Below are positions 1 through 64,000 of a stretch of DNA of 64,000 nucleotides, in pieces. The notes below the pieces were generated by a model, which ran no database searches, had not been told where the DNA came from, and saw only the letters and a program-made list of their open reading frames with translations. Within the stretch, counting starts at the first letter, position 1, and each line of letters starts with the position of its first letter. The translations under genes and the position numbers were made by a program. Source of the stretch: Gammaproteobacteria bacterium CG11_big_fil_rev_8_21_14_0_20_46_22 (GTDB lineage: Bacteria; Pseudomonadota; Gammaproteobacteria; UBA12402); contig PCWT01000048.1 in the NCBI GenBank assembly GCA_002796245.1, positions 71,858 through 135,857 on the forward strand, in the 5' to 3' direction.

Positions 1-645
1 GTAGTTCGCCAATTAAAGCCGAGCGGCCAGTACGAAATCATCGCGGGTGAGCGGCGTTGGCGCGCGGCACAACGCGCAGGTTTGGATCGTGTGCCCGTGG
101 TGGTGCGCGAGATTTCTGATGAGGTGGCTATGGCCATGGCGCTCATCGAAAATATTCAGCGTGAAAATTTAAATGCGATCGAAGAAGCTCAAGCGCTGCA
201 TCGACTATTGGATGAGTTTGGTTTAACGCAGCAAGAGGTGGCTGAAAAAGTCGGTAAATCTCGCACGACAGTCACCAATTTACTGCGCTTATTGAATCTG
301 AATATGGATGTGCGCTTGATGTTGGAGCAAGGCAAGCTCGATATGGGGCACGCTAAAGTCTTGCTCGCACTCGAAGGCAACGTGCAAAGTCAAATCGCGC
401 GCATGGTTTCGCTTAAAGGTTTGAGTGTGCGAGAAACTGAGCAGCTGGTGAAACAAAGCTTGCACGGCAAACCTAAAAAAGTGGCCACAGCCGTTGACCC
501 GGATATCAAACGTTTGCAAATGGACTTATCAGAAAAGCTTGCGGCGAAAGTGGATGTTCAGCATGCTGCGAATGGTAAAGGCAAGATTATGATTCACTAT
601 TCCAGCCTTGATGAGCTTGATGGCATTTTATCGCACCTTAAGTGA
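1..645 (+). CDS. parB: Chromosome partitioning protein ParB (5'-truncated by the window edge). The reading frame is open from nt 1, translating VVRQLKPSGQYEIIAGERRWRAA before the listed ORF start at 82.
   Basis: GERRWRAA ParB-box motif and an HTH region (LTQQEVAEKVGKSRTTVTN). Classic position upstream of the atp operon. Confidence 0.9.
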   Translation, partial: VVRQLKPSGQYEIIAGERRWRAAQRAGLDRVPVVVREISDEVAMAMALIENIQRENLNAIEEAQALHRLLDEFGLTQQEVAEKVGKSRTTVTNLLRLLNLNMDVRLMLEQGKLDMGHAKVLLALEGNVQSQIARMVSLKGLSVRETEQLVKQSLHGKPKKVATAVDPDIKRLQMDLSEKLAAKVDVQHAANGKGKIMIHYSSLDELDGILSHLK

Positions 646-657
646 GTCTTTCTTTTT

Positions 658-984
658 TTAAAACGTTTGCATGGGCAAGTTGTCGGATAAATAAATCCAA
701 CCTTTGATCATGCGGTAAAGATACCAGACGTATACAGCAAAGATGACAATCACGCCAATGGCAATCAGGCAAAGCAAGAGGCCGATGAGGTACCAGATCA
801 GCGCTTTCCAAAACGTTTGCGATTGCCAAGCAAAATGGGTGTGTAGCCAGCTGCCGGCCACATCGTCTTCGTTGAAGTAATTCAGCAAGATGGCCACGAT
901 AATTAAAGGCGGCAAAAATACCCCGAGCACAAAGCACAGGTAAATGGCGTGAGTCAGTGTGCGTGTAGAGGGTTTTGGGTTCAT
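658..984 (-). CDS. Small hypothetical membrane protein (~3 TM segments).
   Basis: 108-aa ORF with long hydrophobic stretches. Weak RBS. Lies between parB and atpI. Confidence 0.35.
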   Translation of the reverse strand: MNPKPSTRTLTHAIYLCFVLGVFLPPLIIVAILLNYFNEDDVAGSWLHTHFAWQSQTFWKALIWYLIGLLLCLIAIGVIVIFAVYVWYLYRMIKGWIYLSDNLPMQTF

Positions 985-1163
985 GGGCTATTCTTTCATG
1001 GTTTTTTCATTTTGCTCATGATATCTGAGCCTGTGGGCGCGGGCAATCCTGCCGAGACGATCAAAATTTGATCATGTCCGGCCGACTAGGCTCAGACGGA
1101 GCATGCTTTTATCGTCGGTAGCTCAAAGCAATTGGATTTATGCGATTTTTTGCCTTTTTAGCG

Positions 1164-1192
1164 TTGCGCATTGGGGGTGAAGTCATTATACT
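1164..1192 (+). promoter_or_regulatory. Candidate sigma70 promoter for the atp operon (TTGCGC-N17-TATACT).
   Basis: The -35 TTGCGC (1164-1169), a 17-nt spacer, and the -10 TATACT (1187-1192) were read directly. It is ~15 nt upstream of the atpI ORF. Confidence 0.35.
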
Positions 1193-1204
1193 TTCGCGCT
1201 AATA

Positions 1205-2367
<1,163 letters not shown>

Positions 2368-2378
2368 GGTTTTATTGA

Positions 2379-2696
<318 letters not shown>

Positions 2697-2724
2697 GCGA
2701 GACGCTTAACAAAGAGAGAGATCT

Positions 2725-3195
2725 ATGCAGATTAATCTAACCCTCATTGGACAAATGATTACCTTCGGGATCTTCATTTGGTTCACAATGAAATACATTT
2801 GGCCACCGCTGATCAAGGCTATTCACGATCGCCAAGCGCGTATCGCAGAAGGCTTATCAGCCGCTGATAAAGGCCAAAAAGAGCTTGAGTTGGCAAAGCA
2901 CCGCTCTGTAAAGCTTTTACAAGAAGCGAAGCTCGAAGCTTCCCAGCTGATTGAAAAAGCGAACAAGCGCTCGAATGAAATTTTGGAAGAAGCGAAAGAA
3001 AAATCGCGCATCGAAAGCCAAAATATCATTGAGAACGCGAAAAAAGACGTGGCTCAAATGCAGGCACAGGCCAAAGAAGTCTTGCGTCAAGATGTGGTTA
3101 ATTTGTCCGTCTTGGGCGCGCAAAAAATTCTTGAGCGCGAAGTGGATGCAACGGCGCACAGCCAAATGCTGAAAACGCTTTCGGAGCAGCTTTAA
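2725..3195 (+). CDS. atpF: F0F1 ATP synthase subunit b.
   Basis: 156-aa protein with an N-terminal TM segment and a long charged coiled-coil, in operon position. Confidence 0.9.
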   Translation: MQINLTLIGQMITFGIFIWFTMKYIWPPLIKAIHDRQARIAEGLSAADKGQKELELAKHRSVKLLQEAKLEASQLIEKANKRSNEILEEAKEKSRIESQNIIENAKKDVAQMQAQAKEVLRQDVVNLSVLGAQKILEREVDATAHSQMLKTLSEQL

Positions 3196-3743
3196 TGAGT
3201 AATGCCTTGAGCTTAGCCCGGCCCTACGCGAAAGCCATCTTTGAGGTGGCTTTAGATAAAAACGCACTGCAAGCGTGGTCTGTGTGGCTAAATCAATTGG
3301 CGTTTATTGCCAAGGATGCCAACGTACAATACGCGGTATCCAATCCAGAGCATGATACGCAAGCTTTGCTAGCGAATGTTTTATCGGTAATGGATGAGCG
3401 TGATGAAACGCTCGCGCGCTTTGTGTCTGTTCTGCTCGAAGCGAAACGCTTTGCCTTGTTGCCTGAAATTTTGTCGCACTTCGATCATTACAAAGCGCTG
3501 AAAGAACAAGAGCTCAATGTGGCTGTGACCACCGCGATGCCAATGAGTGATGAAGATAAAACGCTGCTTAATAAAGCCTTGGAACAACGTTTTAAACAAT
3601 CTGTGAATTTAACTTATGACACGGATGAAAGCTTACTGGGCGGCGCCATTGTTCGCATCGATGATTTGGTTATCGATGGTTCAGGCCGCGGCCGACTTTC
3701 ATCTTTGAAGCAATACCTTGAAGGAAATACACTATGTCATTAA
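3195..3743 (+). CDS. atpH: F0F1 ATP synthase subunit delta.
   Basis: 182 aa, in operon position, with delta/OSCP-like sequence. Confidence 0.9.
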
Positions 3744-5275
3744 ACCCCTCTGAAATTAGCGACATCATTCGTAGCCGCATCGAAGGTTTTAAGGTGCAGA
3801 AACAAGAAGGCACTGAAGGCACGGTCATCAGCGTGAAAGACGGTATTGTCCGCGTGTTCGGTCTTGATGATGTGATGCAAGGTGAAATGGTGGAGTTGCC
3901 CGGCGGCGTGTTTGGTTTGGCTTTAAACCTTGAGCGCGACGCTGTGGGTGTGGTGGTCTTGGGTGATTACACACACATCAAAGAAGGCGAAAAATGCCGT
4001 TGTACCGGTAAAATTTTGGAAGTTCCCGTGGGCCCTGGTTTGCTAGGCCGCGTGGTTGACGCCTTAGGTAATCCGATTGATGGTAAAGGCCAGCTTAAAT
4101 TTAGTGAAACCTGCCCGATCGAACGGGTTGCACCGGGTGTTTACTATCGTCAATCAGTGGATCAACCGGTCCAAACCGGCTTGAAGGCTATCGATGGTAT
4201 GGTGCCTGTCGGCCGCGGCCAGCGTGAGTTGATCATCGGTGACCGCCAAACGGGTAAAACAGCGGTAGCGATTGATGCCATCATCAATCAAAAGGGTACC
4301 GGCATTAAGTGTATCTATGTGGCGATTGGTCAAAAAGCCTCTTCAGTGGCTAACGTGGTGCGCAAGCTTGAAGAGCATGGCGCGATGGAACACACGATTA
4401 TCGTGGCAGCCAATGCGTCTGATCCTGCGGCTATGCAGTTTGTCGCGCCTTACGCAGGTTGTGCGATGGGTGAATATTTCCGTGATCGCGGTGAAGATGC
4501 CTTGATCATTTATGATGATTTAACCAAACAAGCTTGGGCGTATCGTCAAATTTCATTGTTGTTACGTCGTCCACCGGGTCGTGAAGCCTATCCTGGCGAC
4601 GTCTTTTATTTGCACTCGCGTTTGCTAGAACGTGCTGCCCGTGTGAATGAGCACTATGTTGAGCAATTCACCAAGGGTGAAGTGAAAGGTAAAACCGGCT
4701 CGCTTACCGCGCTGCCTATCATTGAAACACAAGCGGGCGACGTTTCGGCGTTTGTACCCACCAACGTGATTTCGATTACCGACGGTCAGATTTTCTTAGA
4801 AACAGATTTGTTTAACTCGGGTATTCGCCCTGCCATCAATACGGGTTTATCCGTATCGCGTGTGGGTGGTGCAGCGCAAACCAAGATCATCAAAAAATTG
4901 GTCGGCAGTACGCGTATTGCCTTGGCGCAGTTTCGAGAGCTTGCAGCGTTTGCGCAATTTGCTTCTGACCTCGATGACGCAACACGTAAACAATTGGAGC
5001 GTGGCCAGCGCGTAACAGAAGTCATGAAGCAAAAGCAATATTCGCCACTGTCGTTGGCAGAAATGGCGCTTTCATTTTACGCGGTGAATAACGGTTTCTT
5101 GGATCACGTGCCGGTTGAAAAAATCGTTGTGGTGGAAGCTGAGTTGCATGCTTACTTCAAATCTGAAAACAAAGCCTTGTTCGATCAAATCAATGAGAAA
5201 GGCGATTATAACGACGACATCAAAGATGGCTTGGTGAAAGTGATCGAAGATGCGATGAAAACGATAGCTTGGTAA
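3734..5275 (+). CDS. atpA: F0F1 ATP synthase subunit alpha.
   Basis: Walker A GDRQTGKT and highly conserved alpha-subunit sequence. Confidence 0.97.
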
Positions 5276-5282
5276 ATAATCT

Positions 5283-6149
5283 ATGTCATCGGCTAAAGAG
5301 TTACGCACAAAAATCGGTTCTGTGAAAAACACACAGAAGATTACGCGCGCCATGGAGATGGTCGCCGCAAGCAAGATGCGTAAAGCTCAAGATCGCATGA
5401 AACGTTCGAAGCCTTATGCTTTGAAAATTCGTGATGTGGCTCACCATGTTGCTTTGGCCTGCACCGAATACAAGCATTCGTTTTTAGAGCGTCGTGAAAT
5501 TAAACGAGTCGGTTTTATAGTGGTATCCACCGATCGCGGTTTGTGTGGCCCTTTGAATACGAACTTGTTCAAAGCCGCTGTGAAGCACATGCGTGATTTT
5601 CAGCAGAAAAAAGTCGATATCGATTTGTGCTTAATCGGTAACAAGGCCGATGCCTTCTTCCGCCATTTAGGCGCGAATATTGTCGCCAAAGCGAGCCACC
5701 TGGGCGACGCACCAAAAATTGAAGATTTAATCGGTATCGTGAAAGTGATGCTTGATGCGTATCGCGATGAGAAAATTGATGCGCTCTACCTTTGCTATAA
5801 CGACTTTATCAACACGATGCAACAGCGCCCAGAGGTGTTGGAGCTTTTGCCGATTACGCCCAGTGAAGATAAAGGTACCGAGAAAGGCCATTGGGATTAT
5901 ATTTACGAGCCCGGTGCGCGCGAGCTATTGGATCGTTTGTTACGACGATACATCGAATCTCAAGTGTACCAAGGTGTGGTGGAAAACTTCGCCTGCCAAC
6001 AAGCCGCCACCATGGTTGCGATGAAAAATGCGACAGACAATGCGGGCAAAATTATTAATGATTTACAACTAGCGTATAACAAAGCGCGCCAAGCCGCGAT
6101 CACCAGCGAAATTGCTGAGATTGTGTCCGGCGCTGATGCAGTATCTTAA
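5283..6149 (+). CDS. atpG: F0F1 ATP synthase subunit gamma.
   Basis: [18 protein letters not shown]-terminus and ITSEI...VSGA C-terminus. Confidence 0.95.
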
Positions 6150-6156
6150 GAGGTGA

Positions 6157-7548
<1,392 letters not shown>

Positions 7549-7557
7549 GGGTTGATA

Positions 7558-8001
7558 ATGGCGGCAAAAACGTTTCACTTGGACATCGTCAGCGCAGAAG
7601 AGAAGATTTTCTCAGGTCTGGTTGAGCACATTACGGTTGACGGCGAGGAAGGCGGTTTGGGTATTTTTCCGGGCCACACGCCGTTATTAACTGGGATTAA
7701 ACCAGGTGAAGTCAGCGCCGTGCTTGAGGGCGGCAAACGCGAAGTCTTTTTTATCTCAGGCGGTATGCTTGAAGTTCAGCCTGAAATCGTTACTGTGCTG
7801 GCTGATACCGTTATCCGCGCCGATGACATTGACGAAGAGGAAGCGCAAGAAGCCGTTGAACGTGCAAAGGCGCAGTACGACGAAATCGATAAGAAAGACA
7901 AGGCCGATTACAGCAAAGCCTTAATCGAGCTTCAAGAGGCCTCGGCCCGTTTGCGTGTTGTACGTGATTTGAGTAAATACACCAAACGCCATCTCGGTTA
8001 A
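7558..8001 (+). CDS. atpC: F0F1 ATP synthase subunit epsilon. The listed ORF starts at a TTG at 7552; the ATG at 7558 is the likelier start.
   Basis: Operon position and epsilon-like sequence ([14 protein letters not shown]...). Confidence 0.9.
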
Positions 8002-8054
8002 CTCCGTATTTAAAAGACACCCTTAGACTTGGATGACACACTGATCCATTTATG

Positions 8055-8074
8055 CCATGATCAAATGATCATGG
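8055..8074. promoter_or_regulatory. Perfect 9-bp inverted repeat (CCATGATCA-aa-TGATCATGG) with GATC cores, 13 nt upstream of the MFS transporter start.
   Basis: Read directly from the sequence. It sits between atpC and the MFS gene, overlapping the likely -10/RBS region. Confidence 0.3.
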
Positions 8075-8086
8075 AGACTATATAAA

Positions 8087-9433
8087 ATGGATTTAAGCAC
8101 CGAAAATAATCTACTCGCAAGGCTCGATCGCTTGCCTATTTGGCCCTATTCTCGCGGCGTCTTGCTCACTATAGGCCTCGGCTTTTTTTTCGCCTTCTTT
8201 GATATCATCACGATTGGTCTGGCCATTCCGGTTTTGGTCCAGCAGTTCCATGTTAGTTTGTCGCTGGTTTTGTGGTGTATCAGCAGCAGCTTGATCGGTT
8301 ACATTGTTGGCTCTTTGTTTGACAGTGTTTTGTCGGATTTTTTCGGTCGACGTCTGGCTTTGATTTTATCCATGTTGTTTTTCAGTGTGGGCTCAATATT
8401 GTCAGCCTTTAGCCCGAATATATATTTTTTAATCGCCATGCGTTTTATTATTGGCATGGGCATTGGTTCAGAAATTGCGAATGTGACGACCTACTTGGGC
8501 GAGCTATCGCCAGCCAGCATTCGAGGCAAAATGACCAGTGTGGCTGTGGCACTGGGCTTTTTAGGTTTTGCCGTGGTGCCTTTTGTTGGTCTTGCTTTAA
8601 TTCCTCATTACGTTTGGGGCTGGCGTGTGGTGTTTGCACTGGGTGGCTTGGGCGCACTGGTCGTCATGTTTTGTCGACGGTTTGTTCCACAATCGATACG
8701 CTGGTTGGTTTCGCATAGCAAGCTTGAACAAGCACGTGTGGAGCTTGAGGCGCTGGAGGCAAGAGTTGTATCACGGATAAAAAAAGCATTGCCGCCGATT
8801 GCAGCGTCAGAAGGCTTTGCGCCCTCTTCGTATAAAGATTTATTCAAACCGGCGCAGTTTAAAACGATACTGTTTTTTAGCGCGATTTGGTTTTTTTACT
8901 ATATCGGTAATTATGCTTGGCTAACCTTGGATACCAAGCTTTTTTTGCTGGGTGGTTTTGACCTGCACAATAGTTTGCTATTGGTGTCGGTATCTTCCCT
9001 CGGCTTTATTTTGGGCTCACTGTTTGCGATCTTTTTCAGTGATTGTTTCGAGCGAAAATACACGATTTTTGTTTCGGCTATCGTATGGGCTCTTTGTTTG
9101 CTCGCGATTGCTTGGTGGCCGAGCTTGTGGCTGATTATGGTTTTGGGTTGTTTGGCTGCGATCACTATTTCAATACTTATCCCACTGCTCTACACCCTAA
9201 CCGGCGAGAGCTTTCCAACGGCATGCCGCGCCACAGGTATTTCAGTAACCGATGGTGTAGGTCATTTGGGGGGCGCGTTTTGCGGGCAAATTATTTTTGC
9301 GGTGTATGATTATACGAAAGCCTCTGGGCACGGCGTGAGCTTTGCGTTTACGGCGATGGCTATCACAGGCTTAATCACGGCGATTATGGTGCTGTTTGGT
9401 TTGCGCATGACACGGCAAAGCTTGCAGCAGTAA
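8087..9433 (+). CDS. MFS transporter (12 TM).
   Basis: 448-aa polytopic protein with MFS-like loop motifs (GRRLALI, R-rich loops). Confidence 0.8.
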   Translation: MDLSTENNLLARLDRLPIWPYSRGVLLTIGLGFFFAFFDIITIGLAIPVLVQQFHVSLSLVLWCISSSLIGYIVGSLFDSVLSDFFGRRLALILSMLFFSVGSILSAFSPNIYFLIAMRFIIGMGIGSEIANVTTYLGELSPASIRGKMTSVAVALGFLGFAVVPFVGLALIPHYVWGWRVVFALGGLGALVVMFCRRFVPQSIRWLVSHSKLEQARVELEALEARVVSRIKKALPPIAASEGFAPSSYKDLFKPAQFKTILFFSAIWFFYYIGNYAWLTLDTKLFLLGGFDLHNSLLLVSVSSLGFILGSLFAIFFSDCFERKYTIFVSAIVWALCLLAIAWWPSLWLIMVLGCLAAITISILIPLLYTLTGESFPTACRATGISVTDGVGHLGGAFCGQIIFAVYDYTKASGHGVSFAFTAMAITGLITAIMVLFGLRMTRQSLQQ

Positions 9434-9439
9434 ACGGGC

Positions 9440-10579
9440 TTAAATTAATTTTTCAAGCGAGCGGAGAGCCATTTCAACAGGTAGAGCGCGAATATTGTCG
9501 ATGACTTTTTCTTGAGTGCCCTGGTAGACTAAAAAGCATTCTGCTTCAGGATAGTCGGCATGAAAGGCTTTTAGCCCCTTTAAGTCGTTGTTATCGAAAC
9601 GATCGCGGTGCTTAATTTCAAAAGCCTTAAAGCCGTTCTCGCCATATAGAACAATGTCGACCTCTTGGCCCGTGTGGGCTCGCCAGTAATAGAAATCATA
9701 TTGTTTATCAGAATAAGCATTGATCGCTCTAAGCTCTTGCAAAAATAAGCCTTCTAAAGCGGGGCCACTGATTTCAGATTCGCTATCCAAAGGTCCGCGA
9801 GGGCGGATTTGTTGATAAATTCCTGCGTCGAAAAAATAAAACTTAGGGTGTTTTGCAAGTTTACGTTTTGCTCTACGTGTAAAAGCAGGCAGGCGATAGG
9901 CAATGAGCAAATCTTCTAATATGTTGAAGTAGTTTGAAACCACCTTTTGATCCATGCCTATTTCACGAGCAATAGAAGATAGGTTTAGCTGCTCTCCGTG
10001 AGAAAAGCTTGCGATTTCTAAAAAACGATGAAACGATTGTATATTTCGTGTTAAGCCCTCTTGTAAAACTTCTTCTCGTAGATAGTTGTCCACATAACTT
10101 GCCAAAAATTTATTGGGCTCTTTTGTTGAAATCACTTTAGGTAATTGCCCATACCGTAAGCTGTGAGATAAGTTAAAGTCATCCTCGAGCTCAATAGCGG
10201 TTAAGGGGTGCATGCTTAGACCAAATGCTCGGCCCGCCAAAAGATTAACGCCCTTTTTTCTTAGGCTTCTTGCGCTAGATCCGGTCAGTATAAAGCGTCG
10301 CTTATGGTGTTCGATTTGGCGGTGAACCTCATCTAATAGTGCGGGAATTTTTTGAACCTCATCGATAATGATCCAGTTATTTTTTTTGTGATCGATATAG
10401 GTGGATAAGCGAGAAGGTTGAGACGATAGTTCTAGATAGACGGCTTGATCCAGTAAATCGATATAGATAGCGTCTTGAAAGTGCGCTCTTAGCCAGGTGG
10501 TTTTGCCCGTTCCTCGTGGGCCGAAAAGGAAGTAACTATTCTCGGCATGGTAATCGATGTGCAGAAGGCGTTTGTACAT
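9440..10579 (-). CDS. AAA+ ATPase of the AAA_14/DUF4143 ('archaeal-ATPase-like') family.
   Basis: Walker A GPRGTGKT and Walker B IIDEVQ, with a DUF4143-type C-terminal half. Confidence 0.8.
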   Translation of the reverse strand: MYKRLLHIDYHAENSYFLFGPRGTGKTTWLRAHFQDAIYIDLLDQAVYLELSSQPSRLSTYIDHKKNNWIIIDEVQKIPALLDEVHRQIEHHKRRFILTGSSARSLRKKGVNLLAGRAFGLSMHPLTAIELEDDFNLSHSLRYGQLPKVISTKEPNKFLASYVDNYLREEVLQEGLTRNIQSFHRFLEIASFSHGEQLNLSSIAREIGMDQKVVSNYFNILEDLLIAYRLPAFTRRAKRKLAKHPKFYFFDAGIYQQIRPRGPLDSESEISGPALEGLFLQELRAINAYSDKQYDFYYWRAHTGQEVDIVLYGENGFKAFEIKHRDRFDNNDLKGLKAFHADYPEAECFLVYQGTQEKVIDNIRALPVEMALRSLEKLI

Positions 10580-10628
10580 AATTTAGGCTTTTATGGGGTT
10601 TCAGGCCAGATTATAGCACAAAAGATAG

Positions 10629-10687
10629 AAAAACCGGACCACAACTCCGAAATTTCCTAGATTTTTCGGAGTTGTGGTCCGGTTTTT
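10629..10687. terminator. Perfect 24-bp-stem hairpin (AAAAACCGGACCACAACTCCGAAA / 11-nt loop / reverse complement) ending in a T-run. Terminator for the GT9 gene, or a REP-like element.
   Basis: The reverse complement was checked base by base. It lies directly 3' of the minus-strand GT9 gene stop. Confidence 0.6.
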
Positions 10688-10695
10688 CCATAAAA

Positions 10696-11676
10696 TTAGT
10701 GCCCGAGGGCATTCTTCACGGCGGACTTTACCGCTTCAATCTGGATATCCGAAATGGTTTTACCTTGGACTACATGGTTATTGGCCGATTTAGGAAACGG
10801 CCCGAAACGGTTTAAGTTGGTTGGGCCAAAAAGTACAACCGTTGGCGTTTGCATGGCATAGGCGATATGTGTTGTACCGGTATCGCAGGCCAAGTACAGG
10901 GTCAAGTGTTTCATTAAAGCGGCGGCTTGTAGCACGGATGTTTTATTCGCAAAGTTAATGGCATTAGGCACAGCCTTGCAGAATTCTTTGATCATGGCGC
11001 CTTCTGCTTTTGTGCCGGTGACGATAAAGCGAAGACTCGGTATTTGTTTGGTGAGCTCGTGGGCAAGCGTAATAAAATTTTCCATGGCCCAGACTTTTTT
11101 GTGGGTGAAGCGATCTTTTTTCGGCGACCATAACCAGCGCTTAGCAATGCGGCGGCAGCCTAAATGTAAACCAATAACGGGCGATTCATTTTTATTAATA
11201 CCGAGGTGCTTCAGTTCTGCAGCGATGGTGTGCTCATCGCTGTCACTAGGATAGAGAAAATAATGCAGTAAATAATCAGGCATCGGTTTGTCACAGAGTT
11301 CAGATAAAAAACGCAGTTTTTGTTCGGCCAGGTGTGCATCATGCTTCATATTCTCAAGCACAAGTGTGTTTGGGGCGAGCCAGCGAATGTACTCCGGAAA
11401 ATAATGCTCGTAATCACTTAAAAAAAGAAAGTGGTCGTAATCATTTTTAAGTTTGGCGCATTGTTTTCTATGGGGTTTAATAAAATACTGTCCAATGTGT
11501 GGGTTATTTTCAATCACGGCGGCGGTGACTGGGCTTAGGCAGATGGCATCGATATGACAGTTTGGATAATAGTGTTTGATAAACTCAATCGACGGCGTGT
11601 TGAACAAGGTGTCGCCCAGGCGTTCTGGCAAAACGATAGCAATTTTCTTTCCTTCAAACATCTTTATAACCCCCAT
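10696..11676 (-). CDS. Glycosyltransferase family 9 (LPS heptosyltransferase-like).
   Basis: N-terminal KIAIV...LGDTL motif typical of GT9/RfaF-like enzymes. 326 aa. Confidence 0.8.
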   Translation of the reverse strand: MGVIKMFEGKKIAIVLPERLGDTLFNTPSIEFIKHYYPNCHIDAICLSPVTAAVIENNPHIGQYFIKPHRKQCAKLKNDYDHFLFLSDYEHYFPEYIRWLAPNTLVLENMKHDAHLAEQKLRFLSELCDKPMPDYLLHYFLYPSDSDEHTIAAELKHLGINKNESPVIGLHLGCRRIAKRWLWSPKKDRFTHKKVWAMENFITLAHELTKQIPSLRFIVTGTKAEGAMIKEFCKAVPNAINFANKTSVLQAAALMKHLTLYLACDTGTTHIAYAMQTPTVVLFGPTNLNRFGPFPKSANNHVVQGKTISDIQIEAVKSAVKNALGH

Positions 11677-11783
11677 GACGGTTGCTCATACTAGCTTAAA
11701 AAAAGCTTAAATTGAACATCTCGACTCGTTTTATAATCAAAACTGGTTTAGTATAGAAGCGATAAATCAAGGGCTTATAGCTT

Positions 11784-13109
11784 ATGAGTACAGCGTATCA
11801 TGTCATCAAGGACCCTGTGCACGGGTCTATGCAGTTCACGGATCAAGAAAATCAGTGGATCAAACCCTTTATCGATTCACCGAGCTTTCAACGCTTGCGA
11901 CATATCAAACAGCTAGGGATGGCCGACTGGATTTTTCCCGGTGCGGTACATACTCGTTTTAATCATGGATTGGGCTGCTCGTATGTGGCTAACCAAATCG
12001 CAAATAAACTCGGTCTGAGTGATTCTGATCGTCAGTTGGTCACAATAGCGGGTCTTTTGCACGATGTGGGCCATGGTCCCTTTTCGCATGCTTTTGAGTA
12101 TATTTTTAAGCACCAGTGGATCAAGCATGAAGATTGGACGCCGCTGTTTTTAAATGATTACCTGCTCCCCGATTTTCTGGAAAAATTTAACGAGCGCAAT
12201 CCATCGCTGCCTCTAAGTGAATCACGGTTTAGCATCATTAAAAACTTGATCATGCACAAAGAGTCTCATCATAAATTATTGGCAGATATCGTCTCATCAC
12301 AGATGGATGCCGATCGTTTGGATTATCTTTTGCGCGACAGCCACTTTTGTGGCGTGAAATACGGCCACTATGATTTGCGATGGTTGCTACATTGTTTAAC
12401 GATTGTTGAAAGCCAGGAAGGCCAGCGTTTGGGCGTGAGCCAAAAAGGCATTGGGGCCGTTGAGCAATATTTGATGGCAAGGCGATTAATGCTACGTAAT
12501 GTCTACTTAAATGGCAAAAAACATGCTGCAGAATTCCAGCTAAGCTTGTTTTTAAGTCATTTAGCGAAAGCCGTGGATGATAAAGCGCTGATTGGACCTT
12601 TTGCCGAGCGCAGTCTCATTAAATTTTTGGTGAAAGTGCGTGAGTTTAATCACAATGTGAGTGAGCATAATTTAGAGACACTCCGGTCACAGTTTTTGCA
12701 AGGCCAGTATGGCTTGTATAAAAAACTCTGTGATTACGATGTCTTTGCAATGATTCGTCACTTCTCAAGCTTAGACAATGATATTCCTTTGGTCCAAATT
12801 GCTAAACGCTTGCAGCATAGGCAGTTGCCGAAAATTGTGATGCTAGACCACGACAAGCTTGAGCGAGCAAAAGAGTTAATTGAAACCCTTAAGGTGGAAC
12901 CTTGGCGTTTGCGCTTATTAGAGTTGCCGCATGAGGCTTATCAGCAAGACAAAGACCCCATTTTGGTGATGGATAAACATGGCGCTACGCGTCATTTGGA
13001 AGAAGATTCTCTCATTATTAGCGGCTTATCCAACCGTAAAGAAAGCTTGTTAATGTTGTGCATTGATGCAAGTTTATTTGACCACAAAAAAGTAAAACCT
13101 TTTTTTTAG
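11784..13109 (+). CDS. HD-domain dNTP triphosphohydrolase-like protein (dGTPase/SAMHD1-like family).
   Basis: N-terminus IKDPVHG...F..L..I.QLG..., HxxxH...LLHDVGHGPFSH metal-binding HD motif, and DxD (MDADRLDYLLRD). Confidence 0.8.
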   Translation: MSTAYHVIKDPVHGSMQFTDQENQWIKPFIDSPSFQRLRHIKQLGMADWIFPGAVHTRFNHGLGCSYVANQIANKLGLSDSDRQLVTIAGLLHDVGHGPFSHAFEYIFKHQWIKHEDWTPLFLNDYLLPDFLEKFNERNPSLPLSESRFSIIKNLIMHKESHHKLLADIVSSQMDADRLDYLLRDSHFCGVKYGHYDLRWLLHCLTIVESQEGQRLGVSQKGIGAVEQYLMARRLMLRNVYLNGKKHAAEFQLSLFLSHLAKAVDDKALIGPFAERSLIKFLVKVREFNHNVSEHNLETLRSQFLQGQYGLYKKLCDYDVFAMIRHFSSLDNDIPLVQIAKRLQHRQLPKIVMLDHDKLERAKELIETLKVEPWRLRLLELPHEAYQQDKDPILVMDKHGATRHLEEDSLIISGLSNRKESLLMLCIDASLFDHKKVKPFF

Positions 13110-13306
13110 AGATGCTTGCTTCGCCCTTTTCTAGGGCGTATCTCTGAGAGGTATTGAGCTTGATTTTTCTTCTTTCCCTAGGCAAAATGCCCTAACTTGA
13201 TTAAAAGGATTCATGGTGTTTTACCCTCTTTGTCAATGACAAGCACTCAAATTACAGTGCCGCGTGCGCTGGGCTTTGTCATATTTAAACTCAGAGGATA
13301 TTTATC

Positions 13307-15115
13307 ATGTTAGACCTTAAACACATCGACGTTCAATTTTCAGATCACACGCTTTTTTCGGATGCTAATTTTACGCTTTATGCTGGCCAGAAATACGGCG
13401 TGGTTGGCCGAAATGGCGCGGGTAAGACCACATTTTTTTCATTGATACAGAAAACACTATCGCCTGATGGTGGTGAAGTGGTGTACAACGATCGCCTGCA
13501 TATCGCGAGCGTCACACAAGAAATCGATAGGCTCGACTTGCCCGCCATTGATTATGTGATCGAATCCTACCCTATTATTGGTAAGCTTTGGTTGGACATG
13601 AAAGCCTTTGAGCAATCGGAAGACTATGAAAAGCTCGCTGATGTGCACATGCAGTTGGCTGAACACAAAGCGTATGATATCGAAGCACTGGCCGCTAAGA
13701 TTTTGCACGGTCTGGGTTTTGCACAGGATGAGCTGCAGCAAACTGTTGGCGCTTTTTCCGGTGGTTGGCGTGTGCGTTTGAATTTGGCGCGCTGTTTGAT
13801 TCAGCCGGCTGAGTTAATGTTGCTGGATGAGCCAACCAACCATTTGGATATGGACGCGATCATTTGGTTACAAGACTGGTTGAAAAGCTATTCTGGCAGT
13901 TTAATGGTGATTTCACATGATCGTTATTTTTTGGATCAAGTCACGGAATACACGCTGGCCATCGAGCAGAAAAAACTGATTCCCTATAAAGGCGGCTACT
14001 CTCAGTATGAGCAAGAAAAAGTCTTGAAAGCTGAGCTTGCTGAAAAGCAAGCTAAAAAACAGGCTAAACAGCGCGAACATTTACAATCCTTTGTCGATCG
14101 TTTTCGTGCGAAAGCCTCTAAAGCCAAACAGGCTCAAAGTCGCATGAAGATGTTGGAAAAACTGCCAACCATTGCCTTAGCGCAAGCCGACTCCCCCTAC
14201 CGCATACAGTTTTTTGAAAGTGAGGCCTTAAGTAACCCGGTGCTTAAATTGGAAAACTTTAGCTTCGCTTATGATGAGGCCCCTGTGTTTAATAAAGCGA
14301 ACTTTGGTTTGAATCAAGGTGATCGCTTAGGTTTGCTGGGGTTAAACGGTGCTGGTAAATCAACACTTGTAAAACTCATGGCTGCTCAATTGCAAGCACA
14401 ACGCGGCGAAAGAATTCAAAGTGCTAAGCTTAACATTGGGTATTTCGCGCAGCACCAAGTGGAGCATTTAAAATTAGAAGAAAGCGCTTATCAACATTTA
14501 CAGCGCTTGGCGCCTGGCAAAACAGCCTCGGAGCTTAGAGGTTATTTAGGCGGCTTTCATTTCAGTGGCGATAAAGCACTGCAAAAGGTTGAGAGCTTTT
14601 CAGGCGGCGAAAAAGCGCGCTTAGCACTCGCCTTAATTATTTGGCAACGCCCTAACCTCTTGTTACTCGATGAGCCGACCAACCATTTAGACATGGATAT
14701 GCGCGAAGCGCTCACGATCGCTTTACAAGATTATGATGGCGTGCTGATTTTAGTCTCGCATGATCGTCATTTGCTAGAAGCCACGGTGGATCAATTTTAT
14801 TTAGTTGATGGTGGCCAGGTCGCACGCTTTGAAGGTGATTTGGATGACTATGCGAATTGGTCTAAACAACGCCGTGAGATTAAACCCAAATCATCGCCTA
14901 AACCCAACGCTAAAGCAGCGGTTGTCGACAGCAAAGCCATAGCGCGAATTGAAAAAGATATCGAAAAAGCCACAGATGCCCTGGCCAAGATTGATCAGGC
15001 CATGAGTGCTTTGGCGCAGGATGATTTTGACGCCATGGCCAAATTAGCCAAAGAGCGCAAAGCCCTTGAAAACCAACTGGCCAAGCTAGAAGAGGCCTGG
15101 CTTGAGGCGCAGTGA
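13307..15115 (+). CDS. ABC-F family ATPase (translation factor, Uup/YheS-like) with a C-terminal coiled-coil.
   Basis: Two ABC cassettes (GRNGAGKTT / GLNGAGKST, LSGG-like signatures, DEPTNHLD x2), no TM domain, and an Ala/Lys-rich tail. Confidence 0.9.
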   Translation: MLDLKHIDVQFSDHTLFSDANFTLYAGQKYGVVGRNGAGKTTFFSLIQKTLSPDGGEVVYNDRLHIASVTQEIDRLDLPAIDYVIESYPIIGKLWLDMKAFEQSEDYEKLADVHMQLAEHKAYDIEALAAKILHGLGFAQDELQQTVGAFSGGWRVRLNLARCLIQPAELMLLDEPTNHLDMDAIIWLQDWLKSYSGSLMVISHDRYFLDQVTEYTLAIEQKKLIPYKGGYSQYEQEKVLKAELAEKQAKKQAKQREHLQSFVDRFRAKASKAKQAQSRMKMLEKLPTIALAQADSPYRIQFFESEALSNPVLKLENFSFAYDEAPVFNKANFGLNQGDRLGLLGLNGAGKSTLVKLMAAQLQAQRGERIQSAKLNIGYFAQHQVEHLKLEESAYQHLQRLAPGKTASELRGYLGGFHFSGDKALQKVESFSGGEKARLALALIIWQRPNLLLLDEPTNHLDMDMREALTIALQDYDGVLILVSHDRHLLEATVDQFYLVDGGQVARFEGDLDDYANWSKQRREIKPKSSPKPNAKAAVVDSKAIARIEKDIEKATDALAKIDQAMSALAQDDFDAMAKLAKERKALENQLAKLEEAWLEAQ

Positions 15116-15121
15116 TTTTTT
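15098..15121. repeat. Left copy of a perfect 24-bp direct repeat, TGGCTTGAGGCGCAGTGATTTTTT. It covers the last codons and stop of the ABC-F gene. The right copy is at 17802-17825.
   Basis: Both copies were read base by base and are identical over 24 nt. The flanks diverge. Confidence 0.75.
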
Positions 15122-15323
15122 CTATCTTGCATCATGTTTGATCTAAAATTCTCTGCGCAAACAAAGCCGCAATCACTTGGACAAGCCAGCGCGGTTTTGC
15201 TTTAATAATACGCGCTTTTTAACTATCGGTTAGCACGCCAGCTATGTGTTATAGCCAACGCGATTTCAATCAAGGTTTATCATTATAGATAAAGCCTAAA
15301 TCACAGAATGGGGAATTTAGAAT

Positions 15324-16937
15324 ATGAGCCATAACCCAATTGAAATAAAGTTACCAAACAATCAATCCGTTATCACGGACAAGGGCTTGGTTATTGTTGG
15401 CGCCAATGGTAGTGGTAAAACTCGGCTGGGTACTTGGCTATATGCTCAGCACGCAAGCTCAGCACACCGTATTTCAGCTCAAAAAAGATTAGGGTTTTCA
15501 TCTGAGGTTTCCTCAACCCAAAAAGCAAGTGAAGACTTTAGCCGTAGCCATAAAGCGAATGCGTTTAACCCGACGAATATGCAGAGAGATTACGATCAGT
15601 TATTAGCTTGGTTATTTTCAGAAGAAAATGCTGCTTGTCGAGATTATCGTTTGCAATCCATAAGCGAAAAAAACAAAGTCAATCCTGTGCCGACAAAACT
15701 TGAGAGGATTAAGTCTATTTGGGAAGAAGTTTTACCTCACCGAAAATTAATTATTGGAAACCAATTTATTAAGGCAAAATCTAAGCATGCAGATGCCGAA
15801 GAATATTCAGCTTCAGAAATGAGTGATGGTGAACGGGTTATTTTTTATTTGATTGGTCACTGTCTTATCGCTAAACCGCAAGGCATTATTATTATCGATG
15901 AGCCTGAGATGCACTTGCACAAAGCGATTCAATCTACCCTATGGAATAAGATTGAGCGAGAACGTGCTGATTGTATTTTTGTTTATCTGACCCACGATGT
16001 CGCTTTTGCAGCTTCAAGGGCAGGTTTTACTAAGTTATGGCTTGAAAGCTACGATAGTAAAAATAATTGGCAGTTAACGCAGTTAGAGGAGTCACAAGAA
16101 CTTCCAGAAGAGCTTTTGCTGGAGTTATACGGTAGTCGAAGAAAAATTTTATTAATCGAAGGAATTTCTGGCTCCAATGAATCACAGTTTTACCAAAACC
16201 TCTTTGAGGATTTTTTGATAAAACCCTGTGGCAGTTGTGAAAATGTTATTTCATATGTTAAAGCGCTGAAAAATAATACTGAATTTCATCATGAAAAAGT
16301 GTATGGTCTGATTGACAGGGATAGGCGAACGGATGAAGAAGTAGAAGCTTTAAAAGAAAATAATATTTTTACACTCGAGGTTGCTGAGTTTGAAAACTTA
16401 TTTGCAACTCCAGAGATATTGAAAATTGTTGCCGATAGGCAAGCGCATGATGCTGAAAAAAAAGCAGAAGAGGTTAAGGCATTTGTTTTTGATGAATTTA
16501 ATAAAGAGCTTGATGCTCAGATTCAATTGCATGTGCAGCAAGAAATCAAATGGCGGTTAAATGGATTGGATTTATCAAAGCTAAAAGACAGTAACTCGCT
16601 CGCTGATTTAATTAATACTAACCTCGACACTGACGATATAAAGAAAGAATTAACAGCAGCATTTGAAAAAATACGCGATAATAGCGACTACACATTTCTC
16701 CTAAAAAAATACAACAGGAAAACCATTGCCTCACGAATAGGTGCTATTTTTGGCCTGAAGACTGACGAGCTTCCTAACTTTGTTGTTCGATTATCTAATC
16801 AGAACGATTTCCAAAAAAACCTTAGAAACGCTGTGTTATTCTATTTGCCACCAAAGTTTAATGATTTGCTCACGGACAAGTCAAGCGAGCAAGCTACGAA
16901 TCCAGTCGAAGATGTTAATGAAGTGGAGCCAGCATGA
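15324..16937 (+). CDS. OLD-family / fused PARIS (AriA-AriB)-like protein: N-terminal ABC ATPase plus a C-terminal Toprim/DUF4435-like domain.
   Basis: Walker A GANGSGKT; ABC signature MSDGER; Walker B IIIIDEPEMHLH; H-loop LTHD. The C-terminal half has ILLIEG...FY and GLIDRD (Toprim E / DxD). The gene is AT-rich. Confidence 0.7.
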   Translation: MSHNPIEIKLPNNQSVITDKGLVIVGANGSGKTRLGTWLYAQHASSAHRISAQKRLGFSSEVSSTQKASEDFSRSHKANAFNPTNMQRDYDQLLAWLFSEENAACRDYRLQSISEKNKVNPVPTKLERIKSIWEEVLPHRKLIIGNQFIKAKSKHADAEEYSASEMSDGERVIFYLIGHCLIAKPQGIIIIDEPEMHLHKAIQSTLWNKIERERADCIFVYLTHDVAFAASRAGFTKLWLESYDSKNNWQLTQLEESQELPEELLLELYGSRRKILLIEGISGSNESQFYQNLFEDFLIKPCGSCENVISYVKALKNNTEFHHEKVYGLIDRDRRTDEEVEALKENNIFTLEVAEFENLFATPEILKIVADRQAHDAEKKAEEVKAFVFDEFNKELDAQIQLHVQQEIKWRLNGLDLSKLKDSNSLADLINTNLDTDDIKKELTAAFEKIRDNSDYTFLLKKYNRKTIASRIGAIFGLKTDELPNFVVRLSNQNDFQKNLRNAVLFYLPPKFNDLLTDKSSEQATNPVEDVNEVEPA

Positions 16938-17758
16938 AAACTAATCTAGCTATTTTTGAAGATTACCAAATCCGTCGCATCTATGACGAGGAAGCTGAAA
17001 CTTGGTTCTTCTCGGTCGTGGATATTATTCAAGCACTGACCCAACAGCCGGATTATCAAGCCGCCAGAAATTATTGGAAGGTATTGAAAAATAGGCTAAA
17101 AAAAGAGGAAAGTGAAGCGGTTACAAATTGTAACCAGTTGAAAATGACGGCTGAAGATGGCAAAGCTAGATTAACAGATGTCGCTAATGCTGAAACACTT
17201 TTACGTCTAGTCCAATCTGTCCCCAGCCCTAAAGCCGAGCCAATCAAGCTATGGCTGGCAAAAGTGGGTTATGAGCGGATGCAAGAAATGGCTGATCCCG
17301 CAAGGTCTCTTGATCGGGCGCGCGAAACCTGGCAAAAACATGGCCGCAGTGAGAAATGGATTCAGCAGCGCATGATGGGTCAAGAAACGCGCAGTAAATT
17401 GACGGATTATTGGAAGGAGCATGAGGTTAGCGAAGCTAAAGAGTTCGCCATTCTGACTAACATTATTCACCAAGAATGGTCGGGTATTAGTGTTAAGGCG
17501 CATAAGAATTTAAAAGGCTTGAAAGCGGAAAACTTACGCGATCATATGAGCGAAGCAGAGCTGATCTTTACGGCCCTGGCGGAGTTTTCAACACGGCAAA
17601 TTGCAGAAAGTACGGAGGCCACAGGAATGGAAGAAAACAAGGTGGCCAGTAAAAAGGGGGGTGGTATTGCCAAAAAAGCTAAGTTAGAGCTGGAACATAA
17701 AACCAAAAAGAAGGTGGTCTCAAAAGAAAACTATCTGCCCTCAAAAGGTAAGAGGTAA
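16934..17758 (+). CDS. DinD-like / Bro-N domain protein (274 aa). Its start overlaps the upstream ATPase stop as ATGA.
   Basis: Bro-N N-terminus (FEDYQIRRIYDEEAETWFFSVVDIIQAL) and DinD-like central and C-terminal regions. Translationally coupled to the ATPase gene. Confidence 0.75.
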   Translation: MKTNLAIFEDYQIRRIYDEEAETWFFSVVDIIQALTQQPDYQAARNYWKVLKNRLKKEESEAVTNCNQLKMTAEDGKARLTDVANAETLLRLVQSVPSPKAEPIKLWLAKVGYERMQEMADPARSLDRARETWQKHGRSEKWIQQRMMGQETRSKLTDYWKEHEVSEAKEFAILTNIIHQEWSGISVKAHKNLKGLKAENLRDHMSEAELIFTALAEFSTRQIAESTEATGMEENKVASKKGGGIAKKAKLELEHKTKKKVVSKENYLPSKGKR

Positions 17759-17801
17759 GTTTGGGGGCGTTGCCCGCGAAGTTAATTCTCTTTGCGACAA
17801 T

Positions 17802-17825
17802 TGGCTTGAGGCGCAGTGATTTTTT
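17802..17825. repeat. Right copy of the 24-bp direct repeat (see 15098-15121). It marks the 3' boundary of the ATPase–DinD cassette.
   Basis: Identical 24-mer. Confidence 0.75.
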
Positions 17826-17856
17826 ATAGGCTATACTCGAACTTTTCTAACTTTGA

Positions 17857-18616
17857 TTGTCTTCGGGGCTTCTGGTGAATGCTGAATTTAGTGACTATAT
17901 TGTTTATGTTGATGAAAGTGGCGACCACAATTTGGAGCGCATTAATCCAGAGTATCCTCTGTTTGTATTAGCGTTTTGTATTTTTGAGAAAAAAAACGTA
18001 CGTAAATCAAATTACTTCGAGTATTCAATCATTCAAGTTTAAGCAATTTAGCCATGATATGGTTGTTTTGCATGAACATGAAATTCGAAAAGCTGAAAAT
18101 GCATTTTCAATGCTTGTTAATTCAGAGAAACGGCATGATTTTATGACTCACCTGAATGGACTAATTGAAGAAGCACCCTTTACTATCGTAAGCACAGTGA
18201 TTGAGAAAAATCGCTTGCGTGAGCGATATTCAGAACCAGCAAACCCATACCATTTGGCTTTAGGTTTTGGTCTAGAAAGAGTCTTTAGTTTTTTGAAAGA
18301 GAGGGGGCAAGACAAGCTTAAAACGCATATTATCTTTGAGTGCCGCGGTAAAAAAGAAGACAAAGATTTAGAGCTAGAGTTTCGGCGTGTTTGTGATGGA
18401 AATAATCAATGGGGCAAGCTGCCTTTTGAGATAATTTTAGCAGATAAAAAGACGAACTCATGTGGATTACAGCTAGCTGATCTTATTGCTCGCCCTGTTG
18501 GTCGTTCTGTGCTTGATTCGCAAAAAAATAATAGAGCATATTCTTTGATAGAGAAGAAGATGTATCGTAGCCAGCAGGGAAAACTAAAGGGTTATGGATT
18601 AAAAACCTTCCCTTAA
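17857..18616 (+). pseudogene. DUF3800-family gene split by a +1 frameshift at an A8 homopolymer (~17988-17996). The two ORFs are 17857..18042 and 17984..18616.
   Basis: The N-terminal ORF has the DUF3800 hallmark YVDESGD. The C-terminal ORF has GLQLADLIARPV. The join falls at gagaaaaaaaacg. Confidence 0.65.
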
Positions 18617-18842
18617 AAAGCGAAAAGCCTCGGTCTTCACCGAGGCATAGACGCCGATCGGGATTCCCCAATCCACTTGTCAACATTATGGCTAACTTGG
18701 AGAAATAATCAATAAAAAGCCGCATTTTTATACAAACCAATGCGGGCTGAAGGGTGGATAACGAGCCGTTTGGTTCTTGCCCGAAAGGCCAATTTCGGCT
18801 ACTCTCTGCGGCTGATATAGGTAAGGTATTCAAGGGGATTTC

Positions 18843-20213
18843 ATGGGGCTTTCAGTGGTCATTTTAGCAGCAGGACGCGGCACGCGAATGAAATCTGAAG
18901 TGCCCAAGGTTTTGCACACCATCGCAGGCCTACCCATGCTTACCCATGTGATCAATACGGCCAAAGCCTGTGAGGCGTCTGAGATTTTTGTCATCTATGG
19001 TCATGGTGGTCAGCAAGTCCAAGAGACTCTGGCTGCTCAAAAAGTCACTTGGGTGCACCAGAAACAAACGCTGGGTACCGGCCATGCTGTCGCTCAAGCC
19101 TTACCCCACCTAAAAGCAACGGACCAAGTCTTGGTGCTCTTGGGCGATGTGCCCATGATTTCCAAAGAAACGATTACCCGTTTGCGAGAGCGCACGCCCA
19201 AAGATGCGATTGGTTGGTTAACCGCACACGTGAAAAACCCCGCAGGTTTTGGCCGCATTGTGCGTGATAGTGATAACAACCCCGTGCAAATCGTTGAAGA
19301 AAAAGACGCAAGCGATTTACAAAAAACGATTGATGAAATCAACACCGGTATTTGCCTGGTTCCGGCAAAATATTTAAAAGACTGGCTGCCTAAACTTAAG
19401 CGAAACAATTCTCAAAAAGAATATTACCTCACTGATATTTTTTCGGTGGCGGTTCAACATGGTGTGAGCTTGGTTACGGTCTCGCCAGAGTCTTTGATTG
19501 ATGTTCAAGGCGTGAACGATCGCATACAGCAAGCGCAATTAGAGCGCGCCTACCAAGCCCGTATCGCTGAAGACTTGATGCGACAAGGTGCCACTTTATT
19601 AAGTCCGGATCGTATCGATGTTAGGGGTCGTTTAACGATTGCCAATGATGTCAAAATTGATGTCAATGCTATTTTTGAAGGCGAGGTAACATTGGGCGCC
19701 CATTGTTATATTGGTCCGAATGTGTACTTAAAGAACACTGTGGTCGGCAAAAACGTCGTGATCAAAGCCAATAGTGTGATTGAAGATGCCAACATTGCTG
19801 ATGATTGCGAAGTGGGACCCTTCGCACGGATTCGCCCGGGCACAAAATTGGCTAGGGGTGCAAAGATCGGTAACTTTGTTGAAACCAAAAACGCAGACAT
19901 TGGCGCGGGCTCAAAAGTCAGCCATTTAAGTTATATCGGTGATGCTAAGCTTGGAAAAGCGGTGAATGTGGGTGCAGGTACAATCACTTGCAATTACGAT
20001 GGCGCGAATAAACATCAGACCACGTTAGGTGATGATGTGTTTATTGGCAGTAATACCGCATTGGTAGCGCCTGTTAAAGTGGGTAAAGGTGCAACGGTCG
20101 GTGCGGGTTCTGTGATTACAAAAGATGTGTCAGCCAATGAGCTTGCGTTAACACGCGCCAAACAAACAAATATTAAAGGCTGGAAAAGGCCTAAGAAAAA
20201 ACTAAAGGGTTAA
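18843..20213 (+). CDS. glmU: Bifunctional N-acetylglucosamine-1-phosphate uridyltransferase / glucosamine-1-phosphate acetyltransferase.
   Basis: LAAGRGTRM nucleotidyltransferase motif and C-terminal hexapeptide repeats. Confidence 0.95.
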   Translation: MGLSVVILAAGRGTRMKSEVPKVLHTIAGLPMLTHVINTAKACEASEIFVIYGHGGQQVQETLAAQKVTWVHQKQTLGTGHAVAQALPHLKATDQVLVLLGDVPMISKETITRLRERTPKDAIGWLTAHVKNPAGFGRIVRDSDNNPVQIVEEKDASDLQKTIDEINTGICLVPAKYLKDWLPKLKRNNSQKEYYLTDIFSVAVQHGVSLVTVSPESLIDVQGVNDRIQQAQLERAYQARIAEDLMRQGATLLSPDRIDVRGRLTIANDVKIDVNAIFEGEVTLGAHCYIGPNVYLKNTVVGKNVVIKANSVIEDANIADDCEVGPFARIRPGTKLARGAKIGNFVETKNADIGAGSKVSHLSYIGDAKLGKAVNVGAGTITCNYDGANKHQTTLGDDVFIGSNTALVAPVKVGKGATVGAGSVITKDVSANELALTRAKQTNIKGWKRPKKKLKG

Positions 20214-20216
20214 TAT

Positions 20217-22046
20217 ATGTGTGGAATTGTTGCTGCGGTTGCAGAACGTGATGTCACTCAAATTTTGTTAGAAGGCTTGAAACGCTTAGAGTATCGTGGC
20301 TATGACTCTGCGGGTGTGGCCGTGCTTTCGGATAACACGATTAAGCGTGTTCGCACAGAAGGTAAGGTTGCGTCTTTAGAAGAAGCGCTCAGCCAATCAC
20401 CGATCAATGGTCGCTTAGGTATTGCCCACACACGCTGGGCAACACACGGTAAACCCAGTGAACGAAATGCACATCCCCATATGTCGGGCGATATTGTGTT
20501 GGTTCACAATGGCATCATTGAAAATTTCGAAAGCTTGCGCGAGCGTTTAAAGCAAGAAGGCTATGAGTTTCATTCTGAAACCGATAGCGAAACCATCGCC
20601 CACCTCATTCACTTGCACCATAAAAAAAAGGCGGATTGGGTTGCTGCTGTGCGCGCAGCGATTGCAGAGCTTGAGGGCGCGTATGCCTTGGCGATTATGC
20701 ACAAAGACCATCCAGATCAACTTATCGGTGTGAGAAAGGGTTCGCCGTTAGTCGTTGGCCTGGGTATCGGTGAAAATTTTTTAAGCTCGGATAACTTGGC
20801 TTTGTTGCCAGTGACGCAGAAATTTATTTTTTTAGAAGAAGGTGATTTTGTGTTGCTGACGCGCGAGTCGGTTGAAGTGTTTGATGCACAGCATCAATCA
20901 GTTGAGCGAGAAACCTATACGTCGAGCTTACAACACGATGCCGCCGATCGCGGTGAATTTCGCCACTACATGCTTAAAGAGATTTATGAGCAACCCACGG
21001 TAATGGCGGATACATTGCAAGGCCGTGTGAACGATGATCATGTATTGATTGAAAGCTTTGGCCCGACAGCGCAAACCATTTTTGAAAAAGTGCAGGCCGT
21101 GCAAATTATTGCGTGTGGTACGAGTTATCATGCGGGCTTGGTGGCAAAGTACTGGATAGAGTCTGTCGTGGGCGTGCCTTGCCAGGTTGAAGTCGCTAGC
21201 GAGTTTCGCTACCGTAAAGCAGCGATTGCTGATAGCACCCTAATTGTCACGATTTCTCAATCAGGCGAAACGGCCGATACCCTGGCGGCACTTCGCGACA
21301 TTCAAAAAAAACCGCAAGTCTTATCGACGCTCACGATTTGTAATGTGCCTGAAAGCTCATTAGTGCGTGAATCAGACTTGGTCTTTATGACGCGAGCAGG
21401 CACTGAAGTCGGCGTAGCCTCAACCAAAGCCTTCACCACACAGTTAGTTTCTTTGTTGTTATTCACGCTCGCCTTAGGCCGCGCCAAAAAAATCATTGGT
21501 ATTGATGAAGCTGCCTGTGTTTCTTCGCTAAAACATTTGCCCGGCTTATGCCAAGAAGTGCTTGGCTTAGATGGCGATATTGAGAGCATGGCTGAAGCGT
21601 TTGCGAATAAACACCATACCTTGTTTTTAGGCCGTGGTGTGCAATATCCCATTGCCATGGAAGGTGCGCTAAAGCTTAAAGAAATTTCCTATATTCATGC
21701 TGAGGCCTACCCCGCCGGGGAATTAAAACACGGCCCGTTGGCCTTGGTTGATGAAGACATGCCAATTGTAGCATTAGGTCCCAATGATGAATTGCTGGAA
21801 AAATTAAAATCCAACTTACAAGAAGTGCGCGCGCGCGGTGGGCAATTGTTTGTCTTTGCCGATCGTGATGCAGGCATGAAAAATGAAACCGCGGTCACTG
21901 TCATGAACTTACCGCCGGTTCACCCGCTCTTGGCCCCGATTCTTTACACCTTGCCATTACAGTTGTTGTCGTATCACGTTGCAGTGATCAAGGGCACCGA
22001 TGTGGATAAGCCCCGTAATCTGGCCAAATCTGTTACTGTGGAATAG
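20217..22046 (+). CDS. glmS: Glutamine–fructose-6-phosphate aminotransferase.
   Basis: N-terminal MCGIV nucleophile Cys2, two SIS domains, C-terminal ...TVE. Confidence 0.97.
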
Positions 22047-22076
22047 GCGTCATATTTTTTACAGTAGCAAAGCTTT

Positions 22077-22099
22077 AGGCCCCAAAAAAGGGCCTTTTT
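22077..22099 (+). terminator. Rho-independent terminator after glmS (AGGCCC-caaaaaa-GGGCCT-TTTTT).
   Basis: GC stem plus U-run, 30 nt after the glmS stop. Confidence 0.7.
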
Positions 22100-22181
22100 G
22101 CGCCACTTGCCAATACTTGGGTTGTGCCCCAGGTATTTTAACCAAATTATTGTATTGTAACCCAATAGTTTTCGCTATATG

Positions 22182-22199
22182 ATTGGATTATAATCCAAT
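22182..22199. promoter_or_regulatory. Perfect 18-bp palindrome, ATTGGATTATAATCCAAT, 16 nt upstream of the AAA ATPase gene. Possible operator.
   Basis: Read directly; it is self-complementary. Confidence 0.3.
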
Positions 22200-22214
22200 T
22201 ATGGCTTATTTCTT

Positions 22215-23417
22215 ATGATCACAACGCTTTTAGAGATACAAAACACCCTCCTTTTAGGCTTTAAAGGCAGAAAGCATTATTCACGGGCGCTTTACAACAA
22301 AATTAACCTTAATAACCGTTTTGTGGGTTTGGTGGGTGCACGGGGTGTGGGTAAAACCACCTACCTGCTTCAGTTAGTGCAGAATAATGAAGCAAGCCTC
22401 TACGTCTCGGCGGATAATGTTTTTTTTCTTGAGCACAGTTTGCTTGAGTTGGTTGACACACTTTATAAAGAAACTGATATTCGAACGTTGTGTATCGATG
22501 AAATTCATAAATACCCGAATTGGAATCAAGAGCTCAAAAATATCTACGATACTTATTTGGAATTTAAACTTATTTTTACAGGCAGCTCAGCCATTGACCT
22601 TGCCCGCAGCAAGTATGATTTATCACGACGAGTGGTTTTATATTCCTTTTATGGCTTTTCATTTCGAGAGTATTTGGCGTTTAATGATATTGCTAAAATT
22701 GATACCGTGACGCTGAATAATATTTTAGAAAAACCACAAGAGCTTCTCGGTGAAATATCCCTGATCAATCCCATAAGACTGTTTAAGGATTATTTGCGTT
22801 TTGGCTATTATCCTTTTTCAAATGATTTTTCACAGCGAGTCGATTTTTACCAAGCCATTCGCAATATTCATCAGAAAAGCATTTATGAAGATATTGGCAC
22901 AGCGCATCAGTTAAAAACGGGTACATTGCTGGTGCTTGAAAAATTATTTAAATATGTGGTTAACTCAGTGCCCGGTGAGCTGAGCGTGTATAAGGTTGCC
23001 AGTACGCTGGGCAAGGATTTTAAAAGCATATCGGAATATGTTCGTTACTTAGAGGAAGCAGGGCTTTTACGTTGTTTACGATCGAGTCAAGCAGGTAAAG
23101 GGCAATTAAAAAACCCAGAAAAATTATTGCCGGGCAACCCCAATATGGTTTATGCGGAGCTTATTAAAGAAAGCGCAGATATTTTAGGCAATATACGAGA
23201 AAGCTTTGTGCTATCACACTTACAGAATGCTGGCCTAGCAGTATTTTATCAAAAAACCGGCGATTTTTATGTTGAGGGCAAAACGCTAGAGATCGGTGGT
23301 AAAAATAAAACACGCCGTCAGATCAAAGGCGTCGAAGATGCCTATGTGTTATCTGACGATACGGTCACGGCATTTAAAAACACACTGCCTTTGTGGTTGC
23401 TAGGGTTCTTGTATTAA
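22215..23417 (+). CDS. AAA+ ATPase (AAA_14/DUF4143 family), a second copy of this family in the window.
   Basis: Walker A GARGVGKTT and Walker B CIDEIH. It sits at the glmS-downstream position where attTn7 lies in E. coli. Confidence 0.8.
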   Translation: MITTLLEIQNTLLLGFKGRKHYSRALYNKINLNNRFVGLVGARGVGKTTYLLQLVQNNEASLYVSADNVFFLEHSLLELVDTLYKETDIRTLCIDEIHKYPNWNQELKNIYDTYLEFKLIFTGSSAIDLARSKYDLSRRVVLYSFYGFSFREYLAFNDIAKIDTVTLNNILEKPQELLGEISLINPIRLFKDYLRFGYYPFSNDFSQRVDFYQAIRNIHQKSIYEDIGTAHQLKTGTLLVLEKLFKYVVNSVPGELSVYKVASTLGKDFKSISEYVRYLEEAGLLRCLRSSQAGKGQLKNPEKLLPGNPNMVYAELIKESADILGNIRESFVLSHLQNAGLAVFYQKTGDFYVEGKTLEIGGKNKTRRQIKGVEDAYVLSDDTVTAFKNTLPLWLLGFLY

Positions 23418-23792
23418 AAAGCTAGCGTTACCAGCTGTCACTGCAGCCATTGCTTAGGCCACAATTTGATGACGTGCAATTTTGGCAGAAGCCAGACTGT
23501 TGATGGATAATAAGCCAGTGATAAACAGTGCAGTAGAAAAAATTTTTGGGTTCAGGATTAGGTCGTCTTATACACGTGATAATCATTTAGAAATGTATAA
23601 GGAAACATAGATTAAGATCCCATAAAGCCGCCGCCATCATGTTCAACAGGCTCGGGTCCCCCGCCTAGGGTTTCTTTTATTCGGAGAACATCACACGTTG
23701 GTAACAGCCAGGTAAGCTTCATGATAAGATAGATTCCTTTCTAAGTGAGTCAAACAATAGGATCAAACTGTAATCTATAAACTAAAACGAGG

Positions 23793-24953
23793 TCAATCAT
23801 TTATTTTTGTCATAAGATCACGCATTTTCTCACATGCGATGTGCATCACACGGATGTTATGCGTGGTTGCTAACGGATGGTACAATGGCGAGTTGGATTT
23901 AAACAAAAAGTGCATATAAGCCCGGGTGTGCTTTGTGCAGGTCTGGCAGTCGCAATCGTCCATGATTGGGCGCTCATCTTTGGCAAAGCTGGCTTTCTTA
24001 ATTTGAAGGCGACCTCGATCAAACGTGCTGTCAAAGCGTAGCCAATCATCCTCTTCAACAAATGAACCCGAGTATAAAGCACCGTGTCGGGCATTGCGTG
24101 TCGGCGCCACACAGTCAAAAATATCGATACCTTCCTTGACCACGTCGAGTAAGTCTTGTGGGTGCAGGCCCACTCCCATGGTGTAACGCACTTTATCTTC
24201 CGGTAATTCTGGACGTAGCCAATCGATGATTTCAGCGGTTTTGGGCATATCAAAACCAATGGCCTCGCCGCCAATGGCAATACCATCGAGCGGTTGCTTT
24301 AAAATAAACTCGGCGCTTTGTTCGCGAAGGTCTCGGTAAGAGCCCCCTTGTATAATGCCAAATAAGGCTTGGTGATTGCCATAATCTGAGTCGGTTTGCT
24401 TATCATGCGCTTCAATGGATTCTAGTAACCAGCGATGGGTTCGCTCCATGGCTTTAATGGCCACACGCTTGTCTTCATCTTCTGGTGTGCACTGATCAAA
24501 GGCCATGATGATATCTGCCCCAATAGTCTTCTGGGTTTTGATCGATACAGCGGGGGTCATATGAATGACCTTGCCTGTATCGGGGTGCTTGAAATGTGCG
24601 CCTTGCTCGTCAATTTTACAAATCTTTGCATTCTTTGATAAAGAAAAAACCTGAAAGCCGCCACTATCGGTAAGCATAGGAGCTTGCCAAGCCATAAAAG
24701 GATGCATACCTCTTGCAGCATGAATGATGTCCATGCCAGGGTTTACGAGCATATGGTACGTATTGCCACCCAAAATGATTTGGCTGCCCGCCTCTTCTAG
24801 CATGGGGGTGGTCATGCAGTTGACGGCTGCGCGTGTACCCACCGGCATAAAGCACGGCGTAATAAATTCTCCGTGAGGGGTGGTGACTTTTAAGCTTCGT
24901 GCATGATGCTTTTGATGTTTGGCTACGATTGTGCTGTTAAAACCGGGTTTCAA
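23793..24953 (-). CDS. tgt: Queuine tRNA-ribosyltransferase.
   Basis: TPxFMPVGT, GGFQVFSL, and a C-terminal Zn motif CDCQTC...H. Confidence 0.93.
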   Translation of the reverse strand: MKPGFNSTIVAKHQKHHARSLKVTTPHGEFITPCFMPVGTRAAVNCMTTPMLEEAGSQIILGGNTYHMLVNPGMDIIHAARGMHPFMAWQAPMLTDSGGFQVFSLSKNAKICKIDEQGAHFKHPDTGKVIHMTPAVSIKTQKTIGADIIMAFDQCTPEDEDKRVAIKAMERTHRWLLESIEAHDKQTDSDYGNHQALFGIIQGGSYRDLREQSAEFILKQPLDGIAIGGEAIGFDMPKTAEIIDWLRPELPEDKVRYTMGVGLHPQDLLDVVKEGIDIFDCVAPTRNARHGALYSGSFVEEDDWLRFDSTFDRGRLQIKKASFAKDERPIMDDCDCQTCTKHTRAYMHFLFKSNSPLYHPLATTHNIRVMHIACEKMRDLMTKIND

Positions 24954-25031
24954 GCTGACCTCTCAGGCTGAACGACTCGCCATTATAAGCCGATAGTGTT
25001 ATAAATGAAACGGAAACAAAAGGAGGTCGCC

Positions 25032-25394
25032 ATGTTTTACTTTTTAGATTTAGGTAATGATCAAATTGTTGCTGCGCGCGTTGAGGGCAAACTAACCCAT
25101 GCCGATTACGCCGAACATTTGATGCCAAGGCTTGAGGCAGCTATCAAGAAGCACGGCAAGGTACGCTTTTATCTAGACCTTAAAGGTTTTGAGGGCTGGG
25201 AATGGCAAGCGGCTTGGGACGATTTCAAGACAGGCGTGACTCATCGTCATGACATCGAAAAAATTGCTCTGCTGGGTGATCACCAATGGGAAGAATGGGC
25301 GAGTAAAATTTTTGGTTTGATGATGGATGGGCAGATGAAATTTTTCCCACGTGAGCAGGCTGAAGTTGCGAGAGCTTGGATTACATCATCGTAA
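25032..25394 (+). CDS. STAS/SpoIIAA-like (DUF3478-like) small protein.
   Basis: 121-aa product starting MFYFLDLGNDQIVAARVEGKLTHADY, with a strong RBS AGGAGG. Confidence 0.5.
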   Translation: MFYFLDLGNDQIVAARVEGKLTHADYAEHLMPRLEAAIKKHGKVRFYLDLKGFEGWEWQAAWDDFKTGVTHRHDIEKIALLGDHQWEEWASKIFGLMMDGQMKFFPREQAEVARAWITSS

Positions 25395-25397
25395 TGT

Positions 25398-26618
25398 TTA
25401 AAGGGCTGTCAGTACTTTGCCACACGACAAAGCTCGCGCAACACCGGTCATGGCCGGTAAGCTTGTGGGCAAATTTTGTAAGCGTCGTGCGGCAAGATAG
25501 GCCATCAGTTCCGCTTCTAGTGTGTCACTGTGCCAGCCTTTTTCTTGAGCGGTGTAGACGGGTCGCTCAATTTTTTCTTTTAGTAATTTTATTAGGGTTG
25601 GGTTGTTCGACCCACCGCCACAAACAATCACCCCGCGCGGGATGACAGGGTGTGAGACCAGATTTTTTTTGATCAGCTCTGCGGTAAAGTTTAGCAGTGT
25701 ATAGCAAGCGTCGGCTTGTGAAATGGATGCGTTAAAAAACTCGCTGGGCAATTGAAAATCATTCACATCCAAGGATTTAGGTCCTGTTTTATTTAAATAA
25801 GCCTGTAGACGCTCGTCTTTATACAGTGCGGCCATTAAATCCTCATGGAGGCGTCCTTTTTCACTATAATGACCGTCCTTATCAAACAATATTTTGCCGT
25901 GAGTTTGCTTCTTTAAGTAATGATCACACAATGTGTTGCCAGGGCCGGTGTCAAAACCACAGACACCTTCAAGCGAATCACTGTCAATGAAACTCACGTT
26001 AGCAATTCCGCCAATATTAATGACAGCGACGGGATATAAGGAGTCACGCAAAGCCAGTGCTCGATGATAAATCGGGGCTAAAGGCGCGCCCTGCCCGCCC
26101 AGTGCGACATCTTGTGAGCGAAAATCATAGACCACGGTTGTGTTTAAGCCCGCGCTTATTGTATGAGCATTTGCCATTTGAAGTGTGGTGCGTTTGGCTG
26201 GGTCGTGAAACAAGGTTTGGCCGTGATAGCCCACGGCATGTAAATGGTGTTGTGAAAGTCTAGCGTGAAATAATAAACGTCTAGCAGTATTCAGATGAAG
26301 CAGTGCAGAGGCTTGGGCAAGGTGTTTATAACTTAAAGGTCGATTAAACTTTTTTAAAAAGTAGTCTTCCATGGAAATAAACGCTGCGCTGCTTAGCTGC
26401 TGTTTAAGTCGGGGGAGAAATTCACGGTTTATTTTGACAGGATCGCCCTGAAGATTGTGGGCGATTTTTTCTGCGTATTTGAGTAAGTGATGAAAGCTAT
26501 CGTCGTATCGTTCGGTTAGGCCGGCTAAGGTGTTAACACGAGAACGGCCATCTGTTTCAATGACGGCAGCGTCGATGCCATCCATCGACGTGCCGCTCAT
26601 TAAACCGAGATAGAGCAT
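25398..26618 (-). CDS. anmK: Anhydro-N-acetylmuramic acid kinase.
   Basis: N-terminus LMSGTSMDGIDAAV and overall AnmK-like sequence. Confidence 0.9.
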   Translation of the reverse strand: MLYLGLMSGTSMDGIDAAVIETDGRSRVNTLAGLTERYDDSFHHLLKYAEKIAHNLQGDPVKINREFLPRLKQQLSSAAFISMEDYFLKKFNRPLSYKHLAQASALLHLNTARRLLFHARLSQHHLHAVGYHGQTLFHDPAKRTTLQMANAHTISAGLNTTVVYDFRSQDVALGGQGAPLAPIYHRALALRDSLYPVAVINIGGIANVSFIDSDSLEGVCGFDTGPGNTLCDHYLKKQTHGKILFDKDGHYSEKGRLHEDLMAALYKDERLQAYLNKTGPKSLDVNDFQLPSEFFNASISQADACYTLLNFTAELIKKNLVSHPVIPRGVIVCGGGSNNPTLIKLLKEKIERPVYTAQEKGWHSDTLEAELMAYLAARRLQNLPTSLPAMTGVARALSCGKVLTAL

Positions 26619-26620
26619 GT

Positions 26621-27412
26621 TTAGTTAAGCGTTGTCATGGTGTCGACAAGTTTTTCCATCGCTTTACCTGGCAAGAAGCCATTCATGATTTGGGCTTTGT
26701 TATCTTTATCTTTGTAAATAATCACTGGTGTAGAGATAAAGTTGTACTTTTGCATGAAGCCCATATTATCTTTGAGCTGGTTTTTGATTTCACTAGACAC
26801 GTTGCTTAAAGGGTTGATGCTGCCAGATTCTGTTTTTGTGTTGAAGTTAGCTTCGTCTGTGTTGAATGCTTTAGCAGGGTCTTTTGCGCTCAAAATCGCT
26901 GCAGCTTTGCCTTCGCTTGAGGGTTTCAAGAAAGACACCATGATCCAACGAACATATAACTGACCTGATTTGATCATGGGCTGGATGGTTTGATGCAACA
27001 TGTGGCAAGCGATACAGTTGGGTTCAACCAACATATACGCTTGGTGCGGTGCCTTAGGGTTACCTTGAGCAAACCAGTGAGTTTTTGCTGCGGCCTGGAT
27101 CACTTTCGGCGCCATGGGGTCTGTGATTTGTTGTTTGACGGCAAGTTGTGTGGCATTTTCACCGTTAGCGTTAATCACAGGACCTGGAATCAAATAAAGA
27201 CCGTCTTTGTCGACAAAAACCACTGTTTCTTGACCTTGGCCTTGTGTGGGCTTTACCACAAAGCCTTCAAGGTTACCGATGCCGGGGAAAGACTTTACAA
27301 TAGTGGCCTGGCCTTGTGTGAGTTTCTCCACCAGGTTCTGAGCTGGGTTCGCAGCTAAGGCTGCAACAGGTAAAGCGGCAGCTAACACGAGTGAAAGCGT
27401 AGTTTTTCTCAT
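26621..27412 (-). CDS. Periplasmic thiol:disulfide interchange protein, DsbC/DsbG-like.
   Basis: Signal peptide, an N-terminal dimerisation region, and a thioredoxin-fold CxxC (NCIAC). Confidence 0.7.
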   Translation of the reverse strand: MRKTTLSLVLAAALPVAALAANPAQNLVEKLTQGQATIVKSFPGIGNLEGFVVKPTQGQGQETVVFVDKDGLYLIPGPVINANGENATQLAVKQQITDPMAPKVIQAAAKTHWFAQGNPKAPHQAYMLVEPNCIACHMLHQTIQPMIKSGQLYVRWIMVSFLKPSSEGKAAAILSAKDPAKAFNTDEANFNTKTESGSINPLSNVSSEIKNQLKDNMGFMQKYNFISTPVIIYKDKDNKAQIMNGFLPGKAMEKLVDTMTTLN

Positions 27413-27474
27413 CGGGACAATCTCCTAGATTGGTTTACTGTAGTGGCTCATTGTACGGAGCCTATTTTGGAAGG

Positions 27475-30156
27475 TCAATGTGCCTCATCCCAGTTATTTC
27501 CGCTGCCGGCATCAGCGATTAAAGGCACATTTAGGGTTGCGGCTTTGCCCATAATGTCCACGATGGCACTCGTAAAGACATCAACCTCAGTATCTTTGAC
27601 CTCAAAGACAAGCTCATCATGAACTTGCATGATCATGCGAGCGTCAACATCGCTCTGGTGAAGAAAATCAGAGACTAAAATCATGGCGCGCTTGATAATA
27701 TCAGCAGCTGTACCTTGCATCGGCGCATTAATGGCAGCGCGCTCGGCCGCTTTTTGACGCATTTTATTGCGTGAGTTGATTTCGTTTAAATACAGGCGTC
27801 GTCCGAACAACGTTTCCACATAACCTTTTTCGTGTGCTTGGGCGCGGGTGCGCTCCATATAGTCGAGCACACCGGGGTATTGCTCAAAATAAGCATCGAT
27901 GTAGGCTTGCGCGGTGGCTCGATCCACCCCGATTTGTTTGGCCAGGCCAAAAGCGGACATGCCATAAATTAAACCAAAGTTGATCGCTTTAGATTTTCGT
28001 CGCTGGTCATTGGTGACGTCATTTAAGGCCACGCCAAACACTTGTGATGCGGTGGCTTTGTGCACATCGAGACCTTTTTCAAACGCTTCGAGCAGGCCCT
28101 TGTCGTTAGATAAGTGTGCCATGATGCGAAGCTCAATTTGTGAATAGTCGGCCGAAACAATTTGATAATCTTTTTGAGCAATAAACGCTTGGCGAATGCG
28201 TCGGCCTTCTTCTGTGCGCGTGGGAATGTTTTGAAGGTTCGGTCCCGAGGACGATAATCGGCCCGTGCCTGCAACGGCTTGATGAAATGAGGTATGCACA
28301 CGACCGTTATTCGGGTCGATCTGTTCGGGTAGTCGATCTGTGTAAGTGGATTTTAATTTAGCGAGACTTCGATGCTCCAATAAAATTTTAGGCAATTCAA
28401 AATCCGCCGCTAAGTCACTTAACACATCTTCTGCCGTTGAAGGCTGCCCTTTCGGGGTTTTCTTTAACACGGGTAAATTAAGCTTTTCAAACAAAATGGT
28501 TTGCAGTTGTTTGGGGGAGGCAAGATTAAAGGGTTCGCCTGCAATCGTGTGCGCTTCTTTTTCTAGCACCGATAGGCGCTCAGTGATTTCAGCGCTTTGT
28601 TGTTGAAGCTTTTCAGCATCGATCATGACACCGGTTCGCTCCATATCCGACAAAATTGGCACCAGGGGCATTTCTATGGTTTCGAATACTTGCTTAAGTT
28701 TTTCATCGTTTGCTAATTTTGGCCACAGTTTTTCATGTAGCTGCAAGGTAATGTCGGCATCTTCGGCGGCGTAATTAGCCGCGGTTTGAATGTCTACTTG
28801 ATCAAAGGTGATTTGTTTTGCGCCTTTACCTGCAATGTCCTCATAATGAACGGTGGTGTAGCCTAAATACTTGAGCGCCAGAGAGTCCATGTCATGACGT
28901 GAAGCAGTGCTGTTAAAGACATACGATTCCAGCATGGTGTCAAATGCAATACCCCTTAGCGTGATGCCATGATTTTGAAGCACTTCGCGGTCATACTTTA
29001 GGTTTTGCCCCACTTTTTTTGCCCCTTCGTTTTCGAGCAGCGGTTTGAGTTTTTGAAGTGTGGTGTCGCGGTCGAGCTGATCAAGGCTTGTGTCTTCGTG
29101 AGCCAAAGGAATGTAGAAAGCTTCATGTGCTTTGAGGGCAAATGAAACACCGACGATGCTCGCCTGCATGTAATTTAAACTATTGGTCTCGGTATCAAAA
29201 GCAAATAAACTGGCTTGGTTTAGGCGATCAATTAAAACATCCAGTGCTTTTTCGTCATTGATAATATGATACTCTGTTTCTTGTTTTTTTTGAGGTTCGC
29301 TTTTTTCAGGGTTTAAATCACCTAGCCAAGATTTGAAATCATAATGTTGATAAGCGTCGGCGAGTGCTTTTTCATCCGCATTGCCTGCGTGAAGATCAGC
29401 AATTTTATACGGCACATCGACATTACAGCGAATAGTGACCAGCTCTTTTGATAGCGGAAGTTGTTCGAGACTGGCGCGCAGATTTTCGCCCACCTTTCCA
29501 CCGATTTGATTAGCTGATGCAATAATGTTATCCAGAGAGCCGTATTCTTCTAACCATTTCACGGCGGTTTTTGGGCCCACTTTCGGAACCCCTGGTATGT
29601 TGTCAGAGGTATCGCCAATCAAGGTGAGGTAGTCGATAATAAGTTCAGGGCCTACACCAAATTTTTCTTTGACGCTGTCCGGGGTTAAAAAGCTATTGTT
29701 CATCGTGTTGATCAAGGTGACTTGATTGTCGACCAGTTGCGCTAGGTCTTTATCGCCGGTTGAGATCAACGTGTTAAGGCCGGCTTGACTGGCTTGCTTG
29801 GCCAGTGTGCCGATCACATCGTCAGCCTCTACACCGCTGATGCTAATCAAGGGTAGGTGCATTGCGCGAATTATTTCATACAGCGGCTCAATTTGGCTAC
29901 GCAACTCTGGCGGCATGGGCGGGCGGTGCGCTTTATAGGCGTCATATAGATCATGACGAAAGGTTTTGCCTTTCGCATCAAACACCACAGCAAAATAGGC
30001 GCTTGGATGATCAGCACGCAATCGTCTGAGCATATTCAAAACACCGTACATGGCGCCAGTGGGCTCGCCTTCGCGGTTAGTCAGGTTCGGCATCGCATGG
30101 AAGGCGCGGTATAAGTAAGATGACCCGTCCACTAAGATCAGGAGATTTTCGCTCAT
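27475..30156 (-). CDS. polA: DNA polymerase I.
   Basis: 5'-nuclease, 3'-5' exonuclease and polymerase motifs (RRxxKxxNFGxxYG, YVETLFGRRR, QVHDEL). Confidence 0.97.
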   Translation of the reverse strand: MSENLLILVDGSSYLYRAFHAMPNLTNREGEPTGAMYGVLNMLRRLRADHPSAYFAVVFDAKGKTFRHDLYDAYKAHRPPMPPELRSQIEPLYEIIRAMHLPLISISGVEADDVIGTLAKQASQAGLNTLISTGDKDLAQLVDNQVTLINTMNNSFLTPDSVKEKFGVGPELIIDYLTLIGDTSDNIPGVPKVGPKTAVKWLEEYGSLDNIIASANQIGGKVGENLRASLEQLPLSKELVTIRCNVDVPYKIADLHAGNADEKALADAYQHYDFKSWLGDLNPEKSEPQKKQETEYHIINDEKALDVLIDRLNQASLFAFDTETNSLNYMQASIVGVSFALKAHEAFYIPLAHEDTSLDQLDRDTTLQKLKPLLENEGAKKVGQNLKYDREVLQNHGITLRGIAFDTMLESYVFNSTASRHDMDSLALKYLGYTTVHYEDIAGKGAKQITFDQVDIQTAANYAAEDADITLQLHEKLWPKLANDEKLKQVFETIEMPLVPILSDMERTGVMIDAEKLQQQSAEITERLSVLEKEAHTIAGEPFNLASPKQLQTILFEKLNLPVLKKTPKGQPSTAEDVLSDLAADFELPKILLEHRSLAKLKSTYTDRLPEQIDPNNGRVHTSFHQAVAGTGRLSSSGPNLQNIPTRTEEGRRIRQAFIAQKDYQIVSADYSQIELRIMAHLSNDKGLLEAFEKGLDVHKATASQVFGVALNDVTNDQRRKSKAINFGLIYGMSAFGLAKQIGVDRATAQAYIDAYFEQYPGVLDYMERTRAQAHEKGYVETLFGRRLYLNEINSRNKMRQKAAERAAINAPMQGTAADIIKRAMILVSDFLHQSDVDARMIMQVHDELVFEVKDTEVDVFTSAIVDIMGKAATLNVPLIADAGSGNNWDEAH

Positions 30157-30288
30157 GGCGTTTCCTTGTGTTATTTTCGCTGCGTAAGATAGGCCTTAGT
30201 CTATCCAAATAAGCGGCGTTGCGCTATGTTGACCTGAAAATACAGCTTGGTTAGACTGGGCCGCATAGTTTTAATTAAGGACTTCGCT

Positions 30289-30726
30289 ATGAAACGTTTA
30301 ATCATACTATTACTGGGCAGCTTTTTTCTGGCCGGTTGTTCTCACTTCCCGGGCTTTGGCCACCCCTCCTCATCAGATGAAAATGCAGGCGAATCTGGCC
30401 CAAGTTATTTAAAAGCCGATAGGGCGCCACCTTCTGTCCCACGTTTGCGCCATCAGTGTGTGACGGCTCACGGCGAGAAAGTGTGTGGTTATGATTGTAA
30501 GGTGGTTGATGGTTATGCCAAGTGTGCCAGTAAGCCCGAGCAACGCTGTGTCATCGATCCTCATAACAGTGCGATTCGTTGCGGCTATGATTGTAAAGAA
30601 ACCGGCTTGCAGGCGCGTTGTGGTAAGCATCGTTACGACAACTGTGCCACCAATAGCATGGGTGATGTGCGTTGCGGCAATAATTGCTATGAGCGAGAAG
30701 ACGGTGAGCTTGTCTGCGGAAAATAA
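30289..30726 (+). CDS. Cys-rich lipoprotein with three C-G-Y/N-D/N-C-K/Y repeats. The start is taken at MKRLII; the ORF as listed begins at 30247.
   Basis: Lipobox LAGC. Repeats VCGYDCK / RCGYDCK / RCGNNCY. 12 Cys in ~125 mature residues. Confidence 0.6.
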   Translation: MKRLIILLLGSFFLAGCSHFPGFGHPSSSDENAGESGPSYLKADRAPPSVPRLRHQCVTAHGEKVCGYDCKVVDGYAKCASKPEQRCVIDPHNSAIRCGYDCKETGLQARCGKHRYDNCATNSMGDVRCGNNCYEREDGELVCGK

Positions 30727-30750
30727 AAAAGGCCCCTTCGGGCCTTTTTT
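30727..30750. terminator. Bidirectional rho-independent terminator (AAAAAAGGCCCCTTCGGGCCTTTTTT) between the convergent lipoprotein and usp genes.
   Basis: GC stem flanked by an A-run and a T-run. Confidence 0.75.
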
Positions 30751-30773
30751 ATTTCAATGTTAAGGAAATGCCT

Positions 30774-31199
30774 CTAGGCATCTTTTTTCCAATGGCGGAC
30801 AGTGATCACATCACAATGAGCATGGTGTAAGACACAGTTGGTCGTTGAGCCTAAAAGATCAGTAAAACTGTGCTCTGAGTGGCTGCCTATAATGATTAAG
30901 TCAGCGCCAATTTCATTGGCAATGGCAACGATTTCGGCTTTTGCTGATCCGACAGCGATCCACTGATCATCGGGTGTGACATTGAGTTCTTCACCGATTT
31001 TCTTTAACGACTGCTTAGCCTCTTCAACCATTTGTTCTTCAATGTCCGATAAGCCGACGTAACCATAGTTTACGATAGGTTCGACAGCGTGCATGATGCT
31101 GAGTTTTGCGCCGTAAAGGTCTGCCATTTTTCGGGCTTTTTTTAGTGTGTCTCGGTTTTCATCACTTAAATCTGTGGCAAGTAATAAATGTTTGTACAT
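30774..31199 (-). CDS. Universal stress protein (UspA family).
   Basis: 141 aa with the Usp fold signature (HILLATDLS...G.HS). Confidence 0.85.
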   Translation of the reverse strand: MYKHLLLATDLSDENRDTLKKARKMADLYGAKLSIMHAVEPIVNYGYVGLSDIEEQMVEEAKQSLKKIGEELNVTPDDQWIAVGSAKAEIVAIANEIGADLIIIGSHSEHSFTDLLGSTTNCVLHHAHCDVITVRHWKKDA

Positions 31200-31234
31200 G
31201 AAAATTCAGCCTCATAGGGTTAGTTGAATTTACT

Positions 31235-31915
31235 TTATATCAGGGCCGATAGCTTTTCAAGCGATATAATGGTCAGGAGACGAAGCTCTGTTTTAATGAT
31301 TTTTTGTGCTTGAAGCTTGCTCATCAAGCGGCTGACGGTTTCAAGCGCAAGCCCCAGGTGGTTAGCAATATCTTGTCGTGTCATCGGTAGCTCAAACCTG
31401 GTGGCCGATAAACCTCGGCGCTGAAAGCGTGTGGATAGCTGAACCAGAAAAGCGGCGAGTTGTGAGAGTGCTTCGTGGTGTGGATGTGTGTAAACAGCGC
31501 CAGCAATGTCATGGCTCATTAAAGAGAAAAGATGGTCTTGCATTAAAGGGTTGGTTTGAGCCAGGTGCTTTAAATCATCAAAATTGATTTCGCACACTGT
31601 GCTGTCGTTTAGCGCTATCGTGGTGGTTGCATAATGCTTTGCATGTATGCCTTCAAAGCCAATAATTTCACCCGGAAGAAAAAAGTGCGTGATGATCTCT
31701 TGGTCTTTGACATAAATAGAAGCCTTGAAAGCTCCGCTTTTGACCGCGTATAGGGAAGAAAATGTTTGTCCTTTTTTATATAAAATATCGCGCTTTTTAA
31801 GGCTGGTTTGATCTTTGATTTTGGCGCTTAAGGTTTCTAGAGAAGCATCATCGAGTGAAAAAGGCAGGCAAAGCTTTGCAAGCGCACAGTGGCTGCAGTC
31901 ATGCGCTCTACTCAT
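31235..31915 (-). CDS. fnr: Crp/Fnr-family regulator. Its N-terminal Cys cluster suggests an FNR-type [4Fe-4S] sensor.
   Basis: N-terminus CSHCALAKLC (CxxCx5C), a cNMP-binding-like domain, and a C-terminal HTH (RQDIANHLGLALETVSRLM). Confidence 0.8.
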   Translation of the reverse strand: MSRAHDCSHCALAKLCLPFSLDDASLETLSAKIKDQTSLKKRDILYKKGQTFSSLYAVKSGAFKASIYVKDQEIITHFFLPGEIIGFEGIHAKHYATTTIALNDSTVCEINFDDLKHLAQTNPLMQDHLFSLMSHDIAGAVYTHPHHEALSQLAAFLVQLSTRFQRRGLSATRFELPMTRQDIANHLGLALETVSRLMSKLQAQKIIKTELRLLTIISLEKLSALI

Positions 31916-32631
31916 GAAGCGCTCTGCGAAAGGTGTTCACTAAGTAAAGCGTCGGCCAGCCGGCTTGCACCTAAACGAAAGTTTTTCGCACTGATGGCGC
32001 GATGTAAAATGTTTTCGGTCAATTCAGCATACGCCGTTGCTTGCTTGATTGTGCCAATTCCCCCAGAAGCCTTAAAGCCGCAATCGCTGTTGGCATCGTT
32101 AATGGCACTGAGCATAATTTTCGCAGCTTCAAGGCTTGCACCTTGTGCAACTTTACCCGTGGATGTTTTGATAAAATCTGCGCCGCAATCAATGGCTAGG
32201 CGACTGGCGTTGTAGAGAGAGGTTTCGTCTGTAAAAGCGCCCGATTCTAGAATCACTTTTAAGCAATGCGCTTTGCACCGCTGTTTGCATTCGGTTAGAA
32301 ATTTGCGAACGGCAGCTTCGTTGCCACTCAGCCAAGATTGATACGGCATAACGACATCAATTTCATCGGCGCCTTGTTCGATGGCCGAATCGATGTCAGT
32401 CAAAACATCGCTGAGGGCTTCGTTTCCGCTAGCAAAATTGCACACGGTCGCAACCTTAAGCGAAAACGTTTTTGCCAAGGCAATGTAATTTGGGTAAAGG
32501 CAAACAGCCGCGACCTCCCCTAGAGGGCTTTTGGCCATCTTACAGAGCGCTTCAATGTCCTCTTTGCTGGCTTGTTCATCGAGGTTGGTCAGATCTAAGA
32601 AGGACCAGAGCTGTGACAAGTTAAAAGACAT
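31912..32631 (-). CDS. deoC: Deoxyribose-phosphate aldolase.
   Basis: DEIDVVMPY and ADFIKTSTGK (Schiff-base Lys) motifs. Confidence 0.9.
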   Translation of the reverse strand: MSFNLSQLWSFLDLTNLDEQASKEDIEALCKMAKSPLGEVAAVCLYPNYIALAKTFSLKVATVCNFASGNEALSDVLTDIDSAIEQGADEIDVVMPYQSWLSGNEAAVRKFLTECKQRCKAHCLKVILESGAFTDETSLYNASRLAIDCGADFIKTSTGKVAQGASLEAAKIMLSAINDANSDCGFKASGGIGTIKQATAYAELTENILHRAISAKNFRLGASRLADALLSEHLSQSAS

Positions 32632-33457
32632 CGTGGTTCATTTCAAAGAGTTTGCGAATTAAGGCTCTGAGTTTAGCTGAGGCGATTTCGCCGTATTTTA
32701 GCGTGACTTCATGAGTGATCGGCTCTGGGTTGATGTCGGCGGATAAATTTGTCACCGCTGAAATGACAGCAACCTTCATTCCACAATGAATAGCCACCAA
32801 GACTTCGGGCACAGTTGACATGCCGACCAGGTCGGCGCCCAACAGGCGGTAAGCCCGAATTTCAGCGGATGTTTCGAAATTCGGGCCTAAGACAGAAATG
32901 TAAACGCCTTCATGTACTTTGATGTCAAGGGCTTTTGAAGCGGCTTGAATTTTATCCCGTAAACCCTGGTCGTAAGCTTGGTCCAGCGGGAAAAAGCGCT
33001 CACCAAATTCTTTTTCATTGTGACCAATGAGAGGATTATTAAATTGAAAATTAATGTGATCACTTACGGCGACAAGTTCGCCTGCGCCAATTTCAGCGCG
33101 AAGTGAGCCAGAGGCATTCGTAATAATTAAAGAGTGACAGCCTAACACCTTGAGTAGTCGAACCAGGATTTTGAAGGCGCTGCCGTTGGCGCCTTCGTAG
33201 TAATGTACGCGACCTTTTAAGCAGGCCACGGGTGTGCCGTCGAGATAGCCTAAAACAAGGCTGCCTGCGTGACCGTGTACGCTGGAAATGGGTAGGCCCG
33301 GAAGCTGCTCGTAAGGTAGTACGACACTTTCTTCAATTTCATCGGCCAAAGGGCCTAAGCCAGAGCCTAAAATTAAACCGACTTTGGGTTTGAAATCTTT
33401 GGGCATATGCTCGTAAATGACATCTAAAGCAGGCTGTAGTGCTTGTATCGTGATCAT
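32621..33457 (-). CDS. Purine nucleoside phosphorylase, trimeric PNP-I family (PunA/XapA-like).
   Basis: GSGLG phosphate loop and VGMSTVPEV motif. Confidence 0.9.
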   Translation of the reverse strand: MITIQALQPALDVIYEHMPKDFKPKVGLILGSGLGPLADEIEESVVLPYEQLPGLPISSVHGHAGSLVLGYLDGTPVACLKGRVHYYEGANGSAFKILVRLLKVLGCHSLIITNASGSLRAEIGAGELVAVSDHINFQFNNPLIGHNEKEFGERFFPLDQAYDQGLRDKIQAASKALDIKVHEGVYISVLGPNFETSAEIRAYRLLGADLVGMSTVPEVLVAIHCGMKVAVISAVTNLSADINPEPITHEVTLKYGEIASAKLRALIRKLFEMNHDVF

Positions 33458-33458
33458 A

Positions 33459-33851
33459 TTAGTTATCCTTTTCTTTCATTGTTGTTGCGTTAAAACGATG
33501 AGGTAATAAGTCGGCCAAGGTGAAGGTGTTTAGTATTTCACTTTTATTACAGAGTAAAAAGCGTGTGTCATCGTCACAAAATTCGGCTAAGCGTTGTCGG
33601 CAGGCGCCGCACGGTACACAGGCGGTTTCAAGGTGGTTGACGATGACAACGGCTTTAATGTGCTGTGCGCCGTCAGTGATCATTGTGCCTAGCGCACTGC
33701 TTTCAGCGCATAGTGTTGTCGAGTAGGAGGCGTTTTCAATATTGCAGCCGTGGTAAAGCTTACCGTTCTCGGCGAGCAAGCAGCAGCCGACTTGGTAGTG
33801 TGAGTACGGTGAATAGCTGTGGCGTAAGGCTTCATAGGCTAGCGCGATCAT
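33459..33851 (-). CDS. cdd: Cytidine deaminase (tetrameric type). The start is taken at MIALAYEAL; the ORF as listed extends further upstream.
   Basis: CAE...PCGACRQ zinc-binding motifs. Confidence 0.9.
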   Translation of the reverse strand: MIALAYEALRHSYSPYSHYQVGCCLLAENGKLYHGCNIENASYSTTLCAESSALGTMITDGAQHIKAVVIVNHLETACVPCGACRQRLAEFCDDDTRFLLCNKSEILNTFTLADLLPHRFNATTMKEKDN

Positions 33852-33874
33852 TTTTTTTGTTGTGTCATTCACGT

Positions 33875-35128
33875 CTAGACTCCGAATAAGTACGTCAGGC
33901 AATAAAAGCACAATATGGCCAAGCCTGCGGATGCAGGAATCGTGACAAACCATGAGAGCAAAATATTACGGACCGTTTTGATATTAAGCGCGCCGATACC
34001 GCGCGCAAGTCCAACGCCTAAGACACCACCGACCAAGGTTTGTGTGGCAGAGACAGGAATGCCGGTGCTGGTTGAAACGATTACCGTCGCAGCGCTGGCC
34101 AGCGTGGCTGCAAAGGCGCGGCTGGGTGTGAGGTCGGTGATATTATGCCCAACGGTTTTAATCACTTTTCGACCGTACATAATCAGACCGCAGACGACAC
34201 CTAAACAACCAAACCATAAAATCCAGCCAGGGGCATTGCCGACAATGTGTCCGTGATGATGGGCTGCACTGATCAGTGCTGAAACAGGCCCCATGGCGAT
34301 GGCCACATCATTTGAGCCGTGAGCAAACACCATCGCACAAGCTGTAAAGGCCATCAGCAAACTAAACAATTTTTCGATATATATATGTTGCTTAAAGCGT
34401 TTCTCGCCGGGCTGGTAACTTGTACGCTTAGCCAGTTGTAAACCAAACAAGGTGATGATTAAGGCCGCGATAAAGACGATGCCAAATGATTGCAAGTGCG
34501 AAGGCTCAATACCAAAGTGTCTGAGACCCTTGAGTATGGTCATATCGGCTAACACGATGCCCACTAAAAAAAAGTAAGCCGGTAAAAAGCGCTTCGCGTT
34601 TTTGGCTGGCGATGTGGTATTAAAGATACTGCGGCGAATGGTTTGAAATAATAAATAGGCAACAATGCACGCAATGGTGGGCGATAAAATCCAGCTGGCA
34701 GCGATCGCGCCGACTTTACCCCAGTGCACAGCATGTGCGCCTAGCACAATGGCGCCAAGGCCGACCAAGCCACCCACAATCGCGTTGGTGATCGACACGG
34801 GCATGCCCAGGTAACTCGCTAAAAGCATCCAGGCGCTGCTCGCAATTAGAACAGAGAGCAAACCAAAGACGAGTGTGTAAGGGTGATGCGAAAGTAAGTT
34901 TGCATTAATAATGCCGCTTCGAACCGTGTTGGTGACGTGTTCACCGCCTAGCAGCGCGCCGGCAAATTCAAAAATAATGGCAATGATGATGCCGGTTCGG
35001 ATTGAAATGGCGCGTGAGCCTATGGTGGTGCTCATGATGTTGGCCAAGTCATTCGCGCCCACGCCCCAGGTCATGATGAAACCGATCAGGCAAGCTGCGA
35101 AAATGATGAGAGAAGCGTATTCAAGCAT
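33875..35128 (-). CDS. pitA: Inorganic phosphate transporter, PiT family.
   Basis: GANDLAN and GSNDVA repeated PiT signature motifs. Confidence 0.9.
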   Translation of the reverse strand: MLEYASLIIFAACLIGFIMTWGVGANDLANIMSTTIGSRAISIRTGIIIAIIFEFAGALLGGEHVTNTVRSGIINANLLSHHPYTLVFGLLSVLIASSAWMLLASYLGMPVSITNAIVGGLVGLGAIVLGAHAVHWGKVGAIAASWILSPTIACIVAYLLFQTIRRSIFNTTSPAKNAKRFLPAYFFLVGIVLADMTILKGLRHFGIEPSHLQSFGIVFIAALIITLFGLQLAKRTSYQPGEKRFKQHIYIEKLFSLLMAFTACAMVFAHGSNDVAIAMGPVSALISAAHHHGHIVGNAPGWILWFGCLGVVCGLIMYGRKVIKTVGHNITDLTPSRAFAATLASAATVIVSTSTGIPVSATQTLVGGVLGVGLARGIGALNIKTVRNILLSWFVTIPASAGLAILCFYCLTYLFGV

Positions 35129-35146
35129 GCAGGTGTTTCCAGCTCC

Positions 35147-35821
35147 TTATGAAGCAATACAGATTTGTAAGCGGTCGGCGACTTTTTCAGCCAGGTCCGC
35201 CAGGGTTCCCGTCCAGTCAATCAGTTTGTAAGTGAACATGGCGCGTACAGGCGGTAAAGAGGCTTCTAATTCGTACAAGGTTTTGAACAGGCGCATTTGC
35301 ACATCGTCACAGCTGTGTTCAATGTGATGAAGCTTGTCGAGCATTTCTCGGATAATTTGTTTTTCTTGGCCGCTAAAGCCGGCTTCCAGTAGCTCATTCA
35401 GTTCACGAATGGCCTTGTACGCTTGACGGCAGGCGTCTATCGATAAGCTGATGAGCTCTCGGTAGTCCGCCCAAAGGGCTTCGGGTAATGTCATTTGTCG
35501 GCCAAACACGAGGCCTGCGATATCTTCAGCTTGGTTGGCCATATAATCTTGGTAGCTCAAAACTTCGAGTAAATCACTGCGGTTAACCGGTAGAAAAAGG
35601 TCTTTGGGTAATTTGAGGCGAAGGTCGCGTTTGAGGTCGTCGGCCTTGGTTTCTAAAGAAACGATGGTTTGATGCAGAGTTTCAGCTTCTGACCAGTTCT
35701 GTGTGTGGACGGCATCAAAAAAGGGCGCCAGGGTTTTGACGCATGTGTACACCGTTTCCATGTGTTCGCTTAAGGGTTTGAAAGGTGAGCGAGCAAATAG
35801 TTTTAAAAATGGTGAAACCAT
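35147..35821 (-). CDS. DUF47/PhoU-like Pit accessory protein (TIGR00153 family).
   Basis: Helical protein directly upstream of pit, the typical pairing. Confidence 0.8.
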   Translation of the reverse strand: MVSPFLKLFARSPFKPLSEHMETVYTCVKTLAPFFDAVHTQNWSEAETLHQTIVSLETKADDLKRDLRLKLPKDLFLPVNRSDLLEVLSYQDYMANQAEDIAGLVFGRQMTLPEALWADYRELISLSIDACRQAYKAIRELNELLEAGFSGQEKQIIREMLDKLHHIEHSCDDVQMRLFKTLYELEASLPPVRAMFTYKLIDWTGTLADLAEKVADRLQICIAS

Positions 35822-35885
35822 GGATATACTCTCACTTTAAGGCGCGAACAGTTTACTTGAAAAGCACAAAAATTGGAAACAGCTT

Positions 35886-36476
35886 ATGTCAGAAGTCGAG
35901 CTTAAGCTCAACATGGACGAGCGTGACGTCCAAAAATTGATCAACATTTTGGCTCGCGAACACAAAGAGCTTCATTTATATAGTGTTTACTATGATACCT
36001 CGGATCGTGTGCTCAGTGAACATGGTTATGCGTTGAGGCTACGCCAATCAGGCCAGCAGCTGATTCAAACCCTTAAAGGGGGCGGCTCGGTTGAAAATGG
36101 CTTACACCGTCGAGATGAGTGGGAGTGGGAAGTCGGTCGGCATGGTATCGACTATCCTCTACTGGAAGATAAGCTCGGCGAGCTTTATCCCAAAATCCAC
36201 AAGCAATTAGAGCCTTTGTTTGAGACAGAATTTATTCGCACGCAGTGGGATATTGAAAATGCTTTTGGTGCTGTGGAGCTTGCCTTTGATCACGGCGAAG
36301 TTCGTGGTCAGTGCGGCGCAGAGCGCTTGTGCGAGCTTGAGCTTGAGCTGAAAGATGGCGATGAGAAGGCTTTGCACGAGTTGTTTGCGTTTTTAGATAA
36401 ACAACTTTCCTTGAGCCCAAATAATGTGAGCAAAGCCGAGCGTGGTTATCTGCTGAGTGAGTTTGGCTTTGAATAA
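35886..36476 (+). CDS. CYTH-domain protein (CyaB/thiamine-triphosphatase-like).
   Basis: N-terminal EVELKL (ExExK) CYTH signature. Confidence 0.75.
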   Translation: MSEVELKLNMDERDVQKLINILAREHKELHLYSVYYDTSDRVLSEHGYALRLRQSGQQLIQTLKGGGSVENGLHRRDEWEWEVGRHGIDYPLLEDKLGELYPKIHKQLEPLFETEFIRTQWDIENAFGAVELAFDHGEVRGQCGAERLCELELELKDGDEKALHELFAFLDKQLSLSPNNVSKAERGYLLSEFGFE

Positions 36477-37023
36477 TGAAACTGTGCGCATCATCGGCGG
36501 GCGCTGGCGAGGGCGTAAATTGCATTTTCCTGTGCTTCCCGGCCTTCGTCCCAGTAGTGATCGTTTGCGGGAAACCTTGTTCAATTGGTTAATGCACGAT
36601 ATCCCAGGTACAAGCTGTCTTGATGTTTTTGCCGGAAGCGGCGCCTTAGGTTTTGAAGCCATTTCGCGCGGAGCGTCATCGGTGGTTTTTCTCGACATGG
36701 CGGCCGAAGCCGTCAAGGCCTTGCGTGATAATGCCGATCGCTTGTCGGCGAGTGAGGCGATGATCTACCAGGATGATGCCTTGCGTTTTTTGCGTCACAC
36801 AGAGCGCCGGTTCGATATTATTTTTTTGGACCCGCCTTTTGACAGTGATTTTTTGAGTAGCGCGTTGGCCTTGATTGGTGATCACGATCTTTTAAGCGAG
36901 GGCGGCCTTATCTATATAGAGTATGCAAAAAATGATTCGCCGGATCTTTCGGCTTGGCAGATAAAAAAAGAAAAAGTGGCCGGTCGAGTTGTTTATGGCT
37001 TGCTGGCGAGGAAATCGTTATGA
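36457..37023 (+). CDS. rsmD: 16S rRNA (guanine966-N2)-methyltransferase.
   Basis: DVFAGSGALGFEA SAM motif and DPPF catalytic motif. Confidence 0.85.
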   Translation: MSLALNNETVRIIGGRWRGRKLHFPVLPGLRPSSDRLRETLFNWLMHDIPGTSCLDVFAGSGALGFEAISRGASSVVFLDMAAEAVKALRDNADRLSASEAMIYQDDALRFLRHTERRFDIIFLDPPFDSDFLSSALALIGDHDLLSEGGLIYIEYAKNDSPDLSAWQIKKEKVAGRVVYGLLARKSL

Positions 37024-37044
37024 TGGTGGCAAGAGTTTGGGGGT

Positions 37045-38304
37045 GTGATGCGCGGTAGGGCTTTGGCAAAATTGGTCACTGTGGCGGGCTTAGGCAGCAC
37101 GCTTGAGTTTTATGATTTTATTATCTACGCGTTTTTTTCGGATGAAATCGCTCGCTGCTTTTTCCCCGCGCACACCGTCATGACCTCCCTCATTGCAACC
37201 TTTGGTGTGTTTGCTGTGGGTTATTTGGCCAGGCCCATTGGTGGTTTAATCTTTAGCCACTTGGGTGACAAGTTTGGTCGAAAAAATAATTTTTCTTTTT
37301 CGCTGTTAATCATGGCGCTATCGACCTTGTGTATGGGTTTGGTGCCCACCTATGCGCATATTGGCGTGAGCGCAAGTTTGATTTTTTTTGTGATGCGTAT
37401 TTTTCAGGGCTTATCATTAGGGGCAGAAACACCCGGTGCAATCACGTATATCGCCGAAAGTGTGCGAGCTAATCGTCAGGGGCTATGGTGCAGCATTGTG
37501 TTTGCGGTGATGAATTTAGGTGCGGTGCTTGCGATTTTTATTCATATTCTCTTAAATCACTTTTTAAGTCAGGCAGCGCTCAATGCTTGGGGTTGGCGTA
37601 TACCGTTTATTTTGGGCGGGCTTTTGGGCTTCTTGGGTTGGCAAATTCGTCGATCCATGCAAGAGTCTTTTGCGTTTGAACAGCAGCAGTGGCGGGCGGA
37701 TGTGCCTGTTTTTACGTTGCTACGTTATTACCCTTTGCGTTTGGTGGCCGCCATTATGGTGGCTATGCTTGCGGGTACGGCGATGTCTTTACTGTACTTG
37801 TATATGCCCTCTTACCTCGCCGCTTTTTTACATTATCACTACAATATTATTAATTTAAATTTATCGATTGGCTTGGTGCTTTACACTCTCTTAATGGTTG
37901 TTTTTGGTTATTTTTCAGATCGCTTCTCGCGCAAAAAAACCATGATGATCGCTTCCGTGGGGTTGTTTTTTTTGGCTTTTCCCGTGTATGACATGCTGCG
38001 TTTAAATCATCACCCGATCTTGCCGCTGGTGTTTGCGATTTTTGCGTTGTTGTCGGGGATGTTAATGGGCAATGTGCCGAGTCTCTTTGCTCGCCTGTTT
38101 GTCACCCAGGTGCGTTATACCGGTGTGGCACTAAGTTACAATATCGGCGTGAGCATCACGGCGGGCTTGGTGCCGATGTTAACGACGATTTTAATGAAGT
38201 ACACTGACCCCACATTTGCACCGGTGGTGGTGCTGATGTCGGCTGCGCTCATTGGGATGGTGGGTTTATTGCTGATACCCAAAGGTTTTTTGAATAAGCA
38301 CTGA
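37045..38304 (+). CDS. MFS transporter, metabolite:H+ symporter (MHS) family.
   Basis: N-terminal LEFYDF...Y signature. 12 TM. Confidence 0.8.
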   Translation: MMRGRALAKLVTVAGLGSTLEFYDFIIYAFFSDEIARCFFPAHTVMTSLIATFGVFAVGYLARPIGGLIFSHLGDKFGRKNNFSFSLLIMALSTLCMGLVPTYAHIGVSASLIFFVMRIFQGLSLGAETPGAITYIAESVRANRQGLWCSIVFAVMNLGAVLAIFIHILLNHFLSQAALNAWGWRIPFILGGLLGFLGWQIRRSMQESFAFEQQQWRADVPVFTLLRYYPLRLVAAIMVAMLAGTAMSLLYLYMPSYLAAFLHYHYNIINLNLSIGLVLYTLLMVVFGYFSDRFSRKKTMMIASVGLFFLAFPVYDMLRLNHHPILPLVFAIFALLSGMLMGNVPSLFARLFVTQVRYTGVALSYNIGVSITAGLVPMLTTILMKYTDPTFAPVVVLMSAALIGMVGLLLIPKGFLNKH

Positions 38305-38841
38305 GCCTAAAAAAAAAAGAAAAGCCCGATTTATTGTTATATTGTCTCGGGCTCTTTAGCAGGAATCCTCTGAAGGGTGACAGAAGATTCGGTCTGTTTA
38401 TTATTCTTATTGTTTGGCTTTATTTTTATTATGCGCTGTTCTTATGCTTACCATTAGACCACAAAGACCGCTCAACCATAACCGGCGATTTTACCCCCAT
38501 AAAAACACAAGGGGTAAAGTGACCTGGCGATCAGCCGCTGAGTCTGGTCGTCTCGCTAGGTTTCGGCAACAAGGAAAGACAATCTGGCTCAAAAAGGCGA
38601 CTGAAGGTTTGAGGCGCGTATTTTGGGCGAGGTCCACAAGCATAAGCTTTTTATCTCCCCCTTCGTTTTAAAGGGGGAAACTCAGGCTTAAACAAGCTCT
38701 TCGATTTCTATGACTGGCAAACGGTTTTGTTGTTGGGCGCTTGTGTTTTCAGTATCTGAGCTGTTGAGCTCAATCATTACAAAAGAAATACTCATTTGAT
38801 ACACTCTTTGAAAATAGGGTAAAACACTATTGTTGTTTGGG

Positions 38842-40197
38842 CTAAGTATAATTCTTCTTTTTAATTTTGACCAGTCCAGATAAAAATTCATTTTTAGGTG
38901 AGCGAGGCATGTCTTGTTTGCCGTAGCGTCTAATCAGTTGGTTAGCAGCCGCGTTGTCTAAAAACGCTTGGTGTGAGGGGTGGATCTCTTCGTGGGGATC
39001 ATCAGAATAGTGATAAAAGTCGTATTCTAAATCATTTAGACTGGCAAAAGGTGTGTCAGCCGTTTCAGCGTGGTTCGGGTGAAGATAATCTAAAAACTGT
39101 GTCAGCAAATACTGCACTTCGCGCAAGTGTGACATGAGGCTTAGATTTTCTATTGGCGCTTCGAGTGTCCAAGGTTGTGTTAAAAATTTTAGAGAAACAA
39201 AAAGTTCTTCTGTGTCTTTGCTAAAAAAGCTCGGCTCAACAATCAGAGGAAGAGCGTCTTTCAAGCCGTAGTCCTTGACGACAAGTTCAGCAATGGTTGG
39301 AAAAGGCCCTCTTGGATTGTTCTCGTTAACAACGCGGTAGGCTGGCATCTCACCCAGAGAGACTTCAATGATGTGCTTTAAGACGGCTAGAACATAAGGC
39401 GTTGCTCTTTTGTTTCTTAGGCTGTTAATGAAGTTTGACCAGACGCGATCAATGAATTTTAAGTTTCTTGCAAATGCGGTTGCCTTCCAGGCAATCGATA
39501 AGAGCTCGTGGTGAAACAGCTGCCAGGCTACCGTATCATTTTTAGGCAGCCAGGGTTTTGGAAAAAGCAGCATTTCAGTAAACCAAGGTGTTGGGAAATC
39601 GGCTGAGTTCGCTAAGTCTCTAAAAAAAGCCCAGTGCTCACTTTGTGAGTTGGGTTTGTGAGTGGTTAAGCCATATTTTCTTCTGAGCTTATCAAATTGT
39701 GTTCGATTGCTAATGCTCGGGATCATTATGGGCGTTCGAGCGCCTGAAGAAATTCGCCAGGTTTTACGTGTGTGAAATGATAGTTCAGGGTTGGGGTCTA
39801 AAAGACGCCGCAGTGCTAACACGGTTCCTGCATCATAATTGGCAAAAGTTTCAATTTGGTCGGGCCGCTCGGACATGAATAAATCCAGGCTCCCGCTCAA
39901 AACCAGGCTTAGTGGCATGGCGTTGGCATCGTAATCAAATGCTGCACGCAAATCTTTTGGGCAGTCTTGGCTTGTAATAGGTATCAGTTTTCCATCGAGC
40001 GGGAAATTAAAAACCCCGCTTTCATCAACAATCAAGGAGCCGTAAGAATAGCGCGCGTAATAGAGTGGCAGTTCTTTCTCTTCACTGATTAGGCGATCAA
40101 TGGCAACAGCCAGGCGCGGTTGGAGCTCGCTGACACGATCTTTAACGTCTTTCCATTCGACGGGATAAAACTGTGGGGATTTATCGACAGCGTCCAT
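38842..40197 (-). CDS. Hypothetical protein (451 aa), function not recognised.
   Basis: Long ORF with no recognisable motif. Confidence 0.5.
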   Translation of the reverse strand: MDAVDKSPQFYPVEWKDVKDRVSELQPRLAVAIDRLISEEKELPLYYARYSYGSLIVDESGVFNFPLDGKLIPITSQDCPKDLRAAFDYDANAMPLSLVLSGSLDLFMSERPDQIETFANYDAGTVLALRRLLDPNPELSFHTRKTWRISSGARTPIMIPSISNRTQFDKLRRKYGLTTHKPNSQSEHWAFFRDLANSADFPTPWFTEMLLFPKPWLPKNDTVAWQLFHHELLSIAWKATAFARNLKFIDRVWSNFINSLRNKRATPYVLAVLKHIIEVSLGEMPAYRVVNENNPRGPFPTIAELVVKDYGLKDALPLIVEPSFFSKDTEELFVSLKFLTQPWTLEAPIENLSLMSHLREVQYLLTQFLDYLHPNHAETADTPFASLNDLEYDFYHYSDDPHEEIHPSHQAFLDNAAANQLIRRYGKQDMPRSPKNEFLSGLVKIKKKNYT

Positions 40198-40220
40198 GCC
40201 CTTATTATTTTCACTCGGTC

Positions 40221-41594
40221 TTAAAAAGGCAAGCTAAGTTCGGGCAATAGCTTCATTATTGCCTGCTTAAATTCGCCGATCAATCTCTCGAGCTTTTTTT
40301 GATCACTCGCTTCAAAGCGAAAAACCAAACATGGCGTGGTGTTGGATGGTCGAACCAGGGCAAAGCCGTCTGGCCACTCTGCGCGAACGCCGTCAACGGT
40401 GATCATGGTTGCGCCCTCAAGCTTGAGGTTGGATAAAGCTGACATGATGTGAGCTTTGTCCGATTCAGCCACAGGCATTTGGATTTCAGGCGTGGCGGCA
40501 GTCTGGATTAAGCGCGCTTTGATTTCATCCATTGATTGCGTGTTGAGCAATTCTAAGAATCGTACGCCGGCATAAATACCGTCGTCAAAATCAAACCAGC
40601 GATCATAAAAAATGAAGTGGCCGCTCATCTCACCGGCTAAAGCGGCGCCGACTTTTTTGGCCAAGCCTTTGATCAATGTGTGTCCCGTTGCAGACAGTAC
40701 TGGCTCGCCATCGGCTTCTTCGATGATGCGCTTTAATAAATAAGAACATTTCACATCGTACACAATGGGTTTGCCAGGCATTTTTTTGAGAGTGTCTTGC
40801 GCAAAGAGCGCCAGCATGCGATCGGGAAAAATCATTTCACCCTCGTTGGTCACGGCCACCATGCGATCACCATCACCGTCAAAAGCGATACCTAAATCAG
40901 CCTGCTCGTCTTTCACTTTTTGAATTAAATCAGCAAGGTTTTTGGGCTGCGTGGGTTCCGGCTCATGATTAGGAAAATGTCCGTCGAGGTTTTCGTAAAG
41001 GTCGATGACCTCGCAGCCTAGGGCGCGAAACAGCTGCGGCGCAACTAAGCAAGTGGCGCCATTGCTGTAGTCAATCACCACTTTGGGTGGGTTTTCCAGC
41101 GTGATGCGGCTCATCACCGATTGGCAATAATTTTTAATGATCGTATCAACCCGCGTGTATTGGCCGGGTGTTTTAGCTTTGGGTGCTGGCTTGAGTGCTA
41201 AGTCGTACAAACCTTTGATCGCTTCACTGCTTGAAACATTCCGATCGAATAAGAGCTTAATGCCATTGTATTCGGCGGGGTTGTGGCTTGCGGTGATCAT
41301 AATGGCTGATCGCGCATCCAGTGTGTTGCAAGCGTAATATAGTAAAGGTGTGGGTAGTACACCAACGTCAATCACATCGACGCCTAATGCCAAAAGCGCG
41401 TCGCAGAGCGTTTTGAAAATACGCGGGCTCGAAAGTCTGCCATCGCGCCCGATAATAAGTTGCCTCTGGTTCAAACCGTTTAGAGTATGGGTCAGTGCGT
41501 TAGCGATGAGCACCACGGCTTCATCATTGAGCTGAGTGTCGGCAATCGCGCGAATATCATAAGTGCGAAAAATATCGGGTGAAAGAGCGGTCAT
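40221..41594 (-). CDS. Phosphomannomutase/phosphoglucomutase (alpha-D-phosphohexomutase).
   Basis: TASHNP active-site Ser loop and GDGDRM metal-binding loop. Confidence 0.9.
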   Translation of the reverse strand: MTALSPDIFRTYDIRAIADTQLNDEAVVLIANALTHTLNGLNQRQLIIGRDGRLSSPRIFKTLCDALLALGVDVIDVGVLPTPLLYYACNTLDARSAIMITASHNPAEYNGIKLLFDRNVSSSEAIKGLYDLALKPAPKAKTPGQYTRVDTIIKNYCQSVMSRITLENPPKVVIDYSNGATCLVAPQLFRALGCEVIDLYENLDGHFPNHEPEPTQPKNLADLIQKVKDEQADLGIAFDGDGDRMVAVTNEGEMIFPDRMLALFAQDTLKKMPGKPIVYDVKCSYLLKRIIEEADGEPVLSATGHTLIKGLAKKVGAALAGEMSGHFIFYDRWFDFDDGIYAGVRFLELLNTQSMDEIKARLIQTAATPEIQMPVAESDKAHIMSALSNLKLEGATMITVDGVRAEWPDGFALVRPSNTTPCLVFRFEASDQKKLERLIGEFKQAIMKLLPELSLPF

Positions 41595-42049
41595 TATTGT
41601 CGTCCTGAATGGCCAAACCCCCCGGTGCCCCGGTGGCTTTCGTTGAAGTTGTCTACAAGATTAAATTTGGCTTGCACCACCGGCACGATCACCAGTTGCG
41701 CGATACGCTCGAAAGGTTCAATTGTAAAGGGCACGGTGGAGCGGTTCCAGCATGAGACCATCAGCTCACCTTGATAATCTGAGTCGATCAGACCCACCAA
41801 GTTGCCCAACACGATACCGTGCTTGTGGCCCAAGCCCGAACGCGGCAATATCACAGCGGCCAGGCCTGGGTCGGCGATGTGAATGGCAAGTCCGGTTTTT
41901 ATGAGGGTCGTCTCGCCAGGCGCCAACATGAGGGGTTCATCCAATAGGGCGCGAAGGTCCATGCCGGCGGAACCGTGGGTCGCATAATTTGGCAAAGGGA
42001 TGTCTTTGCCCAGGCGATCGTCTAGTATTTTGAGGTCAATTTCATGCAT
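41594..42049 (-). CDS. dut: dUTP diphosphatase.
   Basis: [14 protein letters not shown]...IDSDYQGE motifs. Confidence 0.95.
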
Positions 42050-42194
42050 GAGCGGGATGCTATCAGGTTTTCTGGGGATCGTGAACCAAAACTACGGCGC
42101 CGGCTTCGAAAACAAAAGCACTTGCACCCGTGGCGGCCTTTATGATATAAAGTGCGCCTTTCGTCCAAACTATGGCAGAAATCGGAGAAGAATC

Positions 42195-42431
42195 ATGGCT
42201 AAAGTATGCCAGGTAACAGGTAAACGCCCCGTGACAGGCAATAATGTGTCACACGCGAATAATAAAACGCGCCGTCGTTTTGAGCCAAATTTACACGAAA
42301 AACGCTTTTATGTGCCATCTGAAGGCCGTTATGTGCGTTTGCGTGTCAGCGCAAAAGGTATGCGCATCATCGATAAGAAAGGTATCGAGACTGTATTGGC
42401 CGATATCCGTTCACGTGAAGGAGCTAACTAA
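42195..42431 (+). CDS. rpmB: 50S ribosomal protein L28. The true start is [10 protein letters not shown] at 42195; the listed ORF has a spurious N-terminal extension.
   Basis: L28 N-terminus and the RBS GGAGAAG. Confidence 0.95.
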
Positions 42432-42646
42432 TGGCAGCAATTCGTGAAAAGATCCGTATGATCTCAACAGGTTTGAACCAAAAAGGTAAAAAAACCGGTT
42501 ATTTCAAAACCACGACCAAAAACAAGCGCAGTCCTATGGCTGAAAAAGGCAAGTTTCGTAAGAAATACTTTGACCCACGCGCGTACAACCCTGAAACAGG
42601 CAAGTGCGGCATGCACGTGGAATTCGTGGAAGATAAAATTAAATAA
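42431..42646 (+). CDS. rpmG: 50S ribosomal protein L33 (extended form).
   Basis: FKTTTKNKR L33 core, overlapping the rpmB stop. Confidence 0.9.
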   Translation: MAAIREKIRMISTGLNQKGKKTGYFKTTTKNKRSPMAEKGKFRKKYFDPRAYNPETGKCGMHVEFVEDKIK

Positions 42647-42664
42647 ATGATTTTATCCTCTGAT

Positions 42665-42693
42665 AAAAAAACCGCCGATTGGCGGTTTTTTTA
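42665..42693 (+). terminator. Rho-independent terminator after rpmG (AAAAAAACCGCCGATTGGCGGTTTTTTT).
   Basis: GC stem plus U-run. Confidence 0.75.
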
Positions 42694-42716
42694 TGGGTGT
42701 TGCTAGGGCGTGTCCC

Positions 42717-43073
42717 CTAACCGTGGAAGCTTGGCGGCATTATAGAAAGAAGGTTTTCTGTGAGTAAATGTTTGAGTTTATAGACCTGATTAAGTAACAA
42801 CAAGGCAAAGGCTAAGCTCGTAGAGTCTGCAGGTCTGTTGCACACAGCAGAGAAAACATTTTCTGCCGCAGTGAGCGAGCTCATGATGCTGGTGTATTGA
42901 GCTGGATGGGTCACCCTACCTGAGACCAGTATTGCTGAGAATTCATTTGAAGCTTGTTGGTAGTGAAATATGCCAGTACTAAGCAGCAGCAGGCAATGAT
43001 CGGCTTCGCTGATAATCCCGCTGAGCGCTATCTGACGAAGTCTTTGCCGCAGCAATAAAATCAGTGCATCCAT
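42717..43073 (-). CDS. Hypothetical protein (118 aa), low confidence.
   Basis: ORF only. It is co-directional with, and 48 nt downstream of, the DAK2–DegV gene. Confidence 0.3.
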   Translation of the reverse strand: MDALILLLRQRLRQIALSGIISEADHCLLLLSTGIFHYQQASNEFSAILVSGRVTHPAQYTSIMSSLTAAENVFSAVCNRPADSTSLAFALLLLNQVYKLKHLLTENLLSIMPPSFHG

Positions 43074-43121
43074 AAGCGACTTCCTTTTAAGCGCTGTATT
43101 CTTGTGTTATTAAAGCGCCGT

Positions 43122-44963
43122 TTACGGCTGTAAGTTCGTAACCGCAATACCCACACCACCTAAGCCCACGTGCGTGGCAACGACGGGGGTGAGCTCAACG
43201 ATGCTAGGCAGTGTTTGAAGGTTGAAGCGTTTTTGCAGTGTTTGCGCCACCTTTAATGCATCATCGTACGCGCCCACGTGGCTAATGATAAAGCTTGGGT
43301 GTCGCATGGTCTCCGCGACTTTTGAAGCAAGATTCACAATTTTACGGCGGCTAAGGGTGGTGCCCAGCGCCATACCGGCTTTCACAATTTTGCCTTCTGC
43401 GTCAAAGTGCATCACAGGTTTCAAATTTAAGGTGTCGACGATGATGCCAGTCGAGCGTTTCACCCGACCGCCTTTAACGGCGTACTTCATGGTTTTAAAG
43501 CTGATAAATTGTTGTGTTTGCGCGGCCGTATATTCTGCAATACGCACCACTTCGTCAGCGCTTTTACCTTCAGCCGCTGCGCGCGCGGCTGCAAGCACGA
43601 CCAAGCCTTGGCCACCGGCTGCACTTTTGCTGTCAATCACATGGATATCCGCTTCAGCATAGCGTTCGCGTAAGCGTTTTAGGCTGTTGTAGGTGCCGCT
43701 AATACCGCTGGACAAGGGGATCATCACGATCGAGTCAGCTTGTCTTAGGCCTTTGTCGAAAGCGATTTTCATGTCGGGCAATGCAGCTTGTGAGGTGCTC
43801 ACGCGCGCATCACTGTCGTCTAAGTGTTTAAAGAATTGTTCGCGCGTGATGTTCACGCCATCAAGATACGGTTGGTTATTCACCATGACTTGCAACGGCA
43901 TAATGGTGATGTTGTATTTCACGAATAACTCTTGCGGTAAGCCGCAGGCGGAGTCGGTGAGTATCGCCACTTTTTTATTCATGTGCCAATTGATCGAAGC
44001 GCGGTACTGCGCCCACATATCATCGGCTTTGGTTTCCAAGAGCTCGCCGTATTCGCCGGCTTTGCGAAAGACTTTTTCGGGCGCGTTCGTGTGCACGTGA
44101 ATTTTCACTTTATGATCATTACCCACAACCACCAATGAATTACCCCAGCGTGCCATCTCTGAGCGGATCGCTTTGATGTTGAGATTTTTACCGTGGATGA
44201 TGCATTCGGTGCAGTATTGGTTAATCAGGTTAGACGCATTATCCACGTGGTTTTCGTGGTGGCTCATATGAATGTCAGCGTCGTTGTCGACTTGAACGGC
44301 TTCTTCATGGTTTTCTTCATCGAGGTTTTCGACGTTGATGTGGTCGATATGGCCGATGGTCAGAAAATCGTTCATGCCTTGCAAGAAATGCACGAAACCC
44401 TGCGCGCCCGCGTCCACCACGTGGTTGCGAGAGAGGATTTCAAGCTGTTCCGGTGTGTGAGCCAATGAGCGCTCAGCTTCGCCTAGGCTTTCAGGCAATA
44501 ATTCGTGGATATCGCTAAAACCATGGTGATGAGCCAAAAGCCAAGCGCCCCAGTCATGCATGACGGTGATGATGGTGCCTTCCACGGGGTTTTCAATCGC
44601 TTCGCGGGCGGATTGAGCGGCGTGTGCGGCTGTTTTGGCAAAAAGTGATACAGGGATTGCGGCCTCAGACTTAAAGCAGTCGTTTAAGCCTTGGAAGAAT
44701 TGCGCGAGGATGGAGCCTGAATTGCCCAGCGCGCCGTTAATCGCTGCCTCGGCCATTTTTCGGCTCAATTGGCCGATATTTGCATCAGTTTCCGGCTTAA
44801 TCGCGTTGGCGATACTGGAAAAGGTATAGGCCATATTGCTGCCCGTGTCCCCATCGGGCACCGGAAAGACGTTGATTTTGTTGATGTCGGCTTGCTTGCT
44901 GATCACCCGATTCGCACCGGCTAAGATCATGTTGCGGTATAACGCGCCATCAATCATCGTCAT
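43122..44963 (-). CDS. DAK2-domain (YloV-like) / DegV-family fusion protein.
   Basis: N-terminal DAK2 fold (DGDTGSNM) and C-terminal DegV-like fatty-acid-binding region (VAILTDSACGLPQEL). Confidence 0.8.
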   Translation of the reverse strand: MTMIDGALYRNMILAGANRVISKQADINKINVFPVPDGDTGSNMAYTFSSIANAIKPETDANIGQLSRKMAEAAINGALGNSGSILAQFFQGLNDCFKSEAAIPVSLFAKTAAHAAQSAREAIENPVEGTIITVMHDWGAWLLAHHHGFSDIHELLPESLGEAERSLAHTPEQLEILSRNHVVDAGAQGFVHFLQGMNDFLTIGHIDHINVENLDEENHEEAVQVDNDADIHMSHHENHVDNASNLINQYCTECIIHGKNLNIKAIRSEMARWGNSLVVVGNDHKVKIHVHTNAPEKVFRKAGEYGELLETKADDMWAQYRASINWHMNKKVAILTDSACGLPQELFVKYNITIMPLQVMVNNQPYLDGVNITREQFFKHLDDSDARVSTSQAALPDMKIAFDKGLRQADSIVMIPLSSGISGTYNSLKRLRERYAEADIHVIDSKSAAGGQGLVVLAAARAAAEGKSADEVVRIAEYTAAQTQQFISFKTMKYAVKGGRVKRSTGIIVDTLNLKPVMHFDAEGKIVKAGMALGTTLSRRKIVNLASKVAETMRHPSFIISHVGAYDDALKVAQTLQKRFNLQTLPSIVELTPVVATHVGLGGVGIAVTNLQP

Positions 44964-45070
44964 AAGCTATCCTTTAGGCCATTAAAAGATTGCCCATTCT
45001 ATAAGTGAATGGGCGAAGGTCAAGGGATTTTGGTTTGGATGGGTATTTCATCGACCCAAAATGATGGCGT

Positions 45071-45577
45071 TTAGCTTGTGTGGCTTGGCCCTTCAAAGGT
45101 TTGGGTTTCTCCGCCGCCTTCAGCACGCTCGGAGTTCAGTTGGTCCAGTTCAAACACTCTGTCACCAAGCGCTTGCCTCGCTAGCTGTCTCCCACTAGTT
45201 GGGCAGCCGCAGTGTAAGATGTCTGAGTTCCGTGCTAGCAGTTCAGATAAGGAATAACCTGCAGGCTTTTGGATATCTCTTGGCCCTGTAGGGTTTAAGG
45301 GGTCGAGCGGCAGGCTGGGTGGTGCGGAGTTTGTTCGGTCTCTGTCGCCTTCGGTCAATTGATCTGCGCTGGTCATTGCGGAGAGTTCTGTCGCAGAGGA
45401 GTCGTGCCGTGCTGGTTGACTTTGAACCTCACTAACCCCATCATCGTCAAACTCATCATCGTCGTTTTGGTCGTCAAGAACAGAGTCGCCATCTGCTGTA
45501 GCTGTTGTTTTCTGGCTTTCTTTATCATCGCCAAAAACCTCATCGAAATCAAACTCATCACCGTCTTGAAACGCCAT
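45071..45577 (-). CDS. Highly acidic, low-complexity hypothetical protein (168 aa).
   Basis: Good RBS (AAGGAGAAgaacaATG). Asp/Glu-rich N-terminus (DEFDFDE, DDDEFDDD). Confidence 0.45.
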   Translation of the reverse strand: MAFQDGDEFDFDEVFGDDKESQKTTATADGDSVLDDQNDDDEFDDDGVSEVQSQPARHDSSATELSAMTSADQLTEGDRDRTNSAPPSLPLDPLNPTGPRDIQKPAGYSLSELLARNSDILHCGCPTSGRQLARQALGDRVFELDQLNSERAEGGGETQTFEGPSHTS

Positions 45578-45687
45578 TGTTCTTCTCCTTTCTTTTGTTT
45601 ATTTATTTAGCCACTATAAGGTACCTTTGCTTAAAAAACTATTAACACCACAAAAAAATTATCCAAAGCAGCCTCGGCCGTATTAGA

Positions 45688-46338
45688 ATGGCTAGCATGA
45701 AAGAAAACCCTTATGTGCTTACAGGCCCGCTCGATCTTCGAAACTGCGATGTTGCGCGCTATTTACCGTATTTAAGCGACGATGAGCACGAAAAGCAGCA
45801 GCGTTTTCGCACGCAAGCCTTGCAGGATCACTATGTCCTGTCCCGCGGCATACTGCGTGAGACCTTGGGCCAGGCTTTGGGTCGTGCGCCAGAGCGTTTA
45901 ACCTTTGCCTACGGTGAGCACGGCAAACCGTATTTGCCTGATCGTGGTATCGAGTTTAACCTCTCCCACAGCCACGACTATCTATTGATAGGTTTGAGCG
46001 ATCAGCCGATTGGGGTGGATGTGGAGCATGAGCGCGCAAGCTTAGAGCCTATGAGTTTAGCCCAGCGCTTTTTTGCCGATAGTGAAATCGCCTGGCTTGA
46101 GAGTCTGCCCGAGTCAGACGTATTACGCGGTTTTTACCAATTGTGGGTGTGTAAAGAAGCGGTGATTAAAGCCATCGGTGTCGGCTTAAACGCTTCGCTG
46201 AAAGACATAGAAATTGCGATAGAAGACGGCCCAGCCCGCTTGCTGAACACGCCTGAAAATGGCGAAGGTTTGTGTGTGCAATTGATCGATGCGCCTGTGG
46301 GGTATCACGCTGCGGTGTGTTTCACGCATCGGTTTTAG
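45688..46338 (+). CDS. 4'-phosphopantetheinyl transferase (Sfp/EntD type).
   Basis: GKPYLP...FNLSHS and WVCKEAVIKAIGVG motifs. Confidence 0.85.
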   Translation: MASMKENPYVLTGPLDLRNCDVARYLPYLSDDEHEKQQRFRTQALQDHYVLSRGILRETLGQALGRAPERLTFAYGEHGKPYLPDRGIEFNLSHSHDYLLIGLSDQPIGVDVEHERASLEPMSLAQRFFADSEIAWLESLPESDVLRGFYQLWVCKEAVIKAIGVGLNASLKDIEIAIEDGPARLLNTPENGEGLCVQLIDAPVGYHAAVCFTHRF

Positions 46339-46397
46339 GTTTTTGTTTTAGATTCCAAGTGTTTTGATACGGCTCGCTTTTTTTGGTCTCTCGTTTC

Positions 46398-46599
46398 TCT
46401 TCTGCAGGGACGCTTTTCGCCATCCCTGGCCGCTCCCTTCCGGCATCCATGCCTCCAGAGGCCCTGCAGAAGAAAAACCCTCGTCCAAAGCAGCGAGCGC
46501 ATGAACGCATTGTGGGGTAGGGTTTTCAGGGCCTGCGATACACGGACGTAAGGGAGCGGGAAGGCAGGAGCCTGTTCCTGAAAAGCCTACCCCACGATG
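46398..46599. repeat. Structured intergenic element. It holds a 12-bp perfect inverted repeat (46398-46409 / 46462-46473) and a 23-bp (21/23 match) inverted repeat (46508-46530 / 46577-46599).
   Basis: Reverse complements were checked. It lies between the convergent PPTase and djlA genes. The overlapping small ORFs look spurious. Confidence 0.4.
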
Positions 46600-46749
46600 C
46601 GATGTGCGAGCGGTGTTAAAGTATCGGGGCCAAAAAAGGCGGGCGACAGTGAGCGCGGGAATTTTGTTTATTGGTGTAGAGATTGCCGCGTCGCTACGCT
46701 CCTCGCAAAGACGGTTGCTGCAAAAAGCGGTTGCTCGATAAAACAGTGG

Positions 46750-47568
46750 CTACCAAGACTTTTCCTGGCAAATCTGCTCGTAAGCGGCTTTGATCTTTTG
46801 CGCTTTTTCGGTGGCGGCTTGCATTTCTGCTTCCGATAAACCTTTAGACATCAATTTATCGGGGTGATATTGGCTCATGAGCTTTCGGTAGGCGCGTTTC
46901 ACATCGTTTTTATTCGCATCTTGGTTAACGCCTAAAATTTTATAGGCCTCGTTAATTGAGGTGGTATAGCGTTGTTGAAACCCACTGCCTTGTTGGTGTT
47001 GATAACCACCTCGTCGTGCTTGCTCAAAATGCGCTTTCCAGCCGAACATTAAATCGTAGTAGGCAAAATTTAAGGGGCCTAGGCCTGTGATGGCTGCGAT
47101 GTCTTGCAGTAAGGGTTTGAGTTGGGGATTGAGCATGCCGTTGATGTAACACAGTCTTGCCTGGATATTGATAAATTGCGCGAGCATGCGTGGTCGGTGA
47201 CCGTAATGTTGGCGAAGTTTTTTCAACACTTCGTAGCGATCAAATTCTTGGTTTTTGCCTTGGTAAAATAAACGCATGGCCTCTTCGGTTTGGCGTGGGC
47301 TTAGGTGCCAGTGTTTCATCACTTGGCGTGCGTATTGAATTTCTTTGTCAGAAACTTGACCATCAGCTTTGGATAGATAACCCATAATGAGAAAAGTGGC
47401 TTCGAAAAACGCTTGGTTAGCCTGACGATTGCCAAAAGCCATGGGCCTGCCACGATCGATCATAAAGCCGATGATTAAACCAAATACCAAGCCTACGGGG
47501 CCAAAGATTAAGCCGATTAAACCGCAGATCAACATGGCTTTGTGACGGTAGAATAACGCGTTGAGCAT
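46750..47568 (-). CDS. djlA: Co-chaperone DjlA (membrane-anchored J-domain protein).
   Basis: N-terminal TM segment, TerB-like middle, and a C-terminal J domain (YRKLMSQYHPDK). Confidence 0.85.
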   Translation of the reverse strand: MLNALFYRHKAMLICGLIGLIFGPVGLVFGLIIGFMIDRGRPMAFGNRQANQAFFEATFLIMGYLSKADGQVSDKEIQYARQVMKHWHLSPRQTEEAMRLFYQGKNQEFDRYEVLKKLRQHYGHRPRMLAQFINIQARLCYINGMLNPQLKPLLQDIAAITGLGPLNFAYYDLMFGWKAHFEQARRGGYQHQQGSGFQQRYTTSINEAYKILGVNQDANKNDVKRAYRKLMSQYHPDKLMSKGLSEAEMQAATEKAQKIKAAYEQICQEKSW

Positions 47569-47647
47569 GTTTAGTTATTAATATCATTTTCAAAAGCTGG
47601 TATATTCTAGCAGATTTTGGAAAATAAGACACTTCTTGGGTTAAATA

Positions 47648-48934
47648 ATGCGCATGCTTTATAATGTTTTGGTCAACCTCATCGCCCCGTTGGCGATTTT
47701 ACGCTTGTATTGGCGTGCACGCCACGCGCCCGACTATAAGCGCCGCATTCGCGAACGTTTTGCCCATTTTGACATCCCTAAAGAGAAGCAACACGGTATT
47801 TGGGTGCATGCGGTCTCGGTGGGCGAAGTGCTCGCCTCACAACCTTTGATTCAAGCGTTAATTAAAGAATACCCGAGTACGCCGATTATCGTGACGTGCA
47901 TGACGCCGACGGGGTCTGAGCGCATTAAATTTAATTTGCCCCCTGAAGTGTTCCATGTCTACGCACCTTACGATATCGCGCGAGTCGTTGGCCACTTTTT
48001 GGATAAAGTGCAGCCTGAATTGTGTATTCTCATGGAAACTGAGCTATGGCCGAACATTTTGCGTGTCTGCCGCGCGAGAAACATTCCCACGTTTTTGGCC
48101 AATGCTCGCCTATCCGCTCGATCTGCTCGTGGTTATGGGTTACCCGTGGTCAAATCGATGACGCGCTCTATGCTGCAAGATATTTCTTTAATTGCTGCAC
48201 AAGCGAAAGCGGATGCCAATCGTTTTATTGAGCTGGGCGCTAAACCGGATAAGGTTCACGCTGTGGGCAATATGAAGTTTGATTTTACTTTGCCGCAAAG
48301 TGTGCGTGAAACGGCGGATATGTTGCGCAGTGATTTGGGTAGTTCGCGCGCGGTCTGGATTGCCGCCAGTACGCATGAGGGTGAAGATGAGTTGGTGTTA
48401 CGCGCACATAAAAAAGTGTGCGAGCAACACCCGGACAGCTTGTTGATCTTGGTGCCGCGTCACCCCGAGCGCTTTGATAAGGTGTTTCATTTGTGTGAAA
48501 AACAAGGCTTTAACACCTTGCGTCGTAGCCAATCTTTGCCTTGTTTGCCTGAGCACCAAATCTACTTGGGTGATACCATGGGCGAGCTGCGCATGCTTTT
48601 GGGTGCTGCTGATGTCGCCTTTATTGGCGGCAGCCTCGTTCCCACGGGCGGGCACAATATGCTGGAAGCGGCTTTGTATGGCATGCCGATTTTAACGGGT
48701 CCGAACACGTTTAATTTTGCTGAAGTCACGGAGCTTTTGCTTGATGCTGGCGGCATGGTGCAAGTGCCTGATTGGCGTGGGCTGGCTGATACCTTGAGTG
48801 CTTGGTTGGCCGATGCCAACCTTCGTATGAGTGTTGGCCAGAAAGCCCTACATGTCATTGAAAATAATCGTGGTGCGCTGGATCGGCACATGCGATTACT
48901 TCAAACCATTTTGCCCGAGAAAGTCGGGCGCTGA
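47648..48934 (+). CDS. waaA: 3-deoxy-D-manno-octulosonic acid (Kdo) transferase.
   Basis: Conserved WaaA N-terminus (LYWRARHAPDY...GIWVHAVSVGEV) and a GT-B C-terminal half. Confidence 0.92.
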   Translation: MRMLYNVLVNLIAPLAILRLYWRARHAPDYKRRIRERFAHFDIPKEKQHGIWVHAVSVGEVLASQPLIQALIKEYPSTPIIVTCMTPTGSERIKFNLPPEVFHVYAPYDIARVVGHFLDKVQPELCILMETELWPNILRVCRARNIPTFLANARLSARSARGYGLPVVKSMTRSMLQDISLIAAQAKADANRFIELGAKPDKVHAVGNMKFDFTLPQSVRETADMLRSDLGSSRAVWIAASTHEGEDELVLRAHKKVCEQHPDSLLILVPRHPERFDKVFHLCEKQGFNTLRRSQSLPCLPEHQIYLGDTMGELRMLLGAADVAFIGGSLVPTGGHNMLEAALYGMPILTGPNTFNFAEVTELLLDAGGMVQVPDWRGLADTLSAWLADANLRMSVGQKALHVIENNRGALDRHMRLLQTILPEKVGR

Positions 48935-49126
48935 GTATTTCAGTCATTTTGCTTGGTGTGAAAAGCTTGGGGCTCGATATACTGAAGTCTGCGGGCTTTA
49001 GGCAAAAGGGTATTTCATGAAAGAGGTTGCACGTTGGATTTTTGTCGCTATCCCTTTTTTGCTATGACAAAAACGATTGACATGATTCCGCCGTATAACC
49101 CGTTTGCTTAATTCTTTTTTACCGCC

Positions 49127-50482
49127 TTGCCTCTGTGCTTTTGTGGCAAACGCCCTAAGCTCAACCAATCCACTGTTTTGGCCGCGGTGACGCTAACAAC
49201 ACGCTACACGGATGAAACATTTTATGAGGATATTTTTCGTGTTGAGCCGGGATGTGCGGTCTATTTAACGCGAAAAGGCGAGCTGAGGAAGACGCGGTAT
49301 TGGGCGTTAGACCCCGAGGTTCATGACTTAAAAATTTCTAGTGATAAATCTTGTTTAAGTCGATTTTCTGATTTGCTAGAAGAGTCTTTGCTTTATTACA
49401 CGAACGGTGTCGAAGACGGCCTGGCTGGTGAGTTGAGCGGTGGTTTGGATTCTTCAACGATACTAACTGCCGCGAAAGCGCTCGGTTTAAATTACCCTTT
49501 ATTTATGCATGTTGCGCCAGAGCCAGAAAACAACACAACAGGTCAATAAGATGATAGTGATTTGGCAAGGCTTCTCTTAAAGCAGCTTGGTATAAATGCT
49601 ATTTCATTTGTTGGTTCACGGGGTTTTGATCTAATAAAAGAGCTGCGTTACTGTTCAGAGGTCTTTGCCGGGTTACCTGCATTTTTGTTACCCATGTTTA
49701 CCCAAAATACCAATCATGCAGTTTTACAAGCGGGTAAGCGCATTGTGCTATCAGGCACTGGTGGGGATGAGTGTGTTTCCTCGCGTGCTCCAGCGACTTG
49801 TTCTCATGCGAGTACTTTTCGGCAGCAAGGTCTAGCTGTTGTTTGGCGACAATTTTTTCACGAGCACAGAAACTGTCTTTTATCATTAAGTACATTAAAA
49901 AAGGCAGAAAAGTTGTTCAAAGCGATGCATCCGGCGATCTTCTTTGTCTTGACTCGGGTTGAAACGGCTAGTTCGCCGATAAAAAGCTTGCTAAAAGAAA
50001 ACGTTCGTCACACACCGATTTTTTACAAAAAAGGTTATTATAAAAGCGTCCGTGCTTATGAGTGGGATCATCTACAGGGCTCTAGAAGTGATACATTGCG
50101 TTGGCGTATCGAGTATCACGCCATGTTGGGCGACCACCAGGGGCTGGAGTACCGTTATCCTTTGCTTTACCCTAAGCTTGTCGAGTTCTGTTTTCATCTG
50201 CCTGAGAAATTTAAGCGACGAGATAGAGTTGGGCGCTATCTCGTGCGTGAATACTTAAAGGCTCGGGGTGTACCCCAGCCTGTTTATTCAAAGACTCAAA
50301 AAACGGGCGCCAGTATTCCTGCCACGATTGAAACGGCTTTTCAGTACTTGCGTGATCCTATCGTTAGGCAAGGGTTAAAAGACCTACCTTGGTTCAAAAA
50401 AGCCCGACGAAAAACAGCTCACGAGGAGCTGATCGCTTGGGTCTATTGCTACATGCTTAATCACTACCCAAAAAAGCATTAA
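49127..50482 (+). pseudogene. Disrupted paralog of the AsnB-family PP-loop synthetase at 52492. It lacks the first ~85 aa and has an in-frame TAA at 49547-49549 where the intact copy has GTG (Val).
   Basis: The two ORFs 49127..49549 and 49562..50482 are in the same frame. They align colinearly with the 52492 protein (SGGLDSS, YPLLYPKLVEFCFHLP... ~75% identity in that stretch). Confidence 0.7.
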
Positions 50483-50536
50483 TTGCTGAGCCAGCTTCGC
50501 TTTGCTACACTTCGCCTAAAAAGCGAGAAAGAATCT

Positions 50537-51304
50537 GTGAAATACATTGCCAAAAAGCCCGGTCCGGATGGAACAATTCCTTTTACACCAGATGAGCATA
50601 ACGTTTGGAAAGTACTCATCGCGCGCCAGCAAAAAACGATTGTCAACCGAGCTTGCCCTGAATTTTTTGAGGGCATTGCCACGCTTGGCCTGTCAGAAAA
50701 TCAGATTCCGAGCCTTTTAGACCTTTCAGATCGCCTTAGTGTCACTGGCTGGAAAGTGACTCCTGTCGATGGCACGATACAAGTCGATGAATTTTTTGCC
50801 ATGCTCGCACGCCGTGAATTTCCGGTGGCGACCTTTATTCGCGTGATGGAAGAGCTCGATTACCTGCAGCAGCCCGATATTTTTCATGAAATTTTTGGCC
50901 ACTGCCCGATGCTCACCAACCCCGCTTATGCGGATTTCGTGCAATGGTACGGCGAGTTTGCTTCAAGCCTTAATCATCAATTACGTACTATTTTAAGCCG
51001 CTTGTTTTGGTTTACGATTGAGTTTGGTTTGGTGAAAACCGAGGCTGGCCTTCGTGTGTATGGCGGTGGTATTTTGTCTTCACATCAAGAAACGATCTAT
51101 GCTTTGGAAGATTCATGCCCGACGCGTAAGTCTTTCAATTTGCACGAAGTGCTGTTGACGAAATATTTCTATGACCGTATTCAGGATCGTTACTTTGTGA
51201 TCGACTCACTGGAAAGTCTGTATAAAATGATGGACGAGAAGATTTTGAGAGAAGCACTGGATGAAATCAAAGTGCGGCAAGACCGCCCATTTATCACATG
51301 TTAA
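50537..51304 (+). CDS. phhA: Phenylalanine-4-hydroxylase. A GTG at 50537 is the likeliest start; the listed ORF begins at a TTG at 50483.
   Basis: ATFIRxxEELDYLQxPDIFHExFGHCPxLTNP iron-binding motif, colinear with bacterial PhhA. Confidence 0.9.
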   Translation: MKYIAKKPGPDGTIPFTPDEHNVWKVLIARQQKTIVNRACPEFFEGIATLGLSENQIPSLLDLSDRLSVTGWKVTPVDGTIQVDEFFAMLARREFPVATFIRVMEELDYLQQPDIFHEIFGHCPMLTNPAYADFVQWYGEFASSLNHQLRTILSRLFWFTIEFGLVKTEAGLRVYGGGILSSHQETIYALEDSCPTRKSFNLHEVLLTKYFYDRIQDRYFVIDSLESLYKMMDEKILREALDEIKVRQDRPFITC

Positions 51305-51401
51305 TACGTGTCATTTTAAGCGCGCTATTACCTCTACTGTTATTCCTGTGCTTACCGTCATTCCCGCGCAGGCGGGAATCCATTAAATTAAGGAGTTCAC
51401 C

Positions 51402-51728
51402 ATGAGCAAAACGATACACTGTGTGGGCTGCGAAGGCGGCATAGAGGCCTTGCCAGAGTCTGAAATTCAGGCGCGCATCGCACAATATCCGGATTGGCGC
51501 TATGACGCTGGCAAACGTCGCCTGACGAAAACCATCGAGTTCAAAGGCTTTTTAAAAACCATGAGTTTTGTCAACGCCGTGGCCTGGATGGCCAATCGCG
51601 AAATGCACCACCCTGATCTTGAAGTGAGTTTTAACCGCTGCATCGTGCACTTTCAAACCCACGCGGTGGATGGCGTGACTGAGAACGATTTTATTTGTGT
51701 GGAAAAAGTGGAAGCCTTGCTCGACTAG
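51402..51728 (+). CDS. phhB: Pterin-4a-carbinolamine dehydratase.
   Basis: PCD-fold motifs (FxxAVAWxAxxExHHPD). RBS AGGAG. Confidence 0.9.
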   Translation: MSKTIHCVGCEGGIEALPESEIQARIAQYPDWRYDAGKRRLTKTIEFKGFLKTMSFVNAVAWMANREMHHPDLEVSFNRCIVHFQTHAVDGVTENDFICVEKVEALLD

Positions 51729-51814
51729 GTGTTTTTTACGGAGATAAAAAAGCTTGGCAATCGCAATATTTTTTGGGTAGACTTGGTGCCCAAGTTAGCA
51801 CAAGGAGTGAGGCC

Positions 51815-52300
51815 ATGAAGTCCTTTCTGTTTTCAAAAAAATCTGCGTTGATTTCAATTGCCTTGCTGGGAAACGCTGCTTATGGTGTCACGGTAAATAA
51901 TTTATTTTCTCCTTCGGCAGAGAATAGCGTGGGCTGTACTGTTATTATTGGGAACAGTCCGTCGGGGTCCAAAACGGTGACATCAACTCGGGTTACCCCA
52001 TATAGTGACGCAAACTGTGTTACTGCAATATCTGGGGGGCAGAGAAATGTGGGGGCAACTCCCGCTGCGACATTTTCTTCTGGTACAACTAGGCGCTGTA
52101 ATGCAGCATCGTTATACGCCATTTTGGCAATTGCTGGTGGTACTCCAACAAATGCGCGCTCCGTTTTTATTGAGCCACTGGATGGGGTCAATCCAATTTG
52201 GGGCGGTACTGGAGGAGCTTGCTTTAACGTTAGCTGTACTTTAGGCTCTCCTAATCAGTGCACATCAGCAGACGTGGGTAACGTTGCTAATGCATCTTGA
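51815..52300 (+). CDS. Secreted Gly/Ser/Thr-rich protein with 6 Cys (161 aa). The start is taken at MKSFLF.
   Basis: RBS AAGGAG, and a signal peptide MKSFLFSKKSALISIALLGNAAYG. No recognisable family. Confidence 0.55.
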   Translation: MKSFLFSKKSALISIALLGNAAYGVTVNNLFSPSAENSVGCTVIIGNSPSGSKTVTSTRVTPYSDANCVTAISGGQRNVGATPAATFSSGTTRRCNAASLYAILAIAGGTPTNARSVFIEPLDGVNPIWGGTGGACFNVSCTLGSPNQCTSADVGNVANAS

Positions 52301-52491
52301 TTTGTTTGTTGTGCAATTTCTTAGAGATTTAAGCCGTGAAAAAAACCCCTACTTACACTAACCTGATCGATTTTTCTTTAGAAAGAAAAGACTGTTGGGT
52401 AAGGCCGCATCTTCTTGTTGTATCGGTTTCAAATGTTACTCAGGGCGGTGACGGCGGTGGTGACGAAGTCAATGGTATGTGGAGCTAGTCT

Positions 52492-54057
52492 TTGTTGACG
52501 GCTCTACACATTATTTGCGCTAGCGAAAGCTTGGAATCGTACAAAGGAATGCTTACTCCTGCGGGTTTTGATAAAAACCACCTTCGAGCACTATCCAACC
52601 CTTCATTAGTCCTCGCCCGAAGCGAATTTGGCCAGGAGCCGTTATATTATTACTACGATCAAAAAACGCTAATCTACGGTCACACCATCCCTGACATTAT
52701 TCAAAAGCTAGAAACCCATCCTGTTTTAGATCACGATGAAGTGCTTAAGCTTATGGCTCAGCGGCGCACATACACTGACAAAACGATTTACCAACACATA
52801 TACAGCGTTGAGCCGGGCACCATTGTGTATCTCACAGCACAAGGCGAGCTGAAAAAACATCGCTACTGGCAGCTGGACCCCAATGCAGATGATCTTGTGC
52901 TGAAAAGTGATCAAGCGTATTTCAATCGCTTTGACGAGTTGATGCAAGAGTCGCTGCATCACAACACGCAGGGCTGTGAGCACGATATTGCCGGCGAGCT
53001 CAGCGGTGGACTGGATTCATCCAGTATTTTAACGGCGGCTCAGTCGCTGGGCTTGCACTATCCTTTGTTTATGCATGTCGCGCCAGAAAATCCTCGTTTT
53101 GACCAAGTGGATGATAGCCACTTGGCCAAGCAAGTGCTTTCGTATTTTGGTTTGAGCGATGTGTCGTTTGTGGATGCGAAAAACTTTGATTTCTTTGCAG
53201 AGCTTGAGTTCGCAGCCCGGGTGTTTGCAGGGCCGGCATCCTGTATTTTACCGGTAATGGCGCAGAACGTTGGGCGCGCCGTGGCGCAGTCTGGCAAGCG
53301 GATTTTATTATCGGGCGCTGGTGGTGATGAGTGTGTGTCTTCTCACGCGCCGGAGTCAGCTTACCTTGCCGGCCAATTTCGTGAGCGGGGCGCGCGTGCC
53401 GTTTGGCAAGCATTTTTTAAAGAACAGGCCAGCAGCTTATTGTCGTTCACGACGTTAAAAAAAGCCGAACAATTATTCAAGGCGATGCACCCTGCGATCT
53501 TTCATGTGCTGAGTCGATCAGAAAGTACCGCCAAGCTCAGCTACATGCTGTGTCGTCAGGGTTTTAAAGGGTTGCCACCTAAAACAACGTTCTCTAAAAA
53601 GCGTTATTACACAAGCATTCGTGCGTTTGAATGGGATCGGCTTCAAGGTTCAACCAGTTGTTTTTTGCGCGGTCGCATTGAGCACCATGGCATTTTGGCC
53701 AATGCCACAGGCTTTGAATACCGCTACCCTTTACTTTACCCGAAACTTGTGGAGTTTTGTTTTCACTTGCCGGCACGATTTAAGCGCCGAGATGGCGTGG
53801 CGCGCTATATGGTGCGTGAGTACTTAAAGGCCCACGGTCTGCCTGAAGACGTGTATTCAAAGCAGCAAAAAGTGGGCGGCATTGCACCAGGTACCTTGGA
53901 AAATGTCTTTGAGCTTATGCAAGACTCAGGCTTTCTGGCGCGTTTTGAGAATTTGCCCTGGGCGGATAAAGTGGTTAAAACGACATCCCACAACAAACTT
54001 ATCGGCTATATTCCGGCCTATATGCTCCATTATTATCAGACCGTGTTACAGCGTTAG
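52492..54057 (+). CDS. Asparagine-synthetase-B-family PP-loop ATP-pyrophosphatase lacking the N-terminal glutaminase Cys. It resembles lasso-peptide cyclases, beta-lactam synthetase and CarA.
   Basis: ELSGGLDSS PP-loop. No MCG nucleophile. ~520 aa. The listed start is a TTG; an ATG alternative is at 52546. Confidence 0.8.
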   Translation: MLTALHIICASESLESYKGMLTPAGFDKNHLRALSNPSLVLARSEFGQEPLYYYYDQKTLIYGHTIPDIIQKLETHPVLDHDEVLKLMAQRRTYTDKTIYQHIYSVEPGTIVYLTAQGELKKHRYWQLDPNADDLVLKSDQAYFNRFDELMQESLHHNTQGCEHDIAGELSGGLDSSSILTAAQSLGLHYPLFMHVAPENPRFDQVDDSHLAKQVLSYFGLSDVSFVDAKNFDFFAELEFAARVFAGPASCILPVMAQNVGRAVAQSGKRILLSGAGGDECVSSHAPESAYLAGQFRERGARAVWQAFFKEQASSLLSFTTLKKAEQLFKAMHPAIFHVLSRSESTAKLSYMLCRQGFKGLPPKTTFSKKRYYTSIRAFEWDRLQGSTSCFLRGRIEHHGILANATGFEYRYPLLYPKLVEFCFHLPARFKRRDGVARYMVREYLKAHGLPEDVYSKQQKVGGIAPGTLENVFELMQDSGFLARFENLPWADKVVKTTSHNKLIGYIPAYMLHYYQTVLQR

Positions 54058-54147
54058 GGTTTAGACACGTCAGGGTTTAGAAATTGATCAACCTTGTATT
54101 TTTTGATACAATGGCACCAGAAAAATAAGAACGAGCGAGTTTTTTCT

Positions 54148-54720
54148 ATGTTTCAAGAGCCACAAAACGCCCTTCCATTGTGTTCATATTTTATTGAACA
54201 GCTTGAGGCCGATCCCCTTTATAAAGAAGCCTACTCTGACCTTATTGCTCGGCTTCGGTGTTTACAGGTTGATGCTCAAAGTGATAGGCCTCCATTGGGT
54301 TTTCAGCCGCTTCCATCAGTGATTGGTAATATCCTCGAATACCAGGTTGCTGACGAATGCCAGAAAAAAACGGATTTTCCATTGAGGAGGTTGCTTTTAA
54401 CCTACTTTAATAAGCAACAAGGTTTTAACGCTTTTTTGTTGACTTTGTTGAGCCCCTACAGCCTTGTTCGTGTGGTTGCGCGGGGTTATTACCTGTCTCT
54501 GGGTTCTTCAGAACAAGGGTTAAAAGGCTGTGTTGGCAACGTGATTAATGCAGTCGAGGCGATCACAGAGAGTGGCCACGTCAATCAAAATATCCAAACG
54601 GAAGTTTTACCAAGCCTGCGTCGCGTGCTTGGAGAAAATAGTAAGCTTGAGCAGCTTATCCTGGCTAAGTTAGGGCCGCTGGATAATCAGCCGGTCTTCG
54701 CTCCAGTGAGCTTTAGGTGA
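54148..54720 (+). CDS. Hypothetical protein, co-directional with the AsnB-like gene and 36-90 nt downstream of it. The start is uncertain (TTG at 54094 or ATG at 54148).
   Basis: ORF only. No transglutaminase-like Cys/His/Asp spacing was recognised. Confidence 0.45.
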   Translation: MFQEPQNALPLCSYFIEQLEADPLYKEAYSDLIARLRCLQVDAQSDRPPLGFQPLPSVIGNILEYQVADECQKKTDFPLRRLLLTYFNKQQGFNAFLLTLLSPYSLVRVVARGYYLSLGSSEQGLKGCVGNVINAVEAITESGHVNQNIQTEVLPSLRRVLGENSKLEQLILAKLGPLDNQPVFAPVSFR

Positions 54721-54820
54721 TAAGCTTGAAGTGAGGCCAGCTAGGCAAAAATCACCTGTGCCGATGCGATAAACTTCGCGCATTTTTAAACCAGCTGTGC
54801 TATGATGCGTCCGTATATTT

Positions 54821-55224
54821 GGGGGCGTCATTGGTTTCGACGTGATTTACAAGACCCAAAGTGCATGCCGAGTGTGTAAGCTACTCGCTAAACAAGCTGC
54901 AATCGTTATAATTGCAAACGATACTACTTTTGCTGCTGAGGACGCTATCGCTGCCTAACCGGCAGAGGAGAAATCCTCTCTCGTCGTACTAAACCTACGA
55001 CACAGCCCAGCGACCGCGTGAGCCCGCGCGTGTGGAAGCTGGTAATTTAGCGGGATCGCGACGTGGAGTGTCTAGCAACATCGTCGTTAAATGTAACCGC
55101 TAGGCTTGCCTTGTGTGATCCTGTCGGTCGGAGCGCATAAGGTGACACAAAAGACCGCTCTAAGCATGTAGACCTTTGTGTTGCGATTTTGCGGACGCGG
55201 GTTCAACTCCCGCCGCCTCCACCA
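54821..55224 (+). ncRNA. ssrA: tmRNA (SsrA).
   Basis: 5' end GGGGGCGUCAUUGGUUUCGACG. Tag reading frame GCA AAC GAT ... GCT GCC TAA (ANDTTFAAEDAIAA). tRNA-like 3' end GGGUUCAACUCCCGCCGCCUCCACCA. Confidence 0.85.
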
Positions 55225-55301
55225 ACGCAACCGCTTGATTTATTTGGACTTTCTTATCAACTCAAAAGGCCGCGGGAAATTGGCGGGAAACAACTGAAAA
55301 C

Positions 55302-56462
55302 TTACCACTGATTAACAGGCCGATAACCTCCAAAAATATTTTGATCCGGAATCCACCGCGTATAGTACCGTGCTGTTGTCAACATTGTTTCATGCCCCAT
55401 CTGCCCAGAAACCCATGGAAAATACTCGCCACCCGATACCATCATCGACGCAAATGTATGACGTGTTTGATATAAATTACGATATTCAATATTGGTTATC
55501 TTGAATAATGGCAGCCATGCCTGTTTCCGCATTTCGCTCGCATCTTTCCATGGTCGCTTTTTTTGAGGGTTGAAAAATATATAGGATTGCTGCCAGAGCG
55601 TATACTGCTTTTGTGCTTTTAAAGCACTTAAAGCAGGACGTAAAAGCTGTACGGTTCTCCTGCTCCTCTTCGTTTTAGTAGGCCTTACTTTACCTTGAAC
55701 AACAATACGTCTGATGTAAATAAAACCATTTTCTAAATCAACGTCCTCCCAGCGCAAACCAACCAATTCTGCGGTACGCAAGCCAGTATAGAAAGCAAAT
55801 TGAAATAGATTTTTAATTTGCCCTTCTGCAGTCGCTAACAACTTATAAATTTCAGCTTGTGTAAACGGATTAACTTCATAAGTTGATTTAATTCTCGTTA
55901 AAAGTTTAAGATCAATAAGCGTAAAAGGATTAACCGTAAGATAGCCTCGGATCATAGCCTCTGCAACAACGTACCTCAGTGGCGTCAATATATTAAGGAT
56001 AGTTTTTCGCTGACACTTAAATTTATTCAACCAATCCCAAATAATACCTGCGCTGAGTTCAGTTACAGGTAACTTTCCAAAAGCCAGTCTTAAATGTTTA
56101 TTACATGTCCTTTGATAGCGATCATAAGTATTGTCGCTTACACGTTGTTTTATCCTTTCTAAATACAAATCTATTAACTCATTGACAAGCGTTGCCTTTG
56201 GCACATGTCCAAACCTAATTGCATTTTTTGAATAAGGAAAAAAATCAGTATAATTAAAGTCGCCAAAAGCAATCGCTTTTAAAAGCTCTTTTCTCAAGCG
56301 AATGGCTTTTTTGATATTTCTTGTATTAACTGTAAAATTCAGTTTTTCACGGCAGTACTTATATCGATAACGAAATGTTATCCGTAAACTCTTTTTTCCT
56401 GTTTTGGAAATTCTAACGTAAACACCCGTTGCAACTCGAGTTTCAGTTTCTTTCACACCCAT
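55302..56462 (-). CDS. int: Tyrosine recombinase (P4-type integrase).
   Basis: C-terminal catalytic region with R...HxxR...Y (TRHTFAS...ARYYTRW). Confidence 0.9.
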   Translation of the reverse strand: MGVKETETRVATGVYVRISKTGKKSLRITFRYRYKYCREKLNFTVNTRNIKKAIRLRKELLKAIAFGDFNYTDFFPYSKNAIRFGHVPKATLVNELIDLYLERIKQRVSDNTYDRYQRTCNKHLRLAFGKLPVTELSAGIIWDWLNKFKCQRKTILNILTPLRYVVAEAMIRGYLTVNPFTLIDLKLLTRIKSTYEVNPFTQAEIYKLLATAEGQIKNLFQFAFYTGLRTAELVGLRWEDVDLENGFIYIRRIVVQGKVRPTKTKRSRRTVQLLRPALSALKAQKQYTLWQQSYIFFNPQKKRPWKDASEMRKQAWLPLFKITNIEYRNLYQTRHTFASMMVSGGEYFPWVSGQMGHETMLTTARYYTRWIPDQNIFGGYRPVNQW

Positions 56463-56527
56463 GCTTTTATCTCCTATATAAATTAAGCTTTAATAACATA
56501 ACCTAAATTTAATCAAGGAGTACAAAA

Positions 56528-56740
56528 ATGTTAGAAACAGATAAAAAACCAACAAGATTATTGAGGCTCAAAGAAGTAAAACATCGCACAGGGCTGTCAC
56601 GCTCATCTATATACCTTATGATATCAGAAAATCAGTTCCCCCGACAAATTCAATTAAGTGGCAACCGCAGTGTTGCATGGGTTGAGCAAGAGATTGAAGA
56701 GTGGATACAAATGAGAATTAAGCTTAGCAACCACACATAA
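56528..56740 (+). CDS. alpA: AlpA-family transcriptional regulator/excisionase.
   Basis: LLRLKEVKHRTGLSRSSIYLMISENQFP HTH typical of AlpA. Confidence 0.8.
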   Translation: MLETDKKPTRLLRLKEVKHRTGLSRSSIYLMISENQFPRQIQLSGNRSVAWVEQEIEEWIQMRIKLSNHT

Positions 56741-56792
56741 ACCTAATGCTTGTCATAAATGTTGCCTAACTCATTATAAATAAAAGTGGCTA

Positions 56793-58607
56793 TTACTTAT
56801 CTAACAAATGGTTTGGTATTAATATACAAGGGTCGCCCGTTGGTGTAAGGATAGTGCAACGAGCCATTGCCCGCGTCACGCTAACCCTCAGCATGTATTT
56901 GTAATGAACCAAGTCCTGGCTATTTGTATTTCCTCTGACAATGCGATCAGGGTTTCCAATTAATTTTCCTTCCTTTTTCTGTGGCCATCCTTCAAAAATA
57001 ATCACCTCATCAAACTGTTTCCCTTTCGATTTATGCATATTCATGATCACCACACCATATTCAGACCTTGATGATACAGAAAAATGCTCCTTCTGAAAAA
57101 ATCGCCTAAAAGAATCCAAGGCATTAGTATAAGCTCCTCTGTCTCTCCAAGCTTGCGATAAAATATTTCTTAGTTGCACACCTCGTCTCAATAACTTTAA
57201 GTTCTTTACCTCTTCAATGATTTGTTTCAATCTTTTGCAGCCAGACTTTTCTAAAGCAGACGAAATATGTTGCCAATCAACCTTTGGAGTACCTGTTAGT
57301 GATATACCACGTGCTGAGTCATATCCTTCAAGCATTGGCTTAAGTATACTATTTTTTGCAAATTTTTTTTCCTGAATGAATTTGTCGTAAGCTTTTTTTA
57401 TGTTAGTCGATTCGCTAATATCTTTCTTAGTAGGCGAATCACTGCCTTTTCCCTGAAAAAAATTGCACACTAATTCAATGAACAGTGATTGATCGTCATC
57501 TGCTTTTTTAGGCTGAAAAAAGAATGCAAATATCTCAGCCGCTAACAAAGTAGCATTCATGTCTATAGAGGCAGTATGCGGAATAATAGGCAGCTTATTT
57601 TGCTTGCTACCAAAATAATTAGATACATCCCGCATCATTTTTTTTGTGGGTACTAGGACAGCAACTGACCAGTCATGATTAGAGCTTGATTTTAATCTTT
57701 TTACTGATTGTAAGGCTTGACCTTTTAGGGCAGCAAAAGCTTGGTTTTTATTTGGCTCAAAAGTCTTGCAACATACCCCAACATAGTTGTCTCGAAAATT
57801 TTTACCTTTTAATATGTCGTTACCAAATAATAATATATCAGTGCCGTGACTACGATGATTTTCATCTTGCAGATTAAATTCACTTGGGTTAAATTCCTTT
57901 ATAAAATGAGTTAGCCTTTCCGGATCCGCGCCAATAAAATCATAAATCCTCTGCTCTGGGTCAGCCAAAGCGATTAATTCACTATTTTGACCAAGCAGAT
58001 TAACAACATCCCATTGTGCAGCACTGGTATCTTGAAACTCATCAAGAATGATATAAGGATATGTATCCGAAATTAATTTTTTAATCTTTTCGCTGCCAAG
58101 CAAAATATCATGAACATAATTGGCAAATAAATCAAAACACACACGCCCTTCATTTTTGGCTATCTGATGTCTCTTGGCACTTTCTTCCTTATTTTTATTA
58201 TTAATATCTGTCTCAGTTAGCTGGGAAATAGAACCATATTGATGTCTTATTGAAGATAGAGCAACGGCCTCAGCAGGTGGATTCAATACTGATAGTTTTC
58301 TTGGCAATCCCAATAAATAACCATGTGATTTCATAATTTTCCAAAAAAATGAATGATAAGTATCGATTTTGATATTCTTACAATCATGCAAGTTATTTTT
58401 AGCATGTTTTTCTAAGGTTTCGACAATTCGTGCTACACTTTGCCTCGCAAAGCTTAGAAACAATATCTTCCGCCCATCACTAAGTTCATTTGCTATGTTA
58501 ATTGCCTTCAAGATTGAAATAGTTGTTTTGCCTGCTCCTGGTCCGCCAATGATTAATAGGTGCCCTGTTGCTTGCAAAATTTCACGCTGCTTGTTAGACA
58601 GATTCAA
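56793..58607 (-). CDS. gajB: UvrD/Rep-family helicase, GajB-like partner of the OLD-family ATPase.
   Basis: GGPGAGKT Walker A and TYHSFF motif Ia. It overlaps the upstream GajA-like gene by 14 nt. Confidence 0.8.
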   Translation of the reverse strand: MNLSNKQREILQATGHLLIIGGPGAGKTTISILKAINIANELSDGRKILFLSFARQSVARIVETLEKHAKNNLHDCKNIKIDTYHSFFWKIMKSHGYLLGLPRKLSVLNPPAEAVALSSIRHQYGSISQLTETDINNKNKEESAKRHQIAKNEGRVCFDLFANYVHDILLGSEKIKKLISDTYPYIILDEFQDTSAAQWDVVNLLGQNSELIALADPEQRIYDFIGADPERLTHFIKEFNPSEFNLQDENHRSHGTDILLFGNDILKGKNFRDNYVGVCCKTFEPNKNQAFAALKGQALQSVKRLKSSSNHDWSVAVLVPTKKMMRDVSNYFGSKQNKLPIIPHTASIDMNATLLAAEIFAFFFQPKKADDDQSLFIELVCNFFQGKGSDSPTKKDISESTNIKKAYDKFIQEKKFAKNSILKPMLEGYDSARGISLTGTPKVDWQHISSALEKSGCKRLKQIIEEVKNLKLLRRGVQLRNILSQAWRDRGAYTNALDSFRRFFQKEHFSVSSRSEYGVVIMNMHKSKGKQFDEVIIFEGWPQKKEGKLIGNPDRIVRGNTNSQDLVHYKYMLRVSVTRAMARCTILTPTGDPCILIPNHLLDK

Positions 58608-60345
58608 TAGGCACCTCTTTCTGTGCCAGGTCTACATTATTTTCGCCATTACATAGTAATTTAATTTCTTTGCAAGTATTCTTTATCCAGTCAGGTATTT
58701 CATTTTCCGCACATTGCGCTAAAAAACTTGCTATAGCACCGTCCCCCTTGTACTTTATAAAGTAAGCCTTTAGCGCATCGGCTGAGTTTTCTTTTGGATT
58801 TTCATATTTTTGTTTTAAATCTTGCGGCCATTCTAAACTATCGATAAATCTAGTAATTGCATCTTGCGCTGTATTATTCAAAACAAGATCCTCAAAGCCT
58901 TTCTCGTCATGCATAAATAACTGATCAACTGCTTTTTCTATATTTCCTTTATTCTCATCCATTTGTTTATCACATAAACCAAATACTTGCTTATCAAGGT
59001 TTTTGTACACATTAGCTAAAGCTACTAATTGTGAATCAGTTCCAGCATCAATCACGCAAAGGCCTAGCATTTCAAAATTTGCATAATCATTTGAATTTAG
59101 CTCAACTAAACGTCTTGCAACAACTGGCATAGCAGCAGCTTCTGTCGCTCCTTCAACAATTAATACCCGTCTTGACAATAACCCTTCGCAAAACCTCGTA
59201 CGAAATTCTTGTCTATATCTTTTAGGCTTAATGCTATCTGGCAACTCAACTTTTGCCTGATTAAGTACGCCATTGGAATTTCGGGATAAAATAACTGTTT
59301 CATCTAAATTAAATTCTTCTATTACGTAAGGTGAGTGAGAGGTAAAAAATGTTTGGGATGATAGTAGCCGTATTTCATGCACGATACGTTTTTGGGTATA
59401 TGGGGGAATTGCCGTTTCTGGTTCTTCCATAGCAAAAATAACATTTTGTTTCGCCTCAGCAATCATGGAAAGCATAGCAAGCACTAGCATGTTAATTGTT
59501 CCTGTGCCTTGACGATAAAATGGCAGATAATGATCGCCATTGCCAGTGGTAACAAAGGCTGTAATGATTTTTCTTAAATGCTCTCTCGTGAGATTAGAAA
59601 TTTTCAAATGAGGCGAAGCACCCCATTCTTTAGGAACAAATTTTTTAATGCTACTTTCTATATTTTTAAGAATTCCTACAACACCAAGCTCTGATTCAGA
59701 TGCCACGTCACGTGTGCTTAATTCTTCAATCGTTTTTTCCCACATTTGTGGTCGTACTTCTTTTATACGAAGAATAATATCTAATAAGCTACCATGCTCT
59801 AAACTTAATGCGCGAGATCCCGTTCTTATTGAGCGAAGATATAGAAAGCCACATTTTTGCTTGTCTTTTTTCTTAAAAGGTTGAGACGTATCATTATCAA
59901 CCAAGCTTCTCGTAAAGTAAGTAGCACCAGTAAAATCGTCTTCATCAGCATCATAATAACCTTTAAAACAGACGCGTAAGGCTGCCAATGTTGAATCCCT
60001 ATCAACGCTATTTAGTTCAGAAATTAATTCTTTTTTGTCTTTGTTCCACCACTCGATAGTATCAGAAAAATGGCGCTGTTGTTCTTCATTTAAATCGACA
60101 ACAACTGCTTCAATAGATATCTCTACAAGCTGATCATCTGATCTGTACATCCCATTATAAAAATCATGTTCATCGATGATGGGACGTCTATTAAGTCTAT
60201 CTGGGCCTAAAACCAAATCAAGTGCTTCAAAAATAGTTGATTTACCAGTATTATTATCACCAAGCAGTACCGCGTGATCTGGAAAGAATAAATTCGCTGA
60301 ATGTATTCCCCTAAAATTTTTAATCTCAAGCTTTGCCACTTTCAT
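58594..60345 (-). CDS. gajA: OLD-family ATPase–Toprim nuclease, GajA-like (class 2 OLD).
   Basis: N-terminal ABC ATPase (LLGDNNTGKST) and a C-terminal Toprim (VLIVEGATE ... VIDAGTD). Confidence 0.8.
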   Translation of the reverse strand: MKVAKLEIKNFRGIHSANLFFPDHAVLLGDNNTGKSTIFEALDLVLGPDRLNRRPIIDEHDFYNGMYRSDDQLVEISIEAVVVDLNEEQQRHFSDTIEWWNKDKKELISELNSVDRDSTLAALRVCFKGYYDADEDDFTGATYFTRSLVDNDTSQPFKKKDKQKCGFLYLRSIRTGSRALSLEHGSLLDIILRIKEVRPQMWEKTIEELSTRDVASESELGVVGILKNIESSIKKFVPKEWGASPHLKISNLTREHLRKIITAFVTTGNGDHYLPFYRQGTGTINMLVLAMLSMIAEAKQNVIFAMEEPETAIPPYTQKRIVHEIRLLSSQTFFTSHSPYVIEEFNLDETVILSRNSNGVLNQAKVELPDSIKPKRYRQEFRTRFCEGLLSRRVLIVEGATEAAAMPVVARRLVELNSNDYANFEMLGLCVIDAGTDSQLVALANVYKNLDKQVFGLCDKQMDENKGNIEKAVDQLFMHDEKGFEDLVLNNTAQDAITRFIDSLEWPQDLKQKYENPKENSADALKAYFIKYKGDGAIASFLAQCAENEIPDWIKNTCKEIKLLCNGENNVDLAQKEVPIESV

Positions 60346-60848
60346 TTCTATTTCCCTAAATACCGTTGCTCACTTACCTTAATAACAATTTTAAGCTTCG
60401 GCTCTAAAAGTTCTTTTTGCCCGACCAGTTAGGCGTTTGTTTGGAAGGCTTAAAGGAGAGCTTAATATACCATTAAAAAACATATATCATACCAGCATCG
60501 CAATCTTGTCCCAAGTCACACCATAAGCCTAACATAAGGCCATGCTCGATAATATTTTAGCTAGAAAATCACTAGTGAGCCTTGAAATACCCAAAAGCTA
60601 ACTATTTCAAGTCTCAAAACGCCTAAATCTGTGCACCAAGCAGTAACTAGGTATAACAAAAGACAACAAACCATTTCTCTTTAACTTTAATTGATTTTCA
60701 TTTTTTAGTTATTGAAAAGACCGCAGGAAATCAATGAAGGAAGATATTTTTTCCGATGATTCACTGGCAGGCAGTTACAATAAAGGTAAACCTGTTATTA
60801 ACTAGCTACTATAAAAACGGTTTGCGCCAATGCAAATAAACCAAAGAT

Positions 60849-60873
60849 ACTTATAGTCTGTAGACATAAAGTC
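60849..60873 (+). promoter_or_regulatory. C-box operator for the controller protein: ACTTATAGTC-tgta-GACATAAAGTC, the C.PvuII-type GACTnnnAGTC tandem.
   Basis: Read directly. It is 25 nt upstream of the C gene ATG. Confidence 0.55.
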
Positions 60874-60897
60874 ATCTTTTCGATACTAATAAGCAAC

Positions 60898-61149
60898 ATG
60901 AAGCATCAAATTTTACAGAATCATCCTGACAAGTTGCAAAAAATATTTGCTCAAAATGTTCGTATTGAACGAATAAAAATGAATATGACACAAGAAGAGC
61001 TTGCTGATATATGTGGCTATCATCGAACATATATTGGCTCCATAGAAAGAGGAGAGAGAAACGTTACTCTAGCAGCTATTGAGGCACTAGCTAAAGCATT
61101 TAAGGTCAAGCCATATCAGCTATTGGTAAGAGATAATGAACAAAATTAG
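60898..61149 (+). CDS. R-M controller (C) protein, XRE-family HTH.
   Basis: 83-aa HTH protein (MTQEELADICGYHRTYIGSIERGERN) overlapping the downstream REase gene. Confidence 0.8.
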   Translation: MKHQILQNHPDKLQKIFAQNVRIERIKMNMTQEELADICGYHRTYIGSIERGERNVTLAAIEALAKAFKVKPYQLLVRDNEQN

Positions 61150-61876
61150 CAAGCCAGATAACATGTCTCAAGAATTTTACGAGGCTTGTATAGCAGTTGA
61201 AGGCAAACGTGCACGCACCGTCATTAACCACATTCTTCAGAATGGCTTTATAACAACTGAAGAATTAAGTGATATCTATGCCTATGATCATCCGCCAAGA
61301 GCCGCTAGAGATGTAAGAGAAAATGGAATCCCGCTAAAAACCTACAAGGTAGTAAGCAAAAAAACAGGGCGGAAGATTGCAGCCTATAAATTTGATTTTA
61401 GTGAAAAAACTAAAGGCAGAATTGGAGGCAGAAAAGCATTCTCTATACAATTTAAAAAAAAGCTAATTGAGAGATATGGATCATGCTCAGTTCTAACTAA
61501 CGAAAAGATTAACCCTCGATACTTACAAATAGATCATCGTATCCCCTATGAAGTGGCGGGCAACGACGCAAACGAAGATGTTGAGCATTATATGCTACTA
61601 GATGCTTCTGAACAACGCGCAAAAAGTTGGTCTTGTGAATCATGCGAAAACTTCCGCACAAACAAAGATAAAAATATCTGTGAAAATTGTTTTTGGGCAT
61701 ATCCGGAAAACTATTCTCATATTGCAATGAAACCAGAACGTCGTTTAGATATCTTGTGGTCTGGAGATAACTGCAAGCAATACGAACTACTAGTCACAGA
61801 AGCAAAAAAAGAAAACCAATCTCCACAATCACTTATTAAAAAATTACTAAAAGACAGTTTTTCTGACAGTAATTAG
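61136..61876 (+). CDS. Type II restriction endonuclease, HNH family, with Zn-ribbon cysteines.
   Basis: YLQIDHRIPYEVAGN HNH core and CESCENF...CENCFW motifs. It lies between the C gene and a convergent MTase. Confidence 0.7.
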   Translation: MNKISKPDNMSQEFYEACIAVEGKRARTVINHILQNGFITTEELSDIYAYDHPPRAARDVRENGIPLKTYKVVSKKTGRKIAAYKFDFSEKTKGRIGGRKAFSIQFKKKLIERYGSCSVLTNEKINPRYLQIDHRIPYEVAGNDANEDVEHYMLLDASEQRAKSWSCESCENFRTNKDKNICENCFWAYPENYSHIAMKPERRLDILWSGDNCKQYELLVTEAKKENQSPQSLIKKLLKDSFSDSN

Positions 61877-61899
61877 AAAAGCCAGCGATTTTTTCTTTT

Positions 61900-62778
61900 T
61901 TATATTACCCCTCCTTTTTGACACCAACTATCCGCATAATGTAATAACTGGCGCGAAATATAAAGGCTTTCAATTGTCTCTTCAGATCGACCCGAAAGTG
62001 TTGCCTGGGAAGAGCGGCCTGCTGCAATCCAAAGACGCTTCATTTTCAAATATTCAGGGAGCTCATCTGCATACTCCACATTACCCGTTTTACCGTCATA
62101 TGAAAGTATGAAAGGAACGTCCCTATTATTGATAAATTCTAACCCTTCTATCAGCGCATCTCTTCCAAGCTGCATAAAATAACGCTTATCACGACCATAC
62201 GTAGTTCCGTGATATGGAGGATCCATGTAAACTAAATCACCTAGTTTGGCGTCCTTAATACTATCTCGGAAATCGCCACAACGCACAATTACCCTTCCTT
62301 TGAGAAGTTGACTAACTTCATTGATTGATTTTTTCATCCTTTCTGGCCGCGTACCTAAACGTCTCTTATCCGCAGATTGCGTAAAATCACCATTCCTATT
62401 AAAGCGTACTGCATTTTTTACACATCTTGCCACTAGGTAGAGAAGATCCACTGGATCTTTCTCTGCATTAAAGCGCTCACGAATTTTCAGAAAATAATCA
62501 GGGCTCTCTGCATAACCCTTCCATATTTCTTCGTAACGCCTACCAGTTTTCTCTGGATGATTAATAATCTCTTCCCAAAGTTTGGCCAGAGGCTCAAGAG
62601 AGTCAGCTATTACATATTGTTTGGCTAAATTATTAGAGGCCGCATAAATAGTTACTGCCGCAGATCCAGCAAACGGTTCATAGAAAGTATTAACACTTTT
62701 TGGCATAAGAGTGCAAATACGCTTAGCAAGATTTCTCTTGCTTCCTTGATAAGGAATAACATGAGGAACATTTTTCAT
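61900..62778 (-). CDS. N6-adenine DNA methyltransferase, Dam-like (alpha group, D12 class).
   Basis: Motif X PYQGSKR, motif I FYEPFAGSAAV, motif IV DPPY. Confidence 0.9.
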   Translation of the reverse strand: MKNVPHVIPYQGSKRNLAKRICTLMPKSVNTFYEPFAGSAAVTIYAASNNLAKQYVIADSLEPLAKLWEEIINHPEKTGRRYEEIWKGYAESPDYFLKIRERFNAEKDPVDLLYLVARCVKNAVRFNRNGDFTQSADKRRLGTRPERMKKSINEVSQLLKGRVIVRCGDFRDSIKDAKLGDLVYMDPPYHGTTYGRDKRYFMQLGRDALIEGLEFINNRDVPFILSYDGKTGNVEYADELPEYLKMKRLWIAAGRSSQATLSGRSEETIESLYISRQLLHYADSWCQKGGVI

Positions 62779-63061
62779 TTATACTACAATTACACGCATT
62801 AAATTGATACTTAAAGTCATCATATAAGAAAATCTTACCCTATGCAAGAGTCAGGAAAACATCCCCACATCCGCCTATTATTTTTGCACAATATAATCCG
62901 TGAATCCGGGGGATCACCAGGGGATCATCTGCCGACAATCAGTGACAATGAAATACAATTCGACAATTTAGCAACTTTGTTAACTCTTTGATAGAAGCTG
63001 TATTTCATTGTATTTGATTGTCTTTGGCAGCATTAAATTGACTACGTTTTGACCGGCTGCG

Positions 63062-63081
63062 TTTTCGACTCCCGCCGCCGC
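63062..63081. repeat. Putative attR: imperfect direct repeat of the ssrA 3' end (GTTTTCGACTCCCGCCGCCG vs GGTTCAACTCCCGCCGCCTCC).
   Basis: 15/17 identity over the core, read directly. Confidence 0.5.
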
Positions 63082-63181
63082 GGTTTTTTTATTTAATGAT
63101 GCTTGGGCTTGCCTAACCACCAATGGGCGTTTATCCTAGTCAGCACATACAAGGATAGATAGCATAACTGAGCACAATCCA

Positions 63182-63310
63182 ATGCATGATGATTTTAAAA
63201 AAAGTGCCTGGCATAGCCCAAGCTTAATGATCTTGTCGCTGCCTGTTGTAACAGCGGGTGGTGGTGAGGGCGCAGAGGGTGATGCTGGCGGAAGCTTTTG
63301 GAGAAGCTAA
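63182..63310 (+). CDS. Candidate lasso-peptide precursor (42 aa): MHDDFKKSAWHSPSLMILSLPVVTA|GGGEGAEGDAGGSFWRS.
   Basis: Thr at leader position -2. The core starts with Gly and has Glu7/Asp9 available for a 7-9-membered ring, with an F/W/R tail. It is immediately upstream of the PqqD-like RRE. There is no obvious SD, and the ORF was too short for the ORF track. Confidence 0.45.
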   Translation: MHDDFKKSAWHSPSLMILSLPVVTAGGGEGAEGDAGGSFWRS

Positions 63311-63333
63311 CACAATCGTTTGGTCAATCAAAT

Positions 63334-63618
63334 ATGAAAAGCTTCTCAAACAATACAGTACTGAGCCGAAACACGACATTAATGGCCGCAAACGTTGACG
63401 ACGATCTTGTAATGATGGATGCAGACCAAGGCGTTTATTTTAGTTTAAACCCCGTGGGCGCAGCCATTTGGGCTCTACTTGAAACCCCAAAAACCTATGA
63501 TGATTTGATCTCAGGTCTGTTGTCTCAATACGAAGTCACTCGCGAAACGTGCGAGCAGGATGTTCAGCCCTTTTTGAGCGAGCTTGTTGATAATGGGCTT
63601 GTGATGCTTGGCGGTTGA
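63334..63618 (+). CDS. PqqD-family RiPP recognition element (lasso B1-like). The start is taken at MKSFSNN.
   Basis: DDDLVMMDADQGVYFSLNPVGAAIWALLETPKTYDDLISGLLSQYEV...DVQPFLSELVDNGLVM matches the PqqD/RRE fold pattern. No other PQQ genes are present. Confidence 0.75.
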   Translation: MKSFSNNTVLSRNTTLMAANVDDDLVMMDADQGVYFSLNPVGAAIWALLETPKTYDDLISGLLSQYEVTRETCEQDVQPFLSELVDNGLVMLGG

Positions 63619-63681
63619 TTGGATTCGTTTTAAGTTTTTTAGTCAAAGCGAGCAAAATTTTTTGGCTTTTTATTTGGTTAA

Positions 63682-64000
63682 TCATTCAAAAAATTTTTCT
63701 GGGTTTTTGTAAGGTAAGGTGGAATGGTTGATGCGGATTTTGTATTCTTCCACGTTTGTTATTTGCGTAAATAATTTTTTAATTTCTTGATCAGCGTGAT
63801 TGTTGCTTGTTCTTGGTCCTGCCCAAATTTCTTTAATCCAGCTATGCTTAATCGGCCGGGAAATATAGGGAATGCTTTTAATGAATGGTTGTTTGGGGTT
63901 TTGGTGCCGATAAAAAACCTCGTGAGGGCTGTCTGTGAGTGATCCGTTTAAGCATAAGTTTGAGTTTGCAACCCTAATTTCTTTTTCTTCTTGAAAGCAG
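63682..64000 (-). CDS. 3' part of a gene whose start lies beyond the window (C-terminal 105 aa). Possibly sulfotransferase-like.
   Basis: Hand-translated minus-strand frame is open from the window edge to a TGA (forward TCA at 63682-63684). It contains RHQNPKQPFIKS (cf. SULT 3'-PB RNPKDxxVS) and KHSW. It is convergent with the RRE gene. Confidence 0.4.
   Translation of the reverse strand, partial: CFQEEKEIRVANSNLCLNGSLTDSPHEVFYRHQNPKQPFIKSIPYISRPIKHSWIKEIWAGPRTSNNHADQEIKKLFTQITNVEEYKIRINHSTLPYKNPEKFFE

Follow-up and report, generated by a model that had tools for sequence, protein, structure and literature searches.

Analyses of a 64,000-nucleotide stretch of DNA (hereafter, the window) indicated that two defense-type genes lie in one operon between two copies of a perfect direct repeat, the first of which covers the 3' end of a housekeeping ABC-F gene. 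We consider it probable that these genes are autonomous and are carried on an integrated, integrase-less cassette resembling a CIME, an element type defined as keeping its att sites, having no recombination genes, measuring 1.2–13 kb and residing at the 3' ends of protein genes (PMC7563491). The parts of the cassette can all be assigned to a described family or to a list of candidates, and it is therefore made up of known kinds and is not a new system.

The target gene (13307..15115, + strand) encodes a YheS-like ABC-F protein of 602 aa, as identified by two Pfam ABC_tran matches, an ABC_tran_Xtn match and NCBIfam PRK10636 (621 bits). An exact search of the window found the 24-mer TGGCTTGAGGCGCAGTGATTTTTT twice on the + strand, at 15098..15121 (a putative attL-like core) and at 17802..17825 (a putative attR-like core), with the match extending beyond this core to 26 of 27 bases. 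The left copy comprises the last five ABC-F codons (W L E A Q) with the stop codon, 18 nt in all, followed by a T6 run, which places direct repeats at the 3' end of an intact target gene. No third copy was present in the window with up to three mismatches allowed, and there were no chance matches to the 24-mer in 100 dinucleotide-preserving shuffles. The perfect repeat at the ABC-F 3' end that had been reported in the original prediction was thus confirmed, and by analogy we regard it as a putative att site.

Exactly two ORFs lie between the repeat copies, at 15324-16937 (537 aa) and 16934-17758 (274 aa), and no other coding-strand ORF of the cassette reaches 60 aa; both were assigned to families. 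The two genes share an ATGA start/stop overlap (16934..16937, + strand), indicative of translational coupling, so that the ORF coordinates agreed with the claim of two exactly bracketed, overlapping genes. The cassette had also been described as AT-rich, which is true of the first gene (38% GC; GC3 33%) but not of the second, whose GC content of 44% falls within that of four neighboring host genes (43–48%). The remainder of the cassette consists of a non-coding leader on the + strand between the left repeat and the first gene (15122..15323) and a non-coding right end of 43 bp on the same strand between the second gene and the right repeat (17759..17801). Hairpins in the leader were weak and not significant (z = -1.1). 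Promoter-like sites over 14900-18900 numbered 9 against the 8.4 expected from shuffles, which is no excess, and none of the 9 was in the leader; terminator-like sites were in modest excess (8 found versus 4.4 ± 2.2 expected), with none at a cassette boundary.

No integrase, relaxase or other mobility gene was identified among the assigned ORFs of the cassette. The only integrase in the window, a tyrosine integrase (55302-56462), is situated ~37 kb away within a separate tmRNA (ssrA) genomic island with Gabija (55225-63079), which was recognized by this integrase and by a boundary repeat, an imperfect copy of the tmRNA 3' end (81% over 26 nt). The earlier statement that no integrase is nearby therefore holds locally. 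The island integrase was considered as the integrator of the cassette and rejected, as its att, which is the tmRNA 3' end, has no relation to the 24-mer.

The first gene, ariAB (15324..16937, + strand), is on sequence grounds a single-chain (fused) PARIS AriAB. Its 537-aa product consists of a compact ABC ATPase (approximately residues 1–255) and a DUF4435/Toprim nuclease domain (approximately residues 270–470), and it matched the PADLOC AriAB model PDLC02982 over model positions 36–565 of 570 (E 1.5e-142, 474 bits), as well as the PADLOC AriB model (E 1.2e-13). Pfam AAA_21 (42.6 bits) and DUF4435 (PF14491; 60.5 bits, cut-off 27, residues 287–467) both matched, and a failure of the C-terminal region to match Toprim/DUF4435 models, which would have counted against the fusion, did not occur. 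The Walker A (GANGSGKT) and Walker B (IIIIDEPE) motifs are intact and, with the signature motif also present, the protein has the ABC ATPase domain expected of fused PARIS. In addition, the Toprim acidic residues E279, D331 and D333 are invariant in 22 homologues. The nearest database relative is 68% identical.

The original prediction had allowed for either a class 1 OLD or a PARIS-like protein, and of these the PARIS assignment stood and the OLD assignment did not. A class 1 OLD-family nuclease or Gabija GajA-like protein would have the same domain logic of ABC ATPase plus Toprim, and the GajA and ATPase-Toprim models of PADLOC matched weakly (E 1e-7 to 1e-11). The AF2 model (pLDDT 82.7) had an ABC ATPase fold; structure searches with it could not tell PARIS apart from other ABC ATPase defense proteins, with GajA structures among the matches; the E. 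coli B185 AriA and AriB chains had no sequence match in the PDB when the whole protein, the family profile or the Toprim half was used as query. However, no non-PARIS model exceeded 42 bits (the best, ATPase-Toprim_I-B, scored 41.9), versus 474 bits over the full length for AriAB. Moreover, the Toprim part matched DUF4435 and not OLD-like_TOPRIM, the model matched by the real GajA of the window (58594-60345). We consider an OLD or GajA identity for this gene to be highly improbable.

The second gene (16934..17758, + strand) encodes a DinD-family Bro-N protein of 274 aa corresponding to the PADLOC candidate PDC-S13. Pfam Bro-N (PF02498) matched residues 13–110 at 34.8 bits, above the cut-off of 25.6, comparable to its match in E. 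coli DinD (32.4 bits, residues 10–105). The PDC-S13 model PDLC04920 matched the protein at E 7.6e-119 and E. coli DinD at 2.2e-16, the latter being matched by the sister model PDLC04919 at 2.4e-121. Direct comparison of the two proteins gave ~30% identity by BLASTP over 99 C-terminal residues (E 4e-4) and a weak hhalign result (probability 18%). Together, these data agreed with the claim of a DinD/Bro-N-like second gene. The AF2 model of this protein was poor (pLDDT 52) because the homologues used were all at least 76% identical to the query. Members of its subfamily are 80–88% identical in amino acid sequence across phyla with near-saturated synonymous sites, an unusual degree of conservation, and clustering of the wider family at 50% identity gives 9,416 representatives, most of which are about 270–300 aa long.

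Two expectations attached to the DinD likeness did not survive. DNA-damage inducibility had been implied, but no LexA box (CTGT-N8-ACAG, up to one mismatch) was found in 15098-17825 or upstream of the cassette, the nearest being at 14116 within the ABC-F gene, and hence the "DNA-damage-inducible" label does not transfer to this gene. SOS control of the cassette was rejected for the same reason. SOS (LexA) regulation is a trait of the E. coli dinD gene and is not defining for the DinD family. A DinD-like partner for an OLD/PARIS-type nuclease had also been presented as new, but the gene is already listed as PDC-S13, a guilt-by-embedding prediction from the preprint of Payne et al. 2024 (bioRxiv 10.1101/2024.01.29.577857), in which PDC systems are predicted candidates; the basis in this case was embedding in RM, BREX and DISARM systems. 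Our literature searches found no paper that names PDC-S13 or describes a link between DinD and PARIS.

To place the two genes in context, we compared the loci at which each occurs. The pair was seen in three lineages, namely the window and the loci L095 and L117, with the ATGA overlap in all three. L095 is 68% identical to the window in AriAB and 86% in the DinD-like protein, and third-position identities are 0.60 and 0.58 for the two genes, which is a similar synonymous divergence. In L117, an intact DinD-like gene follows an AriAB that has an internal deletion and contains stops. The window leader resembles the region upstream of this AriAB remnant over its last ~50 nt only, and the 43-bp right end had no similarity to regions downstream of DinD-like genes at other loci. 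Related AriAB/DinD-like modules adjoin tmRNA genes in L095 and L092.

Most AriAB and most DinD-like genes occur without each other. AriAB was found without a DinD-like partner at L094, where it stands alone in a defense island, at L096/L097, where it is part of a type I RM operon, and at L123. None of 20 other AriAB-type loci had an adjacent DinD-like gene, and none of 15 viral DinD-like loci had an adjacent AriAB. DinD-like genes follow hsdM with an ATGA overlap (L119-122), follow hsdR-hsdM (L112), precede a type III res gene (L102) or stand alone (L092, L093). The DinD-like gene had been put forward as a partner for a PARIS-type nuclease; with pairing in only three lineages, in one of which AriAB is decayed, with the other loci unpaired and with the same ATGA coupling to hsdM in another element, it appears not to be a partner dedicated to PARIS.

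A genuine two-component system, with the DinD-like protein as a regulator, antitoxin-like inhibitor or extra sensor that would replace the sequester-and-release control closed to a fused AriAB, is in our view unlikely. Some functional link may exist, given that the pair recurs with its ATGA coupling in three lineages at similar synonymous divergence. The decay of the nuclease gene beside an intact DinD-like gene in L117 is as in toxin-antitoxin pairs, and the window DinD-like sequence groups with those of the paired loci in a tree. Against this, a DinD-like gene is missing beside the remaining close homologues of AriAB that we looked at, which are 65%, 57% and 49% identical, and from 16 viral AriAB-type loci, and DinD-like genes at 80–88% identity sit behind hsdM, beside type III res or alone. 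Likewise, no plasmid was shared between the best 25 of 39 AriAB records and all 13 DinD-like records, no fusion of AriAB-plus-DinD length was present among the best 150 family representatives, and PADLOC handles PDC-S13 as a single-gene candidate.

The genomic neighborhood supported the interpretation that the operon was inserted. In the closest relative found (L098; ABC-F 67% identical, its C-terminus ...EEAWLQSV* aligning with ...EEAWLEAQ* in the window), the gene order is atpC-GT9-HD-ABCF-glmU-glmS, with 133 bp from ABC-F to glmU, and AriAB, the DinD-like gene and DUF3800 are all absent. As the ABC-F gene of L098 directly precedes glmU, these three are insertions in the window. The third is a DUF3800 pseudogene (17857..18616, + strand) with a frameshift at an A8 run (17989-17996), the ORFs 17857-18042 and 17984-18616 matching different parts of Pfam DUF3800, and its sequence is identical across all contigs of the species. 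A single insertion event does not suffice, because DUF3800 is also missing from L098 and lies outside the repeat. A further locus (L099) has a TraY/ParE pair and a DUF4143 gene downstream of ABC-F, and we read the region that follows this gene as a hotspot for accessory genes.

The claim of an insertion scar therefore stood in part: insertion is evident relative to L098 and the repeat is compatible with integration, but the precise empty site was not found. The suggested check for an empty site in relatives gave a locus without the cassette, although L098 is too distant to conserve the 24-mer and a single copy was not recovered. The cassette is present in all 17–21 contigs of the species, whose sequences agree to at least 99.98% over 13000-19000, and exact-protein look-ups returned only such clonal, cassette-bearing contigs. 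The genome occurs in samples that include SRR6240790, SRR6241617 and JGI 3300025850, 3300004209 and 3300025835. At least 80 loci in genome contigs matched the ABC-F protein; the matches listed were all at no more than 49% identity and included no syntenic locus, although closer genomes may exist beyond this list. The empty-site junction is predicted to read ...GAAGAGGCC-TGGCTTGAGGCGCAGTGATTTTTT-ATAGGCTATACTCG and the circle junction ...CTTTGCGACAAT-TGGCTTGAGGCGCAGTGATTTTTT-CTATCTTGCATC; a metagenome scan for the 24-mer returned one contig, a filled right junction, with neither an empty site nor a circular junction. No integrase-bearing element or parent ICE/IME sharing the 24-bp att was found.

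The repeat could have arisen by a RecA-level crossover of a circular fragment at ~24 bp, by duplication during replication or repair, or as a long, transposition-like target-site duplication. RecA-dependent recombination in E. coli reportedly needs about 24 bp of homology to be efficient, and the repeat is of about this length. The lack of an integrase nearby, of terminal inverted repeats at the cassette ends and of an obvious recombinase-type inverted core in the repeat also favors such origins, as does the finding of no flanking repeats around the other accessory insertions of the neighborhood. The absence of terminal inverted repeats led us to reject a transposon model, and known transposase target duplications are much shorter. 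A duplicated 3' end and stop codon that leave the gene intact are, however, the classic signature of 3'-end-targeting integrases, and the same signature occurs at the tmRNA gene in the window and in ICE, IME and CIME elements (PMC7563491). We consider a non-att origin somewhat unlikely and favor integration at an att-type site.

According to this favored reading, the 24-bp repeat would be the core that remained after a circular element had integrated in the Campbell manner and regenerated the ABC-F stop codon. The recombinase would have acted in trans or have been deleted afterwards, and the result would be a CIME-like state. E. coli PARIS is triggered by phage anti-restriction proteins and cleaves tRNA, resulting in translation arrest (PMC11464382). 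By homology, the ABC ATPase moiety of AriAB is expected to sense a phage-made trigger (an anti-restriction protein such as Ocr in the model system), upon which the fused Toprim nuclease would be switched on and cut host tRNA, leading to translation arrest and abortive infection. Since sensor and nuclease are covalently joined, activation would have to be conformational and could not proceed through AriB release. The DinD-like gene would be a self-sufficient "rider", comprising a Bro-N DNA-binding domain and a DinD-type C-terminal domain, that appears to lodge repeatedly, often with an ATGA overlap, behind hsdM, type III res and AriAB genes and to persist intact where AriAB decays. E. coli DinD is described as inhibiting RecA filaments (Uranga et al. 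2011, as cited in PMC4849656), and by analogy the substrate of the protein may be RecA-DNA or another nucleoprotein intermediate.

We also speculate, with little confidence, that DinD-family Bro-N (PDC-S13) proteins are a widespread, highly conserved rider that docks by translational coupling behind diverse defense genes and has become a co-component in the AriAB clade, for example by gating or backing up the fused PARIS nuclease and perhaps by sensing RecA-DNA or intermediates of phage replication; in that case, the cassette would represent a minimal mobile form of the two-gene system. If the DinD-like gene did modulate or complement AriAB, this would provide a function for DinD-type proteins and a means of control of single-chain PARIS. 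In any case, the locus, from an uncultured gammaproteobacterium of groundwater, offers a compact, natural and directly clonable fused-PARIS operon. With the other loci, it shows the DinD/PDC-S13 family, to which E. coli DinD belongs, recurring behind defense genes in translational coupling with them, and as a repeat-bounded cassette with no integrase it is a clean case for how small defense modules move between hotspots.

Compared with known systems, the first gene is like PARIS (PADLOC "AriAB"; DefenseFinder "PARIS_II_merge") in its AAA_21-type ABC ATPase and DUF4435/Toprim domains, here in one polypeptide, in its conserved catalytic motifs and in the occurrence of members in defense islands and inside type I RM operons. 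It differs in being followed by a translationally coupled DinD-like gene and, from E. coli PARIS, in that its parts are fused and AriB release is unusable. The second gene resembles E. coli DinD in its length of 274 aa, its N-terminal Bro-N and C-terminal domains and its match to the PDC-S13 model, but differs in its low, C-terminal identity and missing LexA box; as for other PDC-S13 members, which are embedded in RM operons, its defense role is that of a candidate. CIMEs were described in Firmicutes, whereas the cassette belongs to an uncultured gammaproteobacterium, and our searches gave neither a parent ICE/IME nor a tandem partner or cognate integrase for it. At 2.7 kb it is within the CIME size range, it carries only cargo with no integrase or mobilization genes, and its direct repeats keep intact the protein-coding housekeeping gene whose 3' end it occupies. 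The tmRNA island of the same window, unlike the cassette, retains a tyrosine integrase and has an imperfect repeat and an unrelated att, but it too has defense cargo and a boundary repeat that is a second copy of the 3' end of the gene targeted, as at ABC-F.

Scanning of the window with up to three mismatches allowed identified only two copies of TGGCTTGAGGCGCAGTGATTTTTT, at 15098-15121 and 17802-17825, and dinucleotide-preserving shuffles indicated that zero copies of this 24-mer would be expected by chance. When extended, the similarity of the two copies reached 26 of 27 bases. The left copy forms the end of the ABC-F gene, comprising the codons W-L-E-A-Q, the stop codon and a T6 run; this gene (13307-15115) encodes a 602-aa YheS-like protein with two ABC_tran domains and an ABC_tran_Xtn domain. 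Between the repeat copies are a 202-bp leader, the 537-aa AriAB ORF (15324-16937), a 274-aa DinD-like ORF (16934-17758) that shares an ATGA overlap with it, and a 43-bp tail. The original observation of a perfect 24-mer flanking two ATGA-overlapping genes was borne out, and its gene assignments were essentially right. Each gene falls in a catalogued family (fused PARIS and PDC-S13/DinD, respectively).

All contigs carrying the exact ABC-F or AriAB proteins of the host, an uncultured gammaproteobacterium, held the cassette and were at least 99.98% identical over positions 13000-19000. The closest relative found, L098 (ABC-F 67% identical), has a backbone, atpC-GT9-HD-ABCF-glmU-glmS, that matches the window, with just 133 bp separating ABC-F and glmU, and its ABC-F C-terminus reads ...EEAWLQSV* versus ...EEAWLEAQ* in the window. 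The short gap and the aligned C-terminus indicate that the 24-mer belongs natively to ABC-F and that three genes were inserted: AriAB, the DinD-like gene and a frameshifted DUF3800 gene (17857-18616). In the comparison with relatives that had been proposed, L098 lacks the cassette and all contigs of the species hold it. The repeat encloses the two-gene cassette only, with DUF3800 outside. In a more distant relative, the corresponding position downstream of ABC-F is occupied by a TraY/ParE pair and a DUF4143 gene, and this site is thus an accessory-gene hotspot.

The DUF3800 gene consists of two overlapping ORFs with a frameshift at an A8 run (17989-17996), is identical in sequence across all contigs of the species and has no counterpart in L098; the split marks either a pseudogene or a slippery site. 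Two AAA_14/DUF4143 ATPase genes (9440-10579, minus strand, and 22215-23417, plus strand) both match the PADLOC candidate PDC-S01. As L098 has no same-position counterparts of these two genes or of an MFS gene (8087-9433), the atp-glmUS neighbourhood has collected at least four accessory insertions; no flanking repeats were found around the others near the cassette. The HD-domain protein at 11784-13109 had a weak PADLOC dGTPase match (E 1.4e-11), and is more likely housekeeping than defence because its position is kept in L098. A 15-nt exact repeat, AAAACTAAAGGGTTA, at 18580-18594 near the DUF3800 3' end and 20198-20212 at the glmU 3' end, is probably due to chance (about 0.03 expected in the 7.5-kb region). 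Contigs from three independent assemblies (L006, L007 and L008; ENA, Logan and JGI) all start exactly at 15142, which is inside the cassette and 20 nt right of the left repeat copy. This common first base would fit a population in which a second sequence context exists left of 15142.

The AriAB/DinD-like pair was found three times, in the window and in the loci L095 and L117. Relative to the window, the L095 AriAB and DinD-like proteins are 68% and 86% identical and the ATGA overlap is kept. In L117 (2141-3354), an intact DinD-like gene with the overlap retained follows a decayed AriAB in which 39 N-terminal codons, including Walker A, are joined in frame to some 88 codons of the C-terminal end and an internal stop is present; this locus has lost the nuclease gene and retained the DinD-like gene. 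In a neighbour-joining tree the window DinD-like protein clustered with those of L095, L117 and a solitary copy, L092. Because synonymous divergence between the window and L095 is equal for both genes, this small clade probably inherited the pair from its ancestor.

Beyond this clade, each of the two genes occurs independently of the other. AriAB homologues at 65%, 57% and 49% identity occur alone in a defence island, in a short contig or within an hsdM-AriAB-hsdS-hsdR operon. The island around the solitary 65% homologue (L094) also has AAA_21/RloB, BrnT/BrnA and a NACHT protein, with a short Bro-N fragment (2931-3101; query residues ~41-99) some 3 kb upstream of that AriAB. None of 16 viral AriAB-type loci had an adjacent DinD-like gene, none of 15 viral DinD-like loci had AriAB, and no plasmid record was common to both proteins among the top 25 of 39 AriAB records and all 13 DinD-like records. 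DinD-like genes were observed ATGA-coupled to hsdM on an integrase/AlpA element (L119-122; 84% identity), behind hsdR-hsdM (L112), overlapping a type III res gene (L102), and between a histidine kinase and its response regulator (L093). No fusion of about AriAB-plus-DinD length was present in the best 150 of 9,416 DinD-like representatives. Based on these separate occurrences and the lack of fusions, we interpret the DinD-like gene as an autonomous module with a habit of riding behind defence genes. Its pairing with AriAB is genuine, though restricted to a small clade and probably not obligatory; weighing the overlap kept within the clade together with the separate occurrences beyond it, we consider a clade-specific functional link of the DinD-like protein to AriAB improbable.

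The call of the second gene as DinD/Bro-N-like was upheld by an N-terminal Bro-N domain (34.8 bits) and a match to the PDC-S13 model PDLC04920 (E 7.6e-119). E. coli K-12 DinD (NC_000913) is likewise 274 aa with Bro-N at its N-terminus, and it too matches PDC-S13 models, the sister model PDLC04919 at 2.4e-121 and PDLC04920 at 2.2e-16. Because BLASTP aligned the two proteins over just 99 C-terminal residues (30% identity, E 4e-4) and hhalign gave a weak match, while the PDC-S13 candidate is common to both, the window protein is a distant DinD-family member. PDC denotes a set of 145 "phage defence candidates", predictions only, whose proposed role comes from their embedding in BREX, DISARM or type I RM loci (bioRxiv 10.1101/2024.01.29.577857). 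E. coli DinD inhibits RecA filaments (Uranga 2011, as cited in PMC4849656). No LexA box was found within or before the cassette. E. coli DinD (L101, 5761-6582) also matched positions 6-267 of the 717-position type I specificity-subunit model PDLC03083 (E 3e-114), and on this basis DinD-like domains fused to HsdS proteins appear to exist, tying the family to type I restriction-modification.

The family comprises 9,416 representatives at 50% identity, mostly of about 270-300 aa. More than 100 homologues of the window protein, at 79-87% identity, were found in Legionellales, Planctomycetes, KSB1, Geobacterales and Chlamydiae. Among the genes from the window, L092, L093, L095, L117 and L119, the proteins are 80-88% identical across distant phyla, third codon positions are just 45-62% identical, and in each case GC3 follows that of the host; together, these values mean strong purifying selection on the subfamily rather than recent transfer. 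Such selection is unusually strong for a defence-island gene, and the DinD-like gene evolves about half as fast as its paired AriAB.

As had been noted, there is no integrase near the cassette; the nearest in the window, a tyrosine integrase (55302-56462, minus strand), belongs to a separate 7.9-kb island which, with its tmRNA gene (54821-55224), spans 54821-63079. This island carries Gabija GajB (56793-58607) and GajA (58594-60345), an unassigned ORF (61136-61876) and a D12-class Dam methylase (61900-62778). Its far boundary is an imperfect duplicate of the tmRNA 3' end (63054-63079; 81% over 26 nt), making it a textbook island duplicating the 3' end of its target. In L095 (2880-2906) 176 bp separate the module from the 3' end of a tmRNA, and in L092 (9545-9958) the solitary DinD-like gene and a tmRNA gene are about 2.7 kb apart. 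No integrase was seen at either, and from this proximity AriAB/DinD-like modules appear to be cargo of tmRNA-associated islands.

The 24-bp repeat is best explained as a scar left by the integration of a cassette that now has no integrase. The original reading of a recombination or target-site scar is compatible with the insertion relative to L098 and the duplication of the native ABC-F end. The cassette ends have no terminal inverted repeats. We favour, with some reserve, a Campbell-type integration at the ABC-F 3' end, whose recombinase would since have been lost or have acted in trans, based on the repeat and insertion evidence, the tmRNA-island parallel and the definition of a CIME. The main rival, in which short-homology or duplication mechanisms produced the repeat, we judge rather unlikely, setting the lack of a nearby integrase beside that same evidence. 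In the ICE/IME field, a CIME is a cargo-only element of 1.2-13 kb that lies between att-like repeats at a protein gene's 3' end (PMC7563491). The cassette resembles a CIME in being cargo-only, in having att-like repeats and in its position at a protein-gene 3' end.

Follow-up and report, generated by a model that had tools for sequence, protein, structure and literature searches.

A probable integrative island at the tmRNA gene of an uncultivated gammaproteobacterium, with predicted Gabija and C-controlled restriction–modification modules

Introduction

The islands that most closely resemble the locus described here are those found in tRNA and tmRNA genes (tDNAs), such as CP4-57 at Escherichia coli ssrA and the ssrA islands of Dehalococcoides, where a tyrosine integrase lies beside the tDNA. 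Elements of this type are recognised by the principle that the island restores the gene it splits, with the displaced 3' fragment marking its far end (PMC4383910). In Dehalococcoides, ssrA islands are stacked in tandem (PMC3146451). CP4-57 encodes a regulator of the AlpA family, and Pfam family PF05930 is named after AlpA.

Two kinds of defence system are also relevant. GajA and GajB of Bacillus cereus assemble into a complex that nicks DNA, an activity restrained by nucleotides. In B. cereus VD045, the Gabija system is a two-gene operon encoding an OLD nuclease (ABC ATPase plus Toprim) followed by a UvrD-like SF1 helicase, and Gabija is defined more generally by a class 2 OLD gene beside a UvrD-like helicase gene (PMC10568477). 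In C-controlled type II restriction–modification (R-M) systems of the PvuII group, the C-box has the consensus GACT-N3-AGTC-N4-GACT-N3-AGTC, with TGTA as the spacer (PMC2175313), whilst in Esp1396I the CR operon is convergent with M (PMC2691842).

Here we describe a foreign-looking, AT-rich segment of 7,855 bp (~7.86 kb) that follows the only tmRNA gene in the genome of a groundwater bacterium that has not been cultivated and is known from the metagenome-assembled genome (MAG) 'Gammaproteobacteria bacterium CG11_big_fil_rev_8_21_14_0_20_46_22'. The window, that is, the whole stretch of DNA analysed, is 64,000 nucleotides long. We consider it highly probable that the segment is an integrative genomic island in ssrA with two defence modules, the activities of the encoded proteins being predicted from homology.

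The target gene and the terminal repeats

The target and its repeats are as follows.

54821-55224, plus strand: tmRNA gene (ssrA), the integration target (ARAGORN; Rfam RF00023)
55192-55217, plus strand: attL repeat copy, comprising the T-arm and the start of the acceptor 3' strand (repeat search)
63054-63079, plus strand: attR, a degenerate repeat of the tmRNA 3' end displaced to the far border, CGGCTGCGTTTTCGACTCCCGCCGCC (repeat search)

An earlier note on this DNA had placed the start of the island at the 3' end of ssrA, and this is borne out: the tmRNA is full length and not truncated (184.9 bits to RF00023, model positions 1-374 of 374), and the island regenerates the 3' end of the gene from ~55206 on. 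The imperfect repeat of the tmRNA 3' end that had been proposed to close the island also exists on precise alignment, attL and attR matching at 21 of 26 positions with an exact 12-nt core, ACTCCCGCCGCC (55206-55217 in attL), but it is shorter than a complete 3' end. Identity between the two copies is limited to 15/16 nt (TTCgACTCCCGCCGCC), after which attR reads GCGGTTTTTTT in place of the final 7 nt, TCCACCA; related elements retain GTTCAACTCCCGCCGCCTCCACCA at their att copies. The repeats also differ in the T-loop (TTCGACT versus TTCAACT). Judged on its sequence, attR departs from what recent, clean integration would be predicted to leave, namely an intact host 3' end moved to the far border. 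No third copy is found in the 6.3 kb past the window, up to and beyond smpB.

The composition of the segment, judged AT-rich by eye in the earlier note, is indeed distinct, with a GC content of 36.9% versus 46.3% for the left flank (window bases 1-54820), and the steps in GC at 55250 and 63000 coincide with the repeat-bounded segment. The locus thus combines an integrase gene beside a full-length tmRNA gene, a displaced 3' fragment and repeat-bounded foreign composition, and in restoring ssrA and leaving a 3' fragment at the far end it resembles other tDNA islands. It differs from them in that the displaced fragment is truncated.

Could there have been no insertion at all, the segment being native AT-rich DNA following ssrA and the terminal repeat a chance match? 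In favour of this, the repeat is both imperfect and short, and extending it leftwards or rightwards yields non-significant matches (p=0.34 and 0.15, respectively). Against that, matches to the 19-mer at the tmRNA 3' end with three or fewer mismatches are expected just 0.01 times per window and exactly two are found, the repeat is located at a GC step, the integrase gene abuts the tmRNA gene (78 nt separate its stop codon from the tmRNA 3' end), three other elements share the arm motifs that flank the two repeat copies, and plasmids of unrelated bacteria also carry the cargo modules. The repeat statistics and the conservation of att and arm sequences in related elements effectively refute the native-stretch reading, to which we give almost no credence.

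The position of the island has a bearing on its neighbours. The earlier note held that the insertion separates an AsnB-like locus from a precursor/RRE pair. The island does lie between these two lasso-like loci (the AsnB-like gene on one side and a precursor/PqqD pair on the other), but so does ssrA itself, and a second precursor-like ORF is found directly upstream of the AsnB-like gene, so the flanks were never one uninterrupted operon.

The integration module and its relatives

Four features make up the putative integration module.

55272-55290, plus strand: candidate P' arm-type integrase sites, GCGGGAAA repeated with 11-bp spacing (conserved motif)
55302-56462, minus strand: tyrosine integrase, 386 aa, reading towards ssrA (Pfam PF12167, PF14659 and PF00589)
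56528-56740, plus strand: AlpA/Vis-type predicted excisionase and regulator, 70 aa, divergent from int (PF05930)
62908-62993, plus strand: candidate P arm of the former attP (motif order common to relatives L014 and L016)

The integrase is of the DUF3596/Arm-DNA-bind_2 type, and its catalytic residues R229, K263, R334, H357 and Y367 are invariant across the family alignment. The best phage matches are integrases with 40% identity from Ralstonia, E. coli (PhiR12) and Cronobacter (phiES15) phages. The designation 'P4-type' given in the earlier note has to be abandoned: P4 Int comprises PF13356 (Arm-DNA-bind_3), PF22022 (Phage_int_M) and PF00589 and is only 21% identical to the island protein (BLASTP, E=0.01). 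The same distinction from the P4/IntA type sets the island apart from islands of the CP4-57 type, which it resembles in encoding an AlpA-family protein. Assignment of the latter, by contrast, was correct: it scores 81 bits against the winged-helix family PF05930 (cutoff 21) and is 47% identical (E=2e-18) to P4 ORF88, annotated as 'excisionase and transcriptional regulator'. By homology, it would act as a recombination directionality factor driving excision.

Both ends of the island carry repeated motifs to which protein is predicted to bind. The candidate P' arm sites, presumptive binding sites for the integrase, fall in the gap separating the end of the tmRNA gene from the stop codon of int; L014 and L018 have the conserved motif GCGGGAAANTGGCGGGA at the equivalent position, with a variant in L016. 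The candidate P arm comprises two copies of GGGGATCA with 11-bp spacing (62908-62929), three copies of GACAAT (62934-62967) and TAACTCTTTGATA (62981-62993), the complement of which fits the IHF consensus, WATCAANNNNTTR.

L018, L014 and L016, all three metagenome-derived sequences, encode the closest integrases (70, 56 and 53% identity, respectively). The L018 contig stops before its att site and the P arm comparison is therefore of L014 and L016 only; in both, the P arm motif order precedes copies of the tmRNA 3' end, as it does in the island. In L014, three such att copies lie in tandem downstream of the real tmRNA gene, proving tandem stacking at ssrA in one case, and L016 is stacked in tandem too, a further likeness to the Dehalococcoides islands. 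The cargo of these elements differs, including for example AbiE and Schlafen-like ATPase genes (AbiE in L014). Shared arm motifs, tandem stacking and differing cargo together support the existence of a family of integrative elements.

The AlpA similarity to P4 Vis/ORF88 might instead point to a P4-like phage satellite or PICI, helper-dependent and carrying defence genes in a variable hotspot beside an integrase and a Vis-type regulator, and the small size and defence cargo recall P4-like satellites too. The integrase, as set out above, is of another type, and the island has no primase/alpha, psu/sid/delta, cos-like or capsid-related gene. It has no DNA match among 50,697 phage records, and IMG/VR holds no relative of the integrase above 28% identity. 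A satellite origin is accordingly very improbable, and an integrative island remains the preferred reading.

A Gabija module

Two genes on the same strand occupy the centre of the island.

56793-58607, minus strand: gajB, UvrD/PcrA/Rep-like SF1 helicase, 604 aa, TTG start (PADLOC, Pfam)
58594-60345, minus strand: gajA, class 2 OLD-family ABC ATPase plus Toprim nuclease, 583 aa (PADLOC, Pfam)

That an OLD-ATPase/Toprim gene overlaps a UvrD-like helicase gene in a Gabija arrangement had been noticed previously, and PADLOC agrees. GajA matches model PDLC00086 (857 bits over residues 1-571) together with Pfam AAA_15 and OLD-like_TOPRIM, and retains Walker A (GDNNTGKST), Walker B (AMEEPE) and the Toprim glutamate (LIVEG). 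GajB matches PDLC00104 end to end (707 bits) and Pfam UvrD-helicase, has the motifs GGPGAGKTT, DEFQD and VTRA, and finds UvrD and PcrA as its PDB matches. Both elements of the definition, the GajA domains and an adjacent GajB, are therefore present, and the 14-nt overlap between the genes suggests translational coupling.

The pair shares its two-gene organisation, its catalytic motifs and its end-to-end PADLOC models with the VD045 system. Unlike that system, the island GajA belongs to a proteobacterial subfamily: similarity to the studied B. cereus GajA is only remote (22.9 bits, E=2.6e-4), and relatives with 60-65% identity are encoded on alphaproteobacterial and Rickettsiales plasmids. From this homology, the two proteins are likely to form a Gabija anti-phage module.

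A C-controlled restriction–modification cassette

The remainder of the cargo comprises three genes and an operator.

60848-60873, plus strand: C-box operator, TACT-TAT-AGTC-TGTA-GACA-TAA-AGTC (PvuII-group consensus)
60898-61149, plus strand: controller (C) protein, 83 aa, HTH_3 (PADLOC Control_protein PDLC03665, 71 bits; Pfam)
61136-61876, plus strand: type II restriction endonuclease (REase), 246 aa, or 237 aa from the second ATG (PADLOC REase_II PDLC03566, 154 bits)
61900-62778, minus strand: D12-class (Dam-family) N6-adenine DNA methyltransferase (MTase), 292 aa (PF02086, 131 bits)

The C-box precedes the C gene by 24 nt and fits GACT-N3-AGTC-TGTA-GACT-N3-AGTC (PMC2175313) at 14 of 16 half-box positions, the TGTA spacer being identical. 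As in other C-controlled systems, the C gene is directly upstream of the REase gene and overlaps it, here by 14 nt. The MTase gene is convergent with this operon, an arrangement shared with Esp1396I. The 'Dam-like' label that the MTase had been given holds good: it matches the TIGR00571 dam subfamily (133 bits, cutoff 114.85) and PADLOC MTase_II (225 bits), and its translation contains an FxGxG-like FAGSA motif and DPPY. The locus thus has a C gene upstream of the REase gene, a C-box and an MTase with its catalytic motifs, as expected of a C-controlled type II R-M system.

The proposal of a C-protein/HNH-endonuclease operon stands for the C protein and the REase, now joined by the C-box, whilst 'HNH' is right at the level of the family only. 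Taken alone, the island REase matches nothing in Pfam, NCBIfam or PDB and no HNH model. Its family has an N-terminal winged helix followed by an HNH nuclease, with the consensus DHRIP..GD..LLCxSCNRxKS; of 54 relatives, 23 match Pfam HNH (PF01844) and 15 match HTH_39, and the family profile matches the HNH endonuclease 4H9D in PDB (E=0.0018). The island enzyme keeps D133-H134 and K163 and has D156, E159 and Q160, the HNH-motif Asp/Glu/Gln contrasting with Cys/Cys/Asn in most relatives. Gln is present in 19 of the 54, so Q160 is a normal variant.

A matching cassette (C and R in one direction, M in the other) is found on the Aeromonas sp. plasmid pWP2-W18-CRE-05_9 (NZ_AP021926.1, 5.1 kb). Gene number, order and orientation are the same, the REases are 61% identical, and the plasmid C gene is preceded by a conserved C-box core, ACTTATAGTCTGTnGACnTAAAG. 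The Aeromonas cassette is plasmid-borne, whereas the island is chromosomal, and the annotation of its genes goes no further than hypothetical protein and DNA adenine methylase. Compared with PvuII and Esp1396I, the island cassette is distinguished by an REase from an uncharacterised winged-helix plus HNH family with no solved structure and by an MTase that is a D12/Dam-family adenine enzyme.

Content and present-day mobility

Every island ORF of at least 100 aa could be assigned using Pfam and PADLOC, the PADLOC check suggested earlier having returned matches to all of the Gabija, Control_protein, REase_II and MTase_II models. The view that the island is a composite of known modules is upheld: it carries two known anti-phage systems in their normal arrangement and no new kind of system. 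Compared with other tDNA islands it has a minimal content, consisting of int, alpA and the two defence modules, and searches with Pfam and PADLOC found no replication, mobilisation or packaging genes within it.

The earlier note recommended a comparison of ssrA loci in related strains. Neither an empty ssrA site nor a circular attP junction is found among the 17-18 public contigs, all of which are 100% identical, represent one clone and contain the island. The nearest relative by SmpB (78% identity) has no ssrA nearby, whilst at ssrA in the more distant L014 MAG, the integrase of which is 56% identical, the cargo is different; identical content at the ssrA genes of all relatives is thus not seen.

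With a truncated attR, the island may or may not still be mobile today. One explanation, which we rate at somewhat below an even chance, differs from the main reading only in the island's present state: having arrived in the same way, it would now be an immobile chromosomal remnant, the deletion in attR having taken the crossover region, a larger ancestor having shed its replication, transfer or phage genes, and int and alpA surviving merely because too little time has elapsed. Loss of TCCACCA from attR, where the L014 att copies retain it, may impair excision and fits this picture, as do the T-loop mismatch, the want of an empty site or circle among the public contigs and the lack of replication, mobilisation and packaging genes. 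On the other side, the int and alpA frames are intact with all catalytic residues kept, and both arm regions are conserved to the same degree as in the relatives. The remaining 12-nt identical core could hold a 6-8 bp overlap region, and the L016 att copy also ends early (...CTCCA), suggesting that the identity required may be less than 24 nt. Absent polymorphism says little, because the sampled population is a single clone.

A proposed history

On our preferred reading, that of an island integrated in ssrA, a circular element would have carried an attP that included the final ~16-24 nt of ssrA, and the anatomy of the locus suggests that its DUF3596/Arm-DNA-bind_2-type integrase recombined this attP with the ssrA 3' end. 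The island-borne copy would now complete the functional tmRNA at attL, the host's other copy having been moved 7,862 bp downstream to become attR. Excision would be driven by the divergent AlpA/Vis-type directionality factor and, with TCCACCA lost from attR, may now be less efficient. Within the cargo, the PvuII-type C protein is predicted to bind the C-box and activate its own operon, including the HNH-family endonuclease, which would be switched on only after the independently transcribed Dam-family MTase had had time to protect the genome. The island would then belong to a small clade of elements with a common arm architecture, tandem stacking and varied defence cargo.

Island borders and gene content

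The AT-rich segment behind ssrA is a well-delimited and ordinary tmRNA-gene defence island. The complete tmRNA gene, on which ARAGORN and Rfam agree, occupies 54821-55224 on the forward strand, and right behind it the GC content drops from 0.45-0.52 to 0.33-0.41, to rise again at ~63000 (36.9% in the island vs 46.3% in the 54.8 kb leftward). The only long-range direct repeat linked to the tmRNA pairs 55192-55217, in its 3' end (attL), with 63054-63079 (attR); the copies are identical at 21/26 positions with an exact core, ACTCCCGCCGCC, and the segment between them is 7,855 bp. By chance, a 19-mer of the tmRNA 3' end with up to three mismatches should turn up 0.01 times per window; it was found at just these two sites, with no further repeat copy in the 6.3 kb past the window end, up to and beyond smpB. 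As targets of integration, tmRNA genes are classic hot spots, and island cargo often includes Gabija and C-controlled restriction–modification (R-M) systems.

Every gene that the earlier note had named from sequence was recovered with Pfam, PADLOC or NCBIfam models, and its overall account was right apart from the type of integrase.

Features of the island
55302-56462, reverse strand: int, integrase (Pfam)
56528-56740, forward strand: alpA (Pfam)
56793-58607, reverse strand: gajB (Pfam, PADLOC)
58594-60345, reverse strand: gajA, overlapping gajB by 14 nt (Pfam, PADLOC)
552 bp, between gajA and the C gene: divergent control region
60898-61149, forward strand: C gene, overlapping the REase gene (Pfam, PADLOC)
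61136-61876, forward strand: REase gene (PADLOC)
61900-62778, reverse strand: D12/Dam-family methyltransferase gene, convergent (Pfam, PADLOC, NCBIfam)

For the tag region of the tmRNA (54887-54958), ARAGORN gives a 23-aa tag, AKQAAIVIIANDTTFAAEDAIAA. By the Rfam alignment the resume codon is the GCA of ...UAAUUGCAAACGAU, and the tag then becomes a conventional one of 14 aa, ANDTTFAAEDAIAA, which can be compared with ANDNIFAANDEVKAAA in the tmRNA of L014, a contig with one of the closest integrase relatives.

Integrase and AlpA

The label "P4-type", previously given to the integrase, is wrong, because the domains differ from those of P4 Int and identity is just 21% (E=0.01). The island enzyme combines Arm-DNA-bind_2 (PF12167, formerly DUF3596), Phage_int_SAM_3 and Phage_integrase domains, P4 Int (NC_001609) Arm-DNA-bind_3, Phage_int_M and Phage_integrase. 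Its nearest phage relatives, ~40% identical, are found in Ralstonia phages, E. coli PhiR12 and Cronobacter phiES15, and it has all five catalytic residues (R229, K263, R334, H357 and Y367) that are invariant in an 18-member family alignment. The AlpA call was correct: the protein is 47% identical to P4 ORF88, annotated as "excisionase and transcriptional regulator". A search of IMG/VR for close integrase relatives found none, nor was DNA similarity to phage sequences found. We also considered ssrA specificity for the wider DUF3596 family and dropped it: among the 58 loci with enough flank (from 80 metagenome loci) that encode 35-45%-identical integrases, only two abut a tmRNA gene and five a tRNA gene.

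Related elements and attachment-site arms

The three closest integrases have similar genomic contexts. On L014 (with L015), from the MAG RIFCSPHIGHO2_12_FULL_35_23, the integrase is 56% identical and the layout is a tandem array: behind the real tmRNA gene come a split integrase with an AbiEii gene, a copy of the tmRNA 3' end with one mismatch, an intact integrase with an AbiEi/AbiEii pair, and a third tmRNA 3'-end copy with three mismatches. On L016 (53% identity), an att copy with matching arm motifs on its flanks points to a second array, and on L018 (70% identity) the contig stops within the P' arm. The stretches concerned, in two other MAGs, are L014 500-8134 and L016 11150-11560. Past the third att copy of L014, at ssrA, there is an extra P-arm-like remnant (AGAGGGCTC twice and GACAA three times), which suggests repeated insertion and decay.

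Two alignments (A1 and A2) reveal conserved arms. Between the core and the int stop lies a P' arm, (G/C)CGGGAAA-N3-GCGGGAAA (window 55272-55290), holding two GCGGGAAA repeats. The P arm contains two 11-bp-spaced repeats (GGGGATCA in the window, 62908-62929), three GACAAT-type repeats (62934-62967), TTGT(C/A)T repeats and TAACTCTTTGATA (62981-62993), the complement of which fits the IHF consensus, WATCAANNNNTTR. These motifs are candidate binding sites for Int, Xis and IHF. GATC occurs in both GGGGATCA repeats; were it the target of the island's Dam-family methyltransferase, methylation might affect protein binding at the arm, which is pure speculation. Cargo varies by member: the window has Gabija and R-M, L014 has AbiE, and Schlafen/AlbA_2-HATPase, Fic and AAA_15 genes are found on L016 and L018.

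State of attR and mobility

Whilst the att copies of L014 retain GTTCAACTCCCGCCGCCTCCACCA, the window attR has TTCgACTCCCGCCGCC followed by GCGGTTTTTTT, with a T-loop mismatch and with TCCACCA gone. To the right of the crossover, attR should equal the old host 3' end, where TCCACCA is needed because it pairs with the 5' GGGGGCG; the simplest reading of its loss is a small post-integration deletion. The mismatches lie in the island-derived left block (TTCgACT in the window, CCCaCC in the third L014 copy), suggesting a crossover in the 3'-most part of the repeat block, in which case the attR deletion would impair excision. As the L016 att copy likewise stops early, at ...CTCCA, the chances that the island is still competent for excision are left roughly even. 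A leftward extension of the repeat by ~30 nt was not significant (p=0.34), nor was the resemblance of the DNA right of attR to a P' arm left behind by an older island (p=0.15).

The predicted attP junction joins ...GCTGCGTTTTCGACTCCCGCCGCC to TCCACCAACGCAACCGC, and the predicted attB junction joins ...GCGGGTTCAACTCCCGCCGCC to the DNA now at 63080 onward. No match to the circular attP junction was found in searches that included IMG/VR. The window is 100% identical to PCUS01000081.1 (MAG GCA_002787725.1) and to 17-18 ENA, JGI and Logan contigs, none of which has an empty ssrA site; since all share the island arrangement, only one clone has been sampled. Samples behind these contigs come from Crystal Geyser (for example SRR5436000, ERZ27293344 and JGI 3300004196). 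The 26-nt right flank, used to look for empty sites, had no match in a metagenome contig collection that is without the JGI contigs bearing the flank. With the 34-nt tmRNA 3' end, a scan of genome contigs matched >120 genomes (Halieaceae and others), none of them a close relative or a carrier of island genes, so this sequence is too conserved to mark the clade.

In the closest available relative by SmpB (L144, 78% identity), gene order is kept up to smpB and is then wholly different, with ssrA absent after smpB; the whole smpB-to-ssrA stretch may be variable. Here smpB lies ~3 kb past attR, behind a DUF2971 gene and an alpha/beta hydrolase gene (contig L007, 1-6345). The Logan contig L006 ends at window 55188, in the tmRNA just ahead of the repeat, and two contigs of JGI sample 3300004196 (L005 and L020) overlap by just 33 nt (63106-63138), right of attR. 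Such assembly breaks at the island ends may stem from a minority variant in the population that lacks the island or has excised it, or simply from low coverage. Neither an empty site nor a circular junction was seen, so mobility is supported only indirectly, by composition, att and arm architecture, the variable cargo of relatives and plasmid-borne cargo elsewhere.

Gabija module

GajA matches PADLOC model PDLC00086 across residues 1-571 (857 bits), with Walker A (GDNNTGKST), Walker B (AMEEPE) and the Toprim glutamate of LIVEG, and GajB matches PDLC00104 (707 bits), with helicase motifs I, II, III and VI. The pair is a class 2 OLD gene next to a UvrD-like helicase gene, by which Gabija is defined (PMC10568477). 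Against the structurally studied B. cereus GajA, the window protein scores just 22.9 bits (E=2.6e-4), and its best PDB match is Thermus OLD (6P74); with so remote a likeness, mechanistic details would carry over by analogy. Relatives of GajA with 57-65% identity reside on plasmids of Ca. Megaera, Croceicoccus, Sinorhizobium and Rhizobium, indicating that the module moves horizontally.

Restriction–modification module

PADLOC control-protein models recognise the C protein at 71 bits. A C-box, TACT-TAT-AGTC-TGTA-GACA-TAA-AGTC, lies at 60848-60873, 24 nt before the ATG of the C gene; it fits the PvuII-group consensus GACT-N3-AGTC-N4-GACT-N3-AGTC (PMC2175313) at 14/16 positions, with the TGTA spacer conserved. 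The methyltransferase scores above the Dam-subfamily cutoff (TIGR00571) and has FAGSA and DPPY motifs. A 5.1-kb Aeromonas plasmid carries the same cassette, with C and R genes in tandem and M convergent, a 61% identical REase and a conserved C-box core. No signal of site avoidance that could hint at the R-M target was found for palindromes (GATC, CATG and others) in the 64-kb window.

The REase had been called an HNH endonuclease. By itself the window protein has no Pfam, NCBIfam or PDB match, but the call has support at the level of its family, which a full HMMER search put at 552 cluster representatives. The family consensus is LQxDHRIPxxxxGDx(10)MLLCxSCNRxKSWxCExCPN...CxxCYWAxP; among 54 members, Pfam matches are to HNH (23/54), HNH_5 (9/54) and Endonuclease_7 (7/54), with an N-terminal winged helix (HTH_39) in 15, and the family profile matches the HNH endonuclease 4H9D and Cas9 HNH domains in the PDB. 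The window protein retains the DH dyad and K163, with D156, E159 and Q160 in place of the usual residues. Gln occurs at the Q160 position in 19/54 relatives and "LLDAS" in two, so the protein is an ordinary family variant. This wHTH-HNH restriction enzyme family is populous (>500 cluster representatives) and uncharacterised.

Flanking lasso-like loci

For an AsnB-like gene left of ssrA (52492-54057), the top-scoring model is the lasso cyclase NF033535, at 131 bits, under the cutoff. A scan of genome contigs found no relative of the AsnB-like protein; a 45% identical homologue adjoins PqqD and Transglut_core3 genes on contig L013. Immediately ahead of the AsnB-like gene comes a precursor-like 50-aa ORF (52336-52488; end ...NVTQGGDGGGDEVNGMWS) reading ...NVTQ/GGDGGGDEVNGMWS to the stop, and immediately ahead of the PqqD gene (63382-63618), beyond the island, a second one of 42 aa (63182-63310; end ...PVVTAGGGEGAEGDAGGSFWRS) reading ...PVVTA/GGGEGAEGDAGGSFWRS to the stop. 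In design the two peptides are paralogous; each has a Thr at -2 and an acidic core rich in Gly, and ends in W(R)S. A 66-aa ORF (L012 9272-9472; end ...GTNGGTANSPEASGGGWS, stop) precedes a 45% identical cyclase homologue on L012. Neither the window nor the 6 kb past it yielded a B2 (Transglut_core3) protease. Precursor-like ORFs and cyclase may represent a lasso-like RiPP family of an unusual kind. The idea that the 190-aa protein encoded upstream of ssrA is a diverged B2 protease was rejected, as the protein does not resemble a Transglut_core3 protein.

The AsnB-like and precursor/PqqD loci are indeed separated by the island, as had been proposed, but ssrA and the 190-aa gene also lie between them, so removal of the island would give A1-C-orf190-ssrA-A2-B1 and not a contiguous operon.

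A second AsnB-like/lasso-cyclase paralogue, probably a pseudogene, adjoins phhA/phhB (phenylalanine hydroxylase and pterin dehydratase) and is split into ORFs of 140 aa (49127-49549) and 306 aa (49562-50482), the latter 51% identical to the intact AsnB-like protein. A 161-aa protein (51815-52300) with a signal-peptide-like N-terminus, encoded ahead of precursor A1 and the cyclase, has no match in Pfam or NCBIfam; it is 30% identical (E=3e-4) to a 156-aa protein in the equivalent position on L012 (9519-9989).

Significance

Taken as a whole, the results may point to a previously undescribed clade of minimal defence cassettes, specific to ssrA and carried by uncultivated Gammaproteobacteria of groundwater, with a DUF3596 integrase (here with a Vis-type factor), conserved attP arms, tandem stacking at the tmRNA gene and swapped defence cargo, here locked by loss of the last 7 nt of attR, and with the wHTH-HNH endonuclease as an uncharacterised type II family of new specificity. 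We advance this tentatively, as somewhat likelier to fail in some part than to hold in all.

Conceptually little is new, tmRNA genes being known hot spots and the cargo modules commonplace. The island borders in this MAG are now known to the nucleotide, a populous, uncharacterised wHTH-HNH restriction enzyme family is pointed out together with its C-box, and the flanks carry a lasso-like RiPP system that merits separate attention. The small clade of ssrA elements, with its readable attP architecture, could help to map islands in related MAGs.

Follow-up and report, generated by a model that had tools for sequence, protein, structure and literature searches.

A precursor and a PqqD-type recognition element beside ssrA as probable parts of a paeninodin-type lasso peptide system kept in separate loci

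Just outside an island integrated at ssrA in this gammaproteobacterium, a small open reading frame (ORF) precedes a PqqD-like gene, raising the question of whether the pair belongs to a lasso peptide pathway and, if so, where the other parts of that pathway are encoded. The original prediction, made on the whole 64-kb stretch of DNA (hereafter the window), had read the pair as a lasso precursor and a RiPP recognition element (RRE), and our analysis supports this reading. The two features are:

63182..63310, + strand: A2, putative lasso precursor peptide (42-codon ORF)
63334..63618, + strand: B1, stand-alone PqqD-type RRE, a putative leader-binding chaperone (profile and fold)

The 42-aa ORF is present on the plus strand with exactly the sequence quoted originally, and it adjoins the PqqD-like ORF, the gap after its stop measuring 23 nt rather than 24. 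A2 comprises a leader, MHDDFKKSAWHSPSLMILSLPVVTA, and a predicted core, GGGEGAEGDAGGSFWRS. With cleavage placed after Ala25 (between VVT-A and GGG), Thr occupies position −2 and the core displays Gly1, Glu4, Glu7 and Asp9, with Glu7 and Asp9 as candidate macrolactam acceptors; the bulky tail residues F14-W15-R16 are, judging by sequence, candidate plugs. All residues highlighted previously (Thr(−2), Gly1, Glu7/Asp9 and the F/W/R tail) were thus recovered, and the peptide ends in ...FWRS, i.e. in a C-terminal Ser. Its leader harbors the motif W10-H-S-P13-S-L15, corresponding to W(−16), P(−13) and L(−11), which differs from YxxPxL by Trp in place of Tyr and by a spacing one residue shorter (the canonical Tyr is at −17). 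The same Trp-to-junction spacing recurs in A1, A3 and A4, further precursors introduced below, and in the precursors of the related loci L002 and L005.

Scanning all six frames of the window for the leader motif plus T-x-G returned two intact short ORFs only, A2 and A1 (52336..52488), both of which abut lasso genes. The two peptides are 37% identical (BLASTP 1e-6), and the JGI gene caller annotated both as genes in contigs of the same strain. No A2 orthologues were found beyond near-identical strains; homologous small ORFs do lie beside related cyclases at ~35 other loci, and the family recurs beside related genes in dozens of genomes. The 38 members we collected (~35 loci, each next to a cyclase or B1 gene) share a C-terminal Ser in all cases but one (37/38, compared to 9% of control small ORFs), a first core residue of G, S or A (35/38), an Asp or Glu at core position 7–9 (30/38) and, under the assigned cleavage site, Thr at −2 (24/38). 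On these sequence grounds, a chance ORF is excluded for A2.

B1 is a lasso-type RRE. It matches Pfam PqqD (PF05402) with an E value of 5e-21 and 75 bits (cutoff 23.4), and its best NCBIfam model is lasso_PqqD_Bac (NF033536; 74.1 bits, just short of the cutoff of 80, over positions 3–87 of 88), a score similar to that of the B1 from the complete cluster L010 (71.9 bits). The PQQ-specific model TIGR03859 (PQQ_PqqD) scored 24.2 bits, below its cutoff of 46, and weaker NCBIfam matches were to the ScmD, GeoRSP and WgkC chaperones; an HMM built from clade B1 proteins gave 98 bits. The AF2 model (pLDDT 79.7) predicts three strands followed by three helices, and a Foldseek search of the PDB ranked TbiB1–leader complexes (5v1v) and 6jx3_B on top, above PqqD (5sxy). 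Profile and fold therefore agree on the RRE identity proposed for 63334..63618. Its closest relatives, from L010 and L086 (46% identity each), both reside inside full clusters; a word-indexed search for PqqD relatives found one. Neither pqqB, pqqC or pqqE nor any radical-SAM gene occurs within 10 kb on either side.

The glutaminase-less AsnB-family gene nominated as the cyclase was located at 52492..54057 as described. The original prediction had overlooked two features in its vicinity, namely a second precursor directly 5′ of it and a decayed cyclase copy further upstream, and the region between 49 and 63 kb reads as follows:

49127..50482, + strand: C′, decayed cyclase paralogue, aligned to C1 in two pieces
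51815..52300, + strand: S, ~160-aa signal-peptide, Cys-containing protein 5′ of A1, of uncertain membership
52336..52488, + strand: A1, second putative lasso precursor; leader ending ...DCWVRPHLLVVSVSNVTQ, predicted core GGDGGGDEVNGMWS
52492..54057, + strand: C1, Asn-synthetase-like lasso cyclase (macrolactam synthetase) without the glutaminase nucleophile
about 54148..54720, + strand: ORF X, lineage-specific 190-aa gene 3′ of C1
54821..55224, + strand: ssrA (tmRNA; ARAGORN), between the C1 and the A2-B1 modules
55218..63053, no strand: integrated defence island, context only, splitting C1 from A2-B1

C1 matches Pfam Asn_synthase (1.4e-21), starts with MLTALH..., hence without Cys2, and contains the PP-loop ELSGGLDSS (residues 169–177) and LSGAGGDE (273–280); SGGLDS and LSGxGGDE are invariant columns across a clade of ~90 homologues that are ~25% identical to canonical cyclases. 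Among NCBIfam models, the lasso cyclase NF033535 fits C1 best, with 131 bits well under the cutoff of 525; the NCBIfam Asn synthase model gave 106 bits (cutoff 267). Since the cyclase of the full cluster L010 itself reaches only 155 bits, NF033535 does not cover this clade, and the membership of C1 among lasso cyclases consequently rests on context. That context argues for a cyclase, as originally proposed: nearly all cyclases of the clade adjoin a precursor, and about a third of the loci have B1/B2/kinase neighbors. No solved lasso-cyclase structure corresponded to C1 by sequence, the best matches being 7ylz and AsnB. Comparison with the relative L087 reveals strong purifying selection on C1 (dN/dS 0.05 at dS 0.86). 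C′, 3 kb upstream, lacks the N-terminal ~75 residues, has an in-frame stop at 49547–49549 and aligns to C1 residues 76–199 (56% identity) and 211–515 (51%), showing some ongoing erosion.

A1 and C1 are closely coupled. The A1 stop lies 3 nt 5′ of the C1 start, and a GGAG within the last codons of A1 is 7 nt upstream of the C1 TTG start codon; the same arrangement occurs in L005, L002, L006 and others. The A1 core contains the acidic residues Asp7 and Glu8, and its C-terminus reads ...GMWS. Upstream, S has homologues beside A-C pairs in L006, L008, L034, L060 and L029 and weaker ones in L002, L028, L005 and L038, and matched nothing in Pfam or NCBIfam. ORFs of ~340 aa that had grouped with the cyclases proved to be a single-linkage artefact, being in fact secreted proteins of an S-domain plus Lcl_C. 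ORF X matched nothing in Pfam, NCBIfam or the clade B2, kinase and NTase HMMs, has one homologue in 1.84 billion representatives (dN/dS 0.35) and, apart from the relative L087, is absent from the other clade loci. Together, these results rule it out as a hidden B2 or kinase, and ORF X is probably outside the lasso pathway.

A 26-nt repeat at the ssrA 3′ end (55192..55217) is copied 7862 nt away at 63054..63079, identifying this end as the attachment site. The enclosed island encodes an integrase with AlpA, GajA (857 bits) and GajB (707 bits), and a type II restriction-modification system with its control protein, at a GC content of 35–38% compared to ~46%. Without it, the cyclase would lie 1263 nt from A2/B1, in line with the ~1.2 kb estimated before. 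This nearness may nevertheless be coincidental, given that ssrA and ORF X intervene and the C-X pair of L087 is not followed by ssrA. No island-free relative for the proposed synteny comparison was found: L088 and L089 represent the same strain and contain the island too, the sequence of L090 (100% identity) stops at the att core, and L087, the nearest relative, diverges past ORF X. Nor was a tmRNA gene detected in the other clade loci.

Six-frame HMM searches of the window plus 10 kb beyond (74 kb) returned neither a B2 peptidase nor a kinase, nucleotidyltransferase or exporter. The absence of B2 from the window, already part of the original prediction, was borne out by the clade B2 HMM, whose best E value over the window and L001 (74 kb) was 0.2; the HAW[VIL] motif is absent from every frame. 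A B2 gene suspected just past 64000 is not there, the next genes encoding DUF2971, an alpha/beta hydrolase, smpB and MatE. An ABC ('D') match at 13307–15115 was rejected as an exporter, because only its ATPase domains matched and the protein, an ABC-F-type double ATPase, lacks a membrane domain.

The remaining parts were found on a second contig of the same metagenome-assembled genome (MAG):

L095, locus tags COV52_06495-06515: B2, kinase, NTP_transf_5, two precursors (A3, A4) and a second cyclase (C2)

Its B2 (5947–6408, COV52_06515/PIR10891.1) scores 75.4 bits against NF033537 (cutoff 33). Clade HMMs assign 235 bits to an HprK-like kinase and 188 bits to the NTase, with a weak TIGR04352 match in addition. 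A3 and A4 are Gly/Asp-rich, and C2 is 28% identical to C1. L095 holds no B1, although a second one might lie next to the end of the contig (1,945 nt past the C2 stop, 0.1 kb beyond L095) or elsewhere in the genome, and neither at L095 nor at the window locus was a dedicated exporter found. Thus, of the options originally offered for the missing B2 (a dispersed, degenerate or non-canonical locus), the first applies.

L095 belongs to the genome of the window, as judged by compositional and database evidence for a MAG that is a bin rather than a closed genome. Its proteins share their two MAG records and locus-tag series (COV52_/COW05_) with the C and PqqD proteins of the window, the contig derives from the same metagenome sample as the window strain, and its GC content is 46.4% compared to 46.2%. 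The tetranucleotide correlation with the window is 0.961, rank 1 of 69, the within-window control giving 0.959. Moreover, the window B1 and the L095 B2 both find their best matches in L010 (46% and 45% identity; next best 35–37%), as would be predicted if the two loci were halves of a single ancestral cluster. A narrower, L010-like B2 alignment was used for the metagenome scan, the broad B2 alignment being too diverse; a B2 profile search of the protein database yielded no match labelled with the MAG of the window.

Related genomes contain both full clusters and orphan cassettes. B1/B2/kinase genes occur within 10 kb of the cyclase at about 15–19 of ~60 clade loci, and full clusters also carry NTP_transf_5 (145 bits in Pfam), sulfotransferase and ABC exporter genes; their B2 reaches 73 bits against NF033537 (cutoff 33), and their kinase 40.9 against Hpr_kinase_C (cutoff 33.3). 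Among the clade loci whose flanks span 8 kb or more, at least 20 consist of precursor and cyclase only; the nearest relatives of C1 (L002, L006 and L007) are orphans of this kind. In Legionellales MAGs, such cassettes are often located apart from B1/B2/kinase genes. For instance, CANNJI, CANJSM, JBAZRP and CAZATM combine orphan cassettes with one B1+B2+kinase locus in the same MAG, and JAPLRK and CAYYEZ combine them with B1 and a kinase, B2 not being seen.

We consider it likely that A2 and B1 are parts of a kinase-associated, paeninodin-type lasso system with a C-terminal Ser, spread over at least two separate loci, of which the window holds B1, A1, A2, an intact C1 and the dead copy C′. In the system studied in PMC5067487, B2 activity requires B1, and both work independently of C. 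Leaders are recognized through Y(−17), P(−14), L(−12) and Thr(−2), and B1 assists the kinase too (PMC10368454); the kinase targets the C-terminal Ser, a residue that clusters encoding a kinase retain (PMC9266682). If the paeninodin, Bsf and TbiB1 systems are a guide, the parts would act in trans between the loci: B1 would bind the W-x-x-P-x-L of the A1–A4 leaders and present the precursors to B2, which would cut after Thr(−2)-X(−1). Probably, B1 would also present them to the kinase for phosphorylation of the conserved C-terminal Ser. A cyclase would then adenylate Glu7 or Asp9 of A2 (Asp7 or Glu8 of A1) and join it to the new Gly1 amine; either C1 or the very divergent C2 may be the cyclase acting on A2. 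In the final product, F, W and R of the tail might act as plugs of a threaded peptide.

Could A1-C1 instead be a self-sufficient minimal lasso system, its leader removed by a housekeeping protease, with B1 serving only the L095 locus and A2? We regard this as rather unlikely, and it competes only with the shared-hub part of the explanation above. PsmC suffices for pseudomycoidin production in vivo, with neither B1 nor B2 present, and clusters devoid of B have been predicted (PMC6993621), to which the precursor–cyclase loci counted above, including the nearest relatives of C1, would correspond. However, the full B1-recognition motif, Thr(−2) and the C-terminal Ser targeted by the kinase persist in A1 and the other orphan precursors, which is hard to explain without B1, B2 and a kinase acting in trans, and several of the MAGs with orphan cassettes also hold a single B1/B2/kinase locus (with the B2 of JAPLRK and CAYYEZ unseen).

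Less probable still, A2-B1 could be what is left of a disrupted cluster, non-functional beside ssrA and no longer contributing to any product. The decayed cyclase 3 kb upstream of C1 would fit such a history, as would the lack of B2, kinase, NTase and exporter within 74 kb, the exclusive occurrence of the closest B1 relatives in complete clusters, and the fact that A2 and B1 have no orthologue that could reveal selection. Yet B1 is full length relative to its family model and has a confidently predicted RRE fold, A2 retains every defining feature, including the C-terminal Ser, at 37% identity to A1, and C1 is strongly constrained. Furthermore, the B2/kinase locus has no B1 of its own; as B2 is B1-dependent in the system studied (PMC5067487), the window B1 is the only known partner candidate for the L095 B2.

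That the PqqD-like protein functions in PQQ synthesis or in a different RiPP class, for instance a radical-SAM one, next to an ORF arisen by chance is highly improbable: PqqD-type RREs do occur in many RiPP classes, and ScmD, GeoRSP and WgkC are weaker matches, but the lasso model outscores PQQ_PqqD (74 bits vs. 24, cutoff 46), pqqB/C/E and radical-SAM genes are missing 10 kb either side, the fold search ranks lasso B1 above true PqqD, and the small ORF is one of a conserved family associated with lasso genes.

The probable split paeninodin-type system resembles several known ones. As in the paeninodin, pseudomycoidin and Bsf clusters (A, K, B1, B2 and C, with or without N and a sulfotransferase, and D), B1 and B2 are split. 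Related full clusters encode the HprK-like kinase, NTP_transf_5 and sulfotransferase, and the precursors share the YxxPxL-type leader, Thr(−2), Gly1, Asp/Glu at 7–9 and the near-invariant C-terminal Ser (PMC9266682, PMC10368454). An 'A B1 B2 C K D' type had been noted before in proteobacteria (PMC5067487). Unlike in these clusters, the genes are scattered over three units (B1+A2, A1-C1, and B2/K/N/A3/A4/C2), no exporter was found, Trp(−16) replaces Tyr, and the cyclase clade is ~25% identical to canonical enzymes. A1-C1 resembles minimal pseudomycoidin biosynthesis and a B-less cluster predicted in Stanieria cyanosphaera (Zyubko et al. 2019, PMC6993621) in pairing precursor and cyclase without neighboring B1/B2 in a kinase-associated, C-terminal-Ser context; as a difference, the genome examined here does encode B1 and B2, at other loci. 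Compared as a predicted structure only, the window B1 has its best fold matches in TbiB1 and other lasso B1 structures (5v1v, 5v1u and 6jx3; TM 0.75–0.79, 28–33% identity), and TbiB1-type proteins bind the YxxPxL leader. Microcin J25 (McjABCD), whose cyclase has ~513 aa, is likewise proteobacterial and relies on an Asn-synthetase-like cyclase for an ATP-dependent macrolactam step, as proposed here; it differs in its fused B1-B2 (McjB), the absence of a kinase and of a C-terminal Ser rule, and a compact operon with the exporter McjD.

As paeninodin-type chemistry is already known, the novelty lies in the split architecture, where it is modest, and in the distribution rather than in the mechanism. 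Lasso genome mining with tools such as RODEO and antiSMASH generally assumes co-located cyclase, B1/B2 pair and precursor. Here, the RRE is unlinked from the peptidase and kinase, and an intact precursor–cyclase pair forms a third unit. If the parts act in trans, one B1/B2/kinase set would serve several cyclases and precursors, which would bear on the specificity needed in the B1-B2-C hand-over (cf. PMC6993621, PMC5067487), and lasso peptides would be under-counted in host-associated Gammaproteobacteria. More tentatively, uncultured Legionellales and their relatives may follow a hub-and-satellite organization, in which single B1, B2 and kinase genes serve several dispersed precursor–cyclase cassettes; under this tentative extension, B1, B2 and kinase may even be unlinked from each other, and many cassettes may be paired with a lineage-specific secreted S. 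If so, each genome would encode a small lasso repertoire that cluster-based mining misses and, because the Legionellales group has an amoeba-associated lifestyle, these peptides might act on hosts or competitors.

The 42-aa ORF proposed as a lasso-peptide precursor (A2) was found as originally quoted, and a second precursor (A1) as well as a decayed copy of the AsnB-like cyclase (C1), both missed by the original prediction, came to light in the window.

Features of the window (positions in nt)
49127–50482, cyclase copy without ~75 N-terminal residues, in-frame stop at 49547–49549
51815–52300, S, secreted Cys-containing protein of ~155 aa with a signal peptide
52336–52488, A1, 50-aa ORF ending 3 nt before the C1 start
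52492–54057, C1, AsnB-like cyclase
54148–54720, ORF X, near-orphan gene after the cyclase (810–1379 in the related locus L087)
54821–55224, tmRNA gene (ssrA)
55302–56462, island integrase
island AlpA
56793–58607, Gabija GajB (707 bits)
58594–60345, Gabija GajA (857 bits)
60898–61149, island type II R-M control protein
61136–61876, island type II REase
61900–62778, island type II MTase
63182–63310, A2, 42-aa ORF
63334–63618, B1, 94-aa ORF, 23 nt after A2

B1 has an intact reading frame and, as predicted, is a PqqD-family RRE (Pfam PqqD, E 5e-21, 75 bits). Its top NCBIfam model was the lasso-specific PqqD chaperone NF033536 (74.1 bits over positions 3–87 of 88, cutoff 80), while the PQQ PqqD model reached 24 bits (cutoff 46). 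Likewise, the best solved matches of a single-sequence AlphaFold model (pLDDT 79.7) were lasso B1–leader complexes (TbiB1 5v1v/5v1u, TM 0.75–0.79; 6jx3_B), with the genuine PqqD 5sxy ranking below lasso B1 structures. An HMM built from B1s of the cyclase clade matched 63283–63615 at 98 bits, and the nearest relatives (46%) were the B1s of loci L010 and L086, both within complete clusters.

A1 (leader ending in DCWVRPHLLVVSVSNVTQ, core GGDGGGDEVNGMWS) aligns to A2 (BLASTP 1e-6), and a six-frame scan of the whole 64 kb for the leader motif plus T-x-G returned these two as the only intact short ORFs. Small ORFs beside clade cyclases form one clear family (38 collected), sharing [WY]xxP (38/38) or its extension [WY]xxPx[LIMVF] (36/38), a core opening with G/S/A (35/38), Asp/Glu at core position 7–9 (30/38) and a C-terminal Ser (37/38 vs. 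9% of control small ORFs), the latter being the kinase target (PMC9266682). B1/B2 recognition elements comprise Tyr(-17)/Pro(-14)/Leu(-12) and Thr(-2) (PMC10368454); A1 and A2 match these, but with Trp at -16, and their predicted cleavage site is unambiguous by Thr(-2)/Gly1.

C1 has ~90 relatives at 30–47% identity, canonical lasso cyclases reaching only ~25%. Comparison with the L087 cyclase (91% identity over 244 residues, dS 0.86) gave a dN/dS of 0.05, so C1 is a working gene under constraint. The adjacent ORF X, with a dN/dS of 0.35 in the same comparison, changes far faster and had a single homologue (58%) among 1.84 billion representatives. N-terminal loss, the in-frame stop and alignment to C1 (residues 76–199 and 211–515, 51–56% identity) identify 49127–50482 as a decayed paralogue; genes for phenylalanine hydroxylase and pterin dehydratase follow it closely, and its 306-aa piece is listed as hypothetical protein COV52_05965.

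When one genome per species was scanned with a profile, 80 clade loci emerged. Most belong to uncultured Legionellaceae, Legionellales or Coxiellaceae; a few are from Neisseriaceae and Burkholderiales, and Bacteroidales form an outgroup. Clustering of neighbouring ORFs, followed by profile scans of representatives, revealed the partners.

Recurrent partners of clade cyclases
PqqD (B1)
lasso B2 peptidase (NF033537, 73 bits, cutoff 33; Cys and His invariant)
HprK-like kinase (Hpr_kinase_C, 40.9 vs. 33.3)
NTP_transf_5 (145 bits)
sulfotransferase (115 bits)
ABC exporter
subtilisin-like protease, in one subclade

This set is that of phosphorylated, paeninodin-type lasso clusters (PMC9266682, PMC5067487). 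Together, precursor features, B1 profiles and fold, and clade context support the lasso-peptide reading. The protease follows kinase-B1-B2 in L032 (7897–9360), L042 (14059–15510), L043 (6000–7457) and L051 (4340–5788); the order in L043 is kinase-B1-protease, B2 being absent, so the leader may be cut by a different peptidase there.

B1, B2 or kinase lay within 10 kb of the cyclase in ~15–19 of ~60 loci, and at least 20 loci with 8 kb or more of sequence to either side held precursor and cyclase alone. Two to four cyclase loci occur in each of several MAGs, and in some of these one locus also has B1, B2 and kinase (CANNJI, CANJSM, JBAZRP, CAZATM) or B1 and kinase, B2 not being seen (JAPLRK, CAYYEZ). 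Orphan and cluster-embedded cyclases intermix in a neighbour-joining tree, where C1 groups with orphans L002, L006 and L007. S, without a match in Pfam or NCBIfam, recurs beside such cassettes (L006 11609–12079; L008 11358–11921; L034 4895–5419; L060 9172–9651; L029 9179–9664), and an S-like domain is fused to Lcl_C in ~340-aa secreted proteins just downstream of cyclases (L015, L019, L021, L023, L082); an immunity, partner or target role is possible.

Clade-built HMMs found no B2, kinase, NTase, sulfotransferase or protease in the window plus 10 kb beyond (best E > 0.1). No B2 gene lay just past the window end, B1 being followed by DUF2971, hydrolase, smpB and MatE. Nine loci matched an L010-like B2 profile in JGI metagenome contigs. 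Among them was L095, whose sample also yielded a contig of the strain in the window. L095 reads alaS, aspartokinase, csrA, B2 (NF033537, 75.4 bits vs. 33), HprK-like kinase, NTP_transf_5, two precursors (A3 and A4: leaders ending in GWSSPVLLKMRLMETSN and TWSKPSIKSLSVEKTAN, cores GVGLGADAGGFDDLPS and AGGDGADGATQHS) and a second cyclase, C2 (lasso cyclase as best model, 186 bits). An exporter was found neither in the window nor in L095, and B1 was not detectable in L095; the genome being a bin, another B1 may lie elsewhere.

L095 belongs to the window's genome: by exact look-up its proteins are PIR10886–10895 (COV52_06495–06525) of CG11_big_fil_rev_8_21_14_0_20_46_22, present also in the sister MAG CG12, and the window cyclase (COV52_05985, PIR11053) and PqqD (PIR11061) are deposited under the same two MAGs. 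GC contents agree (46.4% vs. 46.2%), and the tetranucleotide correlation with window host DNA (0.961) was the highest of 69 loci, equalling the within-window control. Of the explanations originally offered for the absent B2 (dispersed, degenerate or non-canonical), dispersal is thus the correct one. L010 proteins are the clear best match for both L095 B2 and window B1, which fits a single ancestral cluster split in two. Precursors A3 and A4 and the two of L010 (L095 8642–8962; L010 8828–9316) share an invariant Asn at the predicted junction (T-x-N, then G/A); it renders their cleavage site ambiguous, allowing either Thr(-3) with a seven-residue Gly/Ala1 ring or Thr(-2) with an eight-residue ring from an unusual Asn1.

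The predicted geometry of ORFs, ssrA island and spacing proved correct: a 26-nt copy of the tmRNA 3′ end recurs at 63054–63079, 7862 nt downstream of the original, and the intervening DNA has 35–38% GC vs. ~46% in the host, 55218–63053 being an ssrA-integrated defence island. That C1 is close to A2-B1 may be a coincidence: ORF X and ssrA separate them, and L087 lacks ssrA after X. L090, an independent assembly contig 100% identical to 51353–55217, stops exactly at the att core (ending ACTCCCGCCGCC, 55217); some members of the population may have the island and others lack it. The tmRNA tag called by ARAGORN, AKQAAIVIIANDTTFAAEDAIAA, appears over-extended, ANDTTFAAEDAIAA being closer to typical tags; the resume codon was therefore probably mis-set.

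In the paeninodin system, B2 requires B1 and the two work independently of the cyclase (PMC5067487), which by analogy makes a trans-acting window B1 plausible and gives a reason to keep it. As pseudomycoidin can be obtained with the cyclase alone (PMC6993621), A1-C1 may or may not depend on B1/B2. A limited literature search found no earlier report of the split architecture or orphan-cassette pattern. The kind of system is already known, and the split architecture, together with the orphan-cassette pattern of Legionellales, is a variant of it.
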